NCBI GenBank assembly: GCA_043228905.1
Contig: JBHGNT010000016.1
Coordinates: 8,494,001 to 8,558,000, forward strand
Length of the DNA stretch: 64,000 nucleotides
Origin: Azolla caroliniana
Taxonomy: Eukaryota > Plantae > Polypodiophyta
Reading direction: 5' to 3'
The translations under genes and the position numbers were made by a program. Every line of letters begins with the position of its first letter. Within the stretch, counting starts at the first letter, position 1. Below are positions 1 to 64,000 of this stretch, in pieces. The notes beneath the pieces were generated by a model. It was not told the origin of the DNA and did not search any database. It saw only the letters and a list, made by a program, of their open reading frames with translations.

Positions 1-1010
1 TACAAGAATCTCCTTTACGTCCCTGATGGATCACCCCGCCTTCAAGTATTAGAGCATTGTCATGATGCCCCTATGGCTAGACATTTTGGTATTGCTAAGA
101 CCATGGAGTTGGTGAAGCACTCGTTTTGGTAGTCTCATTTGCAAAATTTTGTCGAAGATTATGTTCGTACGTGTGAGACCTGTTGTCGAGCCAAAATACC
201 CAGGCATCATCGTTATGGCTTGTTACAACTATTACAGCTTCCAACCAAGCCACGACAATCTATTTCTATGGATTTGATTACAGATCTGCCACCTTCACAA
301 GGATTTGATACTATTTTAATAGTAGTGAATCGGTTTACCAAGATGATACATTTTTTACCATGTGTAAAGAGCATCAGTAGTCACGAAACCGCAAATATCA
401 TTATGCGTGAAGTATTTCGCCATCATGTTCTTCCAGACGATATAATTACTAATCGTGGTCCTCAATTTAACTCTCACTTTTGGAAGGACTTATGGGCAGG
501 CCTCAAAATATCCTGCAAACTCTCTTCGGCTTATCATCCACAAACCGACAGACATTTTGCTCACTATTACAATAAATATGCAACTGAGCTTAAGGTTCTT
601 CGAGAATACATCGAGGAGAATCTTGCACATGGGTTTATTCAACATTCAAAGTCTCCATCCGGTGCTCCTATATTTTTTGTGAAGAAAAAGGATGGGTCAC
701 TTTGTTTGGTCGTGGACTATCGGGGATTAAATAAAGTCAACATAAGAAATAGGTATGCTCTTCCTTTAATCTCCAGTCTTTTAGAGTGCATTGGTGGGGC
801 AAAACATTTTACAAAGATTGATTTAAGGGGTGCATATAATCTTGTTTGCATTCGACCGGGAGATGAGTGGGAAACGGCATTTCACATTCGCTATGGTCAT
901 TTCGAGTATATCGTCATGCCTTTTGGGCTCACAAATGCACCCGCAGTTTTCCAACATATGGCAAATGACATTTTCGGGGATTTTTTGGACATCTTTCTCA
1001 TAATCTATTT
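1..1010 (+). mobile_element. Degenerate Ty3/Gypsy (Tcn1-like chromovirus) pol fragments: integrase (1-~550) joined directly to reverse transcriptase (~575-1010)
   Basis: Integrase zinc finger/core motifs ([27 protein letters not shown]) are followed in the same ORF by RT motifs ([38 protein letters not shown]). The domain order is rearranged relative to Gypsy. Confidence 0.85.
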
Positions 1011-1350
1011 AGAATCTCTGTATACGTGTGCCAGGTTTCGGGATCTTCGATGGGTTTTTGTGGTCTTGGTTCCCATAATCTCTTCCATGCAATGGTGCAA
1101 TCGCTACTCATGAGCATATGGTAGAGTTCCCAATATTGAGATGCCTCCCATGCTCGTCTCTTACGACGTGTCATCTTGCATATTTCTTTGAGAGCTTGTA
1201 CTGAGGTAATACTACCACTGAGTTGCGATATTGTAAGTTGTCTATGTAAGTTCCTACAATCCTCATCATACCATCTATTATAGAAGAGTGGTTGCCATTT
1301 CTTACCAGTGTTTGTGTGCAATGCAATGGTGATGAAAGACAACTTTCCAC
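1011..1350 (-). mobile_element. LINE ORF2 fragment (endonuclease-RT linker region)
   Basis: ORF 998-1342(-) contains RWYDEDC...RRKRRAWE...AWKRL, resembling the W(F/Y)DxEC linker of LINE ORF2. Confidence 0.55.
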
Positions 1351-1815
1351 TTGAAAAGGTCTAAAAAGACATACTTTACATCTGGTGCACTATGAAAAAA
1401 ATTGAAGCAAGCATATTAGCCTAACCATCTAATTGTATTGTTATCCTTGTTTTCTAGGAAGTTGTTTATTTGCAAACCAATTTCTACTTATATACTCAAC
1501 ATTTTTACGAGCACATCACAATATTATCAATGATCATCTTTATTGAGATTCATATATGTTGTTTGGTATACGCAGAGCCATAACATAGTGACATTACAAG
1601 CAATACAAGACAAATATACAATGACTCGTTTGATGAGTGGCCATAACTCATACACTTACTCTTCCAACAAACGTTTCATTGCCCTTTCCTCTTTATGTTA
1701 ACATTTTTTGTTATCGATATGAATAGGTTTAACATGTTGTATGCCATTTCCCTTACATAGAATGATCCTTTTTTCCGTCTTAAGTAGTGTATAGATTAAA
1801 ACCCTTGCGAGATAA

Positions 1816-2865
1816 TGTTACAACTAGGGTAGAGAATTAAGAGGATGAATGAATAATGTAGGCTAGAGGGCTTGAGACTGGTGTTGAACCGGAATGACTT
1901 GGAAATAGTGAGGGGCTTCAATTTATAAGAGCAGGTGATACCGCTATCGTGAATCTATAGAAAGATATTTCCCATTTGGAGCTTATGACGAGTAGCATGT
2001 AAGAATTTTCGGTTCATGAATCGGAGTTCAAAAGCCCAAGATACAGCCTCCGGAAAGATTAATGTTACTATCAAGATCACTCAAAACAGAAATGTAATTA
2101 TATCAAAAGGGGGAGTTCGAAATTAAATGAGGGTGATTTCGTAGTTTATCAATTGTAAAAGTATATAAAATAGAATTTGTAAATTAAAAATTAAAAAAAT
2201 AAAAAAAATATAGGATAGTCGAGAGCCAAGCGACGACCGTGGACGACTACTACCGAGAAAGGCGACGGCCAAACAGATGATGGGGGCCATCAAACAAAGA
2301 AAGTCGACAGACAGGCCACGGACAACTAGCCAATTGGCTAATGAACAGAAAATCAGGCTGACAACCACCAAAAAGAGGGATTTTGCCAAAAAGAAGTAAA
2401 GAATCAAGAACAAGAAGAGGAAGAAGAAATGGAACCATGGAAGCTGCAATGGTTGCTGTAAGCAGATGAAAACACGAAGACAAACGAAATAGAGAAGAAC
2501 AACAACACACAACAAGAGATGAAGGGAAGGAAAACGAAGATAGAGCATTAGAAAGACGACGAAGAAGAAAGGACCTACATAGAGAGACAAACAAACATTT
2601 GATTGAGACAACCCAGATGGAGCAGGAGATGACTGAACCAAGAAAACTAAGGAAGAGAAGGAGAAGAAAGAAGAGCAAAGAGGAAAGAATGAAGAAACCG
2701 AAAACTAAAAAGAAGAAGAGAAAGGGAAGGGCATCAAAGAGAATTTCAGAAGTTTGAGGGCACGATGGAAAATTTCAAAAACCAAAGTGAAGAAAGTTAT
2801 ATATAAAAAAAAAAGACAACAACATAAGGGTAGTTATTAAAATTTCAAAAATTGAGGCTACGACA
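1816..2865. mobile_element. LTR-like segment (TG...ACGACA), same family as the solo LTR at 49620-50530
   Basis: About 1950-2150 is the reverse complement of about 50320-50500 (shared ...catgta.gaattttcggttc.tgaatcggagttca.aagcccaagata.agcctccgga...). It ends CTACGACA at 2865. The left boundary is uncertain. Confidence 0.5.
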
Positions 2866-3534
2866 TAGAAGTTCGGAAACCGAATGGCTCAAAACTCACT
2901 ACCACTCCCAATAATGTAGAAATACATATATATATACACCCACAATCTTTTTTAACCCTTAATGACTTTATCACAATGGACGAGCCGATTGGTGTATGAT
3001 CCAATCGTGCGTTATACTGACAGAACGAGAAGGTTCGTGTCAAGCTAGCTTCGATCGAAGTTATTGATCGTCGAGAAGTGTTCCAGTCGAGGGATTTCTG
3101 AACGTCGAGAGAAGACCGTTGATGTTTCCGATCAATAAGTTTTTGGCATAGGCTTTGTGGGATCGACGTGCAAAGCATTGTCCCACGGGCGTGCCAGGTG
3201 TTACCCATATAGGTATACGGGAGGGTTAAGTGTAATGTGAAAGGTGTAATGTGGAATATGAAATGTGAATGTGTGAGTGTGTGAGTGTTAGGTGAGGTAA
3301 GTAGGTGTACCTACGTCCATTCAACTTTTTGTAAAGATCTTATATAAATCGTCACTCATGGGGCATGAAAATATGGAATATTGAAGCTACCCACAAATAG
3401 TGTCTGTCTCGATTCTCTCTCTCTCTCTCATTCGTTCTCTCTGTGCATCTCATCTCTCCCTCTCTCCTCTCACACTCGAACCCCCTTGGGAGGGGGGTGG
3501 AGCCGATCTCTGCTCCACCCCCCACCCATAAACA
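2866..3534 (+). mobile_element. 3' end of a putative non-autonomous LTR element: tRNA-like module (3157-3196) followed by an LTR (3199-3534)
   Basis: The LTR runs TGTTACCC...CATAAACA with TATATAAA at ~3341 and a CT-rich tract. It is preceded by TCCCACGGGCGTGCCA-gg. Its right end abuts Gypsy RNase H codons (GYAQVKRELWG). Confidence 0.6.
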
Positions 3535-5352
3535 GATATGCACAAGTTAAAAGAGAATTATGGGGAGTTGTGTTGGCAATAAAATCAGATCAAGATTATT
3601 TGATTGGAGCCGAAGTAGTGATCGAAACAGATTGTCTTCCGATACTCGGGATGATGCAATGTTGCACGGTACCAGATGTGGCTATGTTAAGATGGATTGC
3701 ATATGTAAAGTCACTTAACCTGGAGGTTCGACATATCTCTAGAAAAGACAACAGGATAGAAAATATGTTATCAAGTGCCCGGTTCGAAGATGACATACTC
3801 GAACCGGATAATGAAGAAGTTTCCGAAGACTACTTTACTTCGAAGCACATATGCTGGGTGAACGTGAATCGGGAGTTCCGGGAAGATGAATACAAGGGAG
3901 AAAGCTTACTGACTCAGAAAGTGCTACAAGAAATCGAGTAATCATCGGACAATAAAGAAAAGAGAGCCGAGATCCGAAGGAAGAAACGGCAAGTCCGGAA
4001 GTTCTTCTTGAACAATGGATTAATTTGGAGGGAGCCGAAAAGACTGGATGGTATACCACTCTGGGTAGTCTGCACAAAGGAACAACAGAAATAAGTAATA
4101 TCCGAATTTCATGAATCTAATTGGGTTGGACATCGGGGAACATGGGCAACATTTGCAAAGATCAAGCAAAAATATTGGTGGAAGAATATGTACAAGGATG
4201 TACAAAGATTCACCGAAAGATGCGAGAAATGTCAAATCTACTCCGGAGTTCAACACCTGGATGAATTACATCCGACATTCTCACCGACAATCAACTTTAA
4301 ATGGATGGTTGACATTGTGGCCATGCCAACCGGGATCAGACATAAGAAGTACTTGGTGCTAGCGCGGGAGAGTCTGACAAGTAGAAGGTCGGGCGTTACG
4401 GAGAAAAGCATGTTCTGTAGTATGCCAGTTTTTCCTGGAAGAAGTGTTTTGCAGATACGGGTGCGTAGGACAAGTGATTGCGGATTGGGGAGAACTTGTC
4501 TCTGATAAAGCTAGGGAATTCTTCGTTAAACATGGAGTACAGCTGACACTAATCACATCATACAATCCAGAAGCAAACGAGAAGATCGAACGAGGGCATA
4601 GTCCAATTGTAAAAGCACTTGCAAAAGTGTGCGGCGGGAGGGTGAAGAATTGGCCGCAGATGCTTCCGTATGCACTATGGGCAGATCGCATAACACATAG
4701 TTCCGTGACCAGATATATGCTAGCGGAACTTATGACCCGGCAAGCTCCGGTAATGCCTATGGAAACCACAATTGCAACATGGGCAGTGCTACCATGGAAG
4801 TAAGAGATGAGTCGGGAAGAACTACTAACGGTCCGGATACGACAGCTAGAAGGAAGGCCGGAAGACGTAGCGGAAGCAGTGCACTGACAACAAGAAGCGC
4901 AATTTTAGAACAAACATTGATTCGATTAAAAGCACCGACTTCGACCGTGGAAGATAGAAGAAGGGGATTGGGTGGTAGTCTACGACAGTAGTCTGGATCA
5001 TCAACACAGGTCAATACGAAAATTTGCTAAAAGGTGGTTCAGACCATACGAAGTTCAAAAAGCATTCGACAACGGAACTTATCGGCTAAGTGAGCTAGAT
5101 GACACAATTCTTCAAGTGCCTATAGCAGGGAAGCAAGTGAAGATTTTTAAGAAGCAAATTGATGATGAACCCTACGTAGTCTTAGACAAACCCGACACAA
5201 AGGATCAATCGGATAACAATCACGAAGGTGTAGAAAGAGAGGAAAGTGAGTTGGATTTAATAATCGACATAGGGTGCTTTGGACGACGAAGAGTAACAAG
5301 TACCGGAAACTTCGACACATACCAGAGGATGTGCAGGTTTGGAGGGGGTGAA
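3535..5352 (+). pseudogene. Degenerate Ty3/Gypsy pol 3' half (RNase H, integrase) of the 'FLDD' lineage, ending in a PPT
   Basis: RNase H YAQVKRELWGVV...ETDCLP...RWIAYVK; integrase CEKCQ...KWMVDIV...YNPEANEKIERGH...LPYALWADR; PPT GGAGGGGGTGAA followed by LTR TGTCGT at 5353. Several stops and frameshifts. Confidence 0.9.
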
Positions 5353-5823
5353 TGTCGTAGTGTACTTTGTGCACTACGTAAAATATGTGTGGAGTACCCG
5401 ATTGACTAAGTGTAAAGAAATAGGAGAAAATACTACAATAATTATATTACATGCATGGGGTAGGATTTGAACCATGTACCTCCATGTTAACAATTTTAAG
5501 CCTTACCATTGTATTAACACATTATGTGTTTTAAAGTTATTACGAATTGTGAGTTCTAGACCGTGAGGTCAATACAAGGAGTGCGAACGATATACAATCG
5601 GTGGGTGAATGTGAGATTAAGAGTGAGAATTATATATAGAGAGAGAGATAGATAGATAGAGATAGAGAGAGAGAGAGAGAGAGAGATATGTACAAAGTTT
5701 AGAGAGAGAGAGAAATAGACTAAAAACTAATTCATATTAAGAAACTTAAAAAATAATACAAAGAAATGGTCGATGTGGCAAACTAGTTTAGAATTGGAGG
5801 GGTTTATATAGGGAAGATAAGGG

Positions 5824-5888
<65 letters not shown>

Positions 5889-6633
5889 TGTGTGTGTGTG
5901 TTCAAATTTGATGATGTAGGAGATATGGGGTTTGATATATTTGGTGTGGGATAGAAGATTTTTTGGAGTTATTTGAAAAACATGTAGGGGAGTGTGAGAG
6001 AGAAAGAGAGAGGAAGGGTAGGAGAGAAGTGTGTGAGGTGGGAGTTAGGGATGGTGAAGTATGTTAGAATGTATGGAGATCTTTGAAAAAAGGAGGGGGG
6101 TAGGAAGAATTGGAGGGTATATTGGAAATTAAAGTGGAGGAGGAAAGGGTAGAGTGAGATTAAGAAGAATGAAAGGGGGAGGGGTCCGAGAAAATTACTA
6201 AAAGAGGGAGGGGTATGAATGTAATTCTAGAAAAAAGGAAGGGGGAAAGGGGTAGATTGAAATTAGTGAACGAGACAGGGGTAGAGTAAATTGACAAAGT
6301 GGGAATGAAGTGAAAAGATCACCAAGAACGATTCAAGCGCACCCAAATCGTTTCATATACTTGGCGTGAGTTAGGGAAAGGTAGGGGTAAAGTTAGAGTG
6401 GCAATGAAAAAGTAAAGGGAGGGGTAGAAGATCAAATTAGGAAAAATAAGGGGGAGGTGATGGTTAGAAAAAAATAATAAAATTTGGAAACAATAAAAGG
6501 TGAGGGGAGGGGTAGGATTAGAAAATAGGAAAAAGGAGAATGAGGGGAAGAGGCTAAAAATTAAGAGGTGAGGGGTAGAATTGGAAAATAGGAGAAACTG
6601 AATTAGGGGAGGATGCTAAAAGTTAAAATGTGA

Positions 6634-6915
6634 GGGGTAGAGTTAAAGATAAGGAAAAGTAAGGGGAGGGTATAGTGAAAATATTGAAAAGTTTGGGAAG
6701 GGGTAGAGTTAAAGATAAGGAAAAATAAGGAGGAGGATATAGTGAAAATATGGAAAAGTTTGGGAAGGGGTAGAGTTAAAGATAAGGGAAAGTAAGGGGG
6801 AGGGTATAGTGAAAATATGGAAAAGTTAGGGGAGGGGTAGAGTTAAAGATAAGGAAAAGTAAGGGGGAGGGTATAGTTGAAATATCGAAAAGTTAGGGAA
6901 GGGGTAGAGTTGAAA
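6634..6915 (+). repeat. G-rich tandem repeat, 66-67-bp unit (two ~33-bp subunits), about 4 copies
   Basis: GGGGTAGAGTT(A/G)AA recurs at 6634, 6700, 6767, 6834 and 6901. Confidence 0.9.
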
Positions 6916-7424
6916 ATAGGTAAGGGTATGTTGAGAATTAGGTAAAGATAAAAGAGGGGTAAAGTTAATATAAAGAGAGGTTGTAATTCTTGGTGATCTT
7001 TTCACTTCATTCCCACTTTGTCAATTTACTCTACCCCTATCTCGTTCACTAATTTCAATCTACCCCTTTCCCCCTTCCTTTTTTCTAGAATTATATTCAT
7101 ACCCCTCCCTCTTTTAGTAATTTTCTCGTACCCCTCCCCCTTTCATTCTTCTTAATCTCACTCTACCCTTTCCTCCTCCACTTTAATTTCCAATCTACCC
7201 TCAAATTCTTCCTACCCCCCTCCTTTTTTCAAAGATCTCCATACAATCTAACATACTTCACCATCCCTAACTTCCACCTCACACACCTCTCCTACCCTTC
7301 CTCTCTCTTTCTCTCTCACACTCCTCTACATGTTTTTCAAATAAGCCCATAAAATCTTCTATCCCACACCAAATATATCAAACCCCATATCTCCTACATC
7401 ATCAAATTTGAACACACACACACA

Positions 7425-7499
<75 letters not shown>

Positions 7500-7512
7500 C
7501 CCTTATCTTCCC

Positions 7513-7520
7513 TATATAAA
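7513..7520 (+). promoter_or_regulatory. TATA box upstream of the hammerhead motif
   Basis: CCCTATATAAACCC lies ~16 nt before stem I and ~58 nt before the predicted cleavage site. Confidence 0.4.
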
Positions 7521-7535
7521 CCCCTCCAATTCTAT

Positions 7536-7593
7536 ATGGTCGTGTGCACTGATGAGCTCCTTACGAGCGAAACTAGTTTGCCACATTGACCAT
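7536..7593 (+). ncRNA. Minimal type-I hammerhead ribozyme
   Basis: Stem I 5' strand ATGGTCGTGTGCA (7536-7548); CTGATGA (7549-7555); stem II GCTC-cttac-GAGC; GAAA (7569-7572); palindromic mini stem III ACTAGT; NUH = GUU (predicted cut after 7578); stem I 3' strand TGCCACATTGACCAT (13 bp with 2 single-nt bulges). Confidence 0.8.
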
Positions 7594-7785
7594 TTCTTTG
7601 TATTACTTTTTAAGTTTCTTAATATGAATTAGTTTTTAGTCTATTTCTTTCTCTCTAAACTTTGTACATCTCTCTCTCTCTCTCTCTCTCTCTCTATAAT
7701 TCTCACTCTTAATCTCACATTCACCCACCGATTGTATACCGTTCGCACTCCTTGTATTGACCTCACGGTCCATAACTCACGATCG

Positions 7786-10700
7786 AGAAGCTTGACAGAA
7801 ACAACTACGCGTCTTGGTCCTACAAGATGCACCAGTACCTGCTCGTGCATGGATATTGGAGTTATGTCGATGGAGCAAATGACCCAGCACCCGATTCGAC
7901 ACACAAAGACTTCCCGGCTTGGGAACAGTCCACGAGCAAAGTTCTCTATTGCTTCACGTCTTGTGTGGGCAAACAGCTTCTGAGCTATATTCGGGATGCG
8001 AAAATGCCGAAGGATGCTTGGGGAAATCTGAAAAAGATTTTCGCCACAAGCACCACAACCAAAAAGCTCCAACTTCGACAAGAGTTGAGCAACTTGCCAC
8101 AATGCGATTTGTCGGTGGCTGATTACACCTCAAAGATCAAATACATATGCGACTCCTTAGCCTCCATTGATGTGAACGTCGAGGAAGGCGAGATGGTGCA
8201 GATCTGTCTCGGGGGACTGGCATCAAAGTTCGGAGCATTCCGAACGGAGGGAGATAGGCCCCGTGGTTGTGGCGGACGAGGCGAGTCGGTGCGCAATGGA
8301 AGTGGCCAACGGAATCAAGGAAGAAGGCACTGAAGTGATGCCGAAAACAATTTTGGACCCTTCGAAAATAGGGGGAGTTGAGGCGACGAGAAGCGGCAAG
8401 GGAAACCCGTCGTGGAATGTTGGTACTGTGGCAAGAAAGGCCACAAGGAGAGCGAGTGTTGGAAGAAGTGCGCCGATTCGGAGAGGAATGGATCTGGATC
8501 AGACTCCGGACAAACAGACAAAGGAAATCGGCAACGATTGCACTACGCCGAAGGATCTGAAAAAGTCAAAAAAGGGTCAACCTTCGTGATGAGACACGAA
8601 GCGAACTCGATGAAGGAGTCCACCCCGAAATCGGACGAGGTGTGGTACGTTGACTCCGGTGCATCAAACCACATGACGTGCCACAAGGAGTGGTTCTCAT
8701 ACCTTGAGAAACCGATGCAACCAGGAGTAGTCGCAACCGGAGACGACACTCCGCATCCGATCGCGAATGTCGGTGAAGTTCCCTGAGCCATGTCGGGCAA
8801 AAAGGGAAACTCATGAACATGTTACACGTCCTGACAATCGCGAAGAATCTGGTGTCGGTCGGGCAAATCGTCGACCAGGGGATGCAAGTCCGGTTCACGC
8901 ATCTTGGGTGCTTCGTCGAGGAAGAAGGCCGAGGTATTGCGCAAGGGCGCAGAGAAGGGAGGATGTTTATCCTCGACTCTAGTAACGGTGGCACCGCAAT
9001 GTTCATGAAAGAACAAAAATTCGAGTCGGATATTGACTTATGGCACAAGCGGATAGGCCACGTCAACTATCAACGGCTCTAGGACTTGCAATCGAAATAG
9101 GTGGTGTTCGGATTGCCCAAATTTAGTGGCCGAAAGGCCCAAATTTGTGACGCCTGCTAGCTAGGGAAACAACATCGACTTCCTTCCCCCAACGAGCGTA
9201 ACTAGAGACGGAATAAGCTCGACTTGATACATTCGGATGGATGGGGGCCGACACAAAACGTTAGTCTTGGTGGGAGTCGATATTTCATCTCCTTCATCGA
9301 CAACTATACATGGCACACGTGGATCTACCTCATTGAGAAGAAGAGTGAAGTCTTCGACTGTTTCAGGGACCTCAAGAGTTTCGTCGAAAGGGAAATAGGA
9401 AGAAAGATCAAGTGCCTATGGTCAGAGGGTGGAAAAGAGTACTTTTCCAGTCAATTCAACGGGTATATGCAATAGATGGGAATTCGGCGCGAATTCAGTT
9501 GCAGATATATGCCGGAACAGAACGGCATGGCCGAAAGGAAGAATCGGTTGATCGGACGACTGAGTCGGTTTGACCAGTTTGAAGAAGAGCCGGCGAGTAC
9601 TGAAGACTCGGCCGTGCATTCCCCATGTAGGAAGCCGAGGAGACGGCTTACGCGCAAGGAAGAAGGGAAGAAGAAGGCGTCAGATTACGGCACGGATAAG
9701 AACGAGTTGGATCGACGTGAGTCTGACTCTGAAGGAAGTGATGATTGGTCTTCGAGAGCGAAGTCCGCATCAGCCAAGAAAGCCTCAACATCGGCTAATG
9801 AGCAATTACGCCGATCTACTCGCCAGAAGAACCTTGTTGTGCGGTTCGGATACAACAAGTATATGGCGCATCATTATGCGTACATGACGCGTGTAGCGGA
9901 AGTGTGTGAGCCGGAGAGATACGCAGAAGCGGCGAAGGACACGAATTGGTGTGATGCAATGGAGGAAGAGATACGCGCATTGGCGGAAAATGAAACCTGG
10001 AACCTGATTGACGCACCGAAAGGTGTGAAGCCAATCGGATGTAGGTGGGTGTACAAGGTCAAGTACAACATTGATGGCTCGGTCAACCGATACAAGGCCC
10101 GGTTAGTAGTGAAAGACTACGCGCAACAACACGGCATCGACTATGATGAGCTATGGCGACTGTCTGTCTGTGTTTTGCTCTCTGTAGCTGCGGCGAAGGG
10201 GTGGCATTTACATCAGATGGATGTCAAGAATGCGTTCCTGCAAGGTGAGCTTGAGGAGCAGGTGTACATGGTACAACCCCCCAGATTTCACTCTGGAATG
10301 AACACTTCGGCAGTGTGCCGGTTGAAGAAGTCCCTTTACGGACTAAAGCAAGCCCCGTGTGCCTGGAATGCGAAGATCACGCAATGATTGTGTCGGATGG
10401 GCTTTGCGACATCAAAATCAGACTCCTCACTGTTCATGCAGAAAGGTCGGCTCGAGCCGGTTAGCATTTTACTTTATGTTGATGACTTGGTCATCACCGG
10501 CGCCGACCTAGGTGAGATTGACCGCGTGAAGCTCTAGCTTGCGGCATCATTCGACATGAAGGATCTGGGGGACCTTCATTACTTCCTTGGGATCGAAGTG
10601 ATCTGCACCCCCGAAGGCATACTGATCAGCCAACGTCATTACGTGGTGAGTATGCTCTTCAAATTCGGGATGGCCGACTGTAAGTCCGTCTTGACTCCTC

Positions 10701-12377
10701 TGGATAGAACCGTCAAGCTTCGCCCTGATTCCAGAAAGGTTTGCGACCCGACGAGGTTTTGACAGATACTTGGAAGCCTTATATACTTGACCATCACCCG
10801 ACCAGATCTTAACTACCTGGTCGGGGTGATTAGTCAATTCATGGCGCGACCAACCGAGGAGCATCTTCAGTGCGCACAAAGCGTACTCTGGTACATTAGT
10901 GGCACTAAGGACCGGGGGCTACTATATCGGATTGATATTGCCGCGCAATAGGTCGGTTACACTAATGTTGATTGGGCTGAAAACGCCAGCGATAGCCGAT
11001 CCACGTCCAGTTTCCTGTTCTCTCTTGGGAGTGCCACGATTACGTGGAGTAGCCAAAAGCAGCCGACAGTTGTGTTGTCGAGCACTGAAGCCGAGTATAG
11101 AGGAGCGGCTGTCGCGACATGCGAAGCCATATAGTTGAATCGGCTACTTAAGGATCTGCAGGTGGAGGTATCCAATCCAACGATAATCTACTACGACAAC
11201 CTCAGTAGCATCCAGCTAGCAAAGAACCCCGTCTTCCACATCTGGACTAAGCACATTGAGGTGCACTACCATTTCGTTCGTGAGTGTGTCCTCTCCGGTG
11301 AAATCGAACTTCAGTATGTTCTGACAGATCGGCAGACCGCCGACATCTTCACCAAGCCTCTTGGTCTTGACAAGTTGTGGCAATTCTCATGTGCGCTTGG
11401 GTTGCATCACCTCGATGTGCCGAACTTGAGGGGGAGAGACGTTCTGAATGACCATAGATGGGGGAGAGAAGTTCCAGAAGACCGCGACGCCGAGTTGGAT
11501 GACGAATTCGATTTCGGATCAGCTAAAGAAGCCGAGGGCGGATCTGTGGAAGGTTCCGAAAGTGGACATAAGGGGAGCAGTCAAAAGAAAGAGCCGAAGC
11601 CAGCCAAGCATGGGGGAGATGAAGCCATCAAGCGTGAGAAGACCGAAGACGAGTTGGAGAGAACCAACTCGGACGAAAGTGAAAACCAATCGGAGGAAGC
11701 CGAGTCGGTTCGGATGATTGATTCGGATACGCTGAATCAACTGAGGGCCAAGCAGAAGAGAAGGAAGCAGAAGAAGTGCTAACACCGTGATGGCAAGGGA
11801 GCTGAGAAGGGCTGCATGAGCACGCAAGCCGACTGGAAGGGTCGAGGCACGCGGAATCGAATAGGTCGAGGAGCGCAAGCAAGGCGTGAAGCAAGAAGGA
11901 ACTGGAGCGTAGATCCGGAAGAGTGGATGGAACCTCAAGTTGAGCTTGAGGGGGAGTGTTGAGATACAAGCTCAACATTGGCCGGATCGGCTGTGCAAGC
12001 CGAGAACCGGATCGGTTAGGCCGAACCGGTGCATAAACCGGTGCGCAGACCGATGCGCAACAAGAAGGCGTAGCGGTGCGTAAACCGCGAGGCCGTTGGA
12101 AAGATATTCCGAGTAGGAATATATTTTGGGAGTTAGTGTAGAGCTCACTTATGAGCATTGAAGTACGTGTCAGTACTTCTGTCAGTCTGTATGGACTTGT
12201 ATAAAAGTGCTCACTGAGCACATCCTATGTACAGATTTGAGTATTATTTTGAATTGAGTTTTGTGTGCATTCTCTCTCTGTTTGTCTCTCCCGCGTACTG
12301 TGAATATTCAAGCTCTCCATTAAACCTGCGTTTTTGTGTTTGGTTTTCTATTGCTTCCACACGCTATTCTTTTTACA
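7786..12377 (+). mobile_element. Degenerate Ty1/Copia element lacking its 5' LTR/PBS; 3' LTR 11957-12377
   Basis: gag (EKLDRNNYASWSYKMHQYLLVHGYW), zinc knuckle CWYCGKKGHKESEC, protease WYVDSGASNHM, integrase, RT ([18 protein letters not shown]), RNase H (TKHIEVHYHFVRE, ADIFTKPL); PPT GAGGGGGAG followed by TGTTGAGA. Many premature stops. Confidence 0.92.
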
Positions 12378-13352
12378 TAAAGGGTTGTTGTCGATTTTGG
12401 ATTTTCTAAATATTGGTTGAATTGATTATACTTGTGTGATCCACGATTTCCTATCTCTCTCTTCCAATCTATTGAAAGTTTGGGTTGATTTCTTGATATT
12501 CTTAATACTAATTATACTAACTCACTATACTTGTGAAATTCACGAGATTCCTACCTTTCCCTTTCATATTCTTATTAGTCTTAAAATTCTCCTCCTGCTA
12601 GTCCAAAGCCTAGACGGTTTCCACCCGACTCATGTAATGATCCAACATCGAAAGGCATGACACCAGAAGAACAAATCCCGTAGGTCACCATGGCGCCGAA
12701 CCCACCCTTGGATGCAGAACTAGATTCCCTCAGTGCCACGACGGAAGATATGACTGAAGGACCTAGGCAAGAAATGCCGCACGAAGAGCTGACACGAGAA
12801 GCTACGCACGAGGCAGAAGAGCAGCAAGTAGAACAGGCTCCAACCACCGCACCAGTAGAGGAAGGCCCGCAACAAGAACATGTGCAAGAGGCTGCACTAG
12901 AGACGACAGAACCCAATGGCCTCCCCGCACTAGAACTGACTGACTCTTGTATCTGTTTTCGTGTCGAGTTCACTTACTGTGTTGAGTCATATACGCTATG
13001 TATGTTGTGGCGTAAGGGGTCGGCTCTAACCATGTTCCTAATCTCCACAATCTCCATGATTAAGTTCACACTTACAACCTCAGGGTAGATGTTAAACACA
13101 GTGCTCGGCCACAACCGAGGAATAGGATCAACTCACAGAAAACAAGAAATACAAAATGCACGAAGACAATAGAGAGAAGAGTACACAGGATGTTTTACGT
13201 GGAAAACCCTAAATGGGAAAAACCACGGGAGTCCTCAAACTCCAACTATCACTATAAACAGAGATGTACAATGGTGAAGCTACAAGGCAACAACCTTGAG
13301 CTCACTGTCTTCGCCACAGGCGGCGGTAATACACAGAGGCAACGACCTCTTC

Positions 13353-13353
<1 letters not shown>

Positions 13354-13445
<92 letters not shown>
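13354..13445. repeat. (TC)46 microsatellite in the outer 3' LTR; (TC)13 in the 5' LTR at 23547-23572
   Basis: Direct count. Confidence 0.95.
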
Positions 13446-13447
<2 letters not shown>

Positions 13448-13565
13448 CTGCTCACTTAGCTTCCTCTAAGTGGAAAAACAAAAAAAATAAGTAACAGATG
13501 CAAAACTGTTTGCCCTAAGTCATATTTATACACATATGACTTTCGGGCTATTTACAAATATGGCC

Positions 13566-16239
13566 TCAAGGGCCCTTGGCAAACATATTCGCAAATATGT
13601 CCCCGCATCCGGATCTCTCTCCGGGTACATTCGTCATCCGGCTCCGTAGAGAGATGGGATGTCTCTCCAATCCGATCCTCTTCCGGCATGCTTCCAGCTT
13701 GTCGGGTGTGAGCACCTTGGTCAGCATATCCGACCCGTTCTCGTCCGTGTGGATCTTTGTCAGCACGAACTCCTTGTCTTCTATCCTTTCCCGGATCCAG
13801 TGATATCTTCGCTGGATGTGCTTCGTCCGGGAGTGATAGGCCGCGTTCTTCGCAAGGTGGATGGCACTCTGACTGTCGCAGTAGAGTCGGTACTCCTCCT
13901 GCCGGATACCGAGCTCTCTAATGAAGTCCTTCATCCATATTATTTCCTTGCCGGCTTCAACAACCGCCATGTACTCCGCCTCCGTGGTTGACAACGCAAC
14001 CGTCTTCTGCAGCCTCGACTGCCACGAAACAGCTCCCCCTGCATACGTCATCACATACCCTGATGTGGACCGGCTGGTATCTGCATCAGCCGACATATCC
14101 GAATCGGTAAACCCGTCGAGTTCGGGCTTACCGGAGCCGAATCGGAGGCACACGTTTGCCGTGCCCTTCAGGTATCGGAGTATCCACTTGGCCGCGTTCC
14201 AGTGCTCTTTGCCGGGATTGCTCATGTACCGGCTCACCACTCCAACTGCATATCCTATGTCCGGTCTTGTACACACCATTGCGTACATCAAGCTTCCGAT
14301 GGCAGAGGCATATGGTACTTTCATCATGTCCTCCTTCTCAGCCTTTGTCTTGGGGCTTTGCTTGCTGGACAACTTGCAGTTTGCCGGGAGGGTTGACCCG
14401 ACCGGTCTTGCTTCCGACATGTTGAACCGGTGAAGCACCTTTGTCACGTACTTCTCCTGTGACATCCACAACTGCTTCTTCTTCCGGTCCCGGATGATGT
14501 GCATCCCTAGTATTTGCCTCGCCGGACCCAGGTCCTTCATTGAGAAGGTTCGGTGAAGCGCTTTCTTCAGCATCCGTATCTTGACCTGGTCCCGTCCGAC
14601 GATCAACATGTCATCCACGTACAGGAGGAGTATTAGAGAGTCTCCTCCTTTGAACTTCTTCACAAACACGCAGTGATCGGACTGCGTTTTGTGGTACCCT
14701 TCGTCGGTCATGAAGGAGTCGAACTTCCGGTACCACTGCCGGGGAGCTTGCTTCAGTCCGTAAAGGCTCTTCTTCAACCGGCATACCAGGTGCTCCTTCC
14801 CTTTCTTCTCGAATCCTTCCGGTTGCTGCATGTAGATCTCTTCTTCAAGGTCACCGTGAAGGAATGCCGTCTTCACGTCCATCTGTTCTACCTCGAGGTC
14901 CATGCTTGCCGCTATGCTCAGCACCGTCCGGATGGAGGTCATCTTCACTACCGGGGCAAATATCTCGTCGAAGTCGACGCCCTTCTTCTGCTGGAACCCC
15001 TTCACCACGATCTTGGCTTTGTATCTCGGGGGGTTTCCGGCATCTCCCGGTTTCAGCTTGAACACCCACTTGTTTCGAAGTGCCCGCTTTCCTTTCGGCA
15101 ACTCCACAAGTTCATATGTGTGGTTCTCATGCAGGGAATCCATCTCCTCCTGCATGGCACTTAACCACCTACGGCTATGGGTGTCAAGCTTTGCTTCTTC
15201 AAAACTCTCCGGCTCCCCCTCGTCGGTTAGCAGCACGTGCTCTGGTTCCGGAAAGCTCCGGGGGGCCCTTCTCTCTCTTAGAGGATATCTCCGTTCCGGA
15301 GCTTCGGTAACCGGCTCCTCCGTTTCCTCTTCATCCGAATCCATTCCGGGATCGGGGCCGGTTCCGGTATCAGTTTCATCTTCCTCGGCCGGTTCTGTTT
15401 CTTCACCGTCTTCGGCCGGATCCTCGAGTGCTAACCGATCCCTTGCCGGTCGGGACTGCTCCTCGTAGAGTTGATCCTCACCGGTCGACTTGGAGCTCTT
15501 CATCTTCTTCTCCGACTCCCAGTCGGCGAGTGTCTTGTCCTCCATGAAGATGATATCACGACTCCGGAATATCTTTTTGTCGACCGGGTCCCATACTCGG
15601 TAGCCGAACTCGTCATCGCCGTAGCCGAGGAATATGCATGGCCGGGTCTTTGGATCTAGCTTTGCTCTCCGGTCCTTTGCCACATGCACATATGCGAGGC
15701 ACCCGAACACCTTCAGATGCCGGTAGGATACTTCCCTTCCGGTCCACACTCTCTGCGGCGTGTCTCCGTCCAAAGGTACTGAGGATGATCTGTTTATCAC
15801 GTATGTCGCCGTCGACATTGCCTCAGCCCAAAACCCCTTGGGTAATTTTGCATGCGCCAGCATACTCCGGACCCTCTCCATTATGGTCCGGTTCATCCTC
15901 TCGGCCAGCCCGTTCAGTTCCGGCGTCTTTGGCACAGTAAACTCGAGCAGGATTCCCATCGAACGGCAATACTCCTCAAATTGCCCTCGGTATTCTCCTC
16001 CGTTATCCGCTCGTAGTGCTTTCAGCTTCTTGCTGGATTCTCTTTCCACTCTCGCGTGGAGTTCTTTGAAGACGGACAATACTTGGTCCTTTGTCTTCAA
16101 CGGTGCCGTCCACAGCTTCCGGCTATGGTCATCTATGAATGTTACGAAGTACTGGGCTCCGCCATGTGACTTCGTTTCTACCTGACACACATCAGTGTGT
16201 ACCAACTCCAATGGTACACTACGTCTCATCGATGGTCTT
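13566..16239 (-). CDS. Outer Copia pol, C-terminal part (integrase, RT, RNase H)
   Basis: LELVHTDVC, LRADNGGEY, QMDVKTAFLHG, LYVDDML, RTKHIQRRYHWIRE, SDMLTK. The ORF is open and runs into the truncated LTR. Confidence 0.9.
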
Positions 16240-19200
16240 TGTTGGAGAGACAAGGCCGTGTCGATGCGGAAGATCAAATAGCATTCGATTCGAGTTGAGT
16301 ACCTGCGTATGACAGTCTTTGCAAGATCGTGCACAGAGAGAGAGAGAGAGAGAGAGAGGGCGCAAAAGACTCTTTCTATTCCATAGAAAACAATAATACA
16401 ACCAACCTTACAAAAAGGTTACTAGGTCACTTTATGTAGTGACCGACTTAGGGCAACTACCATTTATGCTAATTACACAAATGGCCCAAACTTGAGCTAT
16501 ACAAAAGGGATAGTGTGAATACGTCCATTATACACTTGTATTCGACACTCCCCCGTAATGGGCGTATACATGGGTTATCTAAGATTACAGGTATAAACCT
16601 AGGTTCTCGGACATATCAGTTTTTGTTCGAGTCGGCAGGGTCCGAAGGCAGAAGACCGAACTGGTTGGGTCGGAAGAGTTGAAGCCGATCATTAGGGAAC
16701 TGATGTCGGTTGTCCGAAACCATCCTGCGCTGTGTCCGGCTCTAACCGGACTGGTTTGTCGTTACGCCCATCTGATGCCGAAGGGACCGAAAGCGGTCTG
16801 CCGAAAGACACTTGGTCATTCCATCTGCGACATTGTCGGTTGTGGATATTTTCTCTAGACCGATTTTCCCTGAAATGACGCAGTCCCGAACGAAGTGATA
16901 TCGAACGTCGATATGTTTGGAGGCGTTGTGGTGAACCGGATTTCTCGACAAGGCAACAGCACCTTGACTGTCGCTATAGACAACTGGAGCCGAGTCATGG
17001 TCGACTTGTCGAAACGTGTGCGCCAGCCGGCCGAGCCACAAAGCTTCTTTTGCAGCGTCGGACGCAGCTACATATTCTGCTTCGGTCGTTGAGGTCGCTG
17101 TGCACTCCTGAAGTTTCGACTTCCACGAAATTGCTCCATTGCCGAATTTGAAGCAGTATCCAGTTGTTGATTTCCGACTGTCTATACAGCCGGCGAAGTC
17201 CGAGTCGGTGTAACCGACTACGCCTGAGGTTGAGTTCGGACCGAAAAGAATGCCGTGATCTTTTGTGCCAGCCAGATATTTGAACACATGCTTGACTGCG
17301 TTCCAATGCGATCGGCCAGGATTGTGCATAAATCTGCTAACGACTCCTACGGCATGAGAGATATCAGGCCGTGTCACGACCATCAGGTACATAAGGGAGC
17401 CGACTGCCGGTGCATACGGTACCGACTTCATATCTTCCCCCTCCGGACCGGATGTCGGGCAGTCTCGCTGAGAGAGCCGAAGATTCATGGGGAGCGGGGT
17501 TGAAGCAGATTTGGCTGATTGCATGTTGAAGCGTTCCAAGACACGTCCGATATAGTCGGTCTGAGACAAAAAAAGATGTCGTTTATCGCGATGCCGACTA
17601 ATCTTCATGCCAAGTATGTGTCGTGCCGGACCGAGGTCCTTCATGGCAAACTTCAACCGCAGTTGCCGAATGAGATCGGCAAGTTCGCCCGCGTGGCGTC
17701 CAGAAATTAGCATGTCGTCCACGTAAATGATGAGGAAGATGGGTGATCCATCTTGAGTTGTGTTGGTAAAAAGACAATGGTCCTCATCGCTTTTTGAGAA
17801 GCCGATCGATTGGATGAAGTCGTCGAACTTCTTGTACCATTGTCGCGGTGCCTGTTTGAGGCCGTATAGACTCTTCCTGAGTCGGCAGACTAGATGTTCT
17901 TGGCCAGTTGCCACGAAGCCTTTTGGCTGCTCCATATAAATTTCCTCTTCAAGATCACCATGGAGGAAGGCTGTTTTGACATCTAGCTGAATCAGCTCCA
18001 AGTTGTCGGCTGCCACTACGCCGAGTAGAAAACGAAGGGTTGTCATTTTTACCACTGGTGAAAAAATCTCGTCGAAGTCGACGCCATATTCTTGTCGGAA
18101 GCCCTTCGCAACTAATCTGGCCTTGTACTTTGGGGTGGTCGAATCAGACGTCTCTTTTAGTCGATAGACCCACTTGCAAGGAAGAGCACGTCGATTCTTA
18201 GGTAATTCGACCAGATCCCAAGTCTTGTTTGTCCGAATGGAGTGCATTTCCGACTCCATCGCCAGATGCCAGGTGGCTGAATCGACAGATGTCGATGCTT
18301 CTTCGTAAGACGTCGGTTCGCCGGCGTCGATGAAGAAAATTCCAGGAGAATACCTCTCCGGAGGTTGCGACAGTCTTTCGGATCGTCGAGGTATGATTGG
18401 ACTGGTCGTATCGGGTATCGAGGTCGGATGGTCCGAAAGCGAATTATTCTGTTGTGCCGAGTCAGAGTTGTCCGAGTCGGTAGTGGAAGGTTCAGCTACC
18501 CGTGAAGCTGACCGTGTGTTAAGAGCGGGGCCTTCTTGAAGGGTCGGCACATCGGAAAATGTTACCCTTCGGACTTCAATCGGTGTTTTGACTGATGGAT
18601 TCATAGCCGACTCGTTGAACACAACGTCCGAACTTCGAACGATTTGTCTGCGTTCGGGGTCCCAGAGTCGGTATCCCATTTCGCCGTCTGATCCATATCC
18701 AAGGAAAATGCATTTCCTGGACCGAGGTGCAAGTTTTCGGCGATCATCTTTCGGAATAAGGGCGTACGCCTCGCATCCGAAGATCCTCAGCTTGTCGTAA
18801 TTCGGCTTACTGCCGATCCATAGTTCTTGAGGAATTTGAAGTCCTAGAGGTCTGCTTGGCGACATATTGATTATGTGTACTGCCGTGAGTAGAGCCTCTG
18901 CCCAGAAGCCATCCGACAGTCCGGAGTGTTGGAGCATGGAAACTATCCGTTCTTGGATTGTCCGATTCATGCGTTCTGCAATCCCGTTTTGCTCCGGACT
19001 GTGTGGTGCCGTAAATTCACGTCGGATGCCGCGTTGTCGGCAGAATTTGACGAATTCTTCTGATTTGAACTCTCCCCCATTGTCGGTCCGAAAGCATTTC
19101 AGTTTTCGGTCGGTTTGATTTTCTACCATAGCGAGCCAATCGGAGAAGACCGAGAAGACGCGATCTTTGGTGCGAATTGGATAAGCCCACACCTTTCGAG

Positions 19201-21768
19201 TCGAATCGTCAATAAAACTGACGAAGTAAGAGGCACCACCGAGAGACTGATGCGGCATTGGGCCACAGACGTCCGAGTGGACTAAATCGAGAGGTCTCGT
19301 TTCTCTTGGTGCTGATGTCGGGTGTGATGCGGCTGCTTGTTTGCCATACTGGCAATGTTCGCAGAATTGATGGTCCGAGAAGGAGAGTTTAGGGATGTAT
19401 CCGGCTCTAGATAGGTGCGTAATGCCGGCCTTGCTGAGGTGTCCTAATCTTCTGTGCCATAGTGATGACACAGGAATATCCACCAAAAACAGGTTACCCT
19501 CTCTGAGCGTAACATGTAACGGATACAGTGAGTGTATCTTGGGTCCTCTAGCAAGCAGGAGGTTCCCCCTGTGGAGTGTCCACCCTCCCGAAGAAAAACC
19601 GGCACGAATGCCGTCTTCATCTAGTTGTCCGACTGAGATCAATGGCCTTGAGAGTTCGGGTACATGTCGAACATTGTGAAGTACAAGTGTAGAGCCACCT
19701 GCAAGGTTGAGCTCTACTGTGCCGATTCCAATGATGTCACAGTGTTGCGAGTTGCCGACTCGAACTGAGTCGGAGTGACGGATCGTATATTGCCGAAATT
19801 GGGATCGATGAGGAGTCACGTGAAATGACGCGCCCGAATCTAAGAGCCATGTGCTCGATTCTTCAGTCGTGAGCAGAACTTCTGATCCGACTGGATTTTC
19901 GATTGATAGTATATTCGGGTCGTTTGGTAGCACATCAGCTGAGAAGCTGATGTAATTGATCTCCTCATGCCGGCCACTCTTCTTATCTGATTTCTGAGAC
20001 TTGTCGTTCTTGTTCTTGAGTGCGCGGCAGTCGGCTTTGATGTGTCCGGGTTTCTTGCAGTAGTTGCAGATTCGATTATCCCGTGACTGGCTCCGTCTTC
20101 GCTGATTGTTCGGCTGCCGTGAGGAATCTCTTCCTCGTATGTTCGATCGGTCTGTCGAACCTTGTACTACATAGGCGTCGTCTGTTGAGTCTTTGGCGAA
20201 AGACTTTCTCCGAGCTGCTTCGGTCAGAATTGCGCTCGTGACTTCGGAGTATTTAACAGCCGTGGTTGACGCGTTGCACACGGTTGTGACGAAAGTTTCC
20301 CATGATGAGGGAAGGTTGCTCATGAGTATCATTGCTCTGAGTTCATCCTCGATTGCCGTCCCCTGAGATGAGATTTGGGAGCTTATGCTTTCGTACTCAT
20401 TGAGATGTGGTTGAACCGAATCTGATTCTTTCATCCTCAAGTTGTAGAGGCGCCGGATCAGGAACATCTTCGTTGCAGCGACCTTCTTTTCGTAGGTGTC
20501 CGACAGTGTTTTCCACAGTTCGAATGCTGTCGAACACGATTGCACCGTAAAGTATACCGATTCCGATAGGTGCATCCGAATCGTGGCGCGGACGATTCTG
20601 TCCAGCTTCTGCCACTCGATTGGTTTGTATCCTTCTGGAGGTTCTTCATTTTCGATGGGATCGATTTGCCCCTTGACTATGAGATAGTCCTGCATTTGCT
20701 CCTTCCAGAAGTTGAAGTTCGATCCATCGAACTTTCGTAGACTCATTTCTGACGAGCCGGATGTTGATGCCATCAAATTTGGTTTCGGTTGACGAAGCTC
20801 GGTTCGGTGTTGACTACGAACCTTGTTGGAGTGCAGCCGGTTGGCTCACCCGATATCGTTCTAGTCGGATTTGAACCCGAGTCGGTTCGGCTTCGGATAT
20901 ATGTATTGTTGAACTTGCTCGAATTGACTCCTGTAACTTGAGGGACAGAACCGACTGGTCTTCCCGAATGTTGCCGAGTCGGAGTGAGCCCGGTTCGCTT
21001 CCGAATATATATGCCAAATACCGATTATTGAAACCGATTGTCTGGACCGATTCTGCTTCGGGTGACTGCAGCGACGAGAGAGACGGATCCAACTGATCCT
21101 CCCGAATGTCGATCAGTCGGATGAAGCACGAATTGGGGTTGTTGTCTTGAGACCGATCTGCACCGAGTGGTTACAATGAGCGGCGAGCAGCGTTTGATGA
21201 CCTCTTCGGATGCCGTTTAACCGAGTGGAGCACGATCGTGTCAATGTTGCACAAGGGGATTTCACCTCGAGCGGTTACGATCACAAGGAACAGAGTACAA
21301 CCTGCTGGCTTACTCCAAGCAAAGATGATCTAACACGATGAGATGCAAGCCTCGTTTTTCTTCTTCTTCTCCCTTCTTCGAATGACGCAAGAAACCGAAC
21401 GCTGTGCAGGCTGAGACGACAGCCGACAGCGGGTTGAGGAACCTTCGCTCTGATACCAAATGTTGGAGAGACAAGGCCGTGTCGATGCAGAAGATCAAAT
21501 AGCATTCGATTCGAGTTGAGTACCTGCGTATGACAGTCTTTGCAAGATCGTGCACAGAGAGAGAGAGAGAGAGAGAGAGGGCGCAAAAGACTCTTTCTAT
21601 TCCATAGAAAACAATAATACAACCAACCTTACAAAAAGGTTACTAGGTCACTTTATGTAGTGACCGACTTAGGGCAACTACCATTTATGCTAATTACACA
21701 AATGGCCCAAACTTGAGCTATACAAAAGGGATAGTGTGAATACGTCCATTATACACTTGTATTCGACA
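16240..21768 (-). mobile_element. Intact, very young Ty1/Copia LTR retrotransposon (5529 bp)
   Basis: TSD GTCTT (16235-16239 / 21769-21773); 308-bp LTRs at 16240-16547 and 21461-21768 with one visible mismatch; PBS tRNA-iMet 21447-21458; PPT ACGGGGGAG 16548-16556. Confidence 0.98.
16742..20776 (-). CDS. Copia gag-pol polyprotein, 1344 aa, intact
   Basis: Uninterrupted ORF: gag, CNYCKKPGHIKADC, WLLDSGASFH, LVHSDVCGP, RTDNGGEF, QLDVKTAFLHG, IYVDDML, KHIDVRYHFVRD, ADGMTK. Confidence 0.97.
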   Translation of the reverse strand: MMASTSGSSEMSLRKFDGSNFNFWKEQMQDYLIVKGQIDPIENEEPPEGYKPIEWQKLDRIVRATIRMHLSESVYFTVQSCSTAFELWKTLSDTYEKKVAATKMFLIRRLYNLRMKESDSVQPHLNEYESISSQISSQGTAIEDELRAMILMSNLPSSWETFVTTVCNASTTAVKYSEVTSAILTEAARRKSFAKDSTDDAYVVQGSTDRSNIRGRDSSRQPNNQRRRSQSRDNRICNYCKKPGHIKADCRALKNKNDKSQKSDKKSGRHEEINYISFSADVLPNDPNILSIENPVGSEVLLTTEESSTWLLDSGASFHVTPHRSQFRQYTIRHSDSVRVGNSQHCDIIGIGTVELNLAGGSTLVLHNVRHVPELSRPLISVGQLDEDGIRAGFSSGGWTLHRGNLLLARGPKIHSLYPLHVTLREGNLFLVDIPVSSLWHRRLGHLSKAGITHLSRAGYIPKLSFSDHQFCEHCQYGKQAAASHPTSAPRETRPLDLVHSDVCGPMPHQSLGGASYFVSFIDDSTRKVWAYPIRTKDRVFSVFSDWLAMVENQTDRKLKCFRTDNGGEFKSEEFVKFCRQRGIRREFTAPHSPEQNGIAERMNRTIQERIVSMLQHSGLSDGFWAEALLTAVHIINMSPSRPLGLQIPQELWIGSKPNYDKLRIFGCEAYALIPKDDRRKLAPRSRKCIFLGYGSDGEMGYRLWDPERRQIVRSSDVVFNESAMNPSVKTPIEVRRVTFSDVPTLQEGPALNTRSASRVAEPSTTDSDNSDSAQQNNSLSDHPTSIPDTTSPIIPRRSERLSQPPERYSPGIFFIDAGEPTSYEEASTSVDSATWHLAMESEMHSIRTNKTWDLVELPKNRRALPCKWVYRLKETSDSTTPKYKARLVAKGFRQEYGVDFDEIFSPVVKMTTLRFLLGVVAADNLELIQLDVKTAFLHGDLEEEIYMEQPKGFVATGQEHLVCRLRKSLYGLKQAPRQWYKKFDDFIQSIGFSKSDEDHCLFTNTTQDGSPIFLIIYVDDMLISGRHAGELADLIRQLRLKFAMKDLGPARHILGMKISRHRDKRHLFLSQTDYIGRVLERFNMQSAKSASTPLPMNLRLSQRDCPTSGPEGEDMKSVPYAPAVGSLMYLMVVTRPDISHAVGVVSRFMHNPGRSHWNAVKHVFKYLAGTKDHGILFGPNSTSGVVGYTDSDFAGCIDSRKSTTGYCFKFGNGAISWKSKLQECTATSTTEAEYVAASDAAKEALWLGRLAHTFRQVDHDSAPVVYSDSQGAVALSRNPVHHNASKHIDVRYHFVRDCVISGKIGLEKISTTDNVADGMTKCLSADRFRSLRHQMGVTTNQSG

Positions 21769-23251
21769 GTCTTGAGCGGAAGGAGGTCCGGTTCTGCTTA
21801 CCGGCCAGACAGTCGGTACACTTCCCCAAGTGTACGTGCTTTACCGGTATCAGGTTGTCTTCGGCAAGCCTCTTCATCCCCTTCTCGCTCATGTGGCACA
21901 GTCTCTTGTGCCACAGCTCACCGGCAGTGTCAGCTGCCACGTTCAGCTCCTCCGGACATAGCCGGGAATTCATCAGGTACAGTGTGTTGACCTTCCGGGC
22001 CCGAGCCACTATCAGGCTCCCTTTGCTGAACTTCATGACACCGTTCCGGATGCTACCCGTGTAGCCTTCATCGTCTAGCCTCCCGGCCGAAATCAGGTTC
22101 AATCGAACCTCCGGAACGTGTCGGACATCCTTCAGCAGCATCTTGCATCCGGTTGATGTCATCAGCCACACGTCTCCTATGCCGGCAATCCGGCATGTTC
22201 CTTCATTTCCCATCCGGACACAGCCGTTCTCACCGGCTGTGTAGGATGAGAAGTATTTCTTCTCCGGGGTCAGGTGGAACGACGCTCCGGAATCGACCAC
22301 CCAGGTCATCTCTTCACCGGCAAGGTTCAGCTCCCTCTCTTCGGTAATGAGCATTATCTCTTCTTCACTTGCCGCGAGTGCCGTCGTTCCTTTCCGGTCC
22401 TGCCCTCGCCGATCCGGACCTCTCCGGTCCGTGGCTCCCCGGTATGCACCATTTCGCTCCGGTGACTTCTTCGAATCGGTACCGTCGGTTCCGTTGTCTT
22501 TCCGGAAATGCCGACAGTTCTTCTGAAAGTGCCTCGGCTTCCCACAGTAGAAGCATGTAGGTCTTCCCCTCGACTGCGACCATGTCCCCGACTTCTCCCG
22601 TCTTTGCGGACTCCGGTTCCGTTGTCTTCCCCGTTCCGATTCGGTAAGCAGCGCCTTCGAGTCGGAGGCCGGTTCTTTATCTCTCCGACGCGCTTCTTCA
22701 TTTAGAATACTTGTCTTTACCGTTAGTAAAGACAAGTTCTCTTCCTTACAGGAGGTGCTGAGAGTAACTACCAAATTCTCCCAGCTCTCCGGAAGGGTAC
22801 ACATCAGCATGATGGCTTGCATTGCGTCATCCAACGGGAACTTGATCGCCGCAAGCTGGTTCACGAATCCCATGAACGTGCTGACGTGTTCGACCATGCT
22901 CTCGCCGTCCCGGTACTTAAGATTCACTATCTTCCTCATCAGGGAGGTCCGGGTCAGAGCATTCTTCCTCTCATACAGTCCGGACAGCTTCTGCCACATC
23001 TCATAGGCGTTCGTATCGTTCGCCACATGTTGCAGAACACTTACATCGACATATTGCCGGATCGTCGCTACGGCTTTCCGGTTCAGGAGCTTCCACTCCG
23101 ACTCTATTACCCCCTTTGGTATCTCGGCATTGTCGATCGGTTCGTACAGGTCTCGGACGATGAGAAGGTCTTCCATCTTTATCTTCCAGTCGGCGTAGTT
23201 CTGTGAGTTCAACACCATCATGCCCGGAGGCCCACTACCGCCGCCTTCCAT
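21769..23251 (-). CDS. Outer Copia gag-pol, N-terminal part (gag, zinc knuckle, protease, GAG-pre-integrase), interrupted by the nested element
   Basis: NYADWKIKMEDLL, CFYCGKPRHFQKNC, WVVDSGASFH, LWHKRLCHMS. It rejoins 16234-13566 in frame once the inner element and one TSD copy are removed (4152 nt, 1383 aa). Confidence 0.9.
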
Positions 23252-23754
23252 TTTCTGTGTTACCGTCGCTCTGATACCACTTTGTTAAACACAGTGCTCG
23301 GCCACAACCGAGGAATAGGATCAACTCACAGAAAACAGGAAATACAAAATGCACGAAGACAATAGAGAGAAGAGTACACAGGATGTTTTACGTGGAAAAC
23401 CCTAAATGGGAAAAACCACGGGAGTCCTCAAACTCCAACTATCACTATAAACAGAGATGTACAATGGTGAAGCTACAAGGCAACAACCTTGAGCTCACTG
23501 TCTTCGCCACAGGCGGCGGTAATACACAGAGGCAACGACCTCTTCGTCTCTCTCTCTCTCTCTCTCTCTCTCGGCTGCTCACTTAGCTCCCTCTAAGTGG
23601 AGAAACAAAAAAATAAGTAACAGATGCAAAACTGTTTGCCCTAAGTCATATTTATACACATATGACTTTCGGGCTATTTACAAATATGGCCTCAAGGGCC
23701 CTTGGCAAACATATTCGCAAATATGTCCCCGCATCCGGATCTCTCTCCGGGTAC

Positions 23755-23945
23755 ATTCGTCATCCGGCTCCGTAGCCGGGGTCTTCATCATCCGGATCCG
23801 TAGCCGGGTACTCTTCATCCGGCTCCGTAGCCGGGGTCTTCATCATCCGGATCCGTAGCCGGGTACTCTTCATCCGGCTTCATGCCGGGTACTCTTCATC
23901 CTCCGGTTCCGTAACCACAACCGGGCTTGCCGTCATTCATCTCCG
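23755..23945. repeat. Short tandem repeats (~25-30 bp, CATCCGG(C/A)TCCGTAGCCGGG...) in the U3 of the outer Copia 5' LTR
   Basis: About 6 degenerate copies are visible. Confidence 0.85.
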
Positions 23946-24119
23946 GACATCCCATCCGGAGGGACCGAAATCCCAACAGTAGAGTCACCCTTATCATGGT
24001 TACGGCGTACTCTCTAGTCCTTAACCACAATACCCCTTGAGCCGAACCCCGAAGGACTGAGGATTCGGCACCGTCTCACCTTAATTGGTAATAGTCTTGA
24101 CTCACCTAGACCGTTTAGG

Positions 24120-26839
24120 TAGAAGAACTAAAGTTCTTGTATCCTTTCTGTTTGGATGAGTATCCCATGAGGATGCATTTCTTCGACTTCGAGTTGAGCT
24201 TCTGTCATTTTTCGTTGGGGATGTGTATGTACGCAATGCTTCAGAATACTCTCAAATGTGATAGAACCGGCTTTCTTCCAACATATGTCTCATATGGAGT
24301 TAGTTCAGGCACTCCATTAGTGGTACATCGATTTATTAGGTAGACAGTTGTGGAGGCTACTTTGGCCTAGTAGAAATTCAGCATGTGCTTCTCGAGTATT
24401 TGCCAATTTTTCTGTTCAGCCAATCCATTATGTAGTGGTGTGTGTTAGCATGAGAATTCTCTTTAGATTCCCACACCTTTTAGATATGAAGTGAATTTTT
24501 CGGAGAAGTACTCCCTTCCTCCATCTGACCGTTGACACCGAATGTGTTAGCTCGTTTTTTTTTCTACTTGACTTTTGAGGTTTTGGAAGTGGAAAAGCAC
24601 TTCACTCTTCTTTGTCATCAAGAAGATCCACGTGTAGCGTGAGTTGTCATCGATGAAGGTGACATAATACTGGAATCCTCTGATCGTCGGTGTTTGAGCC
24701 GATCCCCATACATCTGAGTGGATTATGTCAAGGAGACCTCGACTTACATATCCATCCTCTGGGAATAGGAATCAATGTTGTTTTCCGAGCTAACATGCTT
24801 CACACACATTGCCGGCTTACTTTGTTTCAAAGGCTAGAAGTCCGAGGACGACTCCGTTTGACTACATAGCCTGAAGCCGTTGGAGGTTGATGTTGCCGAT
24901 TCTCTTGTGCCACAACTCAATATTCATCTCAACCTTGAGACCTTTGGCATACATGACCGATTTTACCTTGTCCGAATCGAGAATAAACATTCAGCCTTCT
25001 CTCCCTCCTTTGGTGATGAGTCAACCCTTCTTTTCTATGAAGCAACCTCCATTGTTGAACCAGGCTTGCATGCCTTGTTCCATGATTTCGCCAGTTGAGA
25101 CCAAATTCTTTGTTATAGTTGGAACACGTGAGACATTCTTAATGCTATTGTTTTTTTCGTCTTTGCTTAATGGAACATCACTGATATTTCGGATGGGGTG
25201 TGTGGTGTCGTCTCACGTCTCCACGTAATCAGGCCGATCGAGTGTGCGTAGGTTGCTAAACCACTCCTCATGGGACATTATGTGATTTGAGGTGCTGAAG
25301 TCGACAACCCAGACATCTTCCGAATTGTAGGTGTTAGTAGAGTTAGATGCTACCATGGAGCTAGCCTTGTGTCGCATGACAAACATTCCGCCGTAGTCTT
25401 CAAAGTCATAGTTGGTGAGTTGCCGCCTTGTGGAAGCCGACTCGGTTCGCTTCTTTCGATACATGTTTCTCCATCCTTGTTTGGCATGGAAGCTCCTCCT
25501 TCTTCCAAATCTCCCACGAATGCTTCCGTCTTACTGCCGAAGGTTTGAGGTACCTTCATCAGATGGGCCGAATCAGCCTCCTTTGCCACCGTGACCTCGT
25601 CCTTTGCCACCATTCGAATTTGAGAAGAACATTTGTCCTTCCAACGTCTTACTCTTGGTTCAGACATGGTTTTCATTAACCAATAGCATTGATTGAAGGT
25701 GGACGAACAAAGGAGGGTATTCTCTCACCAAAATTGTCGTACTTATTGGGACGAACCATTGTGTGAGTCATCCTCTTCCATGTTTATGTTGATGGGGCCA
25801 AGCGAGTCACAAATACTCTTTATCTTGGCATTTTGTGTAATCCTACACAAACATGTCCTTTTGCCGGATGTTGTTTAATTCTTGCTAGAGTTGAAGCTTG
25901 CATGCAGTCGTGTTGGCGGCGAAGATTTTCTTCAAGCTCTCCCACGCTTCTTTAGGCATCCTGGCATCTTGAATGTGTCTAAGCATGTGATGATGGACAG
26001 ATGTTGCCAAACAATACATTACCCAACTTGCTCCTTGCTCCCATGTTGGGTAGTTGGCATTTGTGTTGTCGGGTTTATTTTCGAGTGCGTCATTGATATA
26101 GCTCTAATACCCTTAGTTGACTAGGTATTGGTTCATCGTTTACTCCCATGATGAAAAATTGTTCCGGTCTAGCTTTTCACTAGGGAGAGAGCTACCCATT
26201 TGTACGTTCATGATCATGTAGTGTCTTCCTTTTTAGATTTTCTTCCCTTCATCACGTACACATGCTACGTAGTGGCACTATGGTAATGGATAGCCAGGGT
26301 TGTCGTCGGCATCTCAAACACACAATAATTATGAGATGGATGGGCTTAGTGGATATACTAAACCACACGCTCTGATACCATGTTAATAATTAGGTATTAA
26401 CTAAGGGTTAATTAATATCTAATTATGTGAGTAGTTAATCATGTATGTTATTAAGGAACGGAAGAATATGTGATATGTGAGTGTTTGAGAGAGAGAGAGA
26501 GAGAGGGTAGGGGAGAGAGGGAGAGAGGGAGAGAGAGAGGAAGCTACACTTATGAACAAAATGACAAATGGGGGATGATTAACAAGAGTATAGCTCGAAG
26601 ACCTTTCTCTCTATTAATAAGCATCAAGTTGCAAAAATACCCACAATGAGGTATATATATACATCTCATGTGCAAAGGTGCACATGTCTTATATTAAATG
26701 AAGTTGGGAGTAGGGGATCTAGAATGTATCCCACTTAAGTACAAATAGAAAATCCTATTTAAGGGTTTAAAGTCAACACACTAACTAGATTCTATTTATG
26801 TAACTACTAAGTTACATAGTTGAGCTTGATATCTCAACA
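24120..26839 (-). mobile_element. Degenerate Ty1/Copia 5' half: LTR 26381-26839, PBS 26369-26380, gag-protease-integrase remnants
   Basis: GCTCTGATACCA is adjacent to a TG...CA LTR; WVVDFSTSNHI protease motif. It is homologous to 53870-57060 and 7786-12377. Confidence 0.88.
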
Positions 26840-27520
26840 AGAATATTGCTAGTAGGACAAGGCTCGAGGAGTGAACAATGAAATACCGGGTGAATACACA
26901 AATGGGTAGGTAGATTCAAGAGAAATGCCAAATCATTTACTTTTGTAGAAATCTTGAATGGGCCTAATAATTGATGATCCAATTCATCAAAAGGGTGTGT
27001 TCTTCGCACATGTCGTCGTAGAAGCCATACAAGATCTCCCTCTTGGAAGTTATGTGGAAGTTGATGTTGATCTGCAACTACCTTATGGGATGCTTGAGTG
27101 TGTTCTAGATGGGTCAACACCTCTTCTTGAATATGTCAAATGTGGGACACTCGATCTTTGGCGCCTGGATTAGTTTGAACTTTCAAAAGCTCTAAGAAAT
27201 TTCATTGAGGGTGATGACCTGTATATGCAAAAAATGGAGTGACATTACTGGAAGAGTGGACCGAATTATTGTATGCAAACTCCACGAAATGAAGAATATC
27301 GGCCCCATCATCTTGTTGATAGATGATAAAACAACGAAGATATTGTTCTAAAGTTTGATTCGTATGCTCGGCCTGACCATCTGTTTGTGGATGATAACTT
27401 GAAGAGAGGTTGCAATAGATCTTGAGTAGTGATAATAAATGCTGCCAAAATTCTGAGATGAATTTTGGCCCATGATCACTAATGATGTTATCCGGAAAGC
27501 CACGATGTTGAAAAAATATT
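26840..27520 (-). mobile_element. Tcn1-like Gypsy integrase fragment
   Basis: LSSSYHPQTDGQAEHTNQTLEQYLRCF, EFAYNNSVHSS, GDLVWL...GPFKI...IHPVFHCSLLEP. Confidence 0.85.
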
Positions 27521-28630
27521 TGGGTTTGGGGAGACAAATATTAGGGATGCACTTAGTTCGGGACCGGATAGAGAAGCTGATGTGGTTGTCACAGGAGAAG
27601 TACGTGATAAAGGTGCTTCAACAATTCAACATGTCGGATGCCAAGCCGATTAGGTCAACACTTCCGGCAAATTGCAAATTGTCCGAAAAGCGAAGCCCGA
27701 AGACAAAGGCAGAGAAGTTGAAGATGATGAAGATACCATATGCCTCTGTCGTCAAAAGCTTGATGTACGCAATGGTGTGTACTTGGCCGGATATCAGATA
27801 TTTTGTTAGTGGTGAGCCGGTTCATGAGCAATCCGGGAAGAGAACACTGGACCACGATCAAGTGGATACTTCGGTACTTGAAAGGAACATGAAGCATGTG
27901 CCTTCGATTCAGCTCAAGTAAACCCCAACTTGAAGGGTACACAAATTCAGATATGTGGGCAGACGCTGATACTAGCCGGTCTACATCCGGATATGTGATG
28001 ACTTATGTAGGGGGAGCCGTATCGTGGCAGTCGAGGCTGCAGAAGTCCATTGCATTGTCGACCATCGAAGCGGAGTATGTGGCATCCATGGAAGCTGGCA
28101 AAGAGGTAATTTGGATGAAGGACTTCATCGGAGAGCTAGGGATCTAACAAGAGGAATTTTGGCTCTACTGTGATAGTCAAAGTGCCATCCACCTTGCGAA
28201 GAATGTGGCCTACCACTCATGGTCCAAGCACATCCAGAGGAAATATCACTGGCTTCAGGAGAAGATAGAAGATAAAGAGTTCTTGCTGACGAAGATCCAT
28301 ACGGATGTGAATGGGTCGGACATGCAAACAAAGGTGCTGTCAATCAACAAGCTTGACGTGTGCAGGAGACGGATCGCATTGACAAGACATTCCGTGCTAG
28401 AGTGAAGGGGAAGCTTGTTGGGAATTCGGTCCCTCCGGATGAGACGGATCGGAGGAATCAAACCGGACGGATCCGATGTGAACCGGATCCAGGGGCATAT
28501 CTGTAAATATGTTTGTAGTGTGCATGTCATGGCCATATCTATAAATAGTCCTAAAATCATATAAGGATAAATATGACTTAGGGCAATCACTTTGAGTGGT
28601 CGTTGGTTGTTATCATTATTGTTATACAGA
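27521..28630 (+). mobile_element. Copia RT/RNase H 3' fragment with PPT and LTR start; relative of the outer element 13090-23978
   Basis: KIPYASVVKSLMYAMVCT, SRSTSGYVMTYVGGAVSWQSRLQK; PPT GAGTGAAGGGGAAG followed by TGTTGGGAATTCGGTCCCTCCGGATG, which matches the outer 5' LTR terminus. Confidence 0.88.
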
Positions 28631-29149
28631 GAGAGTGAGAGTGAGAGAAAGAAGAAAGAAAGAAAGATATATTAACGTCTTCTAAGGCCAAATTTGGCCC
28701 ATGAGATAATTGGTTTACAACAAAAATGAGTGTTTATCCAATCATCAAAACTAAAATAAAAGAAAATGGCTTAAGCTAAGAGAGTTCTAGTAGTGTACAA
28801 AACTTTGCACTAAGCCTAATCTCATTTCCACCCAAGTCTCTCAAAAAAAAGTGGGAGGTCAAAAGTTTTTGGTGTGGGTGTGACCCATGGTCCCGATGCA
28901 TAGAGTGCCCTGGCCATGGCTTCTAGGCGGTGTAGTTCACGTTCCCTTATTTTCTTTATTGCTTCTACATCTCGTCGAGTTGCTTTGAAACCCGGCGTCT
29001 AAGGGCGTTTGGTTCTTCTTTGATTTTCTGCTTCATCAAGGAAAAGCCCAAGTGGTGCAGGTGTGTCGACATTCATTGTCTCCCCTTGTTCCTGAAAAAC
29101 TTCATTTGTTACATGTTGGTAAACATTAGCAACATTATTATCAACATTT

Positions 29150-30080
29150 TGTAACTTATTCTCTCTGTGTTGTTTCAATTCTAAGATGTATTTACCTAAT
29201 TTCTTTATATCTAGTGTATCTAATAGTTTAGGGAGGGTGGGAGAGGAACCAAGTATGTCTTGGTATTTTGCCCTTATCTCGGCATAGGTGGGGCATTTGC
29301 ATGTAAAATGGTACTCATCCTCTATCTCTATGTGGCATAACCTACATATCCTTTCCTCCCTAGGGACTCCATTAGTATGTCCATTCTCAATCTCAAGTTG
29401 GTGAGATGATATTCTAAGTTGACCAATGGCAACCCTTAGTGCATGTGGTAAGAATACATCTAGATATCTTGGTTACATGATAAAACCTAACTTAGAGAAG
29501 TGCATAAAGTGTTCCTTATAGTACGAAATTTTAGATGGGAGTGGCTCTAGTGGGGTGATCCATTTATACCAAGTATAAATTTGCCATATTTCTTGGGGTA
29601 TTACTTTATTACGATCCTCATGAGAGATTAAAGTGTTATCAGTCGTGTGGTCGTACTTAAGGGGGGGGAGGTTATTAATGTCTAGACCGTTGGCAAGAAG
29701 CCAACTCACCATCATGCCATACCATGAGCTAGTATAGCCGGACTCATACAGTGCTCGAGAAGCCTTAGGCTTGATGGGATATTCTATCAAGTGGTTGGCT
29801 ATGTATCCTATGGATAAAGACTACAAGTTGAAAAAGTGCTTCTATTAACATAGGGGGTAGAGTGAACTCAGCCCTAATAATGTCATGTGGGACCGACGAT
29901 TTGCTTCGGAGTTGGCGTGATAACATCATCACCAATGGTCTCTCTAATTGCGTCCACATGAAAGATGGTATAAAGTTCACTTAGTTGGATGGAGGAATAG
30001 AATTCATCAATAATGTAAATCATGAAATGTTGATTAGAATAGATTCCTATGTAGACAAGCTTGATTTTCATGTGGTGAAA
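29150..30080 (-). mobile_element. Degenerate LINE ORF2 3' region with C-terminal Cys/His motif
   Basis: Minus-strand translation reads LRISSHQLEIENG...REERICRLCHIEIEDEYHFTCKCPTY. Confidence 0.75.
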
Positions 30081-31170
30081 CGGAGATCCTATGAGGTAAT
30101 TCCTCTTTTTTCGGAGAATTTTTGGAGCTCAACCTAGGGATTTTGGTGTTAAGCGATGCCAATCACTCAAACATTTGCCTAGTTCAAACATTTCCCATGC
30201 TTGAGCATTCACCCCGCTTCCACCGTTCACCTTGAATATTCACCCTCGTTGGTTAAGGTCCCCCATGGTCCCGCTCAAGTAGCACATGCTCGTGCATTTA
30301 TGCGACAAAGTATGGCCACTTGACAATATGTTGAATGCCAACAAATACAAGTGATGTGTACGTTGTGGCTGCTTGACTTGACGATATCTAGAATCCCAAT
30401 GGACACAATACTAAGCAAATGCATGGCCCATTAACTATATGTGAATACGACATGCTTCGCGTGATAGAAATTGCAAGGGACCATGGAAATAAAATGATGA
30501 AGCTTGGAATGGACCCATAAAGTCAATATAATCCAGCAACTTTATCAACCTATAATACCTTAAACCTAGCACATGCAAAGAGAAGGTAACATTATACTTT
30601 AAACCCTAAACCTATAATACTTGAAACTTTATTTCATTTAAAATGATTTGTGCATGGCCAATGCAAAGAGAAGGTAACATTATTTGGCGACTAGGATTGA
30701 TAGGGAATTTGGTGACTCGGATAGGCAGATTATTTGCTAAACTTGGGACACAATAAATTATTATTCTCTTTTAATAAATAAATCCTCGTTACAAAGAGTT
30801 ACAAACCAACCCTCTCTTACATACGGCCAAGATTATGTTTCCAAATAATAGAACAGTTCTCGTTACTATCTCCTCAATGACAGTTACAAACCAACTCTGT
30901 TATCGAAGGCCAAGATTATGTTTCCAAATAATTGAACACTTCTAGTTACTATCTCCTCCATGAGAGCAGTCAATATACGGATTTTATACAATACAAGTAC
31001 AAAAAGAATAAAAAATATAGACAACTCTTCCTGGTCAATATAGCACAAGACTTCTAAATCCTCTTCATTGCTTAGATAACAGTTGCTTCTAAGTGTCAAT
31101 GCTTCTTCTCCTTCTGCTGCCATTTTGCTTAACACTGATCGGGGGATGACGTCCATGTCCTCGTCATGTC

Positions 31171-34100
31171 TCACATTTCTTCAGCATCTCCCAAGACCTC
31201 TCCGCTCGCGGCAAAAGAAAGATGTGGAACAAAACCTCTGCCTCCGAACATCGGGCGCATATATGCATTATCAAATTTTCTCCAGGTGCGGTGCACAGAA
31301 GACAATGCTGCTTTCCTCCATATTGTTAGAAATTTTCCCCTTGAGTTATTGTTCTCTTCAGCTGACGTGTCTTTCCACAAGAGAGGAGCCTGTGTGTCTG
31401 AACTAAACGAGTCTTTCGGACTTGATGGTTCAGAATTGTCGATGAACGACCTGAGATGTGGGGGAAGGATCCTCTGCACTAATGGTTTGGTAAGGAATCC
31501 AAAGACCTTCAGAAGCAGCAGAGTTGAAACAAAAACAGAAAAGTTAATAGAATGATCCTGCTTTACAAATGAATAAATAATTCTATGCCTCTATAATGTG
31601 ACATGAATGCTTAAACACAGAGAAGCAACAATTCAAGAGGAATTATAGAAAAAAAGACTGTTCTAATAAACCAAATCACAAACACATGCATATATGCTTA
31701 ACCTGAATATATTGTTCTGAACATATGCATAACCTGAATGTATTCTTACCAGCATATGCATAACCTGAATGTATTGTTATGAGCATATGCATAACCTGAC
31801 CATATACATAACCTGAATGCATTGTTATGAGCATACACATAACCTGAACGTATTGTTATGAGCATATGCTTAACCTGAAGTTCTATTTTCCTAGACCTGA
31901 AGGCCTTCAATCATGACAAATATGACCACACAATAGCAAGAAACAAACAGCATGCTGAGCATATAGAAAAAAAGACTGCTCTAATAAACCAAAATCACAA
32001 ACACGTGCATATATGCTTAACCTGAATATATTGTTCTGAACATATGCATAACCTGAATGTATTCTTACTAGCATATGCATAACCTGAATGTATTGTTATG
32101 AGCATATGCATAACCTGACCATATACATAACCTGAATGCATTATTATGAGCATACACATAACCTGAACGTATTGTTATGAGCATATGCTTAACCTGAAGT
32201 TCTATTTTCCTGGACCTGAAGGCCTTCAATCATGACAAATATGACCACACAATAGCAAGAAACAAACAGCATGCTGAGCATATAGAAAAAAAGACTGTTC
32301 TAATAAACCAAAATCACAAACACATGCATATATGCTTAACCTGAATATATTGTTCTGAACATATGCATAACCTGAATGTATTCTTACTAGCATATGCATA
32401 ACCTGAATGTATTGTTATGACCATATGCATAACCTGACCATATACAGAACCTGAATGCATTGTTATGAGCATACACATAACCTGAACGTATTGTTATGAG
32501 CATATGCATAACCTGAAGTTCTATTTTCCTGAACCTGAAGGTCTTCAATCATGACAAATATGACCACACAATAGCAAGAAACAAACAGCATGCTGAGCAT
32601 GTGAAATATACGGTATCTAAACTTACCACTGTACTGAAAAGCACAACAATTATGGTGCTTGTGATCATTGTTGCATTGATTGAGCTTGTACCTGTGAACT
32701 GCAAGACAAAACCCATGCATGCTTAGGACAAACTACCATTTCCGACATTACATACAAGACTTGAGAACACAACCTTATTATAGGCCAAGGCAATAGAAAC
32801 AGCCCCTCTCATTAGACCAGCCCACCAGATAATTACCTATATAGAAGAGTAAAAAGTGATTTTCAATTGTAATGTTCAAATGTTTTTAAAGATATATCAA
32901 TGTCACAAAGAAACGCCACAATAGCCTATTGACACCCAATAATGATTACATTTTATAATGTTTCTCATCTTGAAGATATACCAAAAAAAGCAAGAAATAG
33001 AAGCAACACAGAAAAAACCAACAAATACACCACAATCGCTTATCCCACTAAAGAGAACCATAAAACGATAATCTATCTACCTGTTTTCCAGCACTAATCT
33101 TGGTACGGGGACCTTGTTGCAGTAGGTTCGACAAAGCAGATAAGGGAAATACAAACGCTGCCCTTCCAAGCAATACAACAAACATCAGTGTTGCAGAAAG
33201 TCCAGCAGAAGTGGCAGCACTACATATCATAAATGCTCAGTTCTAATCAACTCTACATATTGAAGTTCATGGTAAATTTTTGGAAAAGAAACCATCATTT
33301 TTTATTAAACAGATCTTACCTTACATCTGATCTACTCCACTTGTCTTTATCAAGAGCATCCATCCCAACATAAAGGAATATGAAGGTTTCAGCGATGAAT
33401 GACAGTGTTGCGAATGTGTGCCTGTAGCCATGCCATAAACAACTTAAATATGTTCATAAAAAATCTATTACTCCTCAGAGAATGTTTTTGCACTAACCTT
33501 GTTGTTATCTTTGAGCTTTCTGTTACATTATGCCATGTGTAGTGAGACATAACAATTCCACAGAAAAAAACAGTAAGAATCCCACTGAGGGAAAGCAGCT
33601 GCAAGTACACACATGTTAGCAGGGGAACCACATACCAGACCTCTTGAAAATGAGTAAATAAGTGTGCATGTGTGTGTTTAACAAATTCACCTCAGCAATC
33701 ATGTAAGAAAAGTAAGCCATCAAAATCATTATTGCTATCTCTCGATCAGTTGAATGCCTGCAAATACATGGATTGACTCAAACAAGATAAATACCCAATC
33801 CCACAATTTAAATTGTCCTACTCCTTAAACTCATCCTTGCTATAATGATGTAACTTTTTTGGGACAACCATAAACTCATCCTTCCTGGAATGGTGTAACT
33901 TTTCAAGGTACGTTGCTACTTCCACAAGTTGCTGTACTAGTTCCCAGTGCCCATACTAAATTCATGCCTGAAATTTTACGCATAATAGCCCACACTATTT
34001 TATAACTATTTAAGTCTGATCATAATCCTTTGCAACAATTTCCCAAGGAGTAGACAAATCATAAGACCAAATTTTCCATCGGTCAGGTCATGCAAAAGCC

Positions 34101-37100
34101 ATCATAAGCCACCAGTGAACTGGAGCTTAAGATGGCTTTTCTTAGTACTGAGTTGAAGATAGAAATCTATTACCAAGATCAACATGAATTTTGATGTCAA
34201 CAAATATAAGGTTTCAGAATTTATATACATTAGGTTCTGAGAGTTTTTTCAGTGATAGATACAAAACAAAAATGCCTGCGTGAGAAATGCAAATATCATA
34301 TGGTGAAAAGATTACCTCCCAAAATATAATTTTTTTATTATATAGGCACTCGCAAGGCCAACCTGCATAAAAGAACAGTTCTGTTTACTTGAACACAGTA
34401 CCATGATTACAGAATTTCAAGTAAAAGCACAAAACTTCCTTGCACATGTTCACTTACAAGAATTCCCATGATTGTACTCAAGATATAAAGATATATGAAC
34501 TCTCCCAAGATTTGTAGGATGGTAAACACATTAATCTCTGTCAAGTCAATATTTTCAACTGCTCGAAACAGCACAATAGATGTAGCATCATTAACCACAC
34601 CTTCACCAAATACAAGGCTATAAAGCAAGGGTGTCTCATCTTGACTAAGAACCTGGATTTAGAATTAGAATATTAATATGCCAATGTAGACCAATCATTT
34701 TCTCAAGGATTAGTTGATGTCAACTGGAGTTGAGCCCAATAAATTATTTACCTGTAAAGTACACACTGAATCTGTTGCAGAAAATATAACCCCAAGAGCT
34801 ATCAACAAGAAAACAACAGGAAACAAAAGCCCAAATTTAGCATTCAACAAGAAATTGACTGCTTAAGACGAAAACAAAAAAAATACATTTTCTTTTCTCA
34901 CCCATGTAATCTCGAACTTCCAATCCTTCAACATTGAGTAGTGGAAATATTAGCCTGCAACCTGGAAAAATAATTAATTCATATAAGGTCTTGTGGTAGA
35001 GCTGTAGCTTTATGAAATATACTTAGGTGGTAAGGATTTTTTATTTGATTCAAATATTCCTTATATCCAAAAAAATCTGTAAACAAATTTGGAACAGAGG
35101 AATAATATATACCTCCAGCAATGATCCCAAAAGAAATGAAGACTCCTATAATTCCAAAAAGCACTATGGCCGCAAAATTTTCAAAAAAACGTTTCTTCTT
35201 AACTTGGAACCTGTAATAAGAATATTTTATATGAAAACCTTTCATATCCAGATAACTTAAACTGCAGAACCCATAAAAATATCCTATAGTTTTTAAATAG
35301 ATGTAACTTGCATATATATTTGAGAGACAAAGGGTCGCATACTTTTGTCAAAAAGTACATAGTGTTTATTGAGAGGAGATCAAACCAAAACACTAAAGAA
35401 AATAATGAAAGCTTAGTTCCATTAAGAGGCATCAGGAAAACTTCACGGATATTTCATAGATTTCCAGAAATTGAACTAAGCCTCATATGGGATGTAGCTT
35501 GGATAACAACCTGCCGTTCTTTAACACAGTAGAATGTATCTAGAGACATTTTCACCCAAAGATTCTCCCTCTTCTCTGAAAATGGAATATAATAAGTTTT
35601 GGAGGTTGTGCATATTCTTTACAATCCTGGCAATTTCAGCAAAAGCTTCTATATTTCTTATGAGTGTCGTAGGTTACAACACATTTCTGATACACCTTAT
35701 CAGCATCTGATGTGATCATTCGTTAGAAAAGAGATATTTTGCGTGTTGTCTGATTTAAAGATATTATTTATAATAAAGACACATGTAATGACAGTTCTAT
35801 GTTTTAAACTTTGGGCCTTTTAGGATTTTAATACTATAAATTTGTATATCCGATCAGAAATTCTGCACTTTGTCATGGCCGTACCCTCTACAACTAATTC
35901 TAAAGGCTAATATTAATAGTTTCATGGTAGAATAAGTGGGGAAATGGTTAACTTAGATGTTCGGACAAAACCATAAGGACCTATGATGCATGGCAATGTG
36001 TGGTCATTTGAGAGCCTAAGAAGTCAAGCTATATAAAAGGAGCTAGCTACCTCCTTCAGGATGGTATCTCATAGACGATGTCAAGAATCTATTAGTGCGG
36101 TAAAGCTCTCATTATTTGGATCCGTATTCATCTTGACTCCAAGGTATAATACGATGACCACATTTGGTTGAAGATATGTTAATGGGGTTTTGTATTTGTA
36201 TCTTTTACTTCGTTCAAGGGTGTTTGGTGAGGTTCAGCACCCTTAACCATTCTTTTTCTTTCTTTCATTTATTGCAGTGAGGTTCAGCACCCTTAACCAT
36301 TCTCTTTCTTTCATTTATTTCTTACAGTAGTATTGAATCATAATAATAACTTCTCTCTACCATATCTTGGATTTTCTGATCATCCAATCCATCGAAATCT
36401 TTTCACCCATCCAATGATGAACAGCTCAATACTTTGGGTTTCTATATTAAATAATTGTGACTTGTATGGGGAGCATAATAAACTTGAGTAGTAATATTTG
36501 GTGTTAGGTTCACTGGCATAAAGCTGTGTTATTCATACAACACCTAGAAGGCAGATCAAAGACTCACATGGTCAGGCCAGTAACTTTACCTTACCATAAT
36601 TCAGTTTGTTCACATGCAGGATTTTGCATATGCGGTTCTCTTAGAAGAGGATATGTGAGTTCACTCTTAAATTGGTGCTCATAATTCCCATAAGTAACTG
36701 ATGACTGTAGTCCATATGGGTATGATCTTCTGCAAATGTCGTTACCTCAGACACTCTTTAAATACCTTACAGTTGAAGGTTAGGAATCCCATTTCTGTAG
36801 TGGCATGCATACCCATGGAATTGTGTTTGTAAAGAGAATCCAATACCCATAGAAATGGCATGTTTTATAACCCAAACAAAAAAGAGGACAATTATGTCAC
36901 TGCCTAAATACTATATATGGGTATAATTGCTCTTGCATAGAGCATAAACTTGGCATGATCTATCCACATAAGTATATTGGCAGATATGAACAATTCTGTC
37001 ACATTCCACATTAGAATATTACCAGATATGACAATCCAAAACAGGGATTATATTTTACTATTGCACAAGCCAGCAAATAGTTATATGGTGCAAAAGATAA

Positions 37101-40100
37101 CCAAATAGCTTACAAAGTTTAATACCAATACCGGTAAGAATCATTATGCATTTCATATATACCCTTATTTAAACTGGCCCATTGTCAAAAGATTGACTAC
37201 TAAAGCAAAAAAAGTAAAGAAAGAGTTTACCCTGCATTGAAGATGATGGGTGGTAACAGGTATATGAAGAAAATCTCCTCATCAAACTCTAGGAGGAGAG
37301 AATTACTGCCCTGGGTACAAAGCAAAACGAGGACACCTGTACACACACCCTTTGTAACAAACAGAGATAATATTAACTGTTGAAGGTAGCAGGTAAAAGA
37401 GGATAGATTTAACTTCTAAGTTATTCTGCTGTGATGCAGAAGGTTGGTTGAGAACATTATGTAATCAGAGAAAATAATGTTTTTTTATCACAAACAGAGA
37501 TCAAAGTTGGCCAATATTAGTACTTTTGGTCCTACTTTTGAAAGTAAGAACAAGATTGAGAACATTATGTAGCCAGAAAAGAAAGGGCATTCTTACAGAA
37601 AGAGATAGAAACCATTCAAGACCTATAAAACGAAATCTAGAAACAAAAAGGACTAGGTTAGCTTCAAATAATTGTCATATGCATAGTTCAAAGTCATTTA
37701 AGCAAAAAGTCATAAATACGTCATCCTTTTGTGATTTGTATTAAATGGAAGATTGAGTGCATTATGTGGCCAAATGATTGTTTCTCTTATTATGCAGAAA
37801 ATTGGCATCGCATAAACAGAATAAATACATTCTTTTTCTTTCATATAATCCAGAAGATTGAGAGCATTATGGAGCCAGAACTGTAATGTTTTATTTTCCT
37901 ATTACATAGAAAACTGAGATCATTATGTAACCAAGAAAAAGAAGCATATTTTTTTCAGCTTTACTGCAGAAGGTTGAGAGAATTATACATCATGAGGAGG
38001 CCAAGAGGTTTGTTTTGGTATCACCTATGTGTAATAATGGACTTGGTAGAAGAATGAAAAGAGAGGACAGTTGAGATGCAGAGAAAACAAAGAAGGAGAG
38101 GGAGATGATTACACAGGGTTTTCGAGTCCCCTAATAATCTATCGTAACTGGCAAGGGTAATACGTTTTGTTAGAATGTAATTAAAGGGAACCTAAGCTAG
38201 TCCACAATAGCCAAGAGACCTATATATCTCTTAGAAACTCTTGAGAGAGTTTTCAGATGAAAGGCTTTTACACCCAGAATTCTTGGTGCTATATACATGT
38301 ACACCCATCTAACCAATAGACATTAGGCTCTTTTTAATGCCAGGATCATATCTGACATTACAATCTTTTGAATGCCTATAATCAAAGCATCTTGTGGCCT
38401 TTCCTAACAAAATATTAGCATGCAGCATAGACTTTCCTTGGTTCCTGTTTCTTTGTTCTGCACTATATTTTCTGTTGCTTCTTTCAGCATTAGAAGAGCC
38501 ACTGCTCTCACCTCTGACCTTCCTTACCGTCTCTTCAATCAAGATAGAGCCTTTAGCCCCATCAAATATAAAAAATGAGACTACCATCAAAGGTTTTCAT
38601 GCATGAATCCAACGACTAATTCACTATGCTAGTAAAGTGGTAATGTGCTCATCGGCAACCTTTGACTGTGGCACAAACACTAGCTTGCTCATTAAATACA
38701 CTTGATTTCCACATGTGGAGTTTTCATATGCTTCTCTTAGCTTTTCTCAAAAATCATAATCACATTCCTTAAGAAATAGGATGCCATACATCCTAACCTT
38801 CCACGAACCAAAGCTTGTGCCATCAAATCTTTTGATCTCATATAGTTATTCCTAAATACGTGGAGGTAGCTAAGAAACAAGTACAATGACAAGGAATCAA
38901 ACTTGTACAATCTACAATCAAAGAAGAATGGATGAGGCATGTGAGACGACTCAATGTGATTCAGTGCATCCTTGAGCCATGAAATGCCAACCCCAAGCAA
39001 ATACAATTTATACCAAGCTTAGATATAGCAAGAAAAAAGCAACCTCATTCACCAAATATCACAAAGCAAAAAACAGACCACTAAATCTCAGGATATTACA
39101 ATTTCTTAATGAAGTAAGAGGACATGTCTTCCTCAAAAATTAAGTGATGTGGGTATGGAACAAGCACGCAAGGAAGTTGTTTGCTCCAATGGTCATGTTG
39201 TTACAAAAGGCAATGCTATCGAATAGGGATTCACAGCCTATCAGACGGCAGCATCAAAGCTACAGATTGCAATTTGGAACTGCGATGGATCACTTTGGAC
39301 ACACCCATGAAGAATGGAAGGGGTCATAGCTTGAGACATTCCCCCATTACAAAGATGCACCAGGCCACAGAAGGTCTACTTTGAGTTGAGGACTTCCAAT
39401 GGAGATTTGCATACATGACACATTACATCATGAGGGTTTGGCGGAATCATACTTCTCTTCTTATGAGCCTTACATCTGCACCAACAGGTAGTGGAGTAGG
39501 ATATAGAAGAAAAATACATATGGATTCGGCACAAGCTCTCAGAGCAAGACCCTTATCACAAGAGATGAAGAGATGAAGAAGCAAACAATGGGAATCAAGG
39601 AACTAAGATACGCAAGGAAACTGAATCACAGTATGTTGTCCTATCTGAGAGCATTATGCAGTGTTCAATGCTGGACAGAATTTCTGACATGAGACTTCTC
39701 AATGCAAGGAAGCAAAATGTTCAATGTGATATTTATGACTTGGAAAACCTAGAGATGACGCATTTGATACCTTCCAAGAGCTCACGAGCTTGTAGGAGCT
39801 CAACTGATTCAGGACCAATCATCATGAGATATATCAAACATCTATTAGTGCTCGGATATCAACATCTCCTAGTTAGCTATAAAAAGGATTTTACCATCTG
39901 AACTCAACCACACCCTTCAATCTACTACACTCCATACCTCTACCATCAATAGTTCCAAGGAGCATACCCCGAAATCAATGGTATGGCAATGAGTGTAAAG
40001 AGATGTATCAGCAACTTCATGCAAATGTAAGTTTGGGGAGGTTACACAACAAATATTTGGCAAGCAAATGAGAACGCTCATGCATCATAAAAGGGTTTAG

Positions 40101-41933
40101 ACCACCTTCCCATGCAAAGACTTGACCTTCACCTCAAACCAGGTGGAGAAGCCCATTTGACACCTTCAACACGTACAATCATCTGAACACACAACAGTAC
40201 AAGGTGAGCACCTCATATATGCGGTAAGCACACTTGCCCCTATCCTCACACACATGTTCAATAGGAAGATGATCGAAGGCCTTCACAAATATGCCTCTCT
40301 AATTGTCAAGATACCCTCTCCAACAAGGGAACTATCTGACTCTCATGATTGCCCACGCACTGACCAAACACTCATGGAGTGGTGAGTGAAGCAGAGGTCA
40401 ACAGATATGCCAAGGTCGAAGAAGTACAAGCCCAAGGCCAAATAGGATTTAGGATATTCTCCTCTAGGACTGATCAAATCCTTACATTAGGTTGTTTCAT
40501 GGACCAAGCAAAGGCAAAAAACTAGATTGTATGTATGCTTTTCAGATTTTCCACAACGGCTTTGATATTGCACAAACATAGTGCCTCATACAAAGATGCA
40601 CTCTAACATTATGTGCAGGGCACATGCACTTTTTGAGCAAGTGTTGGAATGAGATAGATGTCCACAAAGGACATAGGCAGTCATCACAACCAAGATAGAT
40701 GTCCACTCTACGCTCTTCAAACCCTATATCACTAAGGTAGAGAATAACACTGCGCATGGAGGCAGCAAGGGAATCAGTATCTTAAGTACACTTGTTCATA
40801 TTTTTCTTTACACTGATGATATAATCTTGGTCTCTGAATCTCATGCAAGTCTACAATTTCATCCCAATGCTCCAGATGGTTTTTTCAGCAATTCACTTAC
40901 AAGCTATCCGCCCCCCATCAGGACAGCAAGTTGAAGTGCGGGATTCCTGTGCCTATCTAGGAGCTGGGTACTTTTTTATAACCAAAGTTCACTCGAGGCT
41001 ATGCAGCTCTGGTTATTCTAAAACGACAATGCCACTAAACACACTTCTAGGAGCCTCATACCAAAGAACGGTTATTTGAAACCATGTCTGCCAGCCCACT
41101 GTATGGTGCAGCAACATAGGCCTCGAGCCTCTCTATCTGCAAGTGGACACACTAGAGCACCTATTAGTCATGATACACAGCAAAAGCCTCTACCCACACG
41201 AGATCATCCAAGCTAAATTGGGTACAGCCCCATGATGGGGCAAGCATTATTCCAGATAGTGAATCTCATCAACCAGATCTGAATCATGCCACCTCGAAGG
41301 ATTAAGAATTACATACATACATCATTCAAAGCATCATGAAAATGCCAACAGCATACAGAAAAAGATCCCCACTCTTCTCTCTCCTCTCTCTCCCCCCTCT
41401 GTGTGTGTGTGTGTGTGTGTCTGGAGGATATGAAGATATGCAATGAGAACCTACCTGCAGACAAATCACTTACTTATCACATGCATAAGGTAATTCGCGA
41501 GAAATATGATCATTTGTTAGACCAGCATGATAACGTGAGTGTCATACTCAACTTTCCACCAACAAGGGTGAGCGCATATGTGCGTGCATTATTTTCACAT
41601 CCGGAGTTTTTACAGCATGTTAGTAACCCGCCTTCTTAGGAAGGAGCCACATACAAACATACAATATGATATGTTGATTTGGCTTCATCATGAACGATAA
41701 AGTATCTATTCTATTTGGTAAAGAGAATGTACCAGGATTAAGGCTGAGATGGATTCATTCATCCATTTATTCTCTTCAAGGAGGTGACCGATGATCATAC
41801 AGATACACAGAAGAACCACCATGAGGGTGATGGAGATAACCAGGCTTTGATCGGCATCACTCTTTAGAGAAAACCCAGACTCGGGGAATCTCATCTTACT
41901 GCTTCCCAGCAGAGATGCAAGGTTAGACACCAT
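31171..41933 (-). CDS. NHX1: Vacuolar/tonoplast class-I Na+(K+)/H+ antiporter (NHX1/NHX2-like), 14 coding exons, 548 aa
   Basis: Exons (all GT-AG): 41933-41733, 37349-37231, 35210-35113, 34961-34902, 34798-34752, 34652-34458, 34362-34316, 33757-33691, 33598-33498, 33421-33320, 33219-33081, 32836-32774, 32698-32627, 31506-31171; total 1647 nt, in frame. Motifs: GHLLEENKWMNES, amiloride site FFIYLLPPIIFNAG, ATDSVCTLQ, FGEGVVNDA, WWAGLMRGAVS, WRKFDNAYMRPMFGGRGFVP. The exact paralog is not determined. Confidence 0.96.
31644..32600. repeat. Higher-order tandem repeat: 3 x 318-319 bp, each built from ~31-bp subunits, filling NHX intron 13
   Basis: Units start TATAGAAAAAAAGACTG at 31644, 31962 and 32281; subunit CATAACCTGAATGTATTGTTATGAGCATATG. 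Confidence 0.95.
38900..41350 (+). mobile_element. Highly degenerate LINE remnant in NHX intron 1, antisense to the gene
   Basis: RT-like residues DF..AFD (~40545) and YTDDIILVS (~40809); 3' part resembles 29800-29950. Boundaries are approximate. Confidence 0.5.
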
Positions 41934-41935
41934 TC

Positions 41936-41970
41936 CTGAGATAGAAAAATGAAAGAGAAAGAAATATATG
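41936..41970 (-). other. Probable splice acceptor of a 5'-UTR intron, 2 nt before the NHX start codon
   Basis: Minus strand reads tttctttctctttcatttttctatctcag|GAATG. Confidence 0.55.
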
Positions 41971-42894
41971 GGGATGAAGATTCTTGGCTCGATTTTATGT
42001 TCAACAATCTTCTTTTGTCATCAAACTTATTATTCTGCTTCAAAAGTAGTAGTAGTGGTAGTAGTATTATTATACTTTCTCTCTTTCTCTTTCGTTTCTT
42101 CAAATTTATTCTTCTTCTTTCTTCAGAATCCTTCTTCCTTCATCATGAAACTTCGAAGATCAGATGATGGCTAAGGGAAGCTTTTTCTCCTTCAAAATGG
42201 GGATGCTTTAACGAAGCCTTGGAAAGCGAGATGGATAGCTTGAAGCTTTCTTATATGCTTCGGCTCATTCTGCTGCTGCACTACTGCCGTGCTGCTTATT
42301 ACAAGGAAGGAAGGAAGCTATGTCGGCTCCGTCTGTGTGGCTGCGTCGATCGGATCTGTCAGAAACAGAGAGAGAAGAAGAAGAAGAAGAAGAAGAAGAA
42401 GAAGAGGCAAAGGAAGGATTCAACAACTCCACTCAAGAGACGTGCAGAGATTATATTTAAAACAGAGAATAATAAATAAATAAATAAGAACGAAAGCAGC
42501 AGAAAAATATGAAAGAAAAGACGGAAGGAAGGAAGGAAGGAAGGAAGAAGAGAAGAGACAGATATGTATATTCTCAGGAGGTTTTTCCTCTTCACTATGT
42601 ACATTACTGACTCATCATCATCAGACGAATCAAACGAATGCAATGAAAATGAAAATGAATGAATCAGCAGCAGCAATAATAATCAAGATTCTAACATCAT
42701 CATCATCTCATACTCACCTCCCATCATGCCATGGATGGCATGACATGTTTGCCCCCCCCATGACATGGCCCTTTGAGGGCATGCCATGTCATGACTCATG
42801 GCATGGCATAGCCCCGCCCCATGAGGGCATGTCATGCATGGCATGAGGGCATCTTCTCTCTTTCTCCCTCTCTCTCTCTCTCTCTTAGTTGTTC

Positions 42895-42930
<36 letters not shown>

Positions 42931-43289
42931 GCTAATTTAGCTCATTCGTTGATATTAATTATGTATTTCGAGTTTATGTTACCTTCTTCTGTCTTGTTTT
43001 TGCTTGTACTCATTTCATTTTGGATTTCTTCCTCGTTTATGTTTTACCTTCTTCTGTCTTTTTTTTGCTTGTACTCATTTCATTTTGGATTTCTTTCTCT
43101 TCTTCTTCGTCTTTTTCTTTTGTTTTTTTGCTTTTCACCATTTCCGACAATTTATTTATTTACTTAATTCATTTATTTATGCATTAACGGTTGCTCAGAG
43201 TTAAGTGACAAGTAATCTAACCAAATTCCCCCAGCCTTTCTATCTCTTTTAAGTGTAGATGCACATACACACACACACATATATATACA

Positions 43290-43458
43290 TATATGGTATA
43301 TATATATATATATATAATTATCCTTTATAAGATCCGTGGGAGGCTAATTGAGATCTATGAGACAGGGCGTCAAAGCCCATGGCCAGGATCGAACTTGGAC
43401 CTCTCAAATCTTCTGGCTTTGATGCTACAATGTGCATAAACCACCAAGCCAATAGCCC
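43290..43458 (-). mobile_element. tRNA-derived SINE-like element upstream of NHX
   Basis: A-box TGGCTTGGTGG (43451-43441), B-box AGTTCGATCC (43395-43386), short body, then a (TA)n tail. Confidence 0.55.
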
Positions 43459-44289
43459 AAGAGACAAATGCTCTTGTCGGAGCATCATTATCCCATGGCT
43501 GATCTCACTCCCCTCTCTTTACTTTCATAAAGATTCTTCCAAGCATTTCACTACACACACATCACTGTCGTTTGAATGCTCGCTCTTTTTTGACCGAATG
43601 TGGGATGCGGATCATTCCCTTTTTCTTTACCTTTACACCAAAGTAGTGTAATATATGTAAACAGTGAGAGATATTGTAACAAAAAAGAACCCATCTTGTC
43701 CCTACTCCTACAATAATAGTGACAGGATTATTTGACAACGTAATCAACACTTCTAAGATACTTGAAATAAAGGCAACTCCTTGGAGATAAGGCGTCAATA
43801 GGGCTTTCCAAACGCTTCCGACTTGGGTCCAATCCATCCCTCAACACATTCCTCTCGCCATGGTAGTGCCCTTGCTCTCAATCTCCCCCCCCCATAGTAG
43901 GCAAAAATGTTTTACTTTCATACCCATGGATAATATTTGACCCCCGAGGACGATAATACAACCCCCCCCCCCCCACCCCCCCTCATGCACAATTACATTA
44001 TGAAAAGAGTATAGTTTCACATACCAATTAACCAAATAAAATATTCCCATTTGTTCCATTAAAAAACATAGTTCACTTTACCTTATTTATAGAAATGTCA
44101 TTAAACCCCTAGAATGCTTTACATCTCGACCATTTGCTTCCAAGATGAAAAAAAGATCAAGAAAGTACATATATAATTGCAAATGTCTTTTCTTTTTTTC
44201 TTTTTTTCTTTTTTTAAAGTCAAGATTCACCGTGGTATTAATGAAAAGATGCCCAAAGGCTACAAAGTATCCATACAATCTATTACAAC

Positions 44290-45740
44290 CCTCCTACCCA
44301 CATGAATCAACATGTGTAGTAGTGGAAACCCTCATGCAAGGTCTTTTCAAGACAGGGGGCGGAAAAAGCCATCTTGGTGGAGCGTATCTCCATTTTATTC
44401 TATCCCCAAAATAGGTGAAGACCTCTGCCTTTTTCCAAATTTCGCGAAATTGTTGTTGCTTGCGAAACACAACATTAGGCTCACCATGTATTGCTTCATA
44501 TTGACCTCTTAAAGTATGCAGGAGCATCAACCATATCTCCTTGACTAACTCAACCGCATTTGGTTTGACATTCTGAAATACACACTTACATCTTGTCTTC
44601 CATAATATCCAAACTACTAAAGAAGATATAGTAGACCAAACCTTGTCTTCTTCCAAACAATGGATTGGTGTAGTATAAGAGGCCTCCAACACTTGTCTTC
44701 CATCAGAGAGGAGAAGAAAATTAACACAGTCCCTTTCATAATTATGTATTTCTTCAGCCAACCTTCCCCATCTCACAAAACCCCATGTGTACACCTGTTT
44801 ACCATAAATAGGATACAAAATTCTCAACACTCTTTTCCATACCGCTCTAGCTATAGGACATACCCATAAAACATGGTGCACCGTTTCATTGGGCAAACCA
44901 CAATTGTCACATTTTAAATCATGGCAATGCCCCTTCATCCATGACTTCACAGGGGTGCCATAATGTACCAACAACCATCTAAACAAGACAACTTTTCTAG
45001 GAATTTCCATGGCCCATAGCCATTTCCAATAAGCATTTAACCAAGAGTGTCGTACATTACCCAAGTTCCAAAATTTACATGTTGTTGGCGTAATAGCCAC
45101 ACGCCTCTTTAGCAATTCTCTACCCATTTTTATCGAGTACTAAAAAAATGGGATTTGCTTGCCTAGTATTCCTTGTGGTAATATGCTTTGCCATTTCCAT
45201 TCATTGGGATCCCACAAAAGTTTGTCAATAGGCTTATTCTCGTAGACCCACAATTCAGATAAATTGTTTATATCATTTGGGTGTGGATTCAACATCCATT
45301 TTTTTATCGTTTTTCCACAAGATACGAACAGGCAACATACTCCCTTGAGATACAACTTCGTCTTCCATAACGATAAAATGAAGCCGTCCAGACCACAAAA
45401 CATCGAAATATAGACAGTCATGAGAGTTTTTATAAGCTCTGACCCCCAACAAGACATGTAAAGATGAAAACATACCATACCAAAATAGACCACTTTGAGA
45501 AGGTTGAAAAGAATGCATCGTAAACACTCTATAAAAAATATAGCCAATTCCTTACCGATCTAGCTTCTCCTCTATCAAAATCAGCCCATTTCAACCTAGT
45601 TCTTTTCCCTAACATTCCCCCCTCCTCAGATAGAAATAATGGGTTCATTATGAGGGGTTGTCGCAACCATTCCTCCATACATGATGGTAGAGATTGGACC
45701 AAGTTATGTTTCAAATCCCACCATGCCTTCATGATACCAT
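44290..45740 (-). mobile_element. 5'-truncated L1-type LINE 3' end with zf-RVT domain
   Basis: ORF 44294-45127: WKWLWAMEIPRKVVLFRWLLVH...CDNCGLPNETVHHVLWVCPIARAVW...WILWKTRC. Confidence 0.85.
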
Positions 45741-45847
45741 TATGAGGGGTTGTCGATGCAAGGAAATTTGACGTTAGATGAAGTTGTTGAATCCCACACT
45801 ACATGTCTCTCTTACGACACCATTATCTAGGAAATAAATATGATATA

Positions 45848-47520
45848 CCCTAATTTTGATCCTAGGTATTTTATTGAATTACAAAAAGGGAATGCTCATT
45901 TAGCAACACAATCTAGCTGGATACTAAAACATATACGCAATCTAGTTGGATACTAAAACTTATATGTTTCGTAAGGTTTAATGTGCAACAAAGATTGGTC
46001 TTACAAAAGAACCAAGAAAAAAGATAATGGCTTGTCATGATGAGATTTCGATACATCACATCGGATTTTGGTCTCCAAATGGAAAATAGAATTCATGTAC
46101 ACTAGCCTCGATGGACGTAGCAAGTTTGACTCCCATCATTTTTATATTGGTTTCTCTCACATAACTTTTCACTCAAAGCTTGGATTCGTGTTTTGAAAAT
46201 TCCTTCATGATCCTCATAGAGATCCCTTACTTTGACATTTGGTACAAAGCTCTAGACATGTTCTATGGGTGAAATCTTTGTGTCGGGGCAATGTGTTACT
46301 CAATGCAGTAACCTACAATTCATTATTCTTTGGTTTTATCCTAAATTCATGTAAAGACTCGACCCCATTACATGGATTAGTTTAATTGCAAATAAATTAG
46401 AAGATAGAATTATAAGATTTAGTGCAGCTTCGAGATGAGATCCTTGAGTTCCAATCTAGTGAACCAACGTGATAACTTCATCGCCTTTTGTCGTTGATGG
46501 CCTTGAACACTCTCCACATTCGCGATCTCAAGTTCATGTAAAAAATTCAACTATGCTTTTGAGAGATCCTCGAGTTTCAGTCCAAGGTACATGCGAGACC
46601 ACTTCATTGCCTTTTGTCATCAATGGCCTTGAACATCTTCTAAATTCGTGATCTTGTACAAAAATCGGGTTCCCCGCAATGAGCTCTCCTCTCCCTTTTA
46701 TAGGCATGTGGAGCTCTTCATGAAAATAAAAATAGTTACTCACTTTTTAGCATGCACCGATATTCCCTAATTTTGATCCTAGGTATTTTGTAATATTACG
46801 GAAAGGGAATGCTCGTTTAGGAATGATATCTAACTAGATACTAAAGCCTTTATGTTTCGTAAGGTTTAATGCCCAAAAAAGATTCGTTTTATGGAAGAAC
46901 CAAGAAAAAAGATAATGGTTTCAGTCATGATGAGATTTTGATACATGACATCGGATTTGGTCTCCAAATGGAAAATAGATTTCATACTTGAATGTTCCGT
47001 TAGACTCAGATGTCATCCTATTGATTGTATGCTAGCTAGCTAGCCTTGTTCAACGTAGCAAGCTCGATTGCCGTCATTTGAATCTCAGATTCTCTCACGT
47101 AACTTTTTCACTTAGAGCTTGGATTCGTGGTTTGAAAACACCTTCGTGATCCTCACCAAGACCCCTTTACGCTAGCATTTGGTACGAAGCGAACCAATGT
47201 GAACCAATGTGACAATTTCATCGCCTTTTGTTGCTGGTGGCCTTGAACACCCTTTGCATTCGCAATCCCCAGTTCATGTAAAAAATTCAACAATGCTTTC
47301 GAGAGGAGATCTTCAAGTTTCAGGCCAAGGGACATGCAAGATAGCTTCATTGTCTTTGGCCATCCGTGGCCTTGAACACCCTTTGAATTCACGATCTCGC
47401 ACTCATGTTGAAATTTGAGAGCACTTTTGCCTCATACAAAAATCGGGTCCCCCACATTGAGCTCTCCTCTCCCTTTTATAGGCATGGGAAACAAAAATAA
47501 TCACTCACTTTTTAACGTGC
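45848..47520. repeat. Diverged tandem duplication (~920 bp first unit, shorter second unit)
   Basis: CCCTAATTTTGATCCTAGGTATTT at ~45848 and ~46765; GAGCTCTCCTCTCCC.TTTATAGGCATG at ~46681 and ~47459; internal GGCCTTGAACA repeats. Confidence 0.85.
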
Positions 47521-47887
47521 ACTTTCACCTATCTTCGTCAATCACCTAACACGAGTGAGCAAAATGTTGATCTCCATGTCCATCCATCCGCATCTTGATG
47601 ACATCTACTTGATCACTTGTAGTCCACACAAAACTCAAACCCTTGACCGTTTATTAACAATGTAAGCTTTTAACAATTGATTTATGTCTTTTTTATTATT
47701 TTTGACTTCATCTCATTTCATGTCCTTATTGTTATATTGTTTCTCTATCCTTCAATCTTTTATATGTATTAATTTTGACGTATTTCCTCATGTAAGCTTT
47801 TCACATCATGACAACGATCCTCATTAAAGTAGATGCATGAATGGGAGTCTCAATGGGGAAATCTGAGGGACAGATGAATGTGGGAGT

Positions 47888-50800
47888 TGTTAGCATAAAA
47901 GGTCGATTCCTTCCACTTTGTATCCATACAAGTGTGAACACGTCCAACAGTTACGACTTGAGTATATTAGCTCTAACCTAACATTGTAACGATGATTGAT
48001 CTTGAGTCTTGTAGAGAGAGAGAGAGTTACAAAATAACAGGGAGCTTCCATTGAAGCTCGAACTACGTCTATCTTCTTCTTCTTCATATTACACATATCT
48101 GGGTCGTTTGCTGTGCATAAATTCGCACATACGAACCTCCTTCCAACAAGTGGTATCAGAGTGACTTGTTGTTCAACGGCGACGAAAAGACAGAGCGAAG
48201 AGGGAACCCTGCGGCTGGAAGAAAAGGCCAGGTTAGTAAATCACTTCAAAGAACATGGCGTCAACATCTAGAACAAGAGTTGAAATCCGAAAGTTCGACG
48301 GCAAAAACTTTGCCCTGTGGAAGGAGATGATGCAAGACTTGCTGATCATTCGAAGATAGGTCGAAGCCATTCGACATAGCAAAAAACTTGCTTCAATGTC
48401 AGCCAAATAGTGGAGATCAATAGACAAAATTGCTCGCTCCACCATTCGGATGCACCTACCCGAAAACGTATATTTCATTATGGCAAAGGAGATGACAACA
48501 TTCTCTTTGTGGGAGAAGTTACATGCTATGTATGAGAAGAAGTCCTCATCTTCAAAACCGATACTAATCCAACAACTATTCGACATGAAGATGAGAGAGA
48601 CTGATCCAACAACCTCCCACATCAACACTGTCATCCGGGTGTTGTTTGAACTTTCCTCCCAAGGGATCAATGTCGAAGAAGAAGTGAAAGCCCTTGCCCT
48701 CATATCGTGCTTGTCGGCGAGTTGGGAGGAATTATGCACGACTTTCACCAATAGCAGCCCTAGGCTGAACCTGGATGAAACTATCAGCCAAATCCTCATA
48801 GAGGATATTCGGCGAAAATCAATGGGACTCATCATCGATGAATCAGCAAAAGCCCATCACTCGACCGAGTCGATCGACTGATCCAATCTATCGAGAGAAC
48901 AAGCCGAACATCCGGTCGAAACACTGGTCAATCGAGAAAGAGGGGAGATTGATCAAGAAATACCCGATCCGGTGATTTCTGCACTCATTGTAGGAAAGCT
49001 GGTCATAATATTTCCGACTACTAGCCAATCAAGAGAAAAGAGAGCGACCAACAATCCGAGTGGAACTGAGGATGATCCGACTCAAATCGCTCTCCAGTCG
49101 ACAACCAAATCAATGTTGCCGACTCCCTATCAAGAGAAATCCTCTCTCTAGAGGACTCGGTGATTGGAGAAGTCCTCTACAGTTCGCGAGACGCACACAT
49201 GTGGTTATTGGACTCCGATGCCACATTTCACATAACCCCACAAATCAAATGGTTTTTGAACTATTTGGCCAACGCTAGCGGCACCATCTAATTCGACAAC
49301 GGGCAGGAGTGCATAATTGCAAAGCTCGAAGAGGTCCTCATTCGATTGCCGAATGACAACATGATCACCCTATACCAAGTTCGGCATGTACCTGATCTAA
49401 AAAGGAGTCTGGTCTCCATCGACATTTTAGCCGAAGACGGGTACCGAATGACTCTCAATGAGTTGACATGGATGATCAACCAAGGAAAATTGAAGATTGG
49501 AAGTTGACACAAGTACAACAACTTGTATCTAATTATGGCGATCAATCCAGAAGGGGCTGTGAAGGTAGCTGAATTGACTGACCCGAAGTTATGGCATGGC
49601 CGACTTGGCCATATGTCTCTGTCGTAAAGATTGTGGTTGTGTGTCGCAATCTCTGAGGTTCTGTGACTTAGGGATGGGTTTAGGGTTGACGGGGTGTAAT
49701 CGCAGATTGTGCGATGACAAGAAGCCAAGAAGCCAAGAAGCCAAGATGGAATCGACGTTGTTGCGAAAAGAATTTTATTTGTAAAACACCACTTACAATA
49801 TTTATTTGCCAAAAGTTACTTGGCAAGACTCAAACTCAACTCCTCTCCTTTCTTAAATTAAGGCTTATTAAATCAACCACTTCAACACTTTTCTTTTTGT
49901 AGTGGTTTAACTTTCTTTTCTTTATATTTACTATTTCTATGTTACAAAACTTTTTTACCAAAAGAAAGTTGCTTTGGGAAGACTTGAACTTAAAATCTTT
50001 ATTTACAAAAAGGCATTTGGGATTATACCACTTCAACTTCTTTCTTTTTTTATTTTCATTTTCTTTCCTTTAATTTTTGTCATGTATTCAGCATGCCACT
50101 AGCTTCATGAGCGACCTCTGCATCCTTCCCGCTCACGAGCTTCTTCCTTGCCTTCTCTTCTTCCTTCCTTCTCTTCCCTTTTGCTTCTCCTCTTTAGCCA
50201 CTATGGGAGTGGCTTTTATAGGGGGGTCAACTGCCCAGCCACCCTCTTGAGGCGGTTATTTTTTTATTTATTTACAAATTCTATTTTATACTTTTACATT
50301 CAAGAAATTACAAAATCATCTTCATTTAATTTTGAACTCCCCGTTTTGATATAATTACAGTTTTGTCCCGAGTGATCTTGAAGGTAACATTGATCCTTCC
50401 GGAGGCTATATCTTGGGCTTCTGAACTCCGATTCACGAACCGAAAATTCCTACATGCTCCTTGTCATAAGGTCCAGATGAAAATGTCTTTCTATAGATTT
50501 TTGACATTGTGAAGCCTCAACTTCACGACCTCGCAAGCCGGACTGGACCGACTAATGGCAGTTGGCTACATTCCGAAACTCTTGGTGAAGACAAACTTCT
50601 ATGAGCATTGTCATTACGGGAAACAGACCCGAAGTCCGCACTCTCTTTACTATGAGACGGTACAACAACCTCTAGAACTGATCCATACAGACATATGTGG
50701 GTCGATGCCCGAAAGATCACTAAGTGGCTCTTGGTACTTCATCACTTTTGTCAATGATTGTACACAGAAGATCTAGGCTTATTCGATTAAGTCCAAAGAC

Positions 50801-51540
50801 GAGGCACTCGAGATCTTCGCTCGATGGCTAGTCGAAGTGGAGAACCGATCAAGATATTGACTGAAGACGCTTCGATTTGACAACGGAGGTGAGTATACCT
50901 CTCGAGCCTTCAAATAGTACCTATCCGACACCAAAAGACCGTTCCATACACACCCATGCAAAATGGAGTAGTTGAACGAATCGACTAAACAATCCAGGAG
51001 AGGGTGATAGCAATACTCCAACAAGCCGGACTAAAGCTGGAGTTCTGGGCCGAAGCATTGCCGACGACAATTTACCTGATAACTCTGTCACCGTCGAAAG
51101 CAATAAGGCTTGAAGTGCCACCGACACTATGGTCAAGCAAACAACCGACCTACCATAGGCTCCGCATATTCGGATGTGAAGCCTATGCATTCATCCCCAG
51201 GGAGAAAAGAACCAAGTTGGTGCCCCATGCAACAAAATGCATATTTCTTTGTTATGGAAACAATGGGGAATTCAACTATCGACTATGGGACCCAGAGAAC
51301 TAGAAACTGATCCGGAGTAGTGATGTAGTCTTCAATGAAGACTTGATTCTCTCTGAGCGGAACCAACAGAAAATAGTCGGCAAAAAGGTCTCTTTCGAAG
51401 TTAACAGAGACATTGTAGAAAGATCATCCCACCCTAGTCGAAATCGACCGAGCCGACACCACAGTTGCCGATTCCGAATCGGCACGAGGTACACTGGTTG
51501 AAATGGATTCGACTACGAGATTGACAAGAGATGACAACGA
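47888..51540 (+). mobile_element. Degenerate Ty1/Copia 5' half (LTR ~47888-48148, PBS 48151-48161, gag to integrase)
   Basis: TGGTATCAGAG PBS; MASTSRTRVEIRKFDGKNFALWKE; LELIHTDICG; FWAEAL; RLRIFGCEAY. Many stops. Confidence 0.88.
49620..50530. mobile_element. Solo LTR inserted in the Copia GAG-pre-integrase region
   Basis: Starts TGTCGT and ends TTCACGAC(c). Its removal restores GHMS|QAGLDRL. Flanks tctc/tcgc may be a mutated 4-bp TSD. Confidence 0.7.
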
Positions 51541-51591
51541 CAAAGTCAAAATGACCAAGGGAAAGGCTACCCTGCTAATCAATCCCGAAAC

Positions 51592-51763
51592 CTCATGCAC
51601 ATCTAGTGTGCATGAACACTTTTTTTAGAGGATAAAAAGCATGATGCTTGCCATGTTATAAGCTATACTAAGCCTCTCCCATCACTATATAAGGAGGGAA
51701 GCAAAATGTAATTGGGGGGTGTGGAAATTTTGGGTTATTTCTTGGGAAAACTATTATGGTTTC
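51592..51763 (+). mobile_element. Fragment of the TGTCGT Gypsy LTR family, including its TATA box
   Basis: CATGCACATCTAG.GTGCATGA and CTCTCCCATCACTATATAAGG match the reverse complement of 61585-61730. Confidence 0.7.
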
Positions 51764-52620
51764 TGAAAAGAATAGCGTGCGGAAGCCTGTAGATACAATC
51801 GGTTACAACTGGATAGCAACAAAACACAGACGAAGGTTTAATAGAAAGCTTAGAAAGTACACAGAGAACGCGGGAGAGACAGAGAGAGAAAAACACATAA
51901 AAACTCAATTTCAAAATGATACTCTATACATCCTAATGTGCTTAGAGAGTACTTTTATACAAGTCCCTAAAAGAACTGACAGAAGTACTGATGTACTTCA
52001 ATGCTCATAATTGAGCGATTGACACTAACTCCTAAAAATATGCCTTTCTACTAGGCTAGGATCGTAGGCTTGTAATGGCATGTCGGTTCTCATGGATCCG
52101 GCTCGTGGATTGGGCTCTTCAATCCGATCTGGGCATCGACTTGTTCAGCTGATTCGGCCCATGTTGAGCTTGCTTCTCAACACTCCCCCTCAAGCTCAAC
52201 TTGACGTTCCTTCTGCTCTGCCAGTTCCTTGCCTCGGCTTCTCCTAGTGTCTTCACGCCTTGCTTGCGCTCCTCGTCGGGTCTAGTCCTGTGTTCCACGA
52301 ACCCTCTAGTCCACCACTTCTCGACCGATCTGACTCTGTGCATCTCGACCCCTATGGTCGGCTTGTTTGCTCATCTCCCTCGTTATCGCAGTATTGGCGC
52401 CCCTCGACCCATAGGTTTGGTGTCGACTTTGACTGCCTTCTCTTCCGCTTGGCCTTCAAGTGATGTGGTTCCTCCGAATCGAATTGTTCAACCGAATCGG
52501 CTGCCTCCGATTCGTTCCCGCTCTTGTCCGAATTGGCTGTCTCCAATTCTTCTTCAATCTTCAGGCCCTTCACCAAATTAAACCATGTCCGGGTCTTGGC
52601 ATTCATCTTTCGGTCCACTT
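51764..52620 (-). mobile_element. Copia 3' end fragment (LTR 51764-52182, PPT, Pol tail), family of 7786-12377
   Basis: The LTR is homologous to 11957-12377; PPT GAGGGGGAG; tail EEELETANSDKSGNESEAADS...KAKRKRR. Confidence 0.85.
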
Positions 52621-52639
52621 AGTGTTTCGACATCATGGT

Positions 52640-53752
52640 CTTCTAGATGATATAATTAGCGATTGTGTTTCGACAAACTGACGGATAAACAGAGCAAACA
52701 GGTTACACCTTTCTTTTCCTACATCGGCAACCATCCTCGATGGTGTGTTCTGGATCTTCCCAAGGTTGCACAAAACCCTAGTGTTGAGCATCACCTTCAC
52801 TGACTACACTGAATCCAGTTAGAGTTATCTTCACATCTTCCGACAACTCAAGCACAACATAAGACTAATGTAGATTGCCATCGTCTTAAGTTTCCTTTTA
52901 AAGTTGGTGGTGACTGAGTATGGTTGCTTCGTCGTCACATCAAGACTACCCGACCGTGTGTGAAGATAAATGATGCAACATTTCGTCTTAATCTTCTAGC
53001 ACACATGACAGTGGCTTCACCCAGTCTTTCATAGCTCTCTTTTGGAACCTTGTCACACCTCTTCCATTTCTAATCGTGTCGTGCCACCTCCGTCTTCTGC
53101 CCAACTTGCTAATGACCCTGAATACGAGGTAGCAACTATTCTCGATTCTAAGATTATGCGCAATAAGCTCTATTCTCTAGTTGATTGGGTAGGCTATTCT
53201 CTGAGTGATCACACTTGGGAACCCGCCACTACTTCCATTGCCGCAATCCAAACAAACTGGGACGGACATTGTTAACGCCGACTTTCACTCGTCATTCTCA
53301 AAGGGGGAGATAATGTCATGAATACATAAACATTTCATGGCTTCACATGGGCTTGAACCCAAGACCTTGTAATACATAATCAACAACCCAACCATTAAAA
53401 TAGCTTATGGTCATATGAGATAATAAAAGTTACTTTTGTAATATACTGATTATTGTAAATATTTTGAAACATTCTAGAACATTCTAGAATTTTCTAGAAC
53501 ATCTTAGAATATTCTAGGTGTAGAACATTATAGAAATCTCTAGGCTATTCTATCGGAACCTATAAATATAGACATGCAATTATTCTCAAACCAATTCGAA
53601 TCAACACTAGTCTTAAGCTCTCATCGCCTATCTTGTATTCATTCTCATTCTATCTTAATACATTCATTCTTCTCTTATCATTTCATTCCTCTCTTTTTGT
53701 GATCTCTTTATATCTTTCTTCCATCACTCTATCTTTTTTCTTGGTTCTAACA
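52640..53752 (+). mobile_element. Tcn1-like chromovirus 3' end: integrase C-terminus, chromodomain, PPT, 3' LTR (53314-~53752)
   Basis: Chromodomain PEYEVATILDSKIMRNKLYSLVDWVGYSLSDHTWEP; PPT AAGGGGGAGA at 53301; the LTR has TTCTAGAA repeats and TATAAAT. Confidence 0.88.
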
Positions 53753-53869
53753 ACAACAACCAGAGTAGCAGTTGTAGATACAACTGAAGCAGTCGGAGAC
53801 GACGGGAACAGAACCTCGGCTGAAGTCACAAGTGAAGCAGTTGGAGTTGGCAATGCTGCAGTAGATGGG

Positions 53870-56800
53870 TGTTAAGAATTAGGTAATTAAGCAAGGGATA
53901 ATTAGTACCTAATTATGTGATTAAGTTAAGCGGAAGATTAAGTGATATGTGTGTGTATGTGTATGAGAGGAAGAGAGAGAGAAGTACACTTATGAGCAAC
54001 ACAAGATGGGGGATGATTACCTCTATATTAAATTAGCATCATCATCATCAAATACAAAAATACCCACAGTGAGGTATATTTACAACTCATGTGCAACGGT
54101 GCACATGTGTGAGTAGAATATAGGTACAAGGATGTAAGTCCTATATTCAATATACTTGGTAATGGAGGATCTTGAATGTATCCCCACTTACGTACAAGTA
54201 CAAAATCCTATTTAAGGGTTTATGGTCAACACTCCTAACTAGATTCTATCTAGGTAACTACAAAGTTACATGGTTGACTATATAGCTAAACTAGGTTGAG
54301 CTTGATCTCTCAACACGCCCCCTCAAGCTCAAGTGTGAGGCAATCTCGGTTCCTCCCCCTCAAGCCGGTGATGAAGGCTTGTAGTGTGCGGGCGAAGGCC
54401 GACTACTTTCACCCATCGTGGGTTACAAGCCACTTCTGTAGAGCTCTTGGGCTTGTTCGGCCACTACCTTCATAGTGAAGGCATAATGATGGGCCATATA
54501 CTCATTGTAGCCACGCCGAGTGACAAGATTCTTCTCTCTAGAAGAACGTCGAAGTTTTTTGCTCACCAATGTGAGCGCCTTCTTTACTCCGGGTGTTTGC
54601 ATGATGGGTACACCAAACTCATTGTCTAGTGAGGGAGCCTACACATCCGAATCACTATTGTTGGCATCTTACCTTTGCCTTTGTCCAAGGTCGTACTTGG
54701 CTGCAACGTGCTTGGAATGCTTGAAGGCTCAGGTGGGTTTGGATTGTCTTGTGGTAGAGGACTTGTCCGAATATCGTCCTCAGAGTTGAAGTTCAACTCT
54801 TCTTCCTCGGTCGGGTTGGGTGGAGATGAATCAGGCTTATACCATGATGCCGATTTGTCAAAGACTACGTCTCGACTCACGGTTTAGCACTTGTATGCCT
54901 TCTTTTCGGATGAGTATCCTATGAGGATACATTTCTCTGACTTCGCGTCCGGCTTCTATCGGTTTTCGTTCGGGATGCGTACATTCGCAATGCTTCTGAA
55001 CACCTTGAGGTGCGACAGGATCGACTTCCTTCCCACAAGGAGCTCGTATGGAGTTAGCTCATGCACTCCATTAATGGTGCATTGATTCATGAGATAGACG
55101 GCCATGGATGCCGCTTCGGCCTGATAGAAGTTCAGCATGTGCTTCTCATGTATCATGGCGCGTGCTACCTCAAGTATTTGCCGATTCTTCCTTTTGGCTA
55201 CTCCATTTTGTTGGGGTGTGTGTCAGCACGAGAATTCTCTCCGAATGCCTTCACTTTACAGGTAGGAGGTGAATTCATCGGATAATATACTCCTTTCCTT
55301 CGTCCTATCGTAAGCATCAAATGTGCCGACCGATTTCTTTTTCGACTTGGCCCTTGAGTTTTTGGAAGTGGGAGAGCACTTCGCTCTTCTTCTTCATCGG
55401 AAAGATCCACGTGTAGCGGGAGTAGTCATCGATGAAGGTGACGAGTATCGGTATCCGCCGATCGTCGATGTTTGAACCGGTCCCCATACATCCAAGTGTA
55501 TTACGTGGATGAGGCTTTTGTTTGCGTAGCTCTCCTTCGGGAATGGGAGTCGATGTTGTTTGCCGACTTGACATGCTTCGCATACTCGGTTGACTCGAAT
55601 GTTGGAAGTCCGATGACGACTCCCTTTGATTGCATAGCTTAGAGTCATTGGAAGTTTATGTGGCCAATTCTCTTGTGCCACAACTCGATGCTTGTCTCGG
55701 TTTTGAGACCTTTGGCATACATGGCCGATTTCACCTCGTTCGAATTGAGGATAAACATGCGACCGTCTCTCCGTCCCTTGACTATGAGTCAACCATCTTT
55801 TTTTATGAAGTATCCTTTGTTGTTGAAATGGACTTGCATGCCTTGCTCCACGATTTGGCCGACCGAGACCAAATTCTTCGTTATTGTGGGCACGTGCAAG
55901 ACATTCTTGATGTAAGTTTGCTCGCCTTCTTTCCTGAATGGGACATTGCCGATGTGCCGAATGGGATGTGTGGTGTCGTCTCCCGTCTCTATGAAGCTGG
56001 GTCGATCCGGCGTTCATAAGTCATGAAACCAATCTTCGTGGGATGTCATGTGATGTGAGGTGCCGGAATCGACGAACCACACGTCTTCCAAAATGGAGGT
56101 GCTTGCGGAGTTGGAGGCCAACATAGAGTTCGCTCTATGCCTCATTATGAGTAGTCCGTTGTAGTCATCGTATTCAGAGTTGGTGGCGTAATTCGTGAGT
56201 TATCGACTTGTCGAAGCCGACTCACTTCTTGTTTTTCGGCACTCCTCCTCGCGGTGGCCGATTTTTCCGCAATAGTTGCAAGTTGCAGGCCTCATTTGCT
56301 GACCTTGTTCAGCATGGAAGCTCCCCCTTCTTCCGAAGGTTCCTCGATGGCTTTTGTGAAGGTTTGAGTTCCCTTTGTGTGATGGGCCGAATTGACCTCT
56401 TCTACCGCCGTGACCTTGTCCTTGGCCACCATCTGAACTTGAGAAGAACATTTTTCCTTTCGACATCTTCGTCTTGGTTCGGACGTGGTTCTCTTTGACC
56501 AATAACATTGATTGGAGATCGAAGAACGAAGGAGGGTTTTCTCTCGCCAAGATTGCCGTCCATAATGGATTGAATTGTTGTGGGAGGCCGCCCAAGCATA
56601 CTTGAACCATCTCGTCTTCATCGACATTTATGTTGATGAAGCCAATTGGGTCGCACATGCTTTTGATTTTGGCGGTGTAGTCCGACACAGACATATCTTT
56701 TTGTTGAATGTTGTTCAACTCTTGTCGGAGTTGAAGCTTTCAAGCGGTTGTGTTGGCGGTGAACATCTTCTTCAAGTTCCCCCACACCTCTTTAGGCGTC

Positions 56801-57060
56801 TTGGCATCTCGAATGTGGCTAAGCATGTGATTGTCGACACATGTTGCCCAACAATACATGACTCGACTCGCCGGTTGCTCCCATGTTGTGTAGTCGGTGT
56901 TCTTTGAGTTGGGTCGATGTTCTTCTGCGTCATTAATGTAGCTCCAATACCCTTAGCCGACGAGGCATTGGGTCATCTTGTACTCCCAAGATGAATAATT
57001 GCTTTTGTCTAGCTTTTCACTAGGGAGCGAGCTACCCATTTGTGTGTTCATGTTGATGTA
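53870..57060 (-). mobile_element. Internally deleted Copia (gag-protease-integrase, no RT), 3' LTR 53870-54315
   Basis: CNYCGKIGHREEEC, WFVDSGTSHHM, IHLDVWGP; the integrase is followed by two PPT-like tracts and the LTR. The LTR is homologous to 26381-26839. Confidence 0.88.
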
Positions 57061-60000
57061 GTGTCTTCCTTCTCGTTGTCTGTTGTTATGTGTGCGTGTA
57101 GGAAACTAAGGCGGGACCGCGGGGGTCCTGAACTGAGGAGTGAGAAAAAGTAGAGGGAGAAGAGAAGGGAAGAGATGGAATGGCAAGAACCGGGACCGGC
57201 AAGGACAATGCTCGCCGGGTCCAGCGAGAACACAACTACACACGAAAGATAGGTGGAGAAGCGCACTCGTTTGGTTACGAAGGACAACAGTAGATTAAAG
57301 AAGGTCACAACTAGCCCGGGAGAATGCAACTCAAGAAGAACCGATTACTACTAGTCAATGATTACAACTTTGTTGAGGTTACAACCGCCGGTGACCAACC
57401 AAACACACTCTCTCTCACACACACACCTAGGGATACATAGTGGAGCCCTGCCGGAAGCATACGGGCTTCCCACACAAGCAACGGAAACCAACCAAGAAGC
57501 TTGCAGAGATTACAACAGAGATGAAACAGTGCTCGGTTCCCTGTCTGATAACACTTCCTCCTCAAAAAATATGTGATCCCCTCATAGTCTTTCTTCTCCC
57601 CTTTTTATAGGCCGCTAAGGGTGGTCCGTTACATCCTAGTTACATCACCTTTTATTCTCTGTCCCTTCGGACAAAGATATGCCTTGATTTGCTAATCCTA
57701 TTAATATGTTTATATTTACATCACGTCGACCTATTCTTAAATAATGTACATTAACTTAAATTGGTGCGTATCCGTGTAAGACTCGTTCATGCGCTAGGAC
57801 TCCCATTTCCTCCTATAGCCGGTTTTCTCCACGACATCCACCCCCACCAAACTGCGCATCCACCGGCATGTGCCAAAAAGAGACAGGTATTGGGAGAAAA
57901 CTGGCCTGTGGTCAACCGTCGCTCTCCGAATCATCGTCGGCTTTGGCCCGGTCATCACCGTCATCCGCGCTCCTCGGGTCTGACTCGTCCTCGTGCCGCT
58001 TCTGGAACACCTACATCCTTTTCCCGGCCACCGGTACTGCTATCCGCGTTCCATCGAGCTCCACGAGATGGTAGGTGTCGTTGCTGTTCGCGCTCGTTAC
58101 AACGTAGGGCCCGAACCACCTCCTCGCGAACTTACGCGTTGCCTTGTGCTAATTGTCGAGACTACTGTCGTAAACCAGCGCCCAGTCGCCTTCCTCGATC
58201 TTCTTCAGTCGTGGCCGGTGCGTCCGGTCGAATCAGCCTTTATTCTTTCCCCTTGCCGTGTGCAGCTTCGTCTTCACTAGGTCCACTTCCTTCGGTCTCC
58301 GCTCGAGCTGGCGTATCCGTGCCGCCAACAGCTCTTCCCAGCTCATCTCGTCTCTCCAGTCCATTGTTGCCCATGAGGAAATTGTCCGCTCTATCGGCAT
58401 GATCGGCTTTTGCCTATACATTAGCTCTGTCGGCATGAACCCGATTACCGAACTGTGTGTAGTTCGGTCCGCCCATAACACGTAAGGTAGGAGTCATGGC
58501 CAGTTACCGACTTGTCCTTCGCACGCTCATACTAATGCCTTCACGATTGGCCCGTGTCCGCGCTCCACCTTCCCGTTTGCCTCCAAATTGTATGCCGTAG
58601 TGAGAGAGAGCTTGACCCTTAACCGGCCGAACAGGTCCTCGGCTTCCTGCACGTCCAACTCTCCCTAGTCAGCCACAATCTTCCCCACGCACCAGTACTG
58701 ACATATCACCTCCTCGATCAGGAACTGGCACATGGCCGCGGTCTTCTTGTTTTGCAGTGCACGACCCTCCACTTGGTTCGTCAGGTCCTCTCGAGCAAGC
58801 ACCAGGTACAACATCTGCCCTACCCCCATCGACATCGTCACTAAGTCCACCATCCACTTGAAATGGACGGTCGGCGGGTAGGTCGGGTGCAGCTCGTCTC
58901 GGTGTTGGATCGTGGAATGCATTTGGCAGCTCTCACAGGTCGTCACAAATTGGTGCACGTCCCTATACATTCCCGACCACCAATACCTGTCCTTCAGCTT
59001 CTCTAATGTGGCCCACGTTCCACGATGTCCGGCCCAAAGACTCTCATGGTATGCCAATAGCAATGCCTTCTGTTCCTCTACTCTTGCCGCTACGCGGAGC
59101 GGGACACCGCTTCGCTTCTTCGCATGCCTCCATAGCTCCCTCCCACTGGGAAGAACTGGTATGCCTTCTTCCGGATCCGGTTTTCCTCGTCCTTCGTCCA
59201 TGCCACATCCGGTGTCAACATCCTCAAGTACCTACCGATTTGGAGCCACTCCCCATCGTACCTGTCCTCGTCAAATTCGTTAAGTGCTGGAGTGCTCCCT
59301 TCCCTTGTCGTTATGCGAGCCGACTCGAAGAAGTCCACGTCGACTTCTTCGTCTTCAGAAACCATGCCGTCCTCAACATCGAACCGTGCTCTTGAAAGCA
59401 TGTTGGCCATGTCGTTGTCCTTCCTGGAGATGTGCCGTATCTCCGGATTCAGGGACTTAATGTATGCGATCCACCTGAGCATTGCCAGGTCCGGCGTTGC
59501 CCATCCGGAAACCATACCGATGATCGGTAGGCAGTTCGTCTTGATTATTACCTCCGTCCTGATAAGATAGTCTTTGTCGGCCTTGACTGCCGAAACGATT
59601 CCCCAGAGTTCATGCTTAACCTAGGCGTACCCTCGTTGCCGCTCGCTTAGTACATTCGCTCCAAACTGGATGGGGAACCTCGTGCCTCTCTCATCCTCCT
59701 GATTCTAGTCGGGCTCGTGTCTACGGTCACATAGATCGGGACCTCCTTGTTGTAAACCGCTTTCCGAAGTGCTGGTGCCGCAGATAACGCTTCCTTCAAC
59801 CTTCGGAATGACTCCGTATGCTCCTTAGTCCACCTGAACTTACGCCCTTTCTTCAGCAATCTGTAGAGTGGCTCTACGACATGTGCGTAGTGCGGGACCC
59901 AGATGTGGTAGAATGCGCATGCGCCCAGGAACCTCCGAACCTTCGTAACCAACTTGCACTCTTCCTTCATCGCAGAGATGGCTTCCACTTTCGTCGGAGA

Positions 60001-61149
60001 CGGTTTCCGGCTGTAAGGCCCGCACAAGTGTCTGACCAACATGATTTCAGACTGCCCGAAAGCTGATTTCTCTCTGGAGAAGGTGAGCCGCGCGCTCTCG
60101 AGCCTCCGCATCACCTTCTCGCAGTCTTCGATGTGGTCTGCCACAAACATCCGGCACCCGTCCGGTCCAACCGACTCATCCTTATCCTCCACCGGACATC
60201 CTTTGATCGGGATGTCATCCAAAAACGGCATGGTGATGTCCGGGATGCAGTCCCTTAGCACCTTATTCATTGCGTTCACCATGTGCACCACCGAGTTGGT
60301 CCCTCCTTGCGGTAGGGTACACATCCGAACTAAATCGAGAGGAGTTCGCATCATTGTAATGTCCCTACTCTCTACGGCTAGTTGGAACTGGTCGTACCCC
60401 AAATACAGATCGCTAACCGAATAGATTAACCTTCTAGCGAAGGCCTCCACAAACTCGTCAATGGTCGGCCCGATTCCTGCATTCCGAATAGTCACTTTAA
60501 TGACCGGCTGCAGGTCCTGAATGAAGCGTAGTGCGCCATTCTTCTTTGGCACGGTGAACCACCAATTTGAATATGGGGCACTCCACGGCTCGAGAATGCC
60601 CATCTCTACCTTTTGTTTCAACAGCTCCATCAACTTCGGGATGTGAGCTTTGGGTACTGGAGTCGGTTTGAGGTTCCACGACACATGCGGTACTGTAAAG
60701 ATAACCATTGGTGTTGTCTGTCTGGCCGGACTAGCCTCAACACAGGTGTCTATCCGACACTTCTCCAAAGTGGTGGTAAGGATTGGATGATAGGTTACAC
60801 GCGTAAGATGATTACAATTAAGCACAGACGGTAAACAATACGAGATACAGATAAACAGGCAATAATTACTATTGTATTGCTTCTGTCCCCCCTTTACAAA
60901 TCATCGGATCCTTTTATAGGCATCCGACAAGGTTACAATCGGTGCGCTTAGGCAACTGACATCCGAATCGGTCCGGATCCGGATCGGTACCACTGTACCG
61001 GATCCGTCCCTCCGAATAATAATTCTACTATTATTTACTTCCTATTATCCGATCCGATTCCGCCTTCCCACTTGTCCTTGCTCTTCTGACCGGCCAGCAC
61101 ATGGCACGCCCGTGGGAAAGTGCCTTGCACTTCGAATCCACTCCCGGCC

Positions 61150-62850
61150 TCAGTCTTCCTCCAAAATATCGAGCACACTCTGCTCGATGGTGTCAAGTGG
61201 TGCTTCTTCCTCCTGTTCCTGTTCCTTGCCTGCCTGGTCTCCGACCTCCGGTTGGGTAGGCTGTTCCGTAAAAATTTGCTGCTCCGGCTCTGCTTGATTC
61301 TATGGTGCCTGTGTCGTGCCTTTCGGCTCCGGATCGTTTGCGTGAGTCGGGTGGGAATCACCAGGGTTTTGGACTAGGAGAAAGAAAAATACAAATAAAG
61401 CTAGTAAAGAATAGGTATAAAGAGTTATAAGATAAAAATCTCGTGAATCCCACGAGTTTAGTATATTTAGTCAATATTTAGGTAGTAAGAGAGAATTATT
61501 TTAGCAAATTCGTGAATCCCACGAATATTTTAGATTGATTGATCATTATAGAAAAATAATCAACAAAAACTACAATGTGTTCCCCATCCTTATATAGTGA
61601 TGGGAGAGACTAAGCATAACTACATGCTTTTTCTAATATGTTCATGCACACTAAATGTGCATGTGATGCTTTTCTAATCCTTGCTTTTATTTGCTAAATA
61701 TAGTGCTCATGCACGCTAGATGTGCATGAGTCACTTTTTAGTTGCTTGCGTTTTTCTATAAAATATTCACGCACTCTAAAAATGCACGATTTACCTTTTA
61801 GTAAAGGTAGGTGCAAATAAAGCACTTATAGTTATTAAATCTATTTGTAGAACACTAAAGATAAGGTAGCATAATGGTAAAGTTGAGATTTGGCTACGTG
61901 GAGGTACAAGGTTCGAATCTTGCCCTATGCACGTGATAAATATCTTGATATTCTTATTTTATTTATTTATATGTAATTAAATCGGTTATATTATTTTTAC
62001 TTTTTCACGTAGTGTACGAAATACACTACGACACCGGTGCTTCCTCACCGCTTCGTCCGGGTTCTTCCTGTTCTCCCTCCGTTCCTGGCTCTGTTCTGTT
62101 ACCGGTGTCGCTTTCTCCGGTCTCGACTGGTCGACTCGATATGCCTCCTTCCTCTGCTCTGGTGTCTTCCGGTCTCAGCTCTTCTTCTTCTCCGGCATCG
62201 GTCGACTCCTGCTCTTCTTCAAGTTCGTCTTCGGGTATTCCTCGTCGGGGTTGTTCGGTGTCGGTTGGTTCATCTTCAGCCGGTCGCTCTCCCTCACTTA
62301 TCGTGATTGGTGTCGTTCTTCCCTTAGCTTCCTGTCGTAACCGGTCCTGCTCGTATCTCTCCAACTCCAACTGAGTTGCGAGCTGCCCGTCATCCAACCT
62401 CTCTACCAACCCTCGGATTTCTTTGAGGTGTTCTTCTGCTAAAGTGTAGAAATCCTCCGACAATTCTTCCCGAATGGCGACGATACTTTCTTCATCCATC
62501 TTGTAGAACTTGTCACCGGTCTTCCTCCGATTCTCGGCATCCGCTCGGAGTGTCTGCAGCTCGGCTGCCTGTTGTGACCACTACTTCCATAGCTTTTCCA
62601 TACTTTCGTTGATGCTTGCCTGAGCTCGGGTACTCCATCCTGACATGATGAGCTTGATTCGGTCAACCCCTGCCTTAGCATGCGCATAAGCTTCCTGCTT
62701 TTCCTTCCTTGCCCATTTTATAATGTCGGCCATTATCTGAGCCTGGGCCTCGTAATCTGCTTTCTGCTTTTCATAGGTACTCTGCAGTTTGCTGATCGTG
62801 AAGGTCGATTTTTCCTTTTCTTCATTCCTGATCTTGGATCGTGGTCGCCA
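61150..62850 (-). pseudogene. ~325-codon coiled-coil/acidic ORF of the non-autonomous element, disrupted by two TAG stops and a solo LTR
   Basis: ORFs 62581-62913 and 62026-62499 share a frame across one TAG. Removing the solo LTR and its 4-bp TSD continues EEAPAP*NQAEPEQ...LDILEED*. No gag/pol motif was recognised. Confidence 0.6.
61312..62033 (-). mobile_element. Solo LTR of the TGTCGT...ACGACA Gypsy family
   Basis: Inverted termini TGTCGT/ACGACA; flanks cctg/ccgg (4-bp TSD with 1 mismatch); homologous to 5353-5545 and 12378-12662. Confidence 0.8.
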
Positions 62851-64000
62851 AAATAGTGTTGTCTGTCTGGCCGGACTAGCCTCAACACAGGTGTCTATCC
62901 GACACTTCTCCAAAGGGGTGGTAAGGATTGGATGCTAGGTTACACGCGTAAGATGATTACAATTAAGCACAGACGGTAAACAATACGAGATACAGATAAA
63001 CACGCAATAATTACTATTGTATTACTTCCGTCCCCCCTTTACAAATCATCGGATCCTTTTATAGGCATCCGGCAAAGTTACAATCGGTGCGCTTAGGCAA
63101 CCGACATCCGAATCGGTCCGGATCCGGATCGGTACCACTGTACCAGATCCGTCCCTCCGAATAATAATTCTACTATTATTTACTTCCTATTATCCGATCC
63201 GATTCCGCCTTCCCACTTGTCCTTGCTCTTCTGACCGGCCAACAATTGGTTCCACAATCGTCGGGTCCAGGCACCCGATCTCCTCCGATGAGAATGCGAA
63301 GGCCTTCCCTTGCCTCCCGAGCATTCTCCGAAACCAGTCCTCCTCCACCGGTAGTAGGAAGCCACCCCCACCGATCTTGAGCTCCTGTAGCATTTCGTTG
63401 GTGAACTGGTGTCCTATGCCGGCCGGATTTCGTAAACTTGGGTCCGACGCGACCCCCTTCATCTGTTCCTCGCTACCCTTTGGCAAGGGAGCTGCGACTG
63501 GCCTCACCTTTCGGTCCATAGTCATGTACTTCGTACCTACGCAGGCCGTTCGATCTGACTCGACCTTTTCCCCAAAGTTGGCAATGACTTCGTAAATTTC
63601 TACGGACCTAACCGGAATCACCCGGTCTTCACATGGGCCTCCTTTGAAGACCTTCCTTATCTCTTCTAGGGTGTTGTCGAAAGAGACTGCCTCCACGGCG
63701 CTGCTAATCTCTTCGTCGGGGTTGAGAGCTCCGCACGCCCTAAGACACTTCTCTGCTCGCTTCCTTTCTTGGTTGTTGACGCCGGTTATCGTACAACCTC
63801 TGCTATCGGAGAACCAAAACTTCCTACCTATGGCACACGTGTGGGGTTCTTCCGGGGTGTCCGGACTATCGCGGCCCCACGCCTTGATAGCCCTCTCTAA
63901 AACTCCTCTTGGCCATCACTACCGAGAGTCTCACGGGTGCGCTCGTGGTTCGGTCGTACTGTCAAGAATTGGACGGAGTGATGCCCATCTTGGCTTTTCA

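Follow-up and report, generated by a model that had tools for sequence, protein, structure and literature searches.

In retroviruses and LTR retrotransposons, plus-strand priming at a polypurine tract (PPT) is regarded as the rule (PMC5371799; PMC10886601, both as excerpted), and the canonical scheme outlined for Ty3 combines a tRNA at the primer binding site (PBS) with an RNase H-resistant PPT (PMC5371799, in part). Like Ty3 and other canonical LTR elements, the Ty3/gypsy clade described here has TG..CA LTRs, a 5-bp target site duplication (TSD) and a 5' PBS, and Pfam searches of its contigs L066, L058, and L001 returned domains in the gag-PR-RT-RH-INT order of Ty3/gypsy, the RNase H and integrase motifs being intact in autonomous relatives. 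Unlike them, the clade has no PPT; only 2 nt separate its 3' LTR from the end of a cassette in tRNA sense. No paper describing a tRNA-primed plus strand that replaces the PPT was found in the open-access literature searched.

As in Athila and the OTA non-chromoviruses, so far as the excerpted sources describe them (Neumann 2019, PMC6317226; ATHILAfinder, bioRxiv 10.64898/2026.03.20.713144), the clade shows no match to aRH or a chromodomain, has a 5-bp TSD and a long extra ORF in its 3' part, and carries an AT-rich spacer before the PBS (5-6 nt; the Athila test range is 3-6 nt). However, Athila is characterized there by a tRNA-Asp/Asn PBS and a conserved PPT junction, whereas the PBSs found in this clade, TGGCGACCAC and TGGCACGCCCGGT, are Arg-like. 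By RT-RH sequence, its nearest company is non-chromovirus proteins of liverworts and ferns (50-54% identity), close to Athila-like proteins of angiosperms, with relatives in Riccia, Marchantia and Adiantum; in a quick tree of 36 rows, built without REXdb references, the clade forms its own branch among proteins of seed-free plants. A PBS of tRNA-Arg type is also given for the Tat clade (Ogre, TatIII, Retand); in contrast to Tat, the pol of L001, L058, and L066 has no match to the aRH or second RNase H family, and the extra ORF is sense-oriented. The second PBS of Ty3 and Drosophila gypsy is likewise a tRNA-related site near the 3' end with extended T-arm pairing (PMC1635307, in part), but that bipartite PBS lies on genomic RNA as a complement of the primer tRNA for the minus strand and serves first-strand priming, while the cassette has the opposite polarity and stands in the PPT's place. 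Helenus TRIMs also contain tRNA-like sequence within an LTR element (Kojima 2024, PMC10886601, as excerpted); there it serves as a Pol III promoter within the LTR and the PPT is kept, whereas the cassette is external to the LTR, corresponds to no more than the 3' 28 nt of a tRNA, replaces the PPT and occurs in autonomous elements as well.

Results

Structure of the element

The window analyzed is a 64,000-nt stretch of Azolla caroliniana DNA (contig JBHGNT010000016.1, positions 8,494,001 to 8,558,000). Its features are as follows.

3157..3198, plus strand: same cassette and 2-nt spacer ahead of an LTR of another kind (TGTTACCC at 3199), part of a second element that has decayed
60707..60711, no strand: left TSD, ATTGG; empty site bridged by contigs
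60712..61099, minus strand: 3' LTR, 388 bp; orientation from gag-pol relatives and TATAAAA
61100..61101, minus strand: 2-nt spacer between LTR start and cassette CCA
61102..61118, minus strand: tRNA 3'-end-like segment at the PPT position, TCCCACGGGCGTGCCA in genomic-RNA sense; putative site on minus cDNA for the plus-strand primer
61119..61131, minus strand: hairpin insert, 4-5 bp stem and 3-nt loop, whose pairs vary in a compensatory manner among subclades
61132..61141, minus strand: tRNA T-arm-like segment, GTGGATTCGA in the window copy, GTGGGTTCGA or GTGGGTCCGA in relatives
61150..61307, minus strand: C terminus of the extra ORF, which stops ~9 nt ahead of the cassette
61312..62033, minus strand: nested solo LTR, 722 bp, of an unrelated gypsy family with a normal PPT
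62034..62837, minus strand: extra-ORF remnant, residues ~732-995 of P0001, 83% identical, one in-frame stop
62840..62850, minus strand: ordinary minus-strand PBS, TGGCGACCAC(G), tRNA-Arg-like
62851..62856, minus strand: AT-rich 6-nt spacer, CTATTT
62857..63244, minus strand: 5' LTR, 388 bp; TATAAAA at 63063-63057
63245..63249, no strand: right TSD, ATTGG

The original prediction had described a complete insertion. The 388-bp LTRs with their TG..CA ends (10 mismatches, 97.4% identical) and the ATTGG on both sides bear out the insertion but not its completeness, since an internal deletion has removed gag-pol; at the deletion junction, 62837/62838, the extra-ORF remnant abuts the PBS directly, and the element's ORF corresponds to the last ~300 aa of an extra ORF of ~1,050 aa. 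The element is an internally deleted, non-autonomous derivative of an autonomous Ty3/gypsy clade. The nested solo LTR recognized earlier is flanked by 4-bp CCTG/CCGG and is a later insertion; contigs from public runs include copies without it, as well as the empty site of the element itself.

Minus-strand orientation had been read from the TATA box and the ORF. The strand was correct, and TATAAAA occurs in the LTR on the minus strand only; however, the ORF remnant alone did not orient the element. Orientation is fixed by the gag-pol contigs L001 and L066, in which gag-pol, extra ORF and cassette follow in this order on one strand, so that TGGCGACCAC is an ordinary PBS and the tRNA-sense motif lies at the PPT position; the same arrangement rules out the opposite orientation with an antisense ORF. 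In the autonomous L066, the PBS follows the 5' LTR and the inverted site precedes the 3' LTR. The extra ORF matched no Pfam family, and an atlas search placed it with unnamed clusters at 0.9, the weak leads being Transposase_32 (0.87) and ATHILA (0.86).

Absence of a polypurine tract

A PBS-like motif at each LTR-internal junction, and a PPT at neither, had been proposed, and both motifs were located. Motif A, TGGCACGCCCGTGGGA, occupies 61102-61117 of the plus strand, with 2 nt between it and the left LTR, and motif B, TGGCGACCAC, follows CTATTT at 62850-62841 of the minus strand; they putatively resemble the 3' ends of plant tRNA-Arg(UCU) and tRNA-Arg(UCG), respectively. Motif A belongs to a cassette of ~40 nt (61102-61141) that reads tRNA T-arm segment, inserted hairpin, TCCCACGGGCGTGCCA. 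Neither ARAGORN nor Rfam found a tRNA or RNA family in the window, and Rfam gave no match to the L066 cassette. No purine tract was present at either junction of the window copy: purines made up a fraction of 0.53 of the final 15 nt, and their longest unbroken stretch within the final 20 was 3. In all 48 cassette-bearing loci, too, no purine run within the final 20 nt exceeded 3, so that the PPT typical of Ty3/gypsy is lacking, and no run of at least 6 nt occurred between ORF stop and LTR in the window copy or L066. Two unrelated elements within the window retain G-rich PPTs; a third was unreadable for this comparison, its LTR end lying inside a GA repeat.

Recurrence and conservation of the cassette

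A PPT in other copies, or an unconserved motif, had been named as evidence against the original prediction. Instead, the 16-mer of motif A was found at the same place, with no PPT and at most 3 mismatches, in 48 of 80 related loci (32 exact), these loci being collapsed contigs of metagenome assemblies whose numbers lie close together, probably of one campaign and few host species. Spacing to the LTR was 2 nt in 48/48, and TG came next in 46/48. The cassette was cut or damaged in 5 further loci, and 26 of the 80, not each traced, contained neither cassette nor LTR. Three LTR queries yielded 28 LTR starts, of which 27 followed a cassette and one was a 5' LTR with flanking DNA; an apparent start in L012 was discarded as bacterial-looking DNA of a chimeric contig. 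Motif B also recurred, being common to contigs of all four runs examined, including some with different internal sequence. A search of viral contigs gave no exact cassette and nothing related to pol or the extra ORF. Within the window, the 16-mer has a second exact match at 3181-3196, beside a different LTR; by chance, 0.02 matches would be expected even with 2 mismatches, one of the two matches being the query itself.

The cassette is retained across subclades that differ in their LTRs and 5' PBSs. Complementarity between 5' PBS and cassette is 7/11 in the window's subclade vs. 11/11 in that of L066; since the cassette is unchanged while the 5' PBS differs, its partner is not the 5' PBS, and 5'-3' pairing as a general constraint was rejected. 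Among 40 distinct rows, information per base was 0.36 bits upstream, 1.52 in the T-arm segment, 1.22 in the insert and 1.85 in the 16-mer. Both sides of the hairpin covary (GC18/UA13 and GC17/AU15; 0/500 shuffles), while the self-pairing T-stem shows no compensatory change. At tRNA-matching sites, T>C changes numbered 19 vs. 1 for A>G, although these counts and those of covariation are rows rather than events, the tree indicating a hairpin that changed about three times and a single T>C shared by a whole clade. The excess of T>C is in the direction that a tRNA-U:DNA-G wobble would tolerate; the commonest such change also breaks the T-loop consensus. Compared with the tRNA end deduced from the PBS of L066, the segment at 61102..61118 is one C short.

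Discussion

Judged from sequence, the cassette 2 nt before the 3' LTR of this PPT-less clade likely lets a host tRNA-Arg prime the plus strand. With slightly more reserve, we favor the fuller view that an active plant LTR lineage has abandoned the PPT and that host tRNAs prime both strands, the second in a bulged three-way junction that protects against RNase H. Under this scheme, the minus strand would be primed as usual by a tRNA at the 5' PBS and, after strand transfer, RNase H would strip the RNA off the cassette. The 3' ~28 nt of a tRNA would then anneal to the bared DNA in three stretches (11, 6-7, and 10 bp) interrupted by one bulged tRNA base and a DNA hairpin, and RT would extend the tRNA CCA through the 2 nt into the LTR, after which RNase H would remove the tRNA and integrase would trim the 2 nt. 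A tRNA:DNA hybrid is itself an RNase H substrate, which poses a real mechanistic difficulty for plus-strand priming by a tRNA; we speculate that bulge and hairpin shield it. The three-way duplex with a tRNA-Arg 3' end from a prokaryotic locus is predicted at -31 to -36 kcal/mol, a value obtained with this natural tRNA as a stand-in, with RNA parameters and without a shuffled control. Of 133 loci in prokaryotes and viruses called tRNA-Arg, 10 had the implied tRNA end; such scans returned tRNAs of many anticodons, all from prokaryotes or viruses, and do not thereby identify the host isoacceptor. Dual priming predicts host tRNAs ending in ...GTGGGTTCGANTCCCACCGGGCGTG and ...GTGGTCG.

The 3' letters are the same in the tRNA and in the element's own RNA, so that sequence cannot fully separate the two as primers. 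The cassette could conceivably be a non-purine PPT, a fragment of the element's own RNA ending in CCA that escapes RNase H with the aid of the hairpin and primes the plus strand, its tRNA likeness stemming from a captured tRNA or PBS or from an RT that recognizes a tRNA-like primer. Position and 2-nt spacing suit this equally well, the plus RNA can adopt a hairpin resembling a T-arm (-12.7 kcal/mol), simple tRNA binding does not require the fixed 1-nt departure from the tRNA end, and the standard mechanism would suffice (Ty3 review, PMC5371799, as excerpted). We nevertheless consider it unlikely, because it leaves unexplained why ~26 tRNA-matching letters are nearly fixed while only the hairpin is compensatory: in the T-stem, the 5' T became C in 4 rows with its partner A fixed in 40/40, and the T-loop consensus is lost in one subclade.

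It is less probable still that the cassette acts in RNA, through 5'-3' PBS pairing for strand transfer or self-priming, in packaging or as a Pol III B box, with the plus strand primed at another, unrecognized site. The perfect PBS match in the L066 subclade agrees with such a role, as does the bridging of genome ends via 3' tRNA-binding sites reported for Ty3 and Drosophila gypsy in the sources as excerpted. However, that match drops to 7/11 in the window's subclade, and the cassette is tRNA-sense in RNA, so that a tRNA cannot pair there and the Ty3/gypsy 3' sites differ. The B-box-like letters are altered to GTCCGA in one subclade, and a Pol III B box was rejected; self-priming of the Tf1/Tcn1 type is excluded by a longest PBS match to the element's own 5' LTR of 6 nt, where at least 10 are needed. 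The CCA, moreover, stops exactly at the required plus-strand primer end, and, as noted above, the window copy and L066 show no purine run of at least 6 nt between ORF stop and LTR. Finally, a deletion, head-to-head recombination or assembly error might have joined two ordinary PBSs, with the ORF antisense as in Tat. The window copy is truly a deletion derivative, and antisense 3' ORFs and tRNA-Arg PBSs are frequent in Retand and Ogre (PMC6317226, in part); yet in L001 as in L066 pol and extra ORF run in one direction with the cassette after them, both junctions recur across independent runs and contigs, and the TSD is perfect with an empty site in existence, which makes such an accident very improbable.

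Annotation tools that score PPTs may miss or mis-orient elements of this kind, and even if the primer were the element's own RNA, a conserved non-purine primer would be unusual. If plus strands are indeed primed by host tRNAs, the element's exposure to tRNA fragments would be doubled, and the clade would offer a defined system for learning how RT can use a tRNA as primer on a DNA template and yet leave the tRNA intact. The success of a multi-family clade that lacks a PPT would then show that the PPT rule can be broken.

Results

Structure of the window element

At the position of the polypurine tract (PPT), the window element and most of its relatives carry a cassette of ~40 nt made up of a T-arm-like segment, an inserted hairpin and a 16-mer ending in CCA. 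The element, this cassette in a second element and the other features of the window were as follows.

Features of the window
60712-63244, minus strand: window element, flanked by ATTGG on either side; LTRs of 388 bp each with TG..CA ends, 10 mismatches between them
61312-62033: solo LTR nested in the window element, 722 bp, with 4-bp CCTG/CCGG flanks
5353-5510, 12500-12663 and 51592-51713: relatives of the solo LTR
3157-3534, plus strand: second, decayed element, with the same type of cassette and then a different LTR start (TGTTACCC)
13090-23572: nested copia elements (LTRs 99.7% and 99.4% identical), the inner with an open 1,367-aa frame at 16742-20845
5546-7783: ~800-bp inverted duplication (87% identity) with a tandem-repeat core between
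31644-32600: ~319-bp unit three times in tandem (97-98% identity), with sub-repeats inside

The LTRs and 5-bp target site duplication (TSD) ATTGG of the original prediction were found, as were, at the positions it gave, motif A (the 16-mer resembling a tRNA 3' end, beside the left LTR) and motif B (the site resembling a primer binding site, PBS, beside the right LTR), and a purine tract was indeed absent from both LTR-internal junctions. The insertion is not, however, complete as had been claimed. What its ORF encodes is the C-terminal stretch of a coiled-coil protein of 1,050-1,135 aa, for which no Pfam family matched. The ORF abuts motif B directly at a deletion junction (62837/62838); the window element is therefore an internal-deletion derivative, and its reading frame represents an extra ORF rather than Gag. 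Depth steps in one public run (X1) suggested that contigs cross this junction, hinting weakly that more than one copy of the deleted form may exist. The insertion interrupts another gypsy element in its RT region; contigs of four public runs (three organisms, three studies) bridged the empty site and included copies lacking the nested solo LTR.

The solo-LTR family keeps a normal PPT, and the CCTG/CCGG flanks resemble the NCGN target of Phygy elements. On the plus strand of the window the solo LTR has A-box-like (~61865-61879) and B-box-like (~61910-61919) stretches, possibly a tRNA-derived piece within the LTR; ARAGORN called no tRNA there.

Orientation and autonomous relatives

Relatives were drawn from public runs and metagenome contigs; a scan of the latter confirmed at least 95, of which 80 were kept. 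With the ORF recognised as an extra ORF, the orientation of the window element had to be settled anew, since in Retand and Ogre such ORFs are frequently antisense and tRNA-Arg PBSs are common (PMC6317226). In L001, the closest to the window family among the relatives listed, pol, extra ORF and cassette follow one another on a single strand, the contig stopping within the cassette. In the autonomous relative L066, 5 nt of spacer separate the 5' LTR from TGGCACGCCCGGT; a gag-RT-RH-INT frame of 1,797 aa comes next, and after it the extra ORF, then the cassette and the beginning of the 3' LTR. Therefore, the genomic strand is the minus strand of the window, as predicted and in agreement with the TATA boxes, motif B is an ordinary PBS, and motif A lies at the PPT position.

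The extra ORF of the protein P0001 and its relatives (L001:4694-7990) is in sense, 1,050-1,135 aa long and open in many copies. Its protein is conserved in an N-terminal domain and at its acidic end (LDILEED), and contains a long coiled coil. Two loci with a single LTR, cassette at left and 5' PBS at right (L046:2397-2925 and L067:5010-5530), can be read as tandem copies, as one-LTR circles or as the product of collapsed assembly. Another contig, in which the extra ORF gives way to coding DNA of bacterial appearance (L012:2240-2747), is probably a chimeric assembly.

The clade is Ty3/gypsy, non-chromovirus, without aRH. Its nearest named pol relatives were from Riccia, Marchantia and Adiantum (50-54%), among which it formed its own branch in a quick tree built without REXdb references. 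It is like Athila in TSD and PBS spacer but differs in PBS type and PPT (PMC6317226; bioRxiv 10.64898/2026.03.20.713144).

Conservation of the cassette and absence of a PPT

The 16-mer was present at ≤3 mismatches in 48 of the 80 loci (exact in 32), always with two bases between CCA and LTR (48/48) and nearly always with TG next (46/48). Among the remaining 32 loci, 5 had a cut or damaged cassette, 1 had an opposite-strand cassette belonging to another copy, and 26 had neither cassette nor family LTR. Three LTR queries gave 28 LTR starts, 27 preceded by the cassette and one being a 5' LTR. A PPT in other copies, named at the outset as the observation that would count against the layout, was found in none of the 48 loci, purine runs being ≤3 in the last 20 nt before the LTR; as controls, two unrelated window elements keep GGAGGGGGTGAA and GGGGGAG at the LTR edge. 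When junctions were compared across copies, as proposed, motif A recurred in those 48 loci. Motif B was shared by contigs from each of the four runs, the listing giving no letter differences, and at loose contig ends it was followed in other copies by a different internal sequence. The junction of the second window element resembles that of the related locus L068 (86% over 63 nt); tblastn found no extra-ORF match upstream of it. The contigs are collapsed assemblies and probably represent a small number of host species. That a structured tRNA-end cassette has taken the place of the PPT across the clade is real; an artefact is hardly credible.

Anatomy and pattern of change

Read in RNA sense, the cassette has the T-arm segment (GTGGGTTCGA or GTGGGTCCGA) first; a hairpin of 13 nt and then a single variable base lie between this and the 16-mer. 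Information per base in 40 distinct rows (drawn from 48, with the two window copies included and L055 and L069 excluded for indels) rose from 0.36 bits in the upstream sequence to 1.52 bits in the T-arm segment; the insert had 1.22 bits and the 16-mer 1.85. Among 33 sequences selected to span both subclades, two hairpin pairs were altered on both sides, while the self-pairing T-stem showed no two-sided changes. Shuffles reached the cell count of hairpin covariation in 0/500 and the pair count in 98/500, and a tree of 46 rows placed the hairpin changes in about three events, not dozens. At tRNA-matching sites (5 T, 3 A), T>C occurred 19 times versus A>G once, an excess giving modest support because most T>C rows trace to one event in the tree; the 26 C>T and G>A changes are uninformative because deamination produces them. 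The hairpin presumably sits immediately 3' of the tRNA site that usually bears m1A58.

The two motifs would correspond to plant tRNA-Arg(UCU) and tRNA-Arg(UCG). Support for the implied 3' end comes from the PBS of L066 (13 nt). Of 133 loci called tRNA-Arg, all prokaryotic or viral, 10 have this end (9 TCG, 1 TCT); the searched supplements of PMC9126412 and PMC5389709 gave no hit.

Discussion

The plus-strand primer must end at the left LTR start plus the two bases trimmed by integrase, and the cassette's CCA ends exactly there; the primer is therefore either a tRNA or RNA of the element itself, which has identical letters here. That the latter acts as a non-purine PPT agrees equally with this end point, and we consider it unlikely. 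What is conserved points rather to an outside partner that does not change, since letters matching the tRNA hardly vary, the changes that are tolerated keep U:G wobble with the tRNA, the T-loop consensus is gone in one subclade, and compensatory evolution is confined to the inserted hairpin. The element's 5' PBS was rejected as this partner because its match to the cassette, 11/11 in L066, drops to 7/11 in the window family. The tRNA type of the 5' PBS differs between subclades (L066:1931 versus window 62850), the 3' cassette being unchanged.

Second tRNA sites are described on the RNA of Ty3 and Drosophila gypsy, where they serve first-strand priming (PMC1635307; PMC5371799), whereas the clade's cassette lies at the PPT position; an RNA-level role for the cassette, of which such sites might be a precedent, is quite improbable. 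Helenus keeps a PPT (PMC10886601), absent from the clade. The original prediction knew of no family with this layout, and we likewise found no description of a tRNA site in place of a PPT in the open-access literature searched.

Dual tRNA priming is probably the mechanism and the best supported one, though unproven. The minus-sense cassette and a prokaryotic tRNA-Arg 3' end, used as a stand-in, were predicted to form a three-way duplex (11 + 6-7 + 10 bp) of -31 to -36 kcal/mol, versus -21 kcal/mol for the L066 5' PBS duplex (RNA parameters, unshuffled). Because the RNase H residues are intact, protection of the tRNA:DNA hybrid is a real problem; speculatively, the fixed bulge and hairpin may shield it from RNase H. 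Under dual priming, a single tRNA type would serve both strands in L066.
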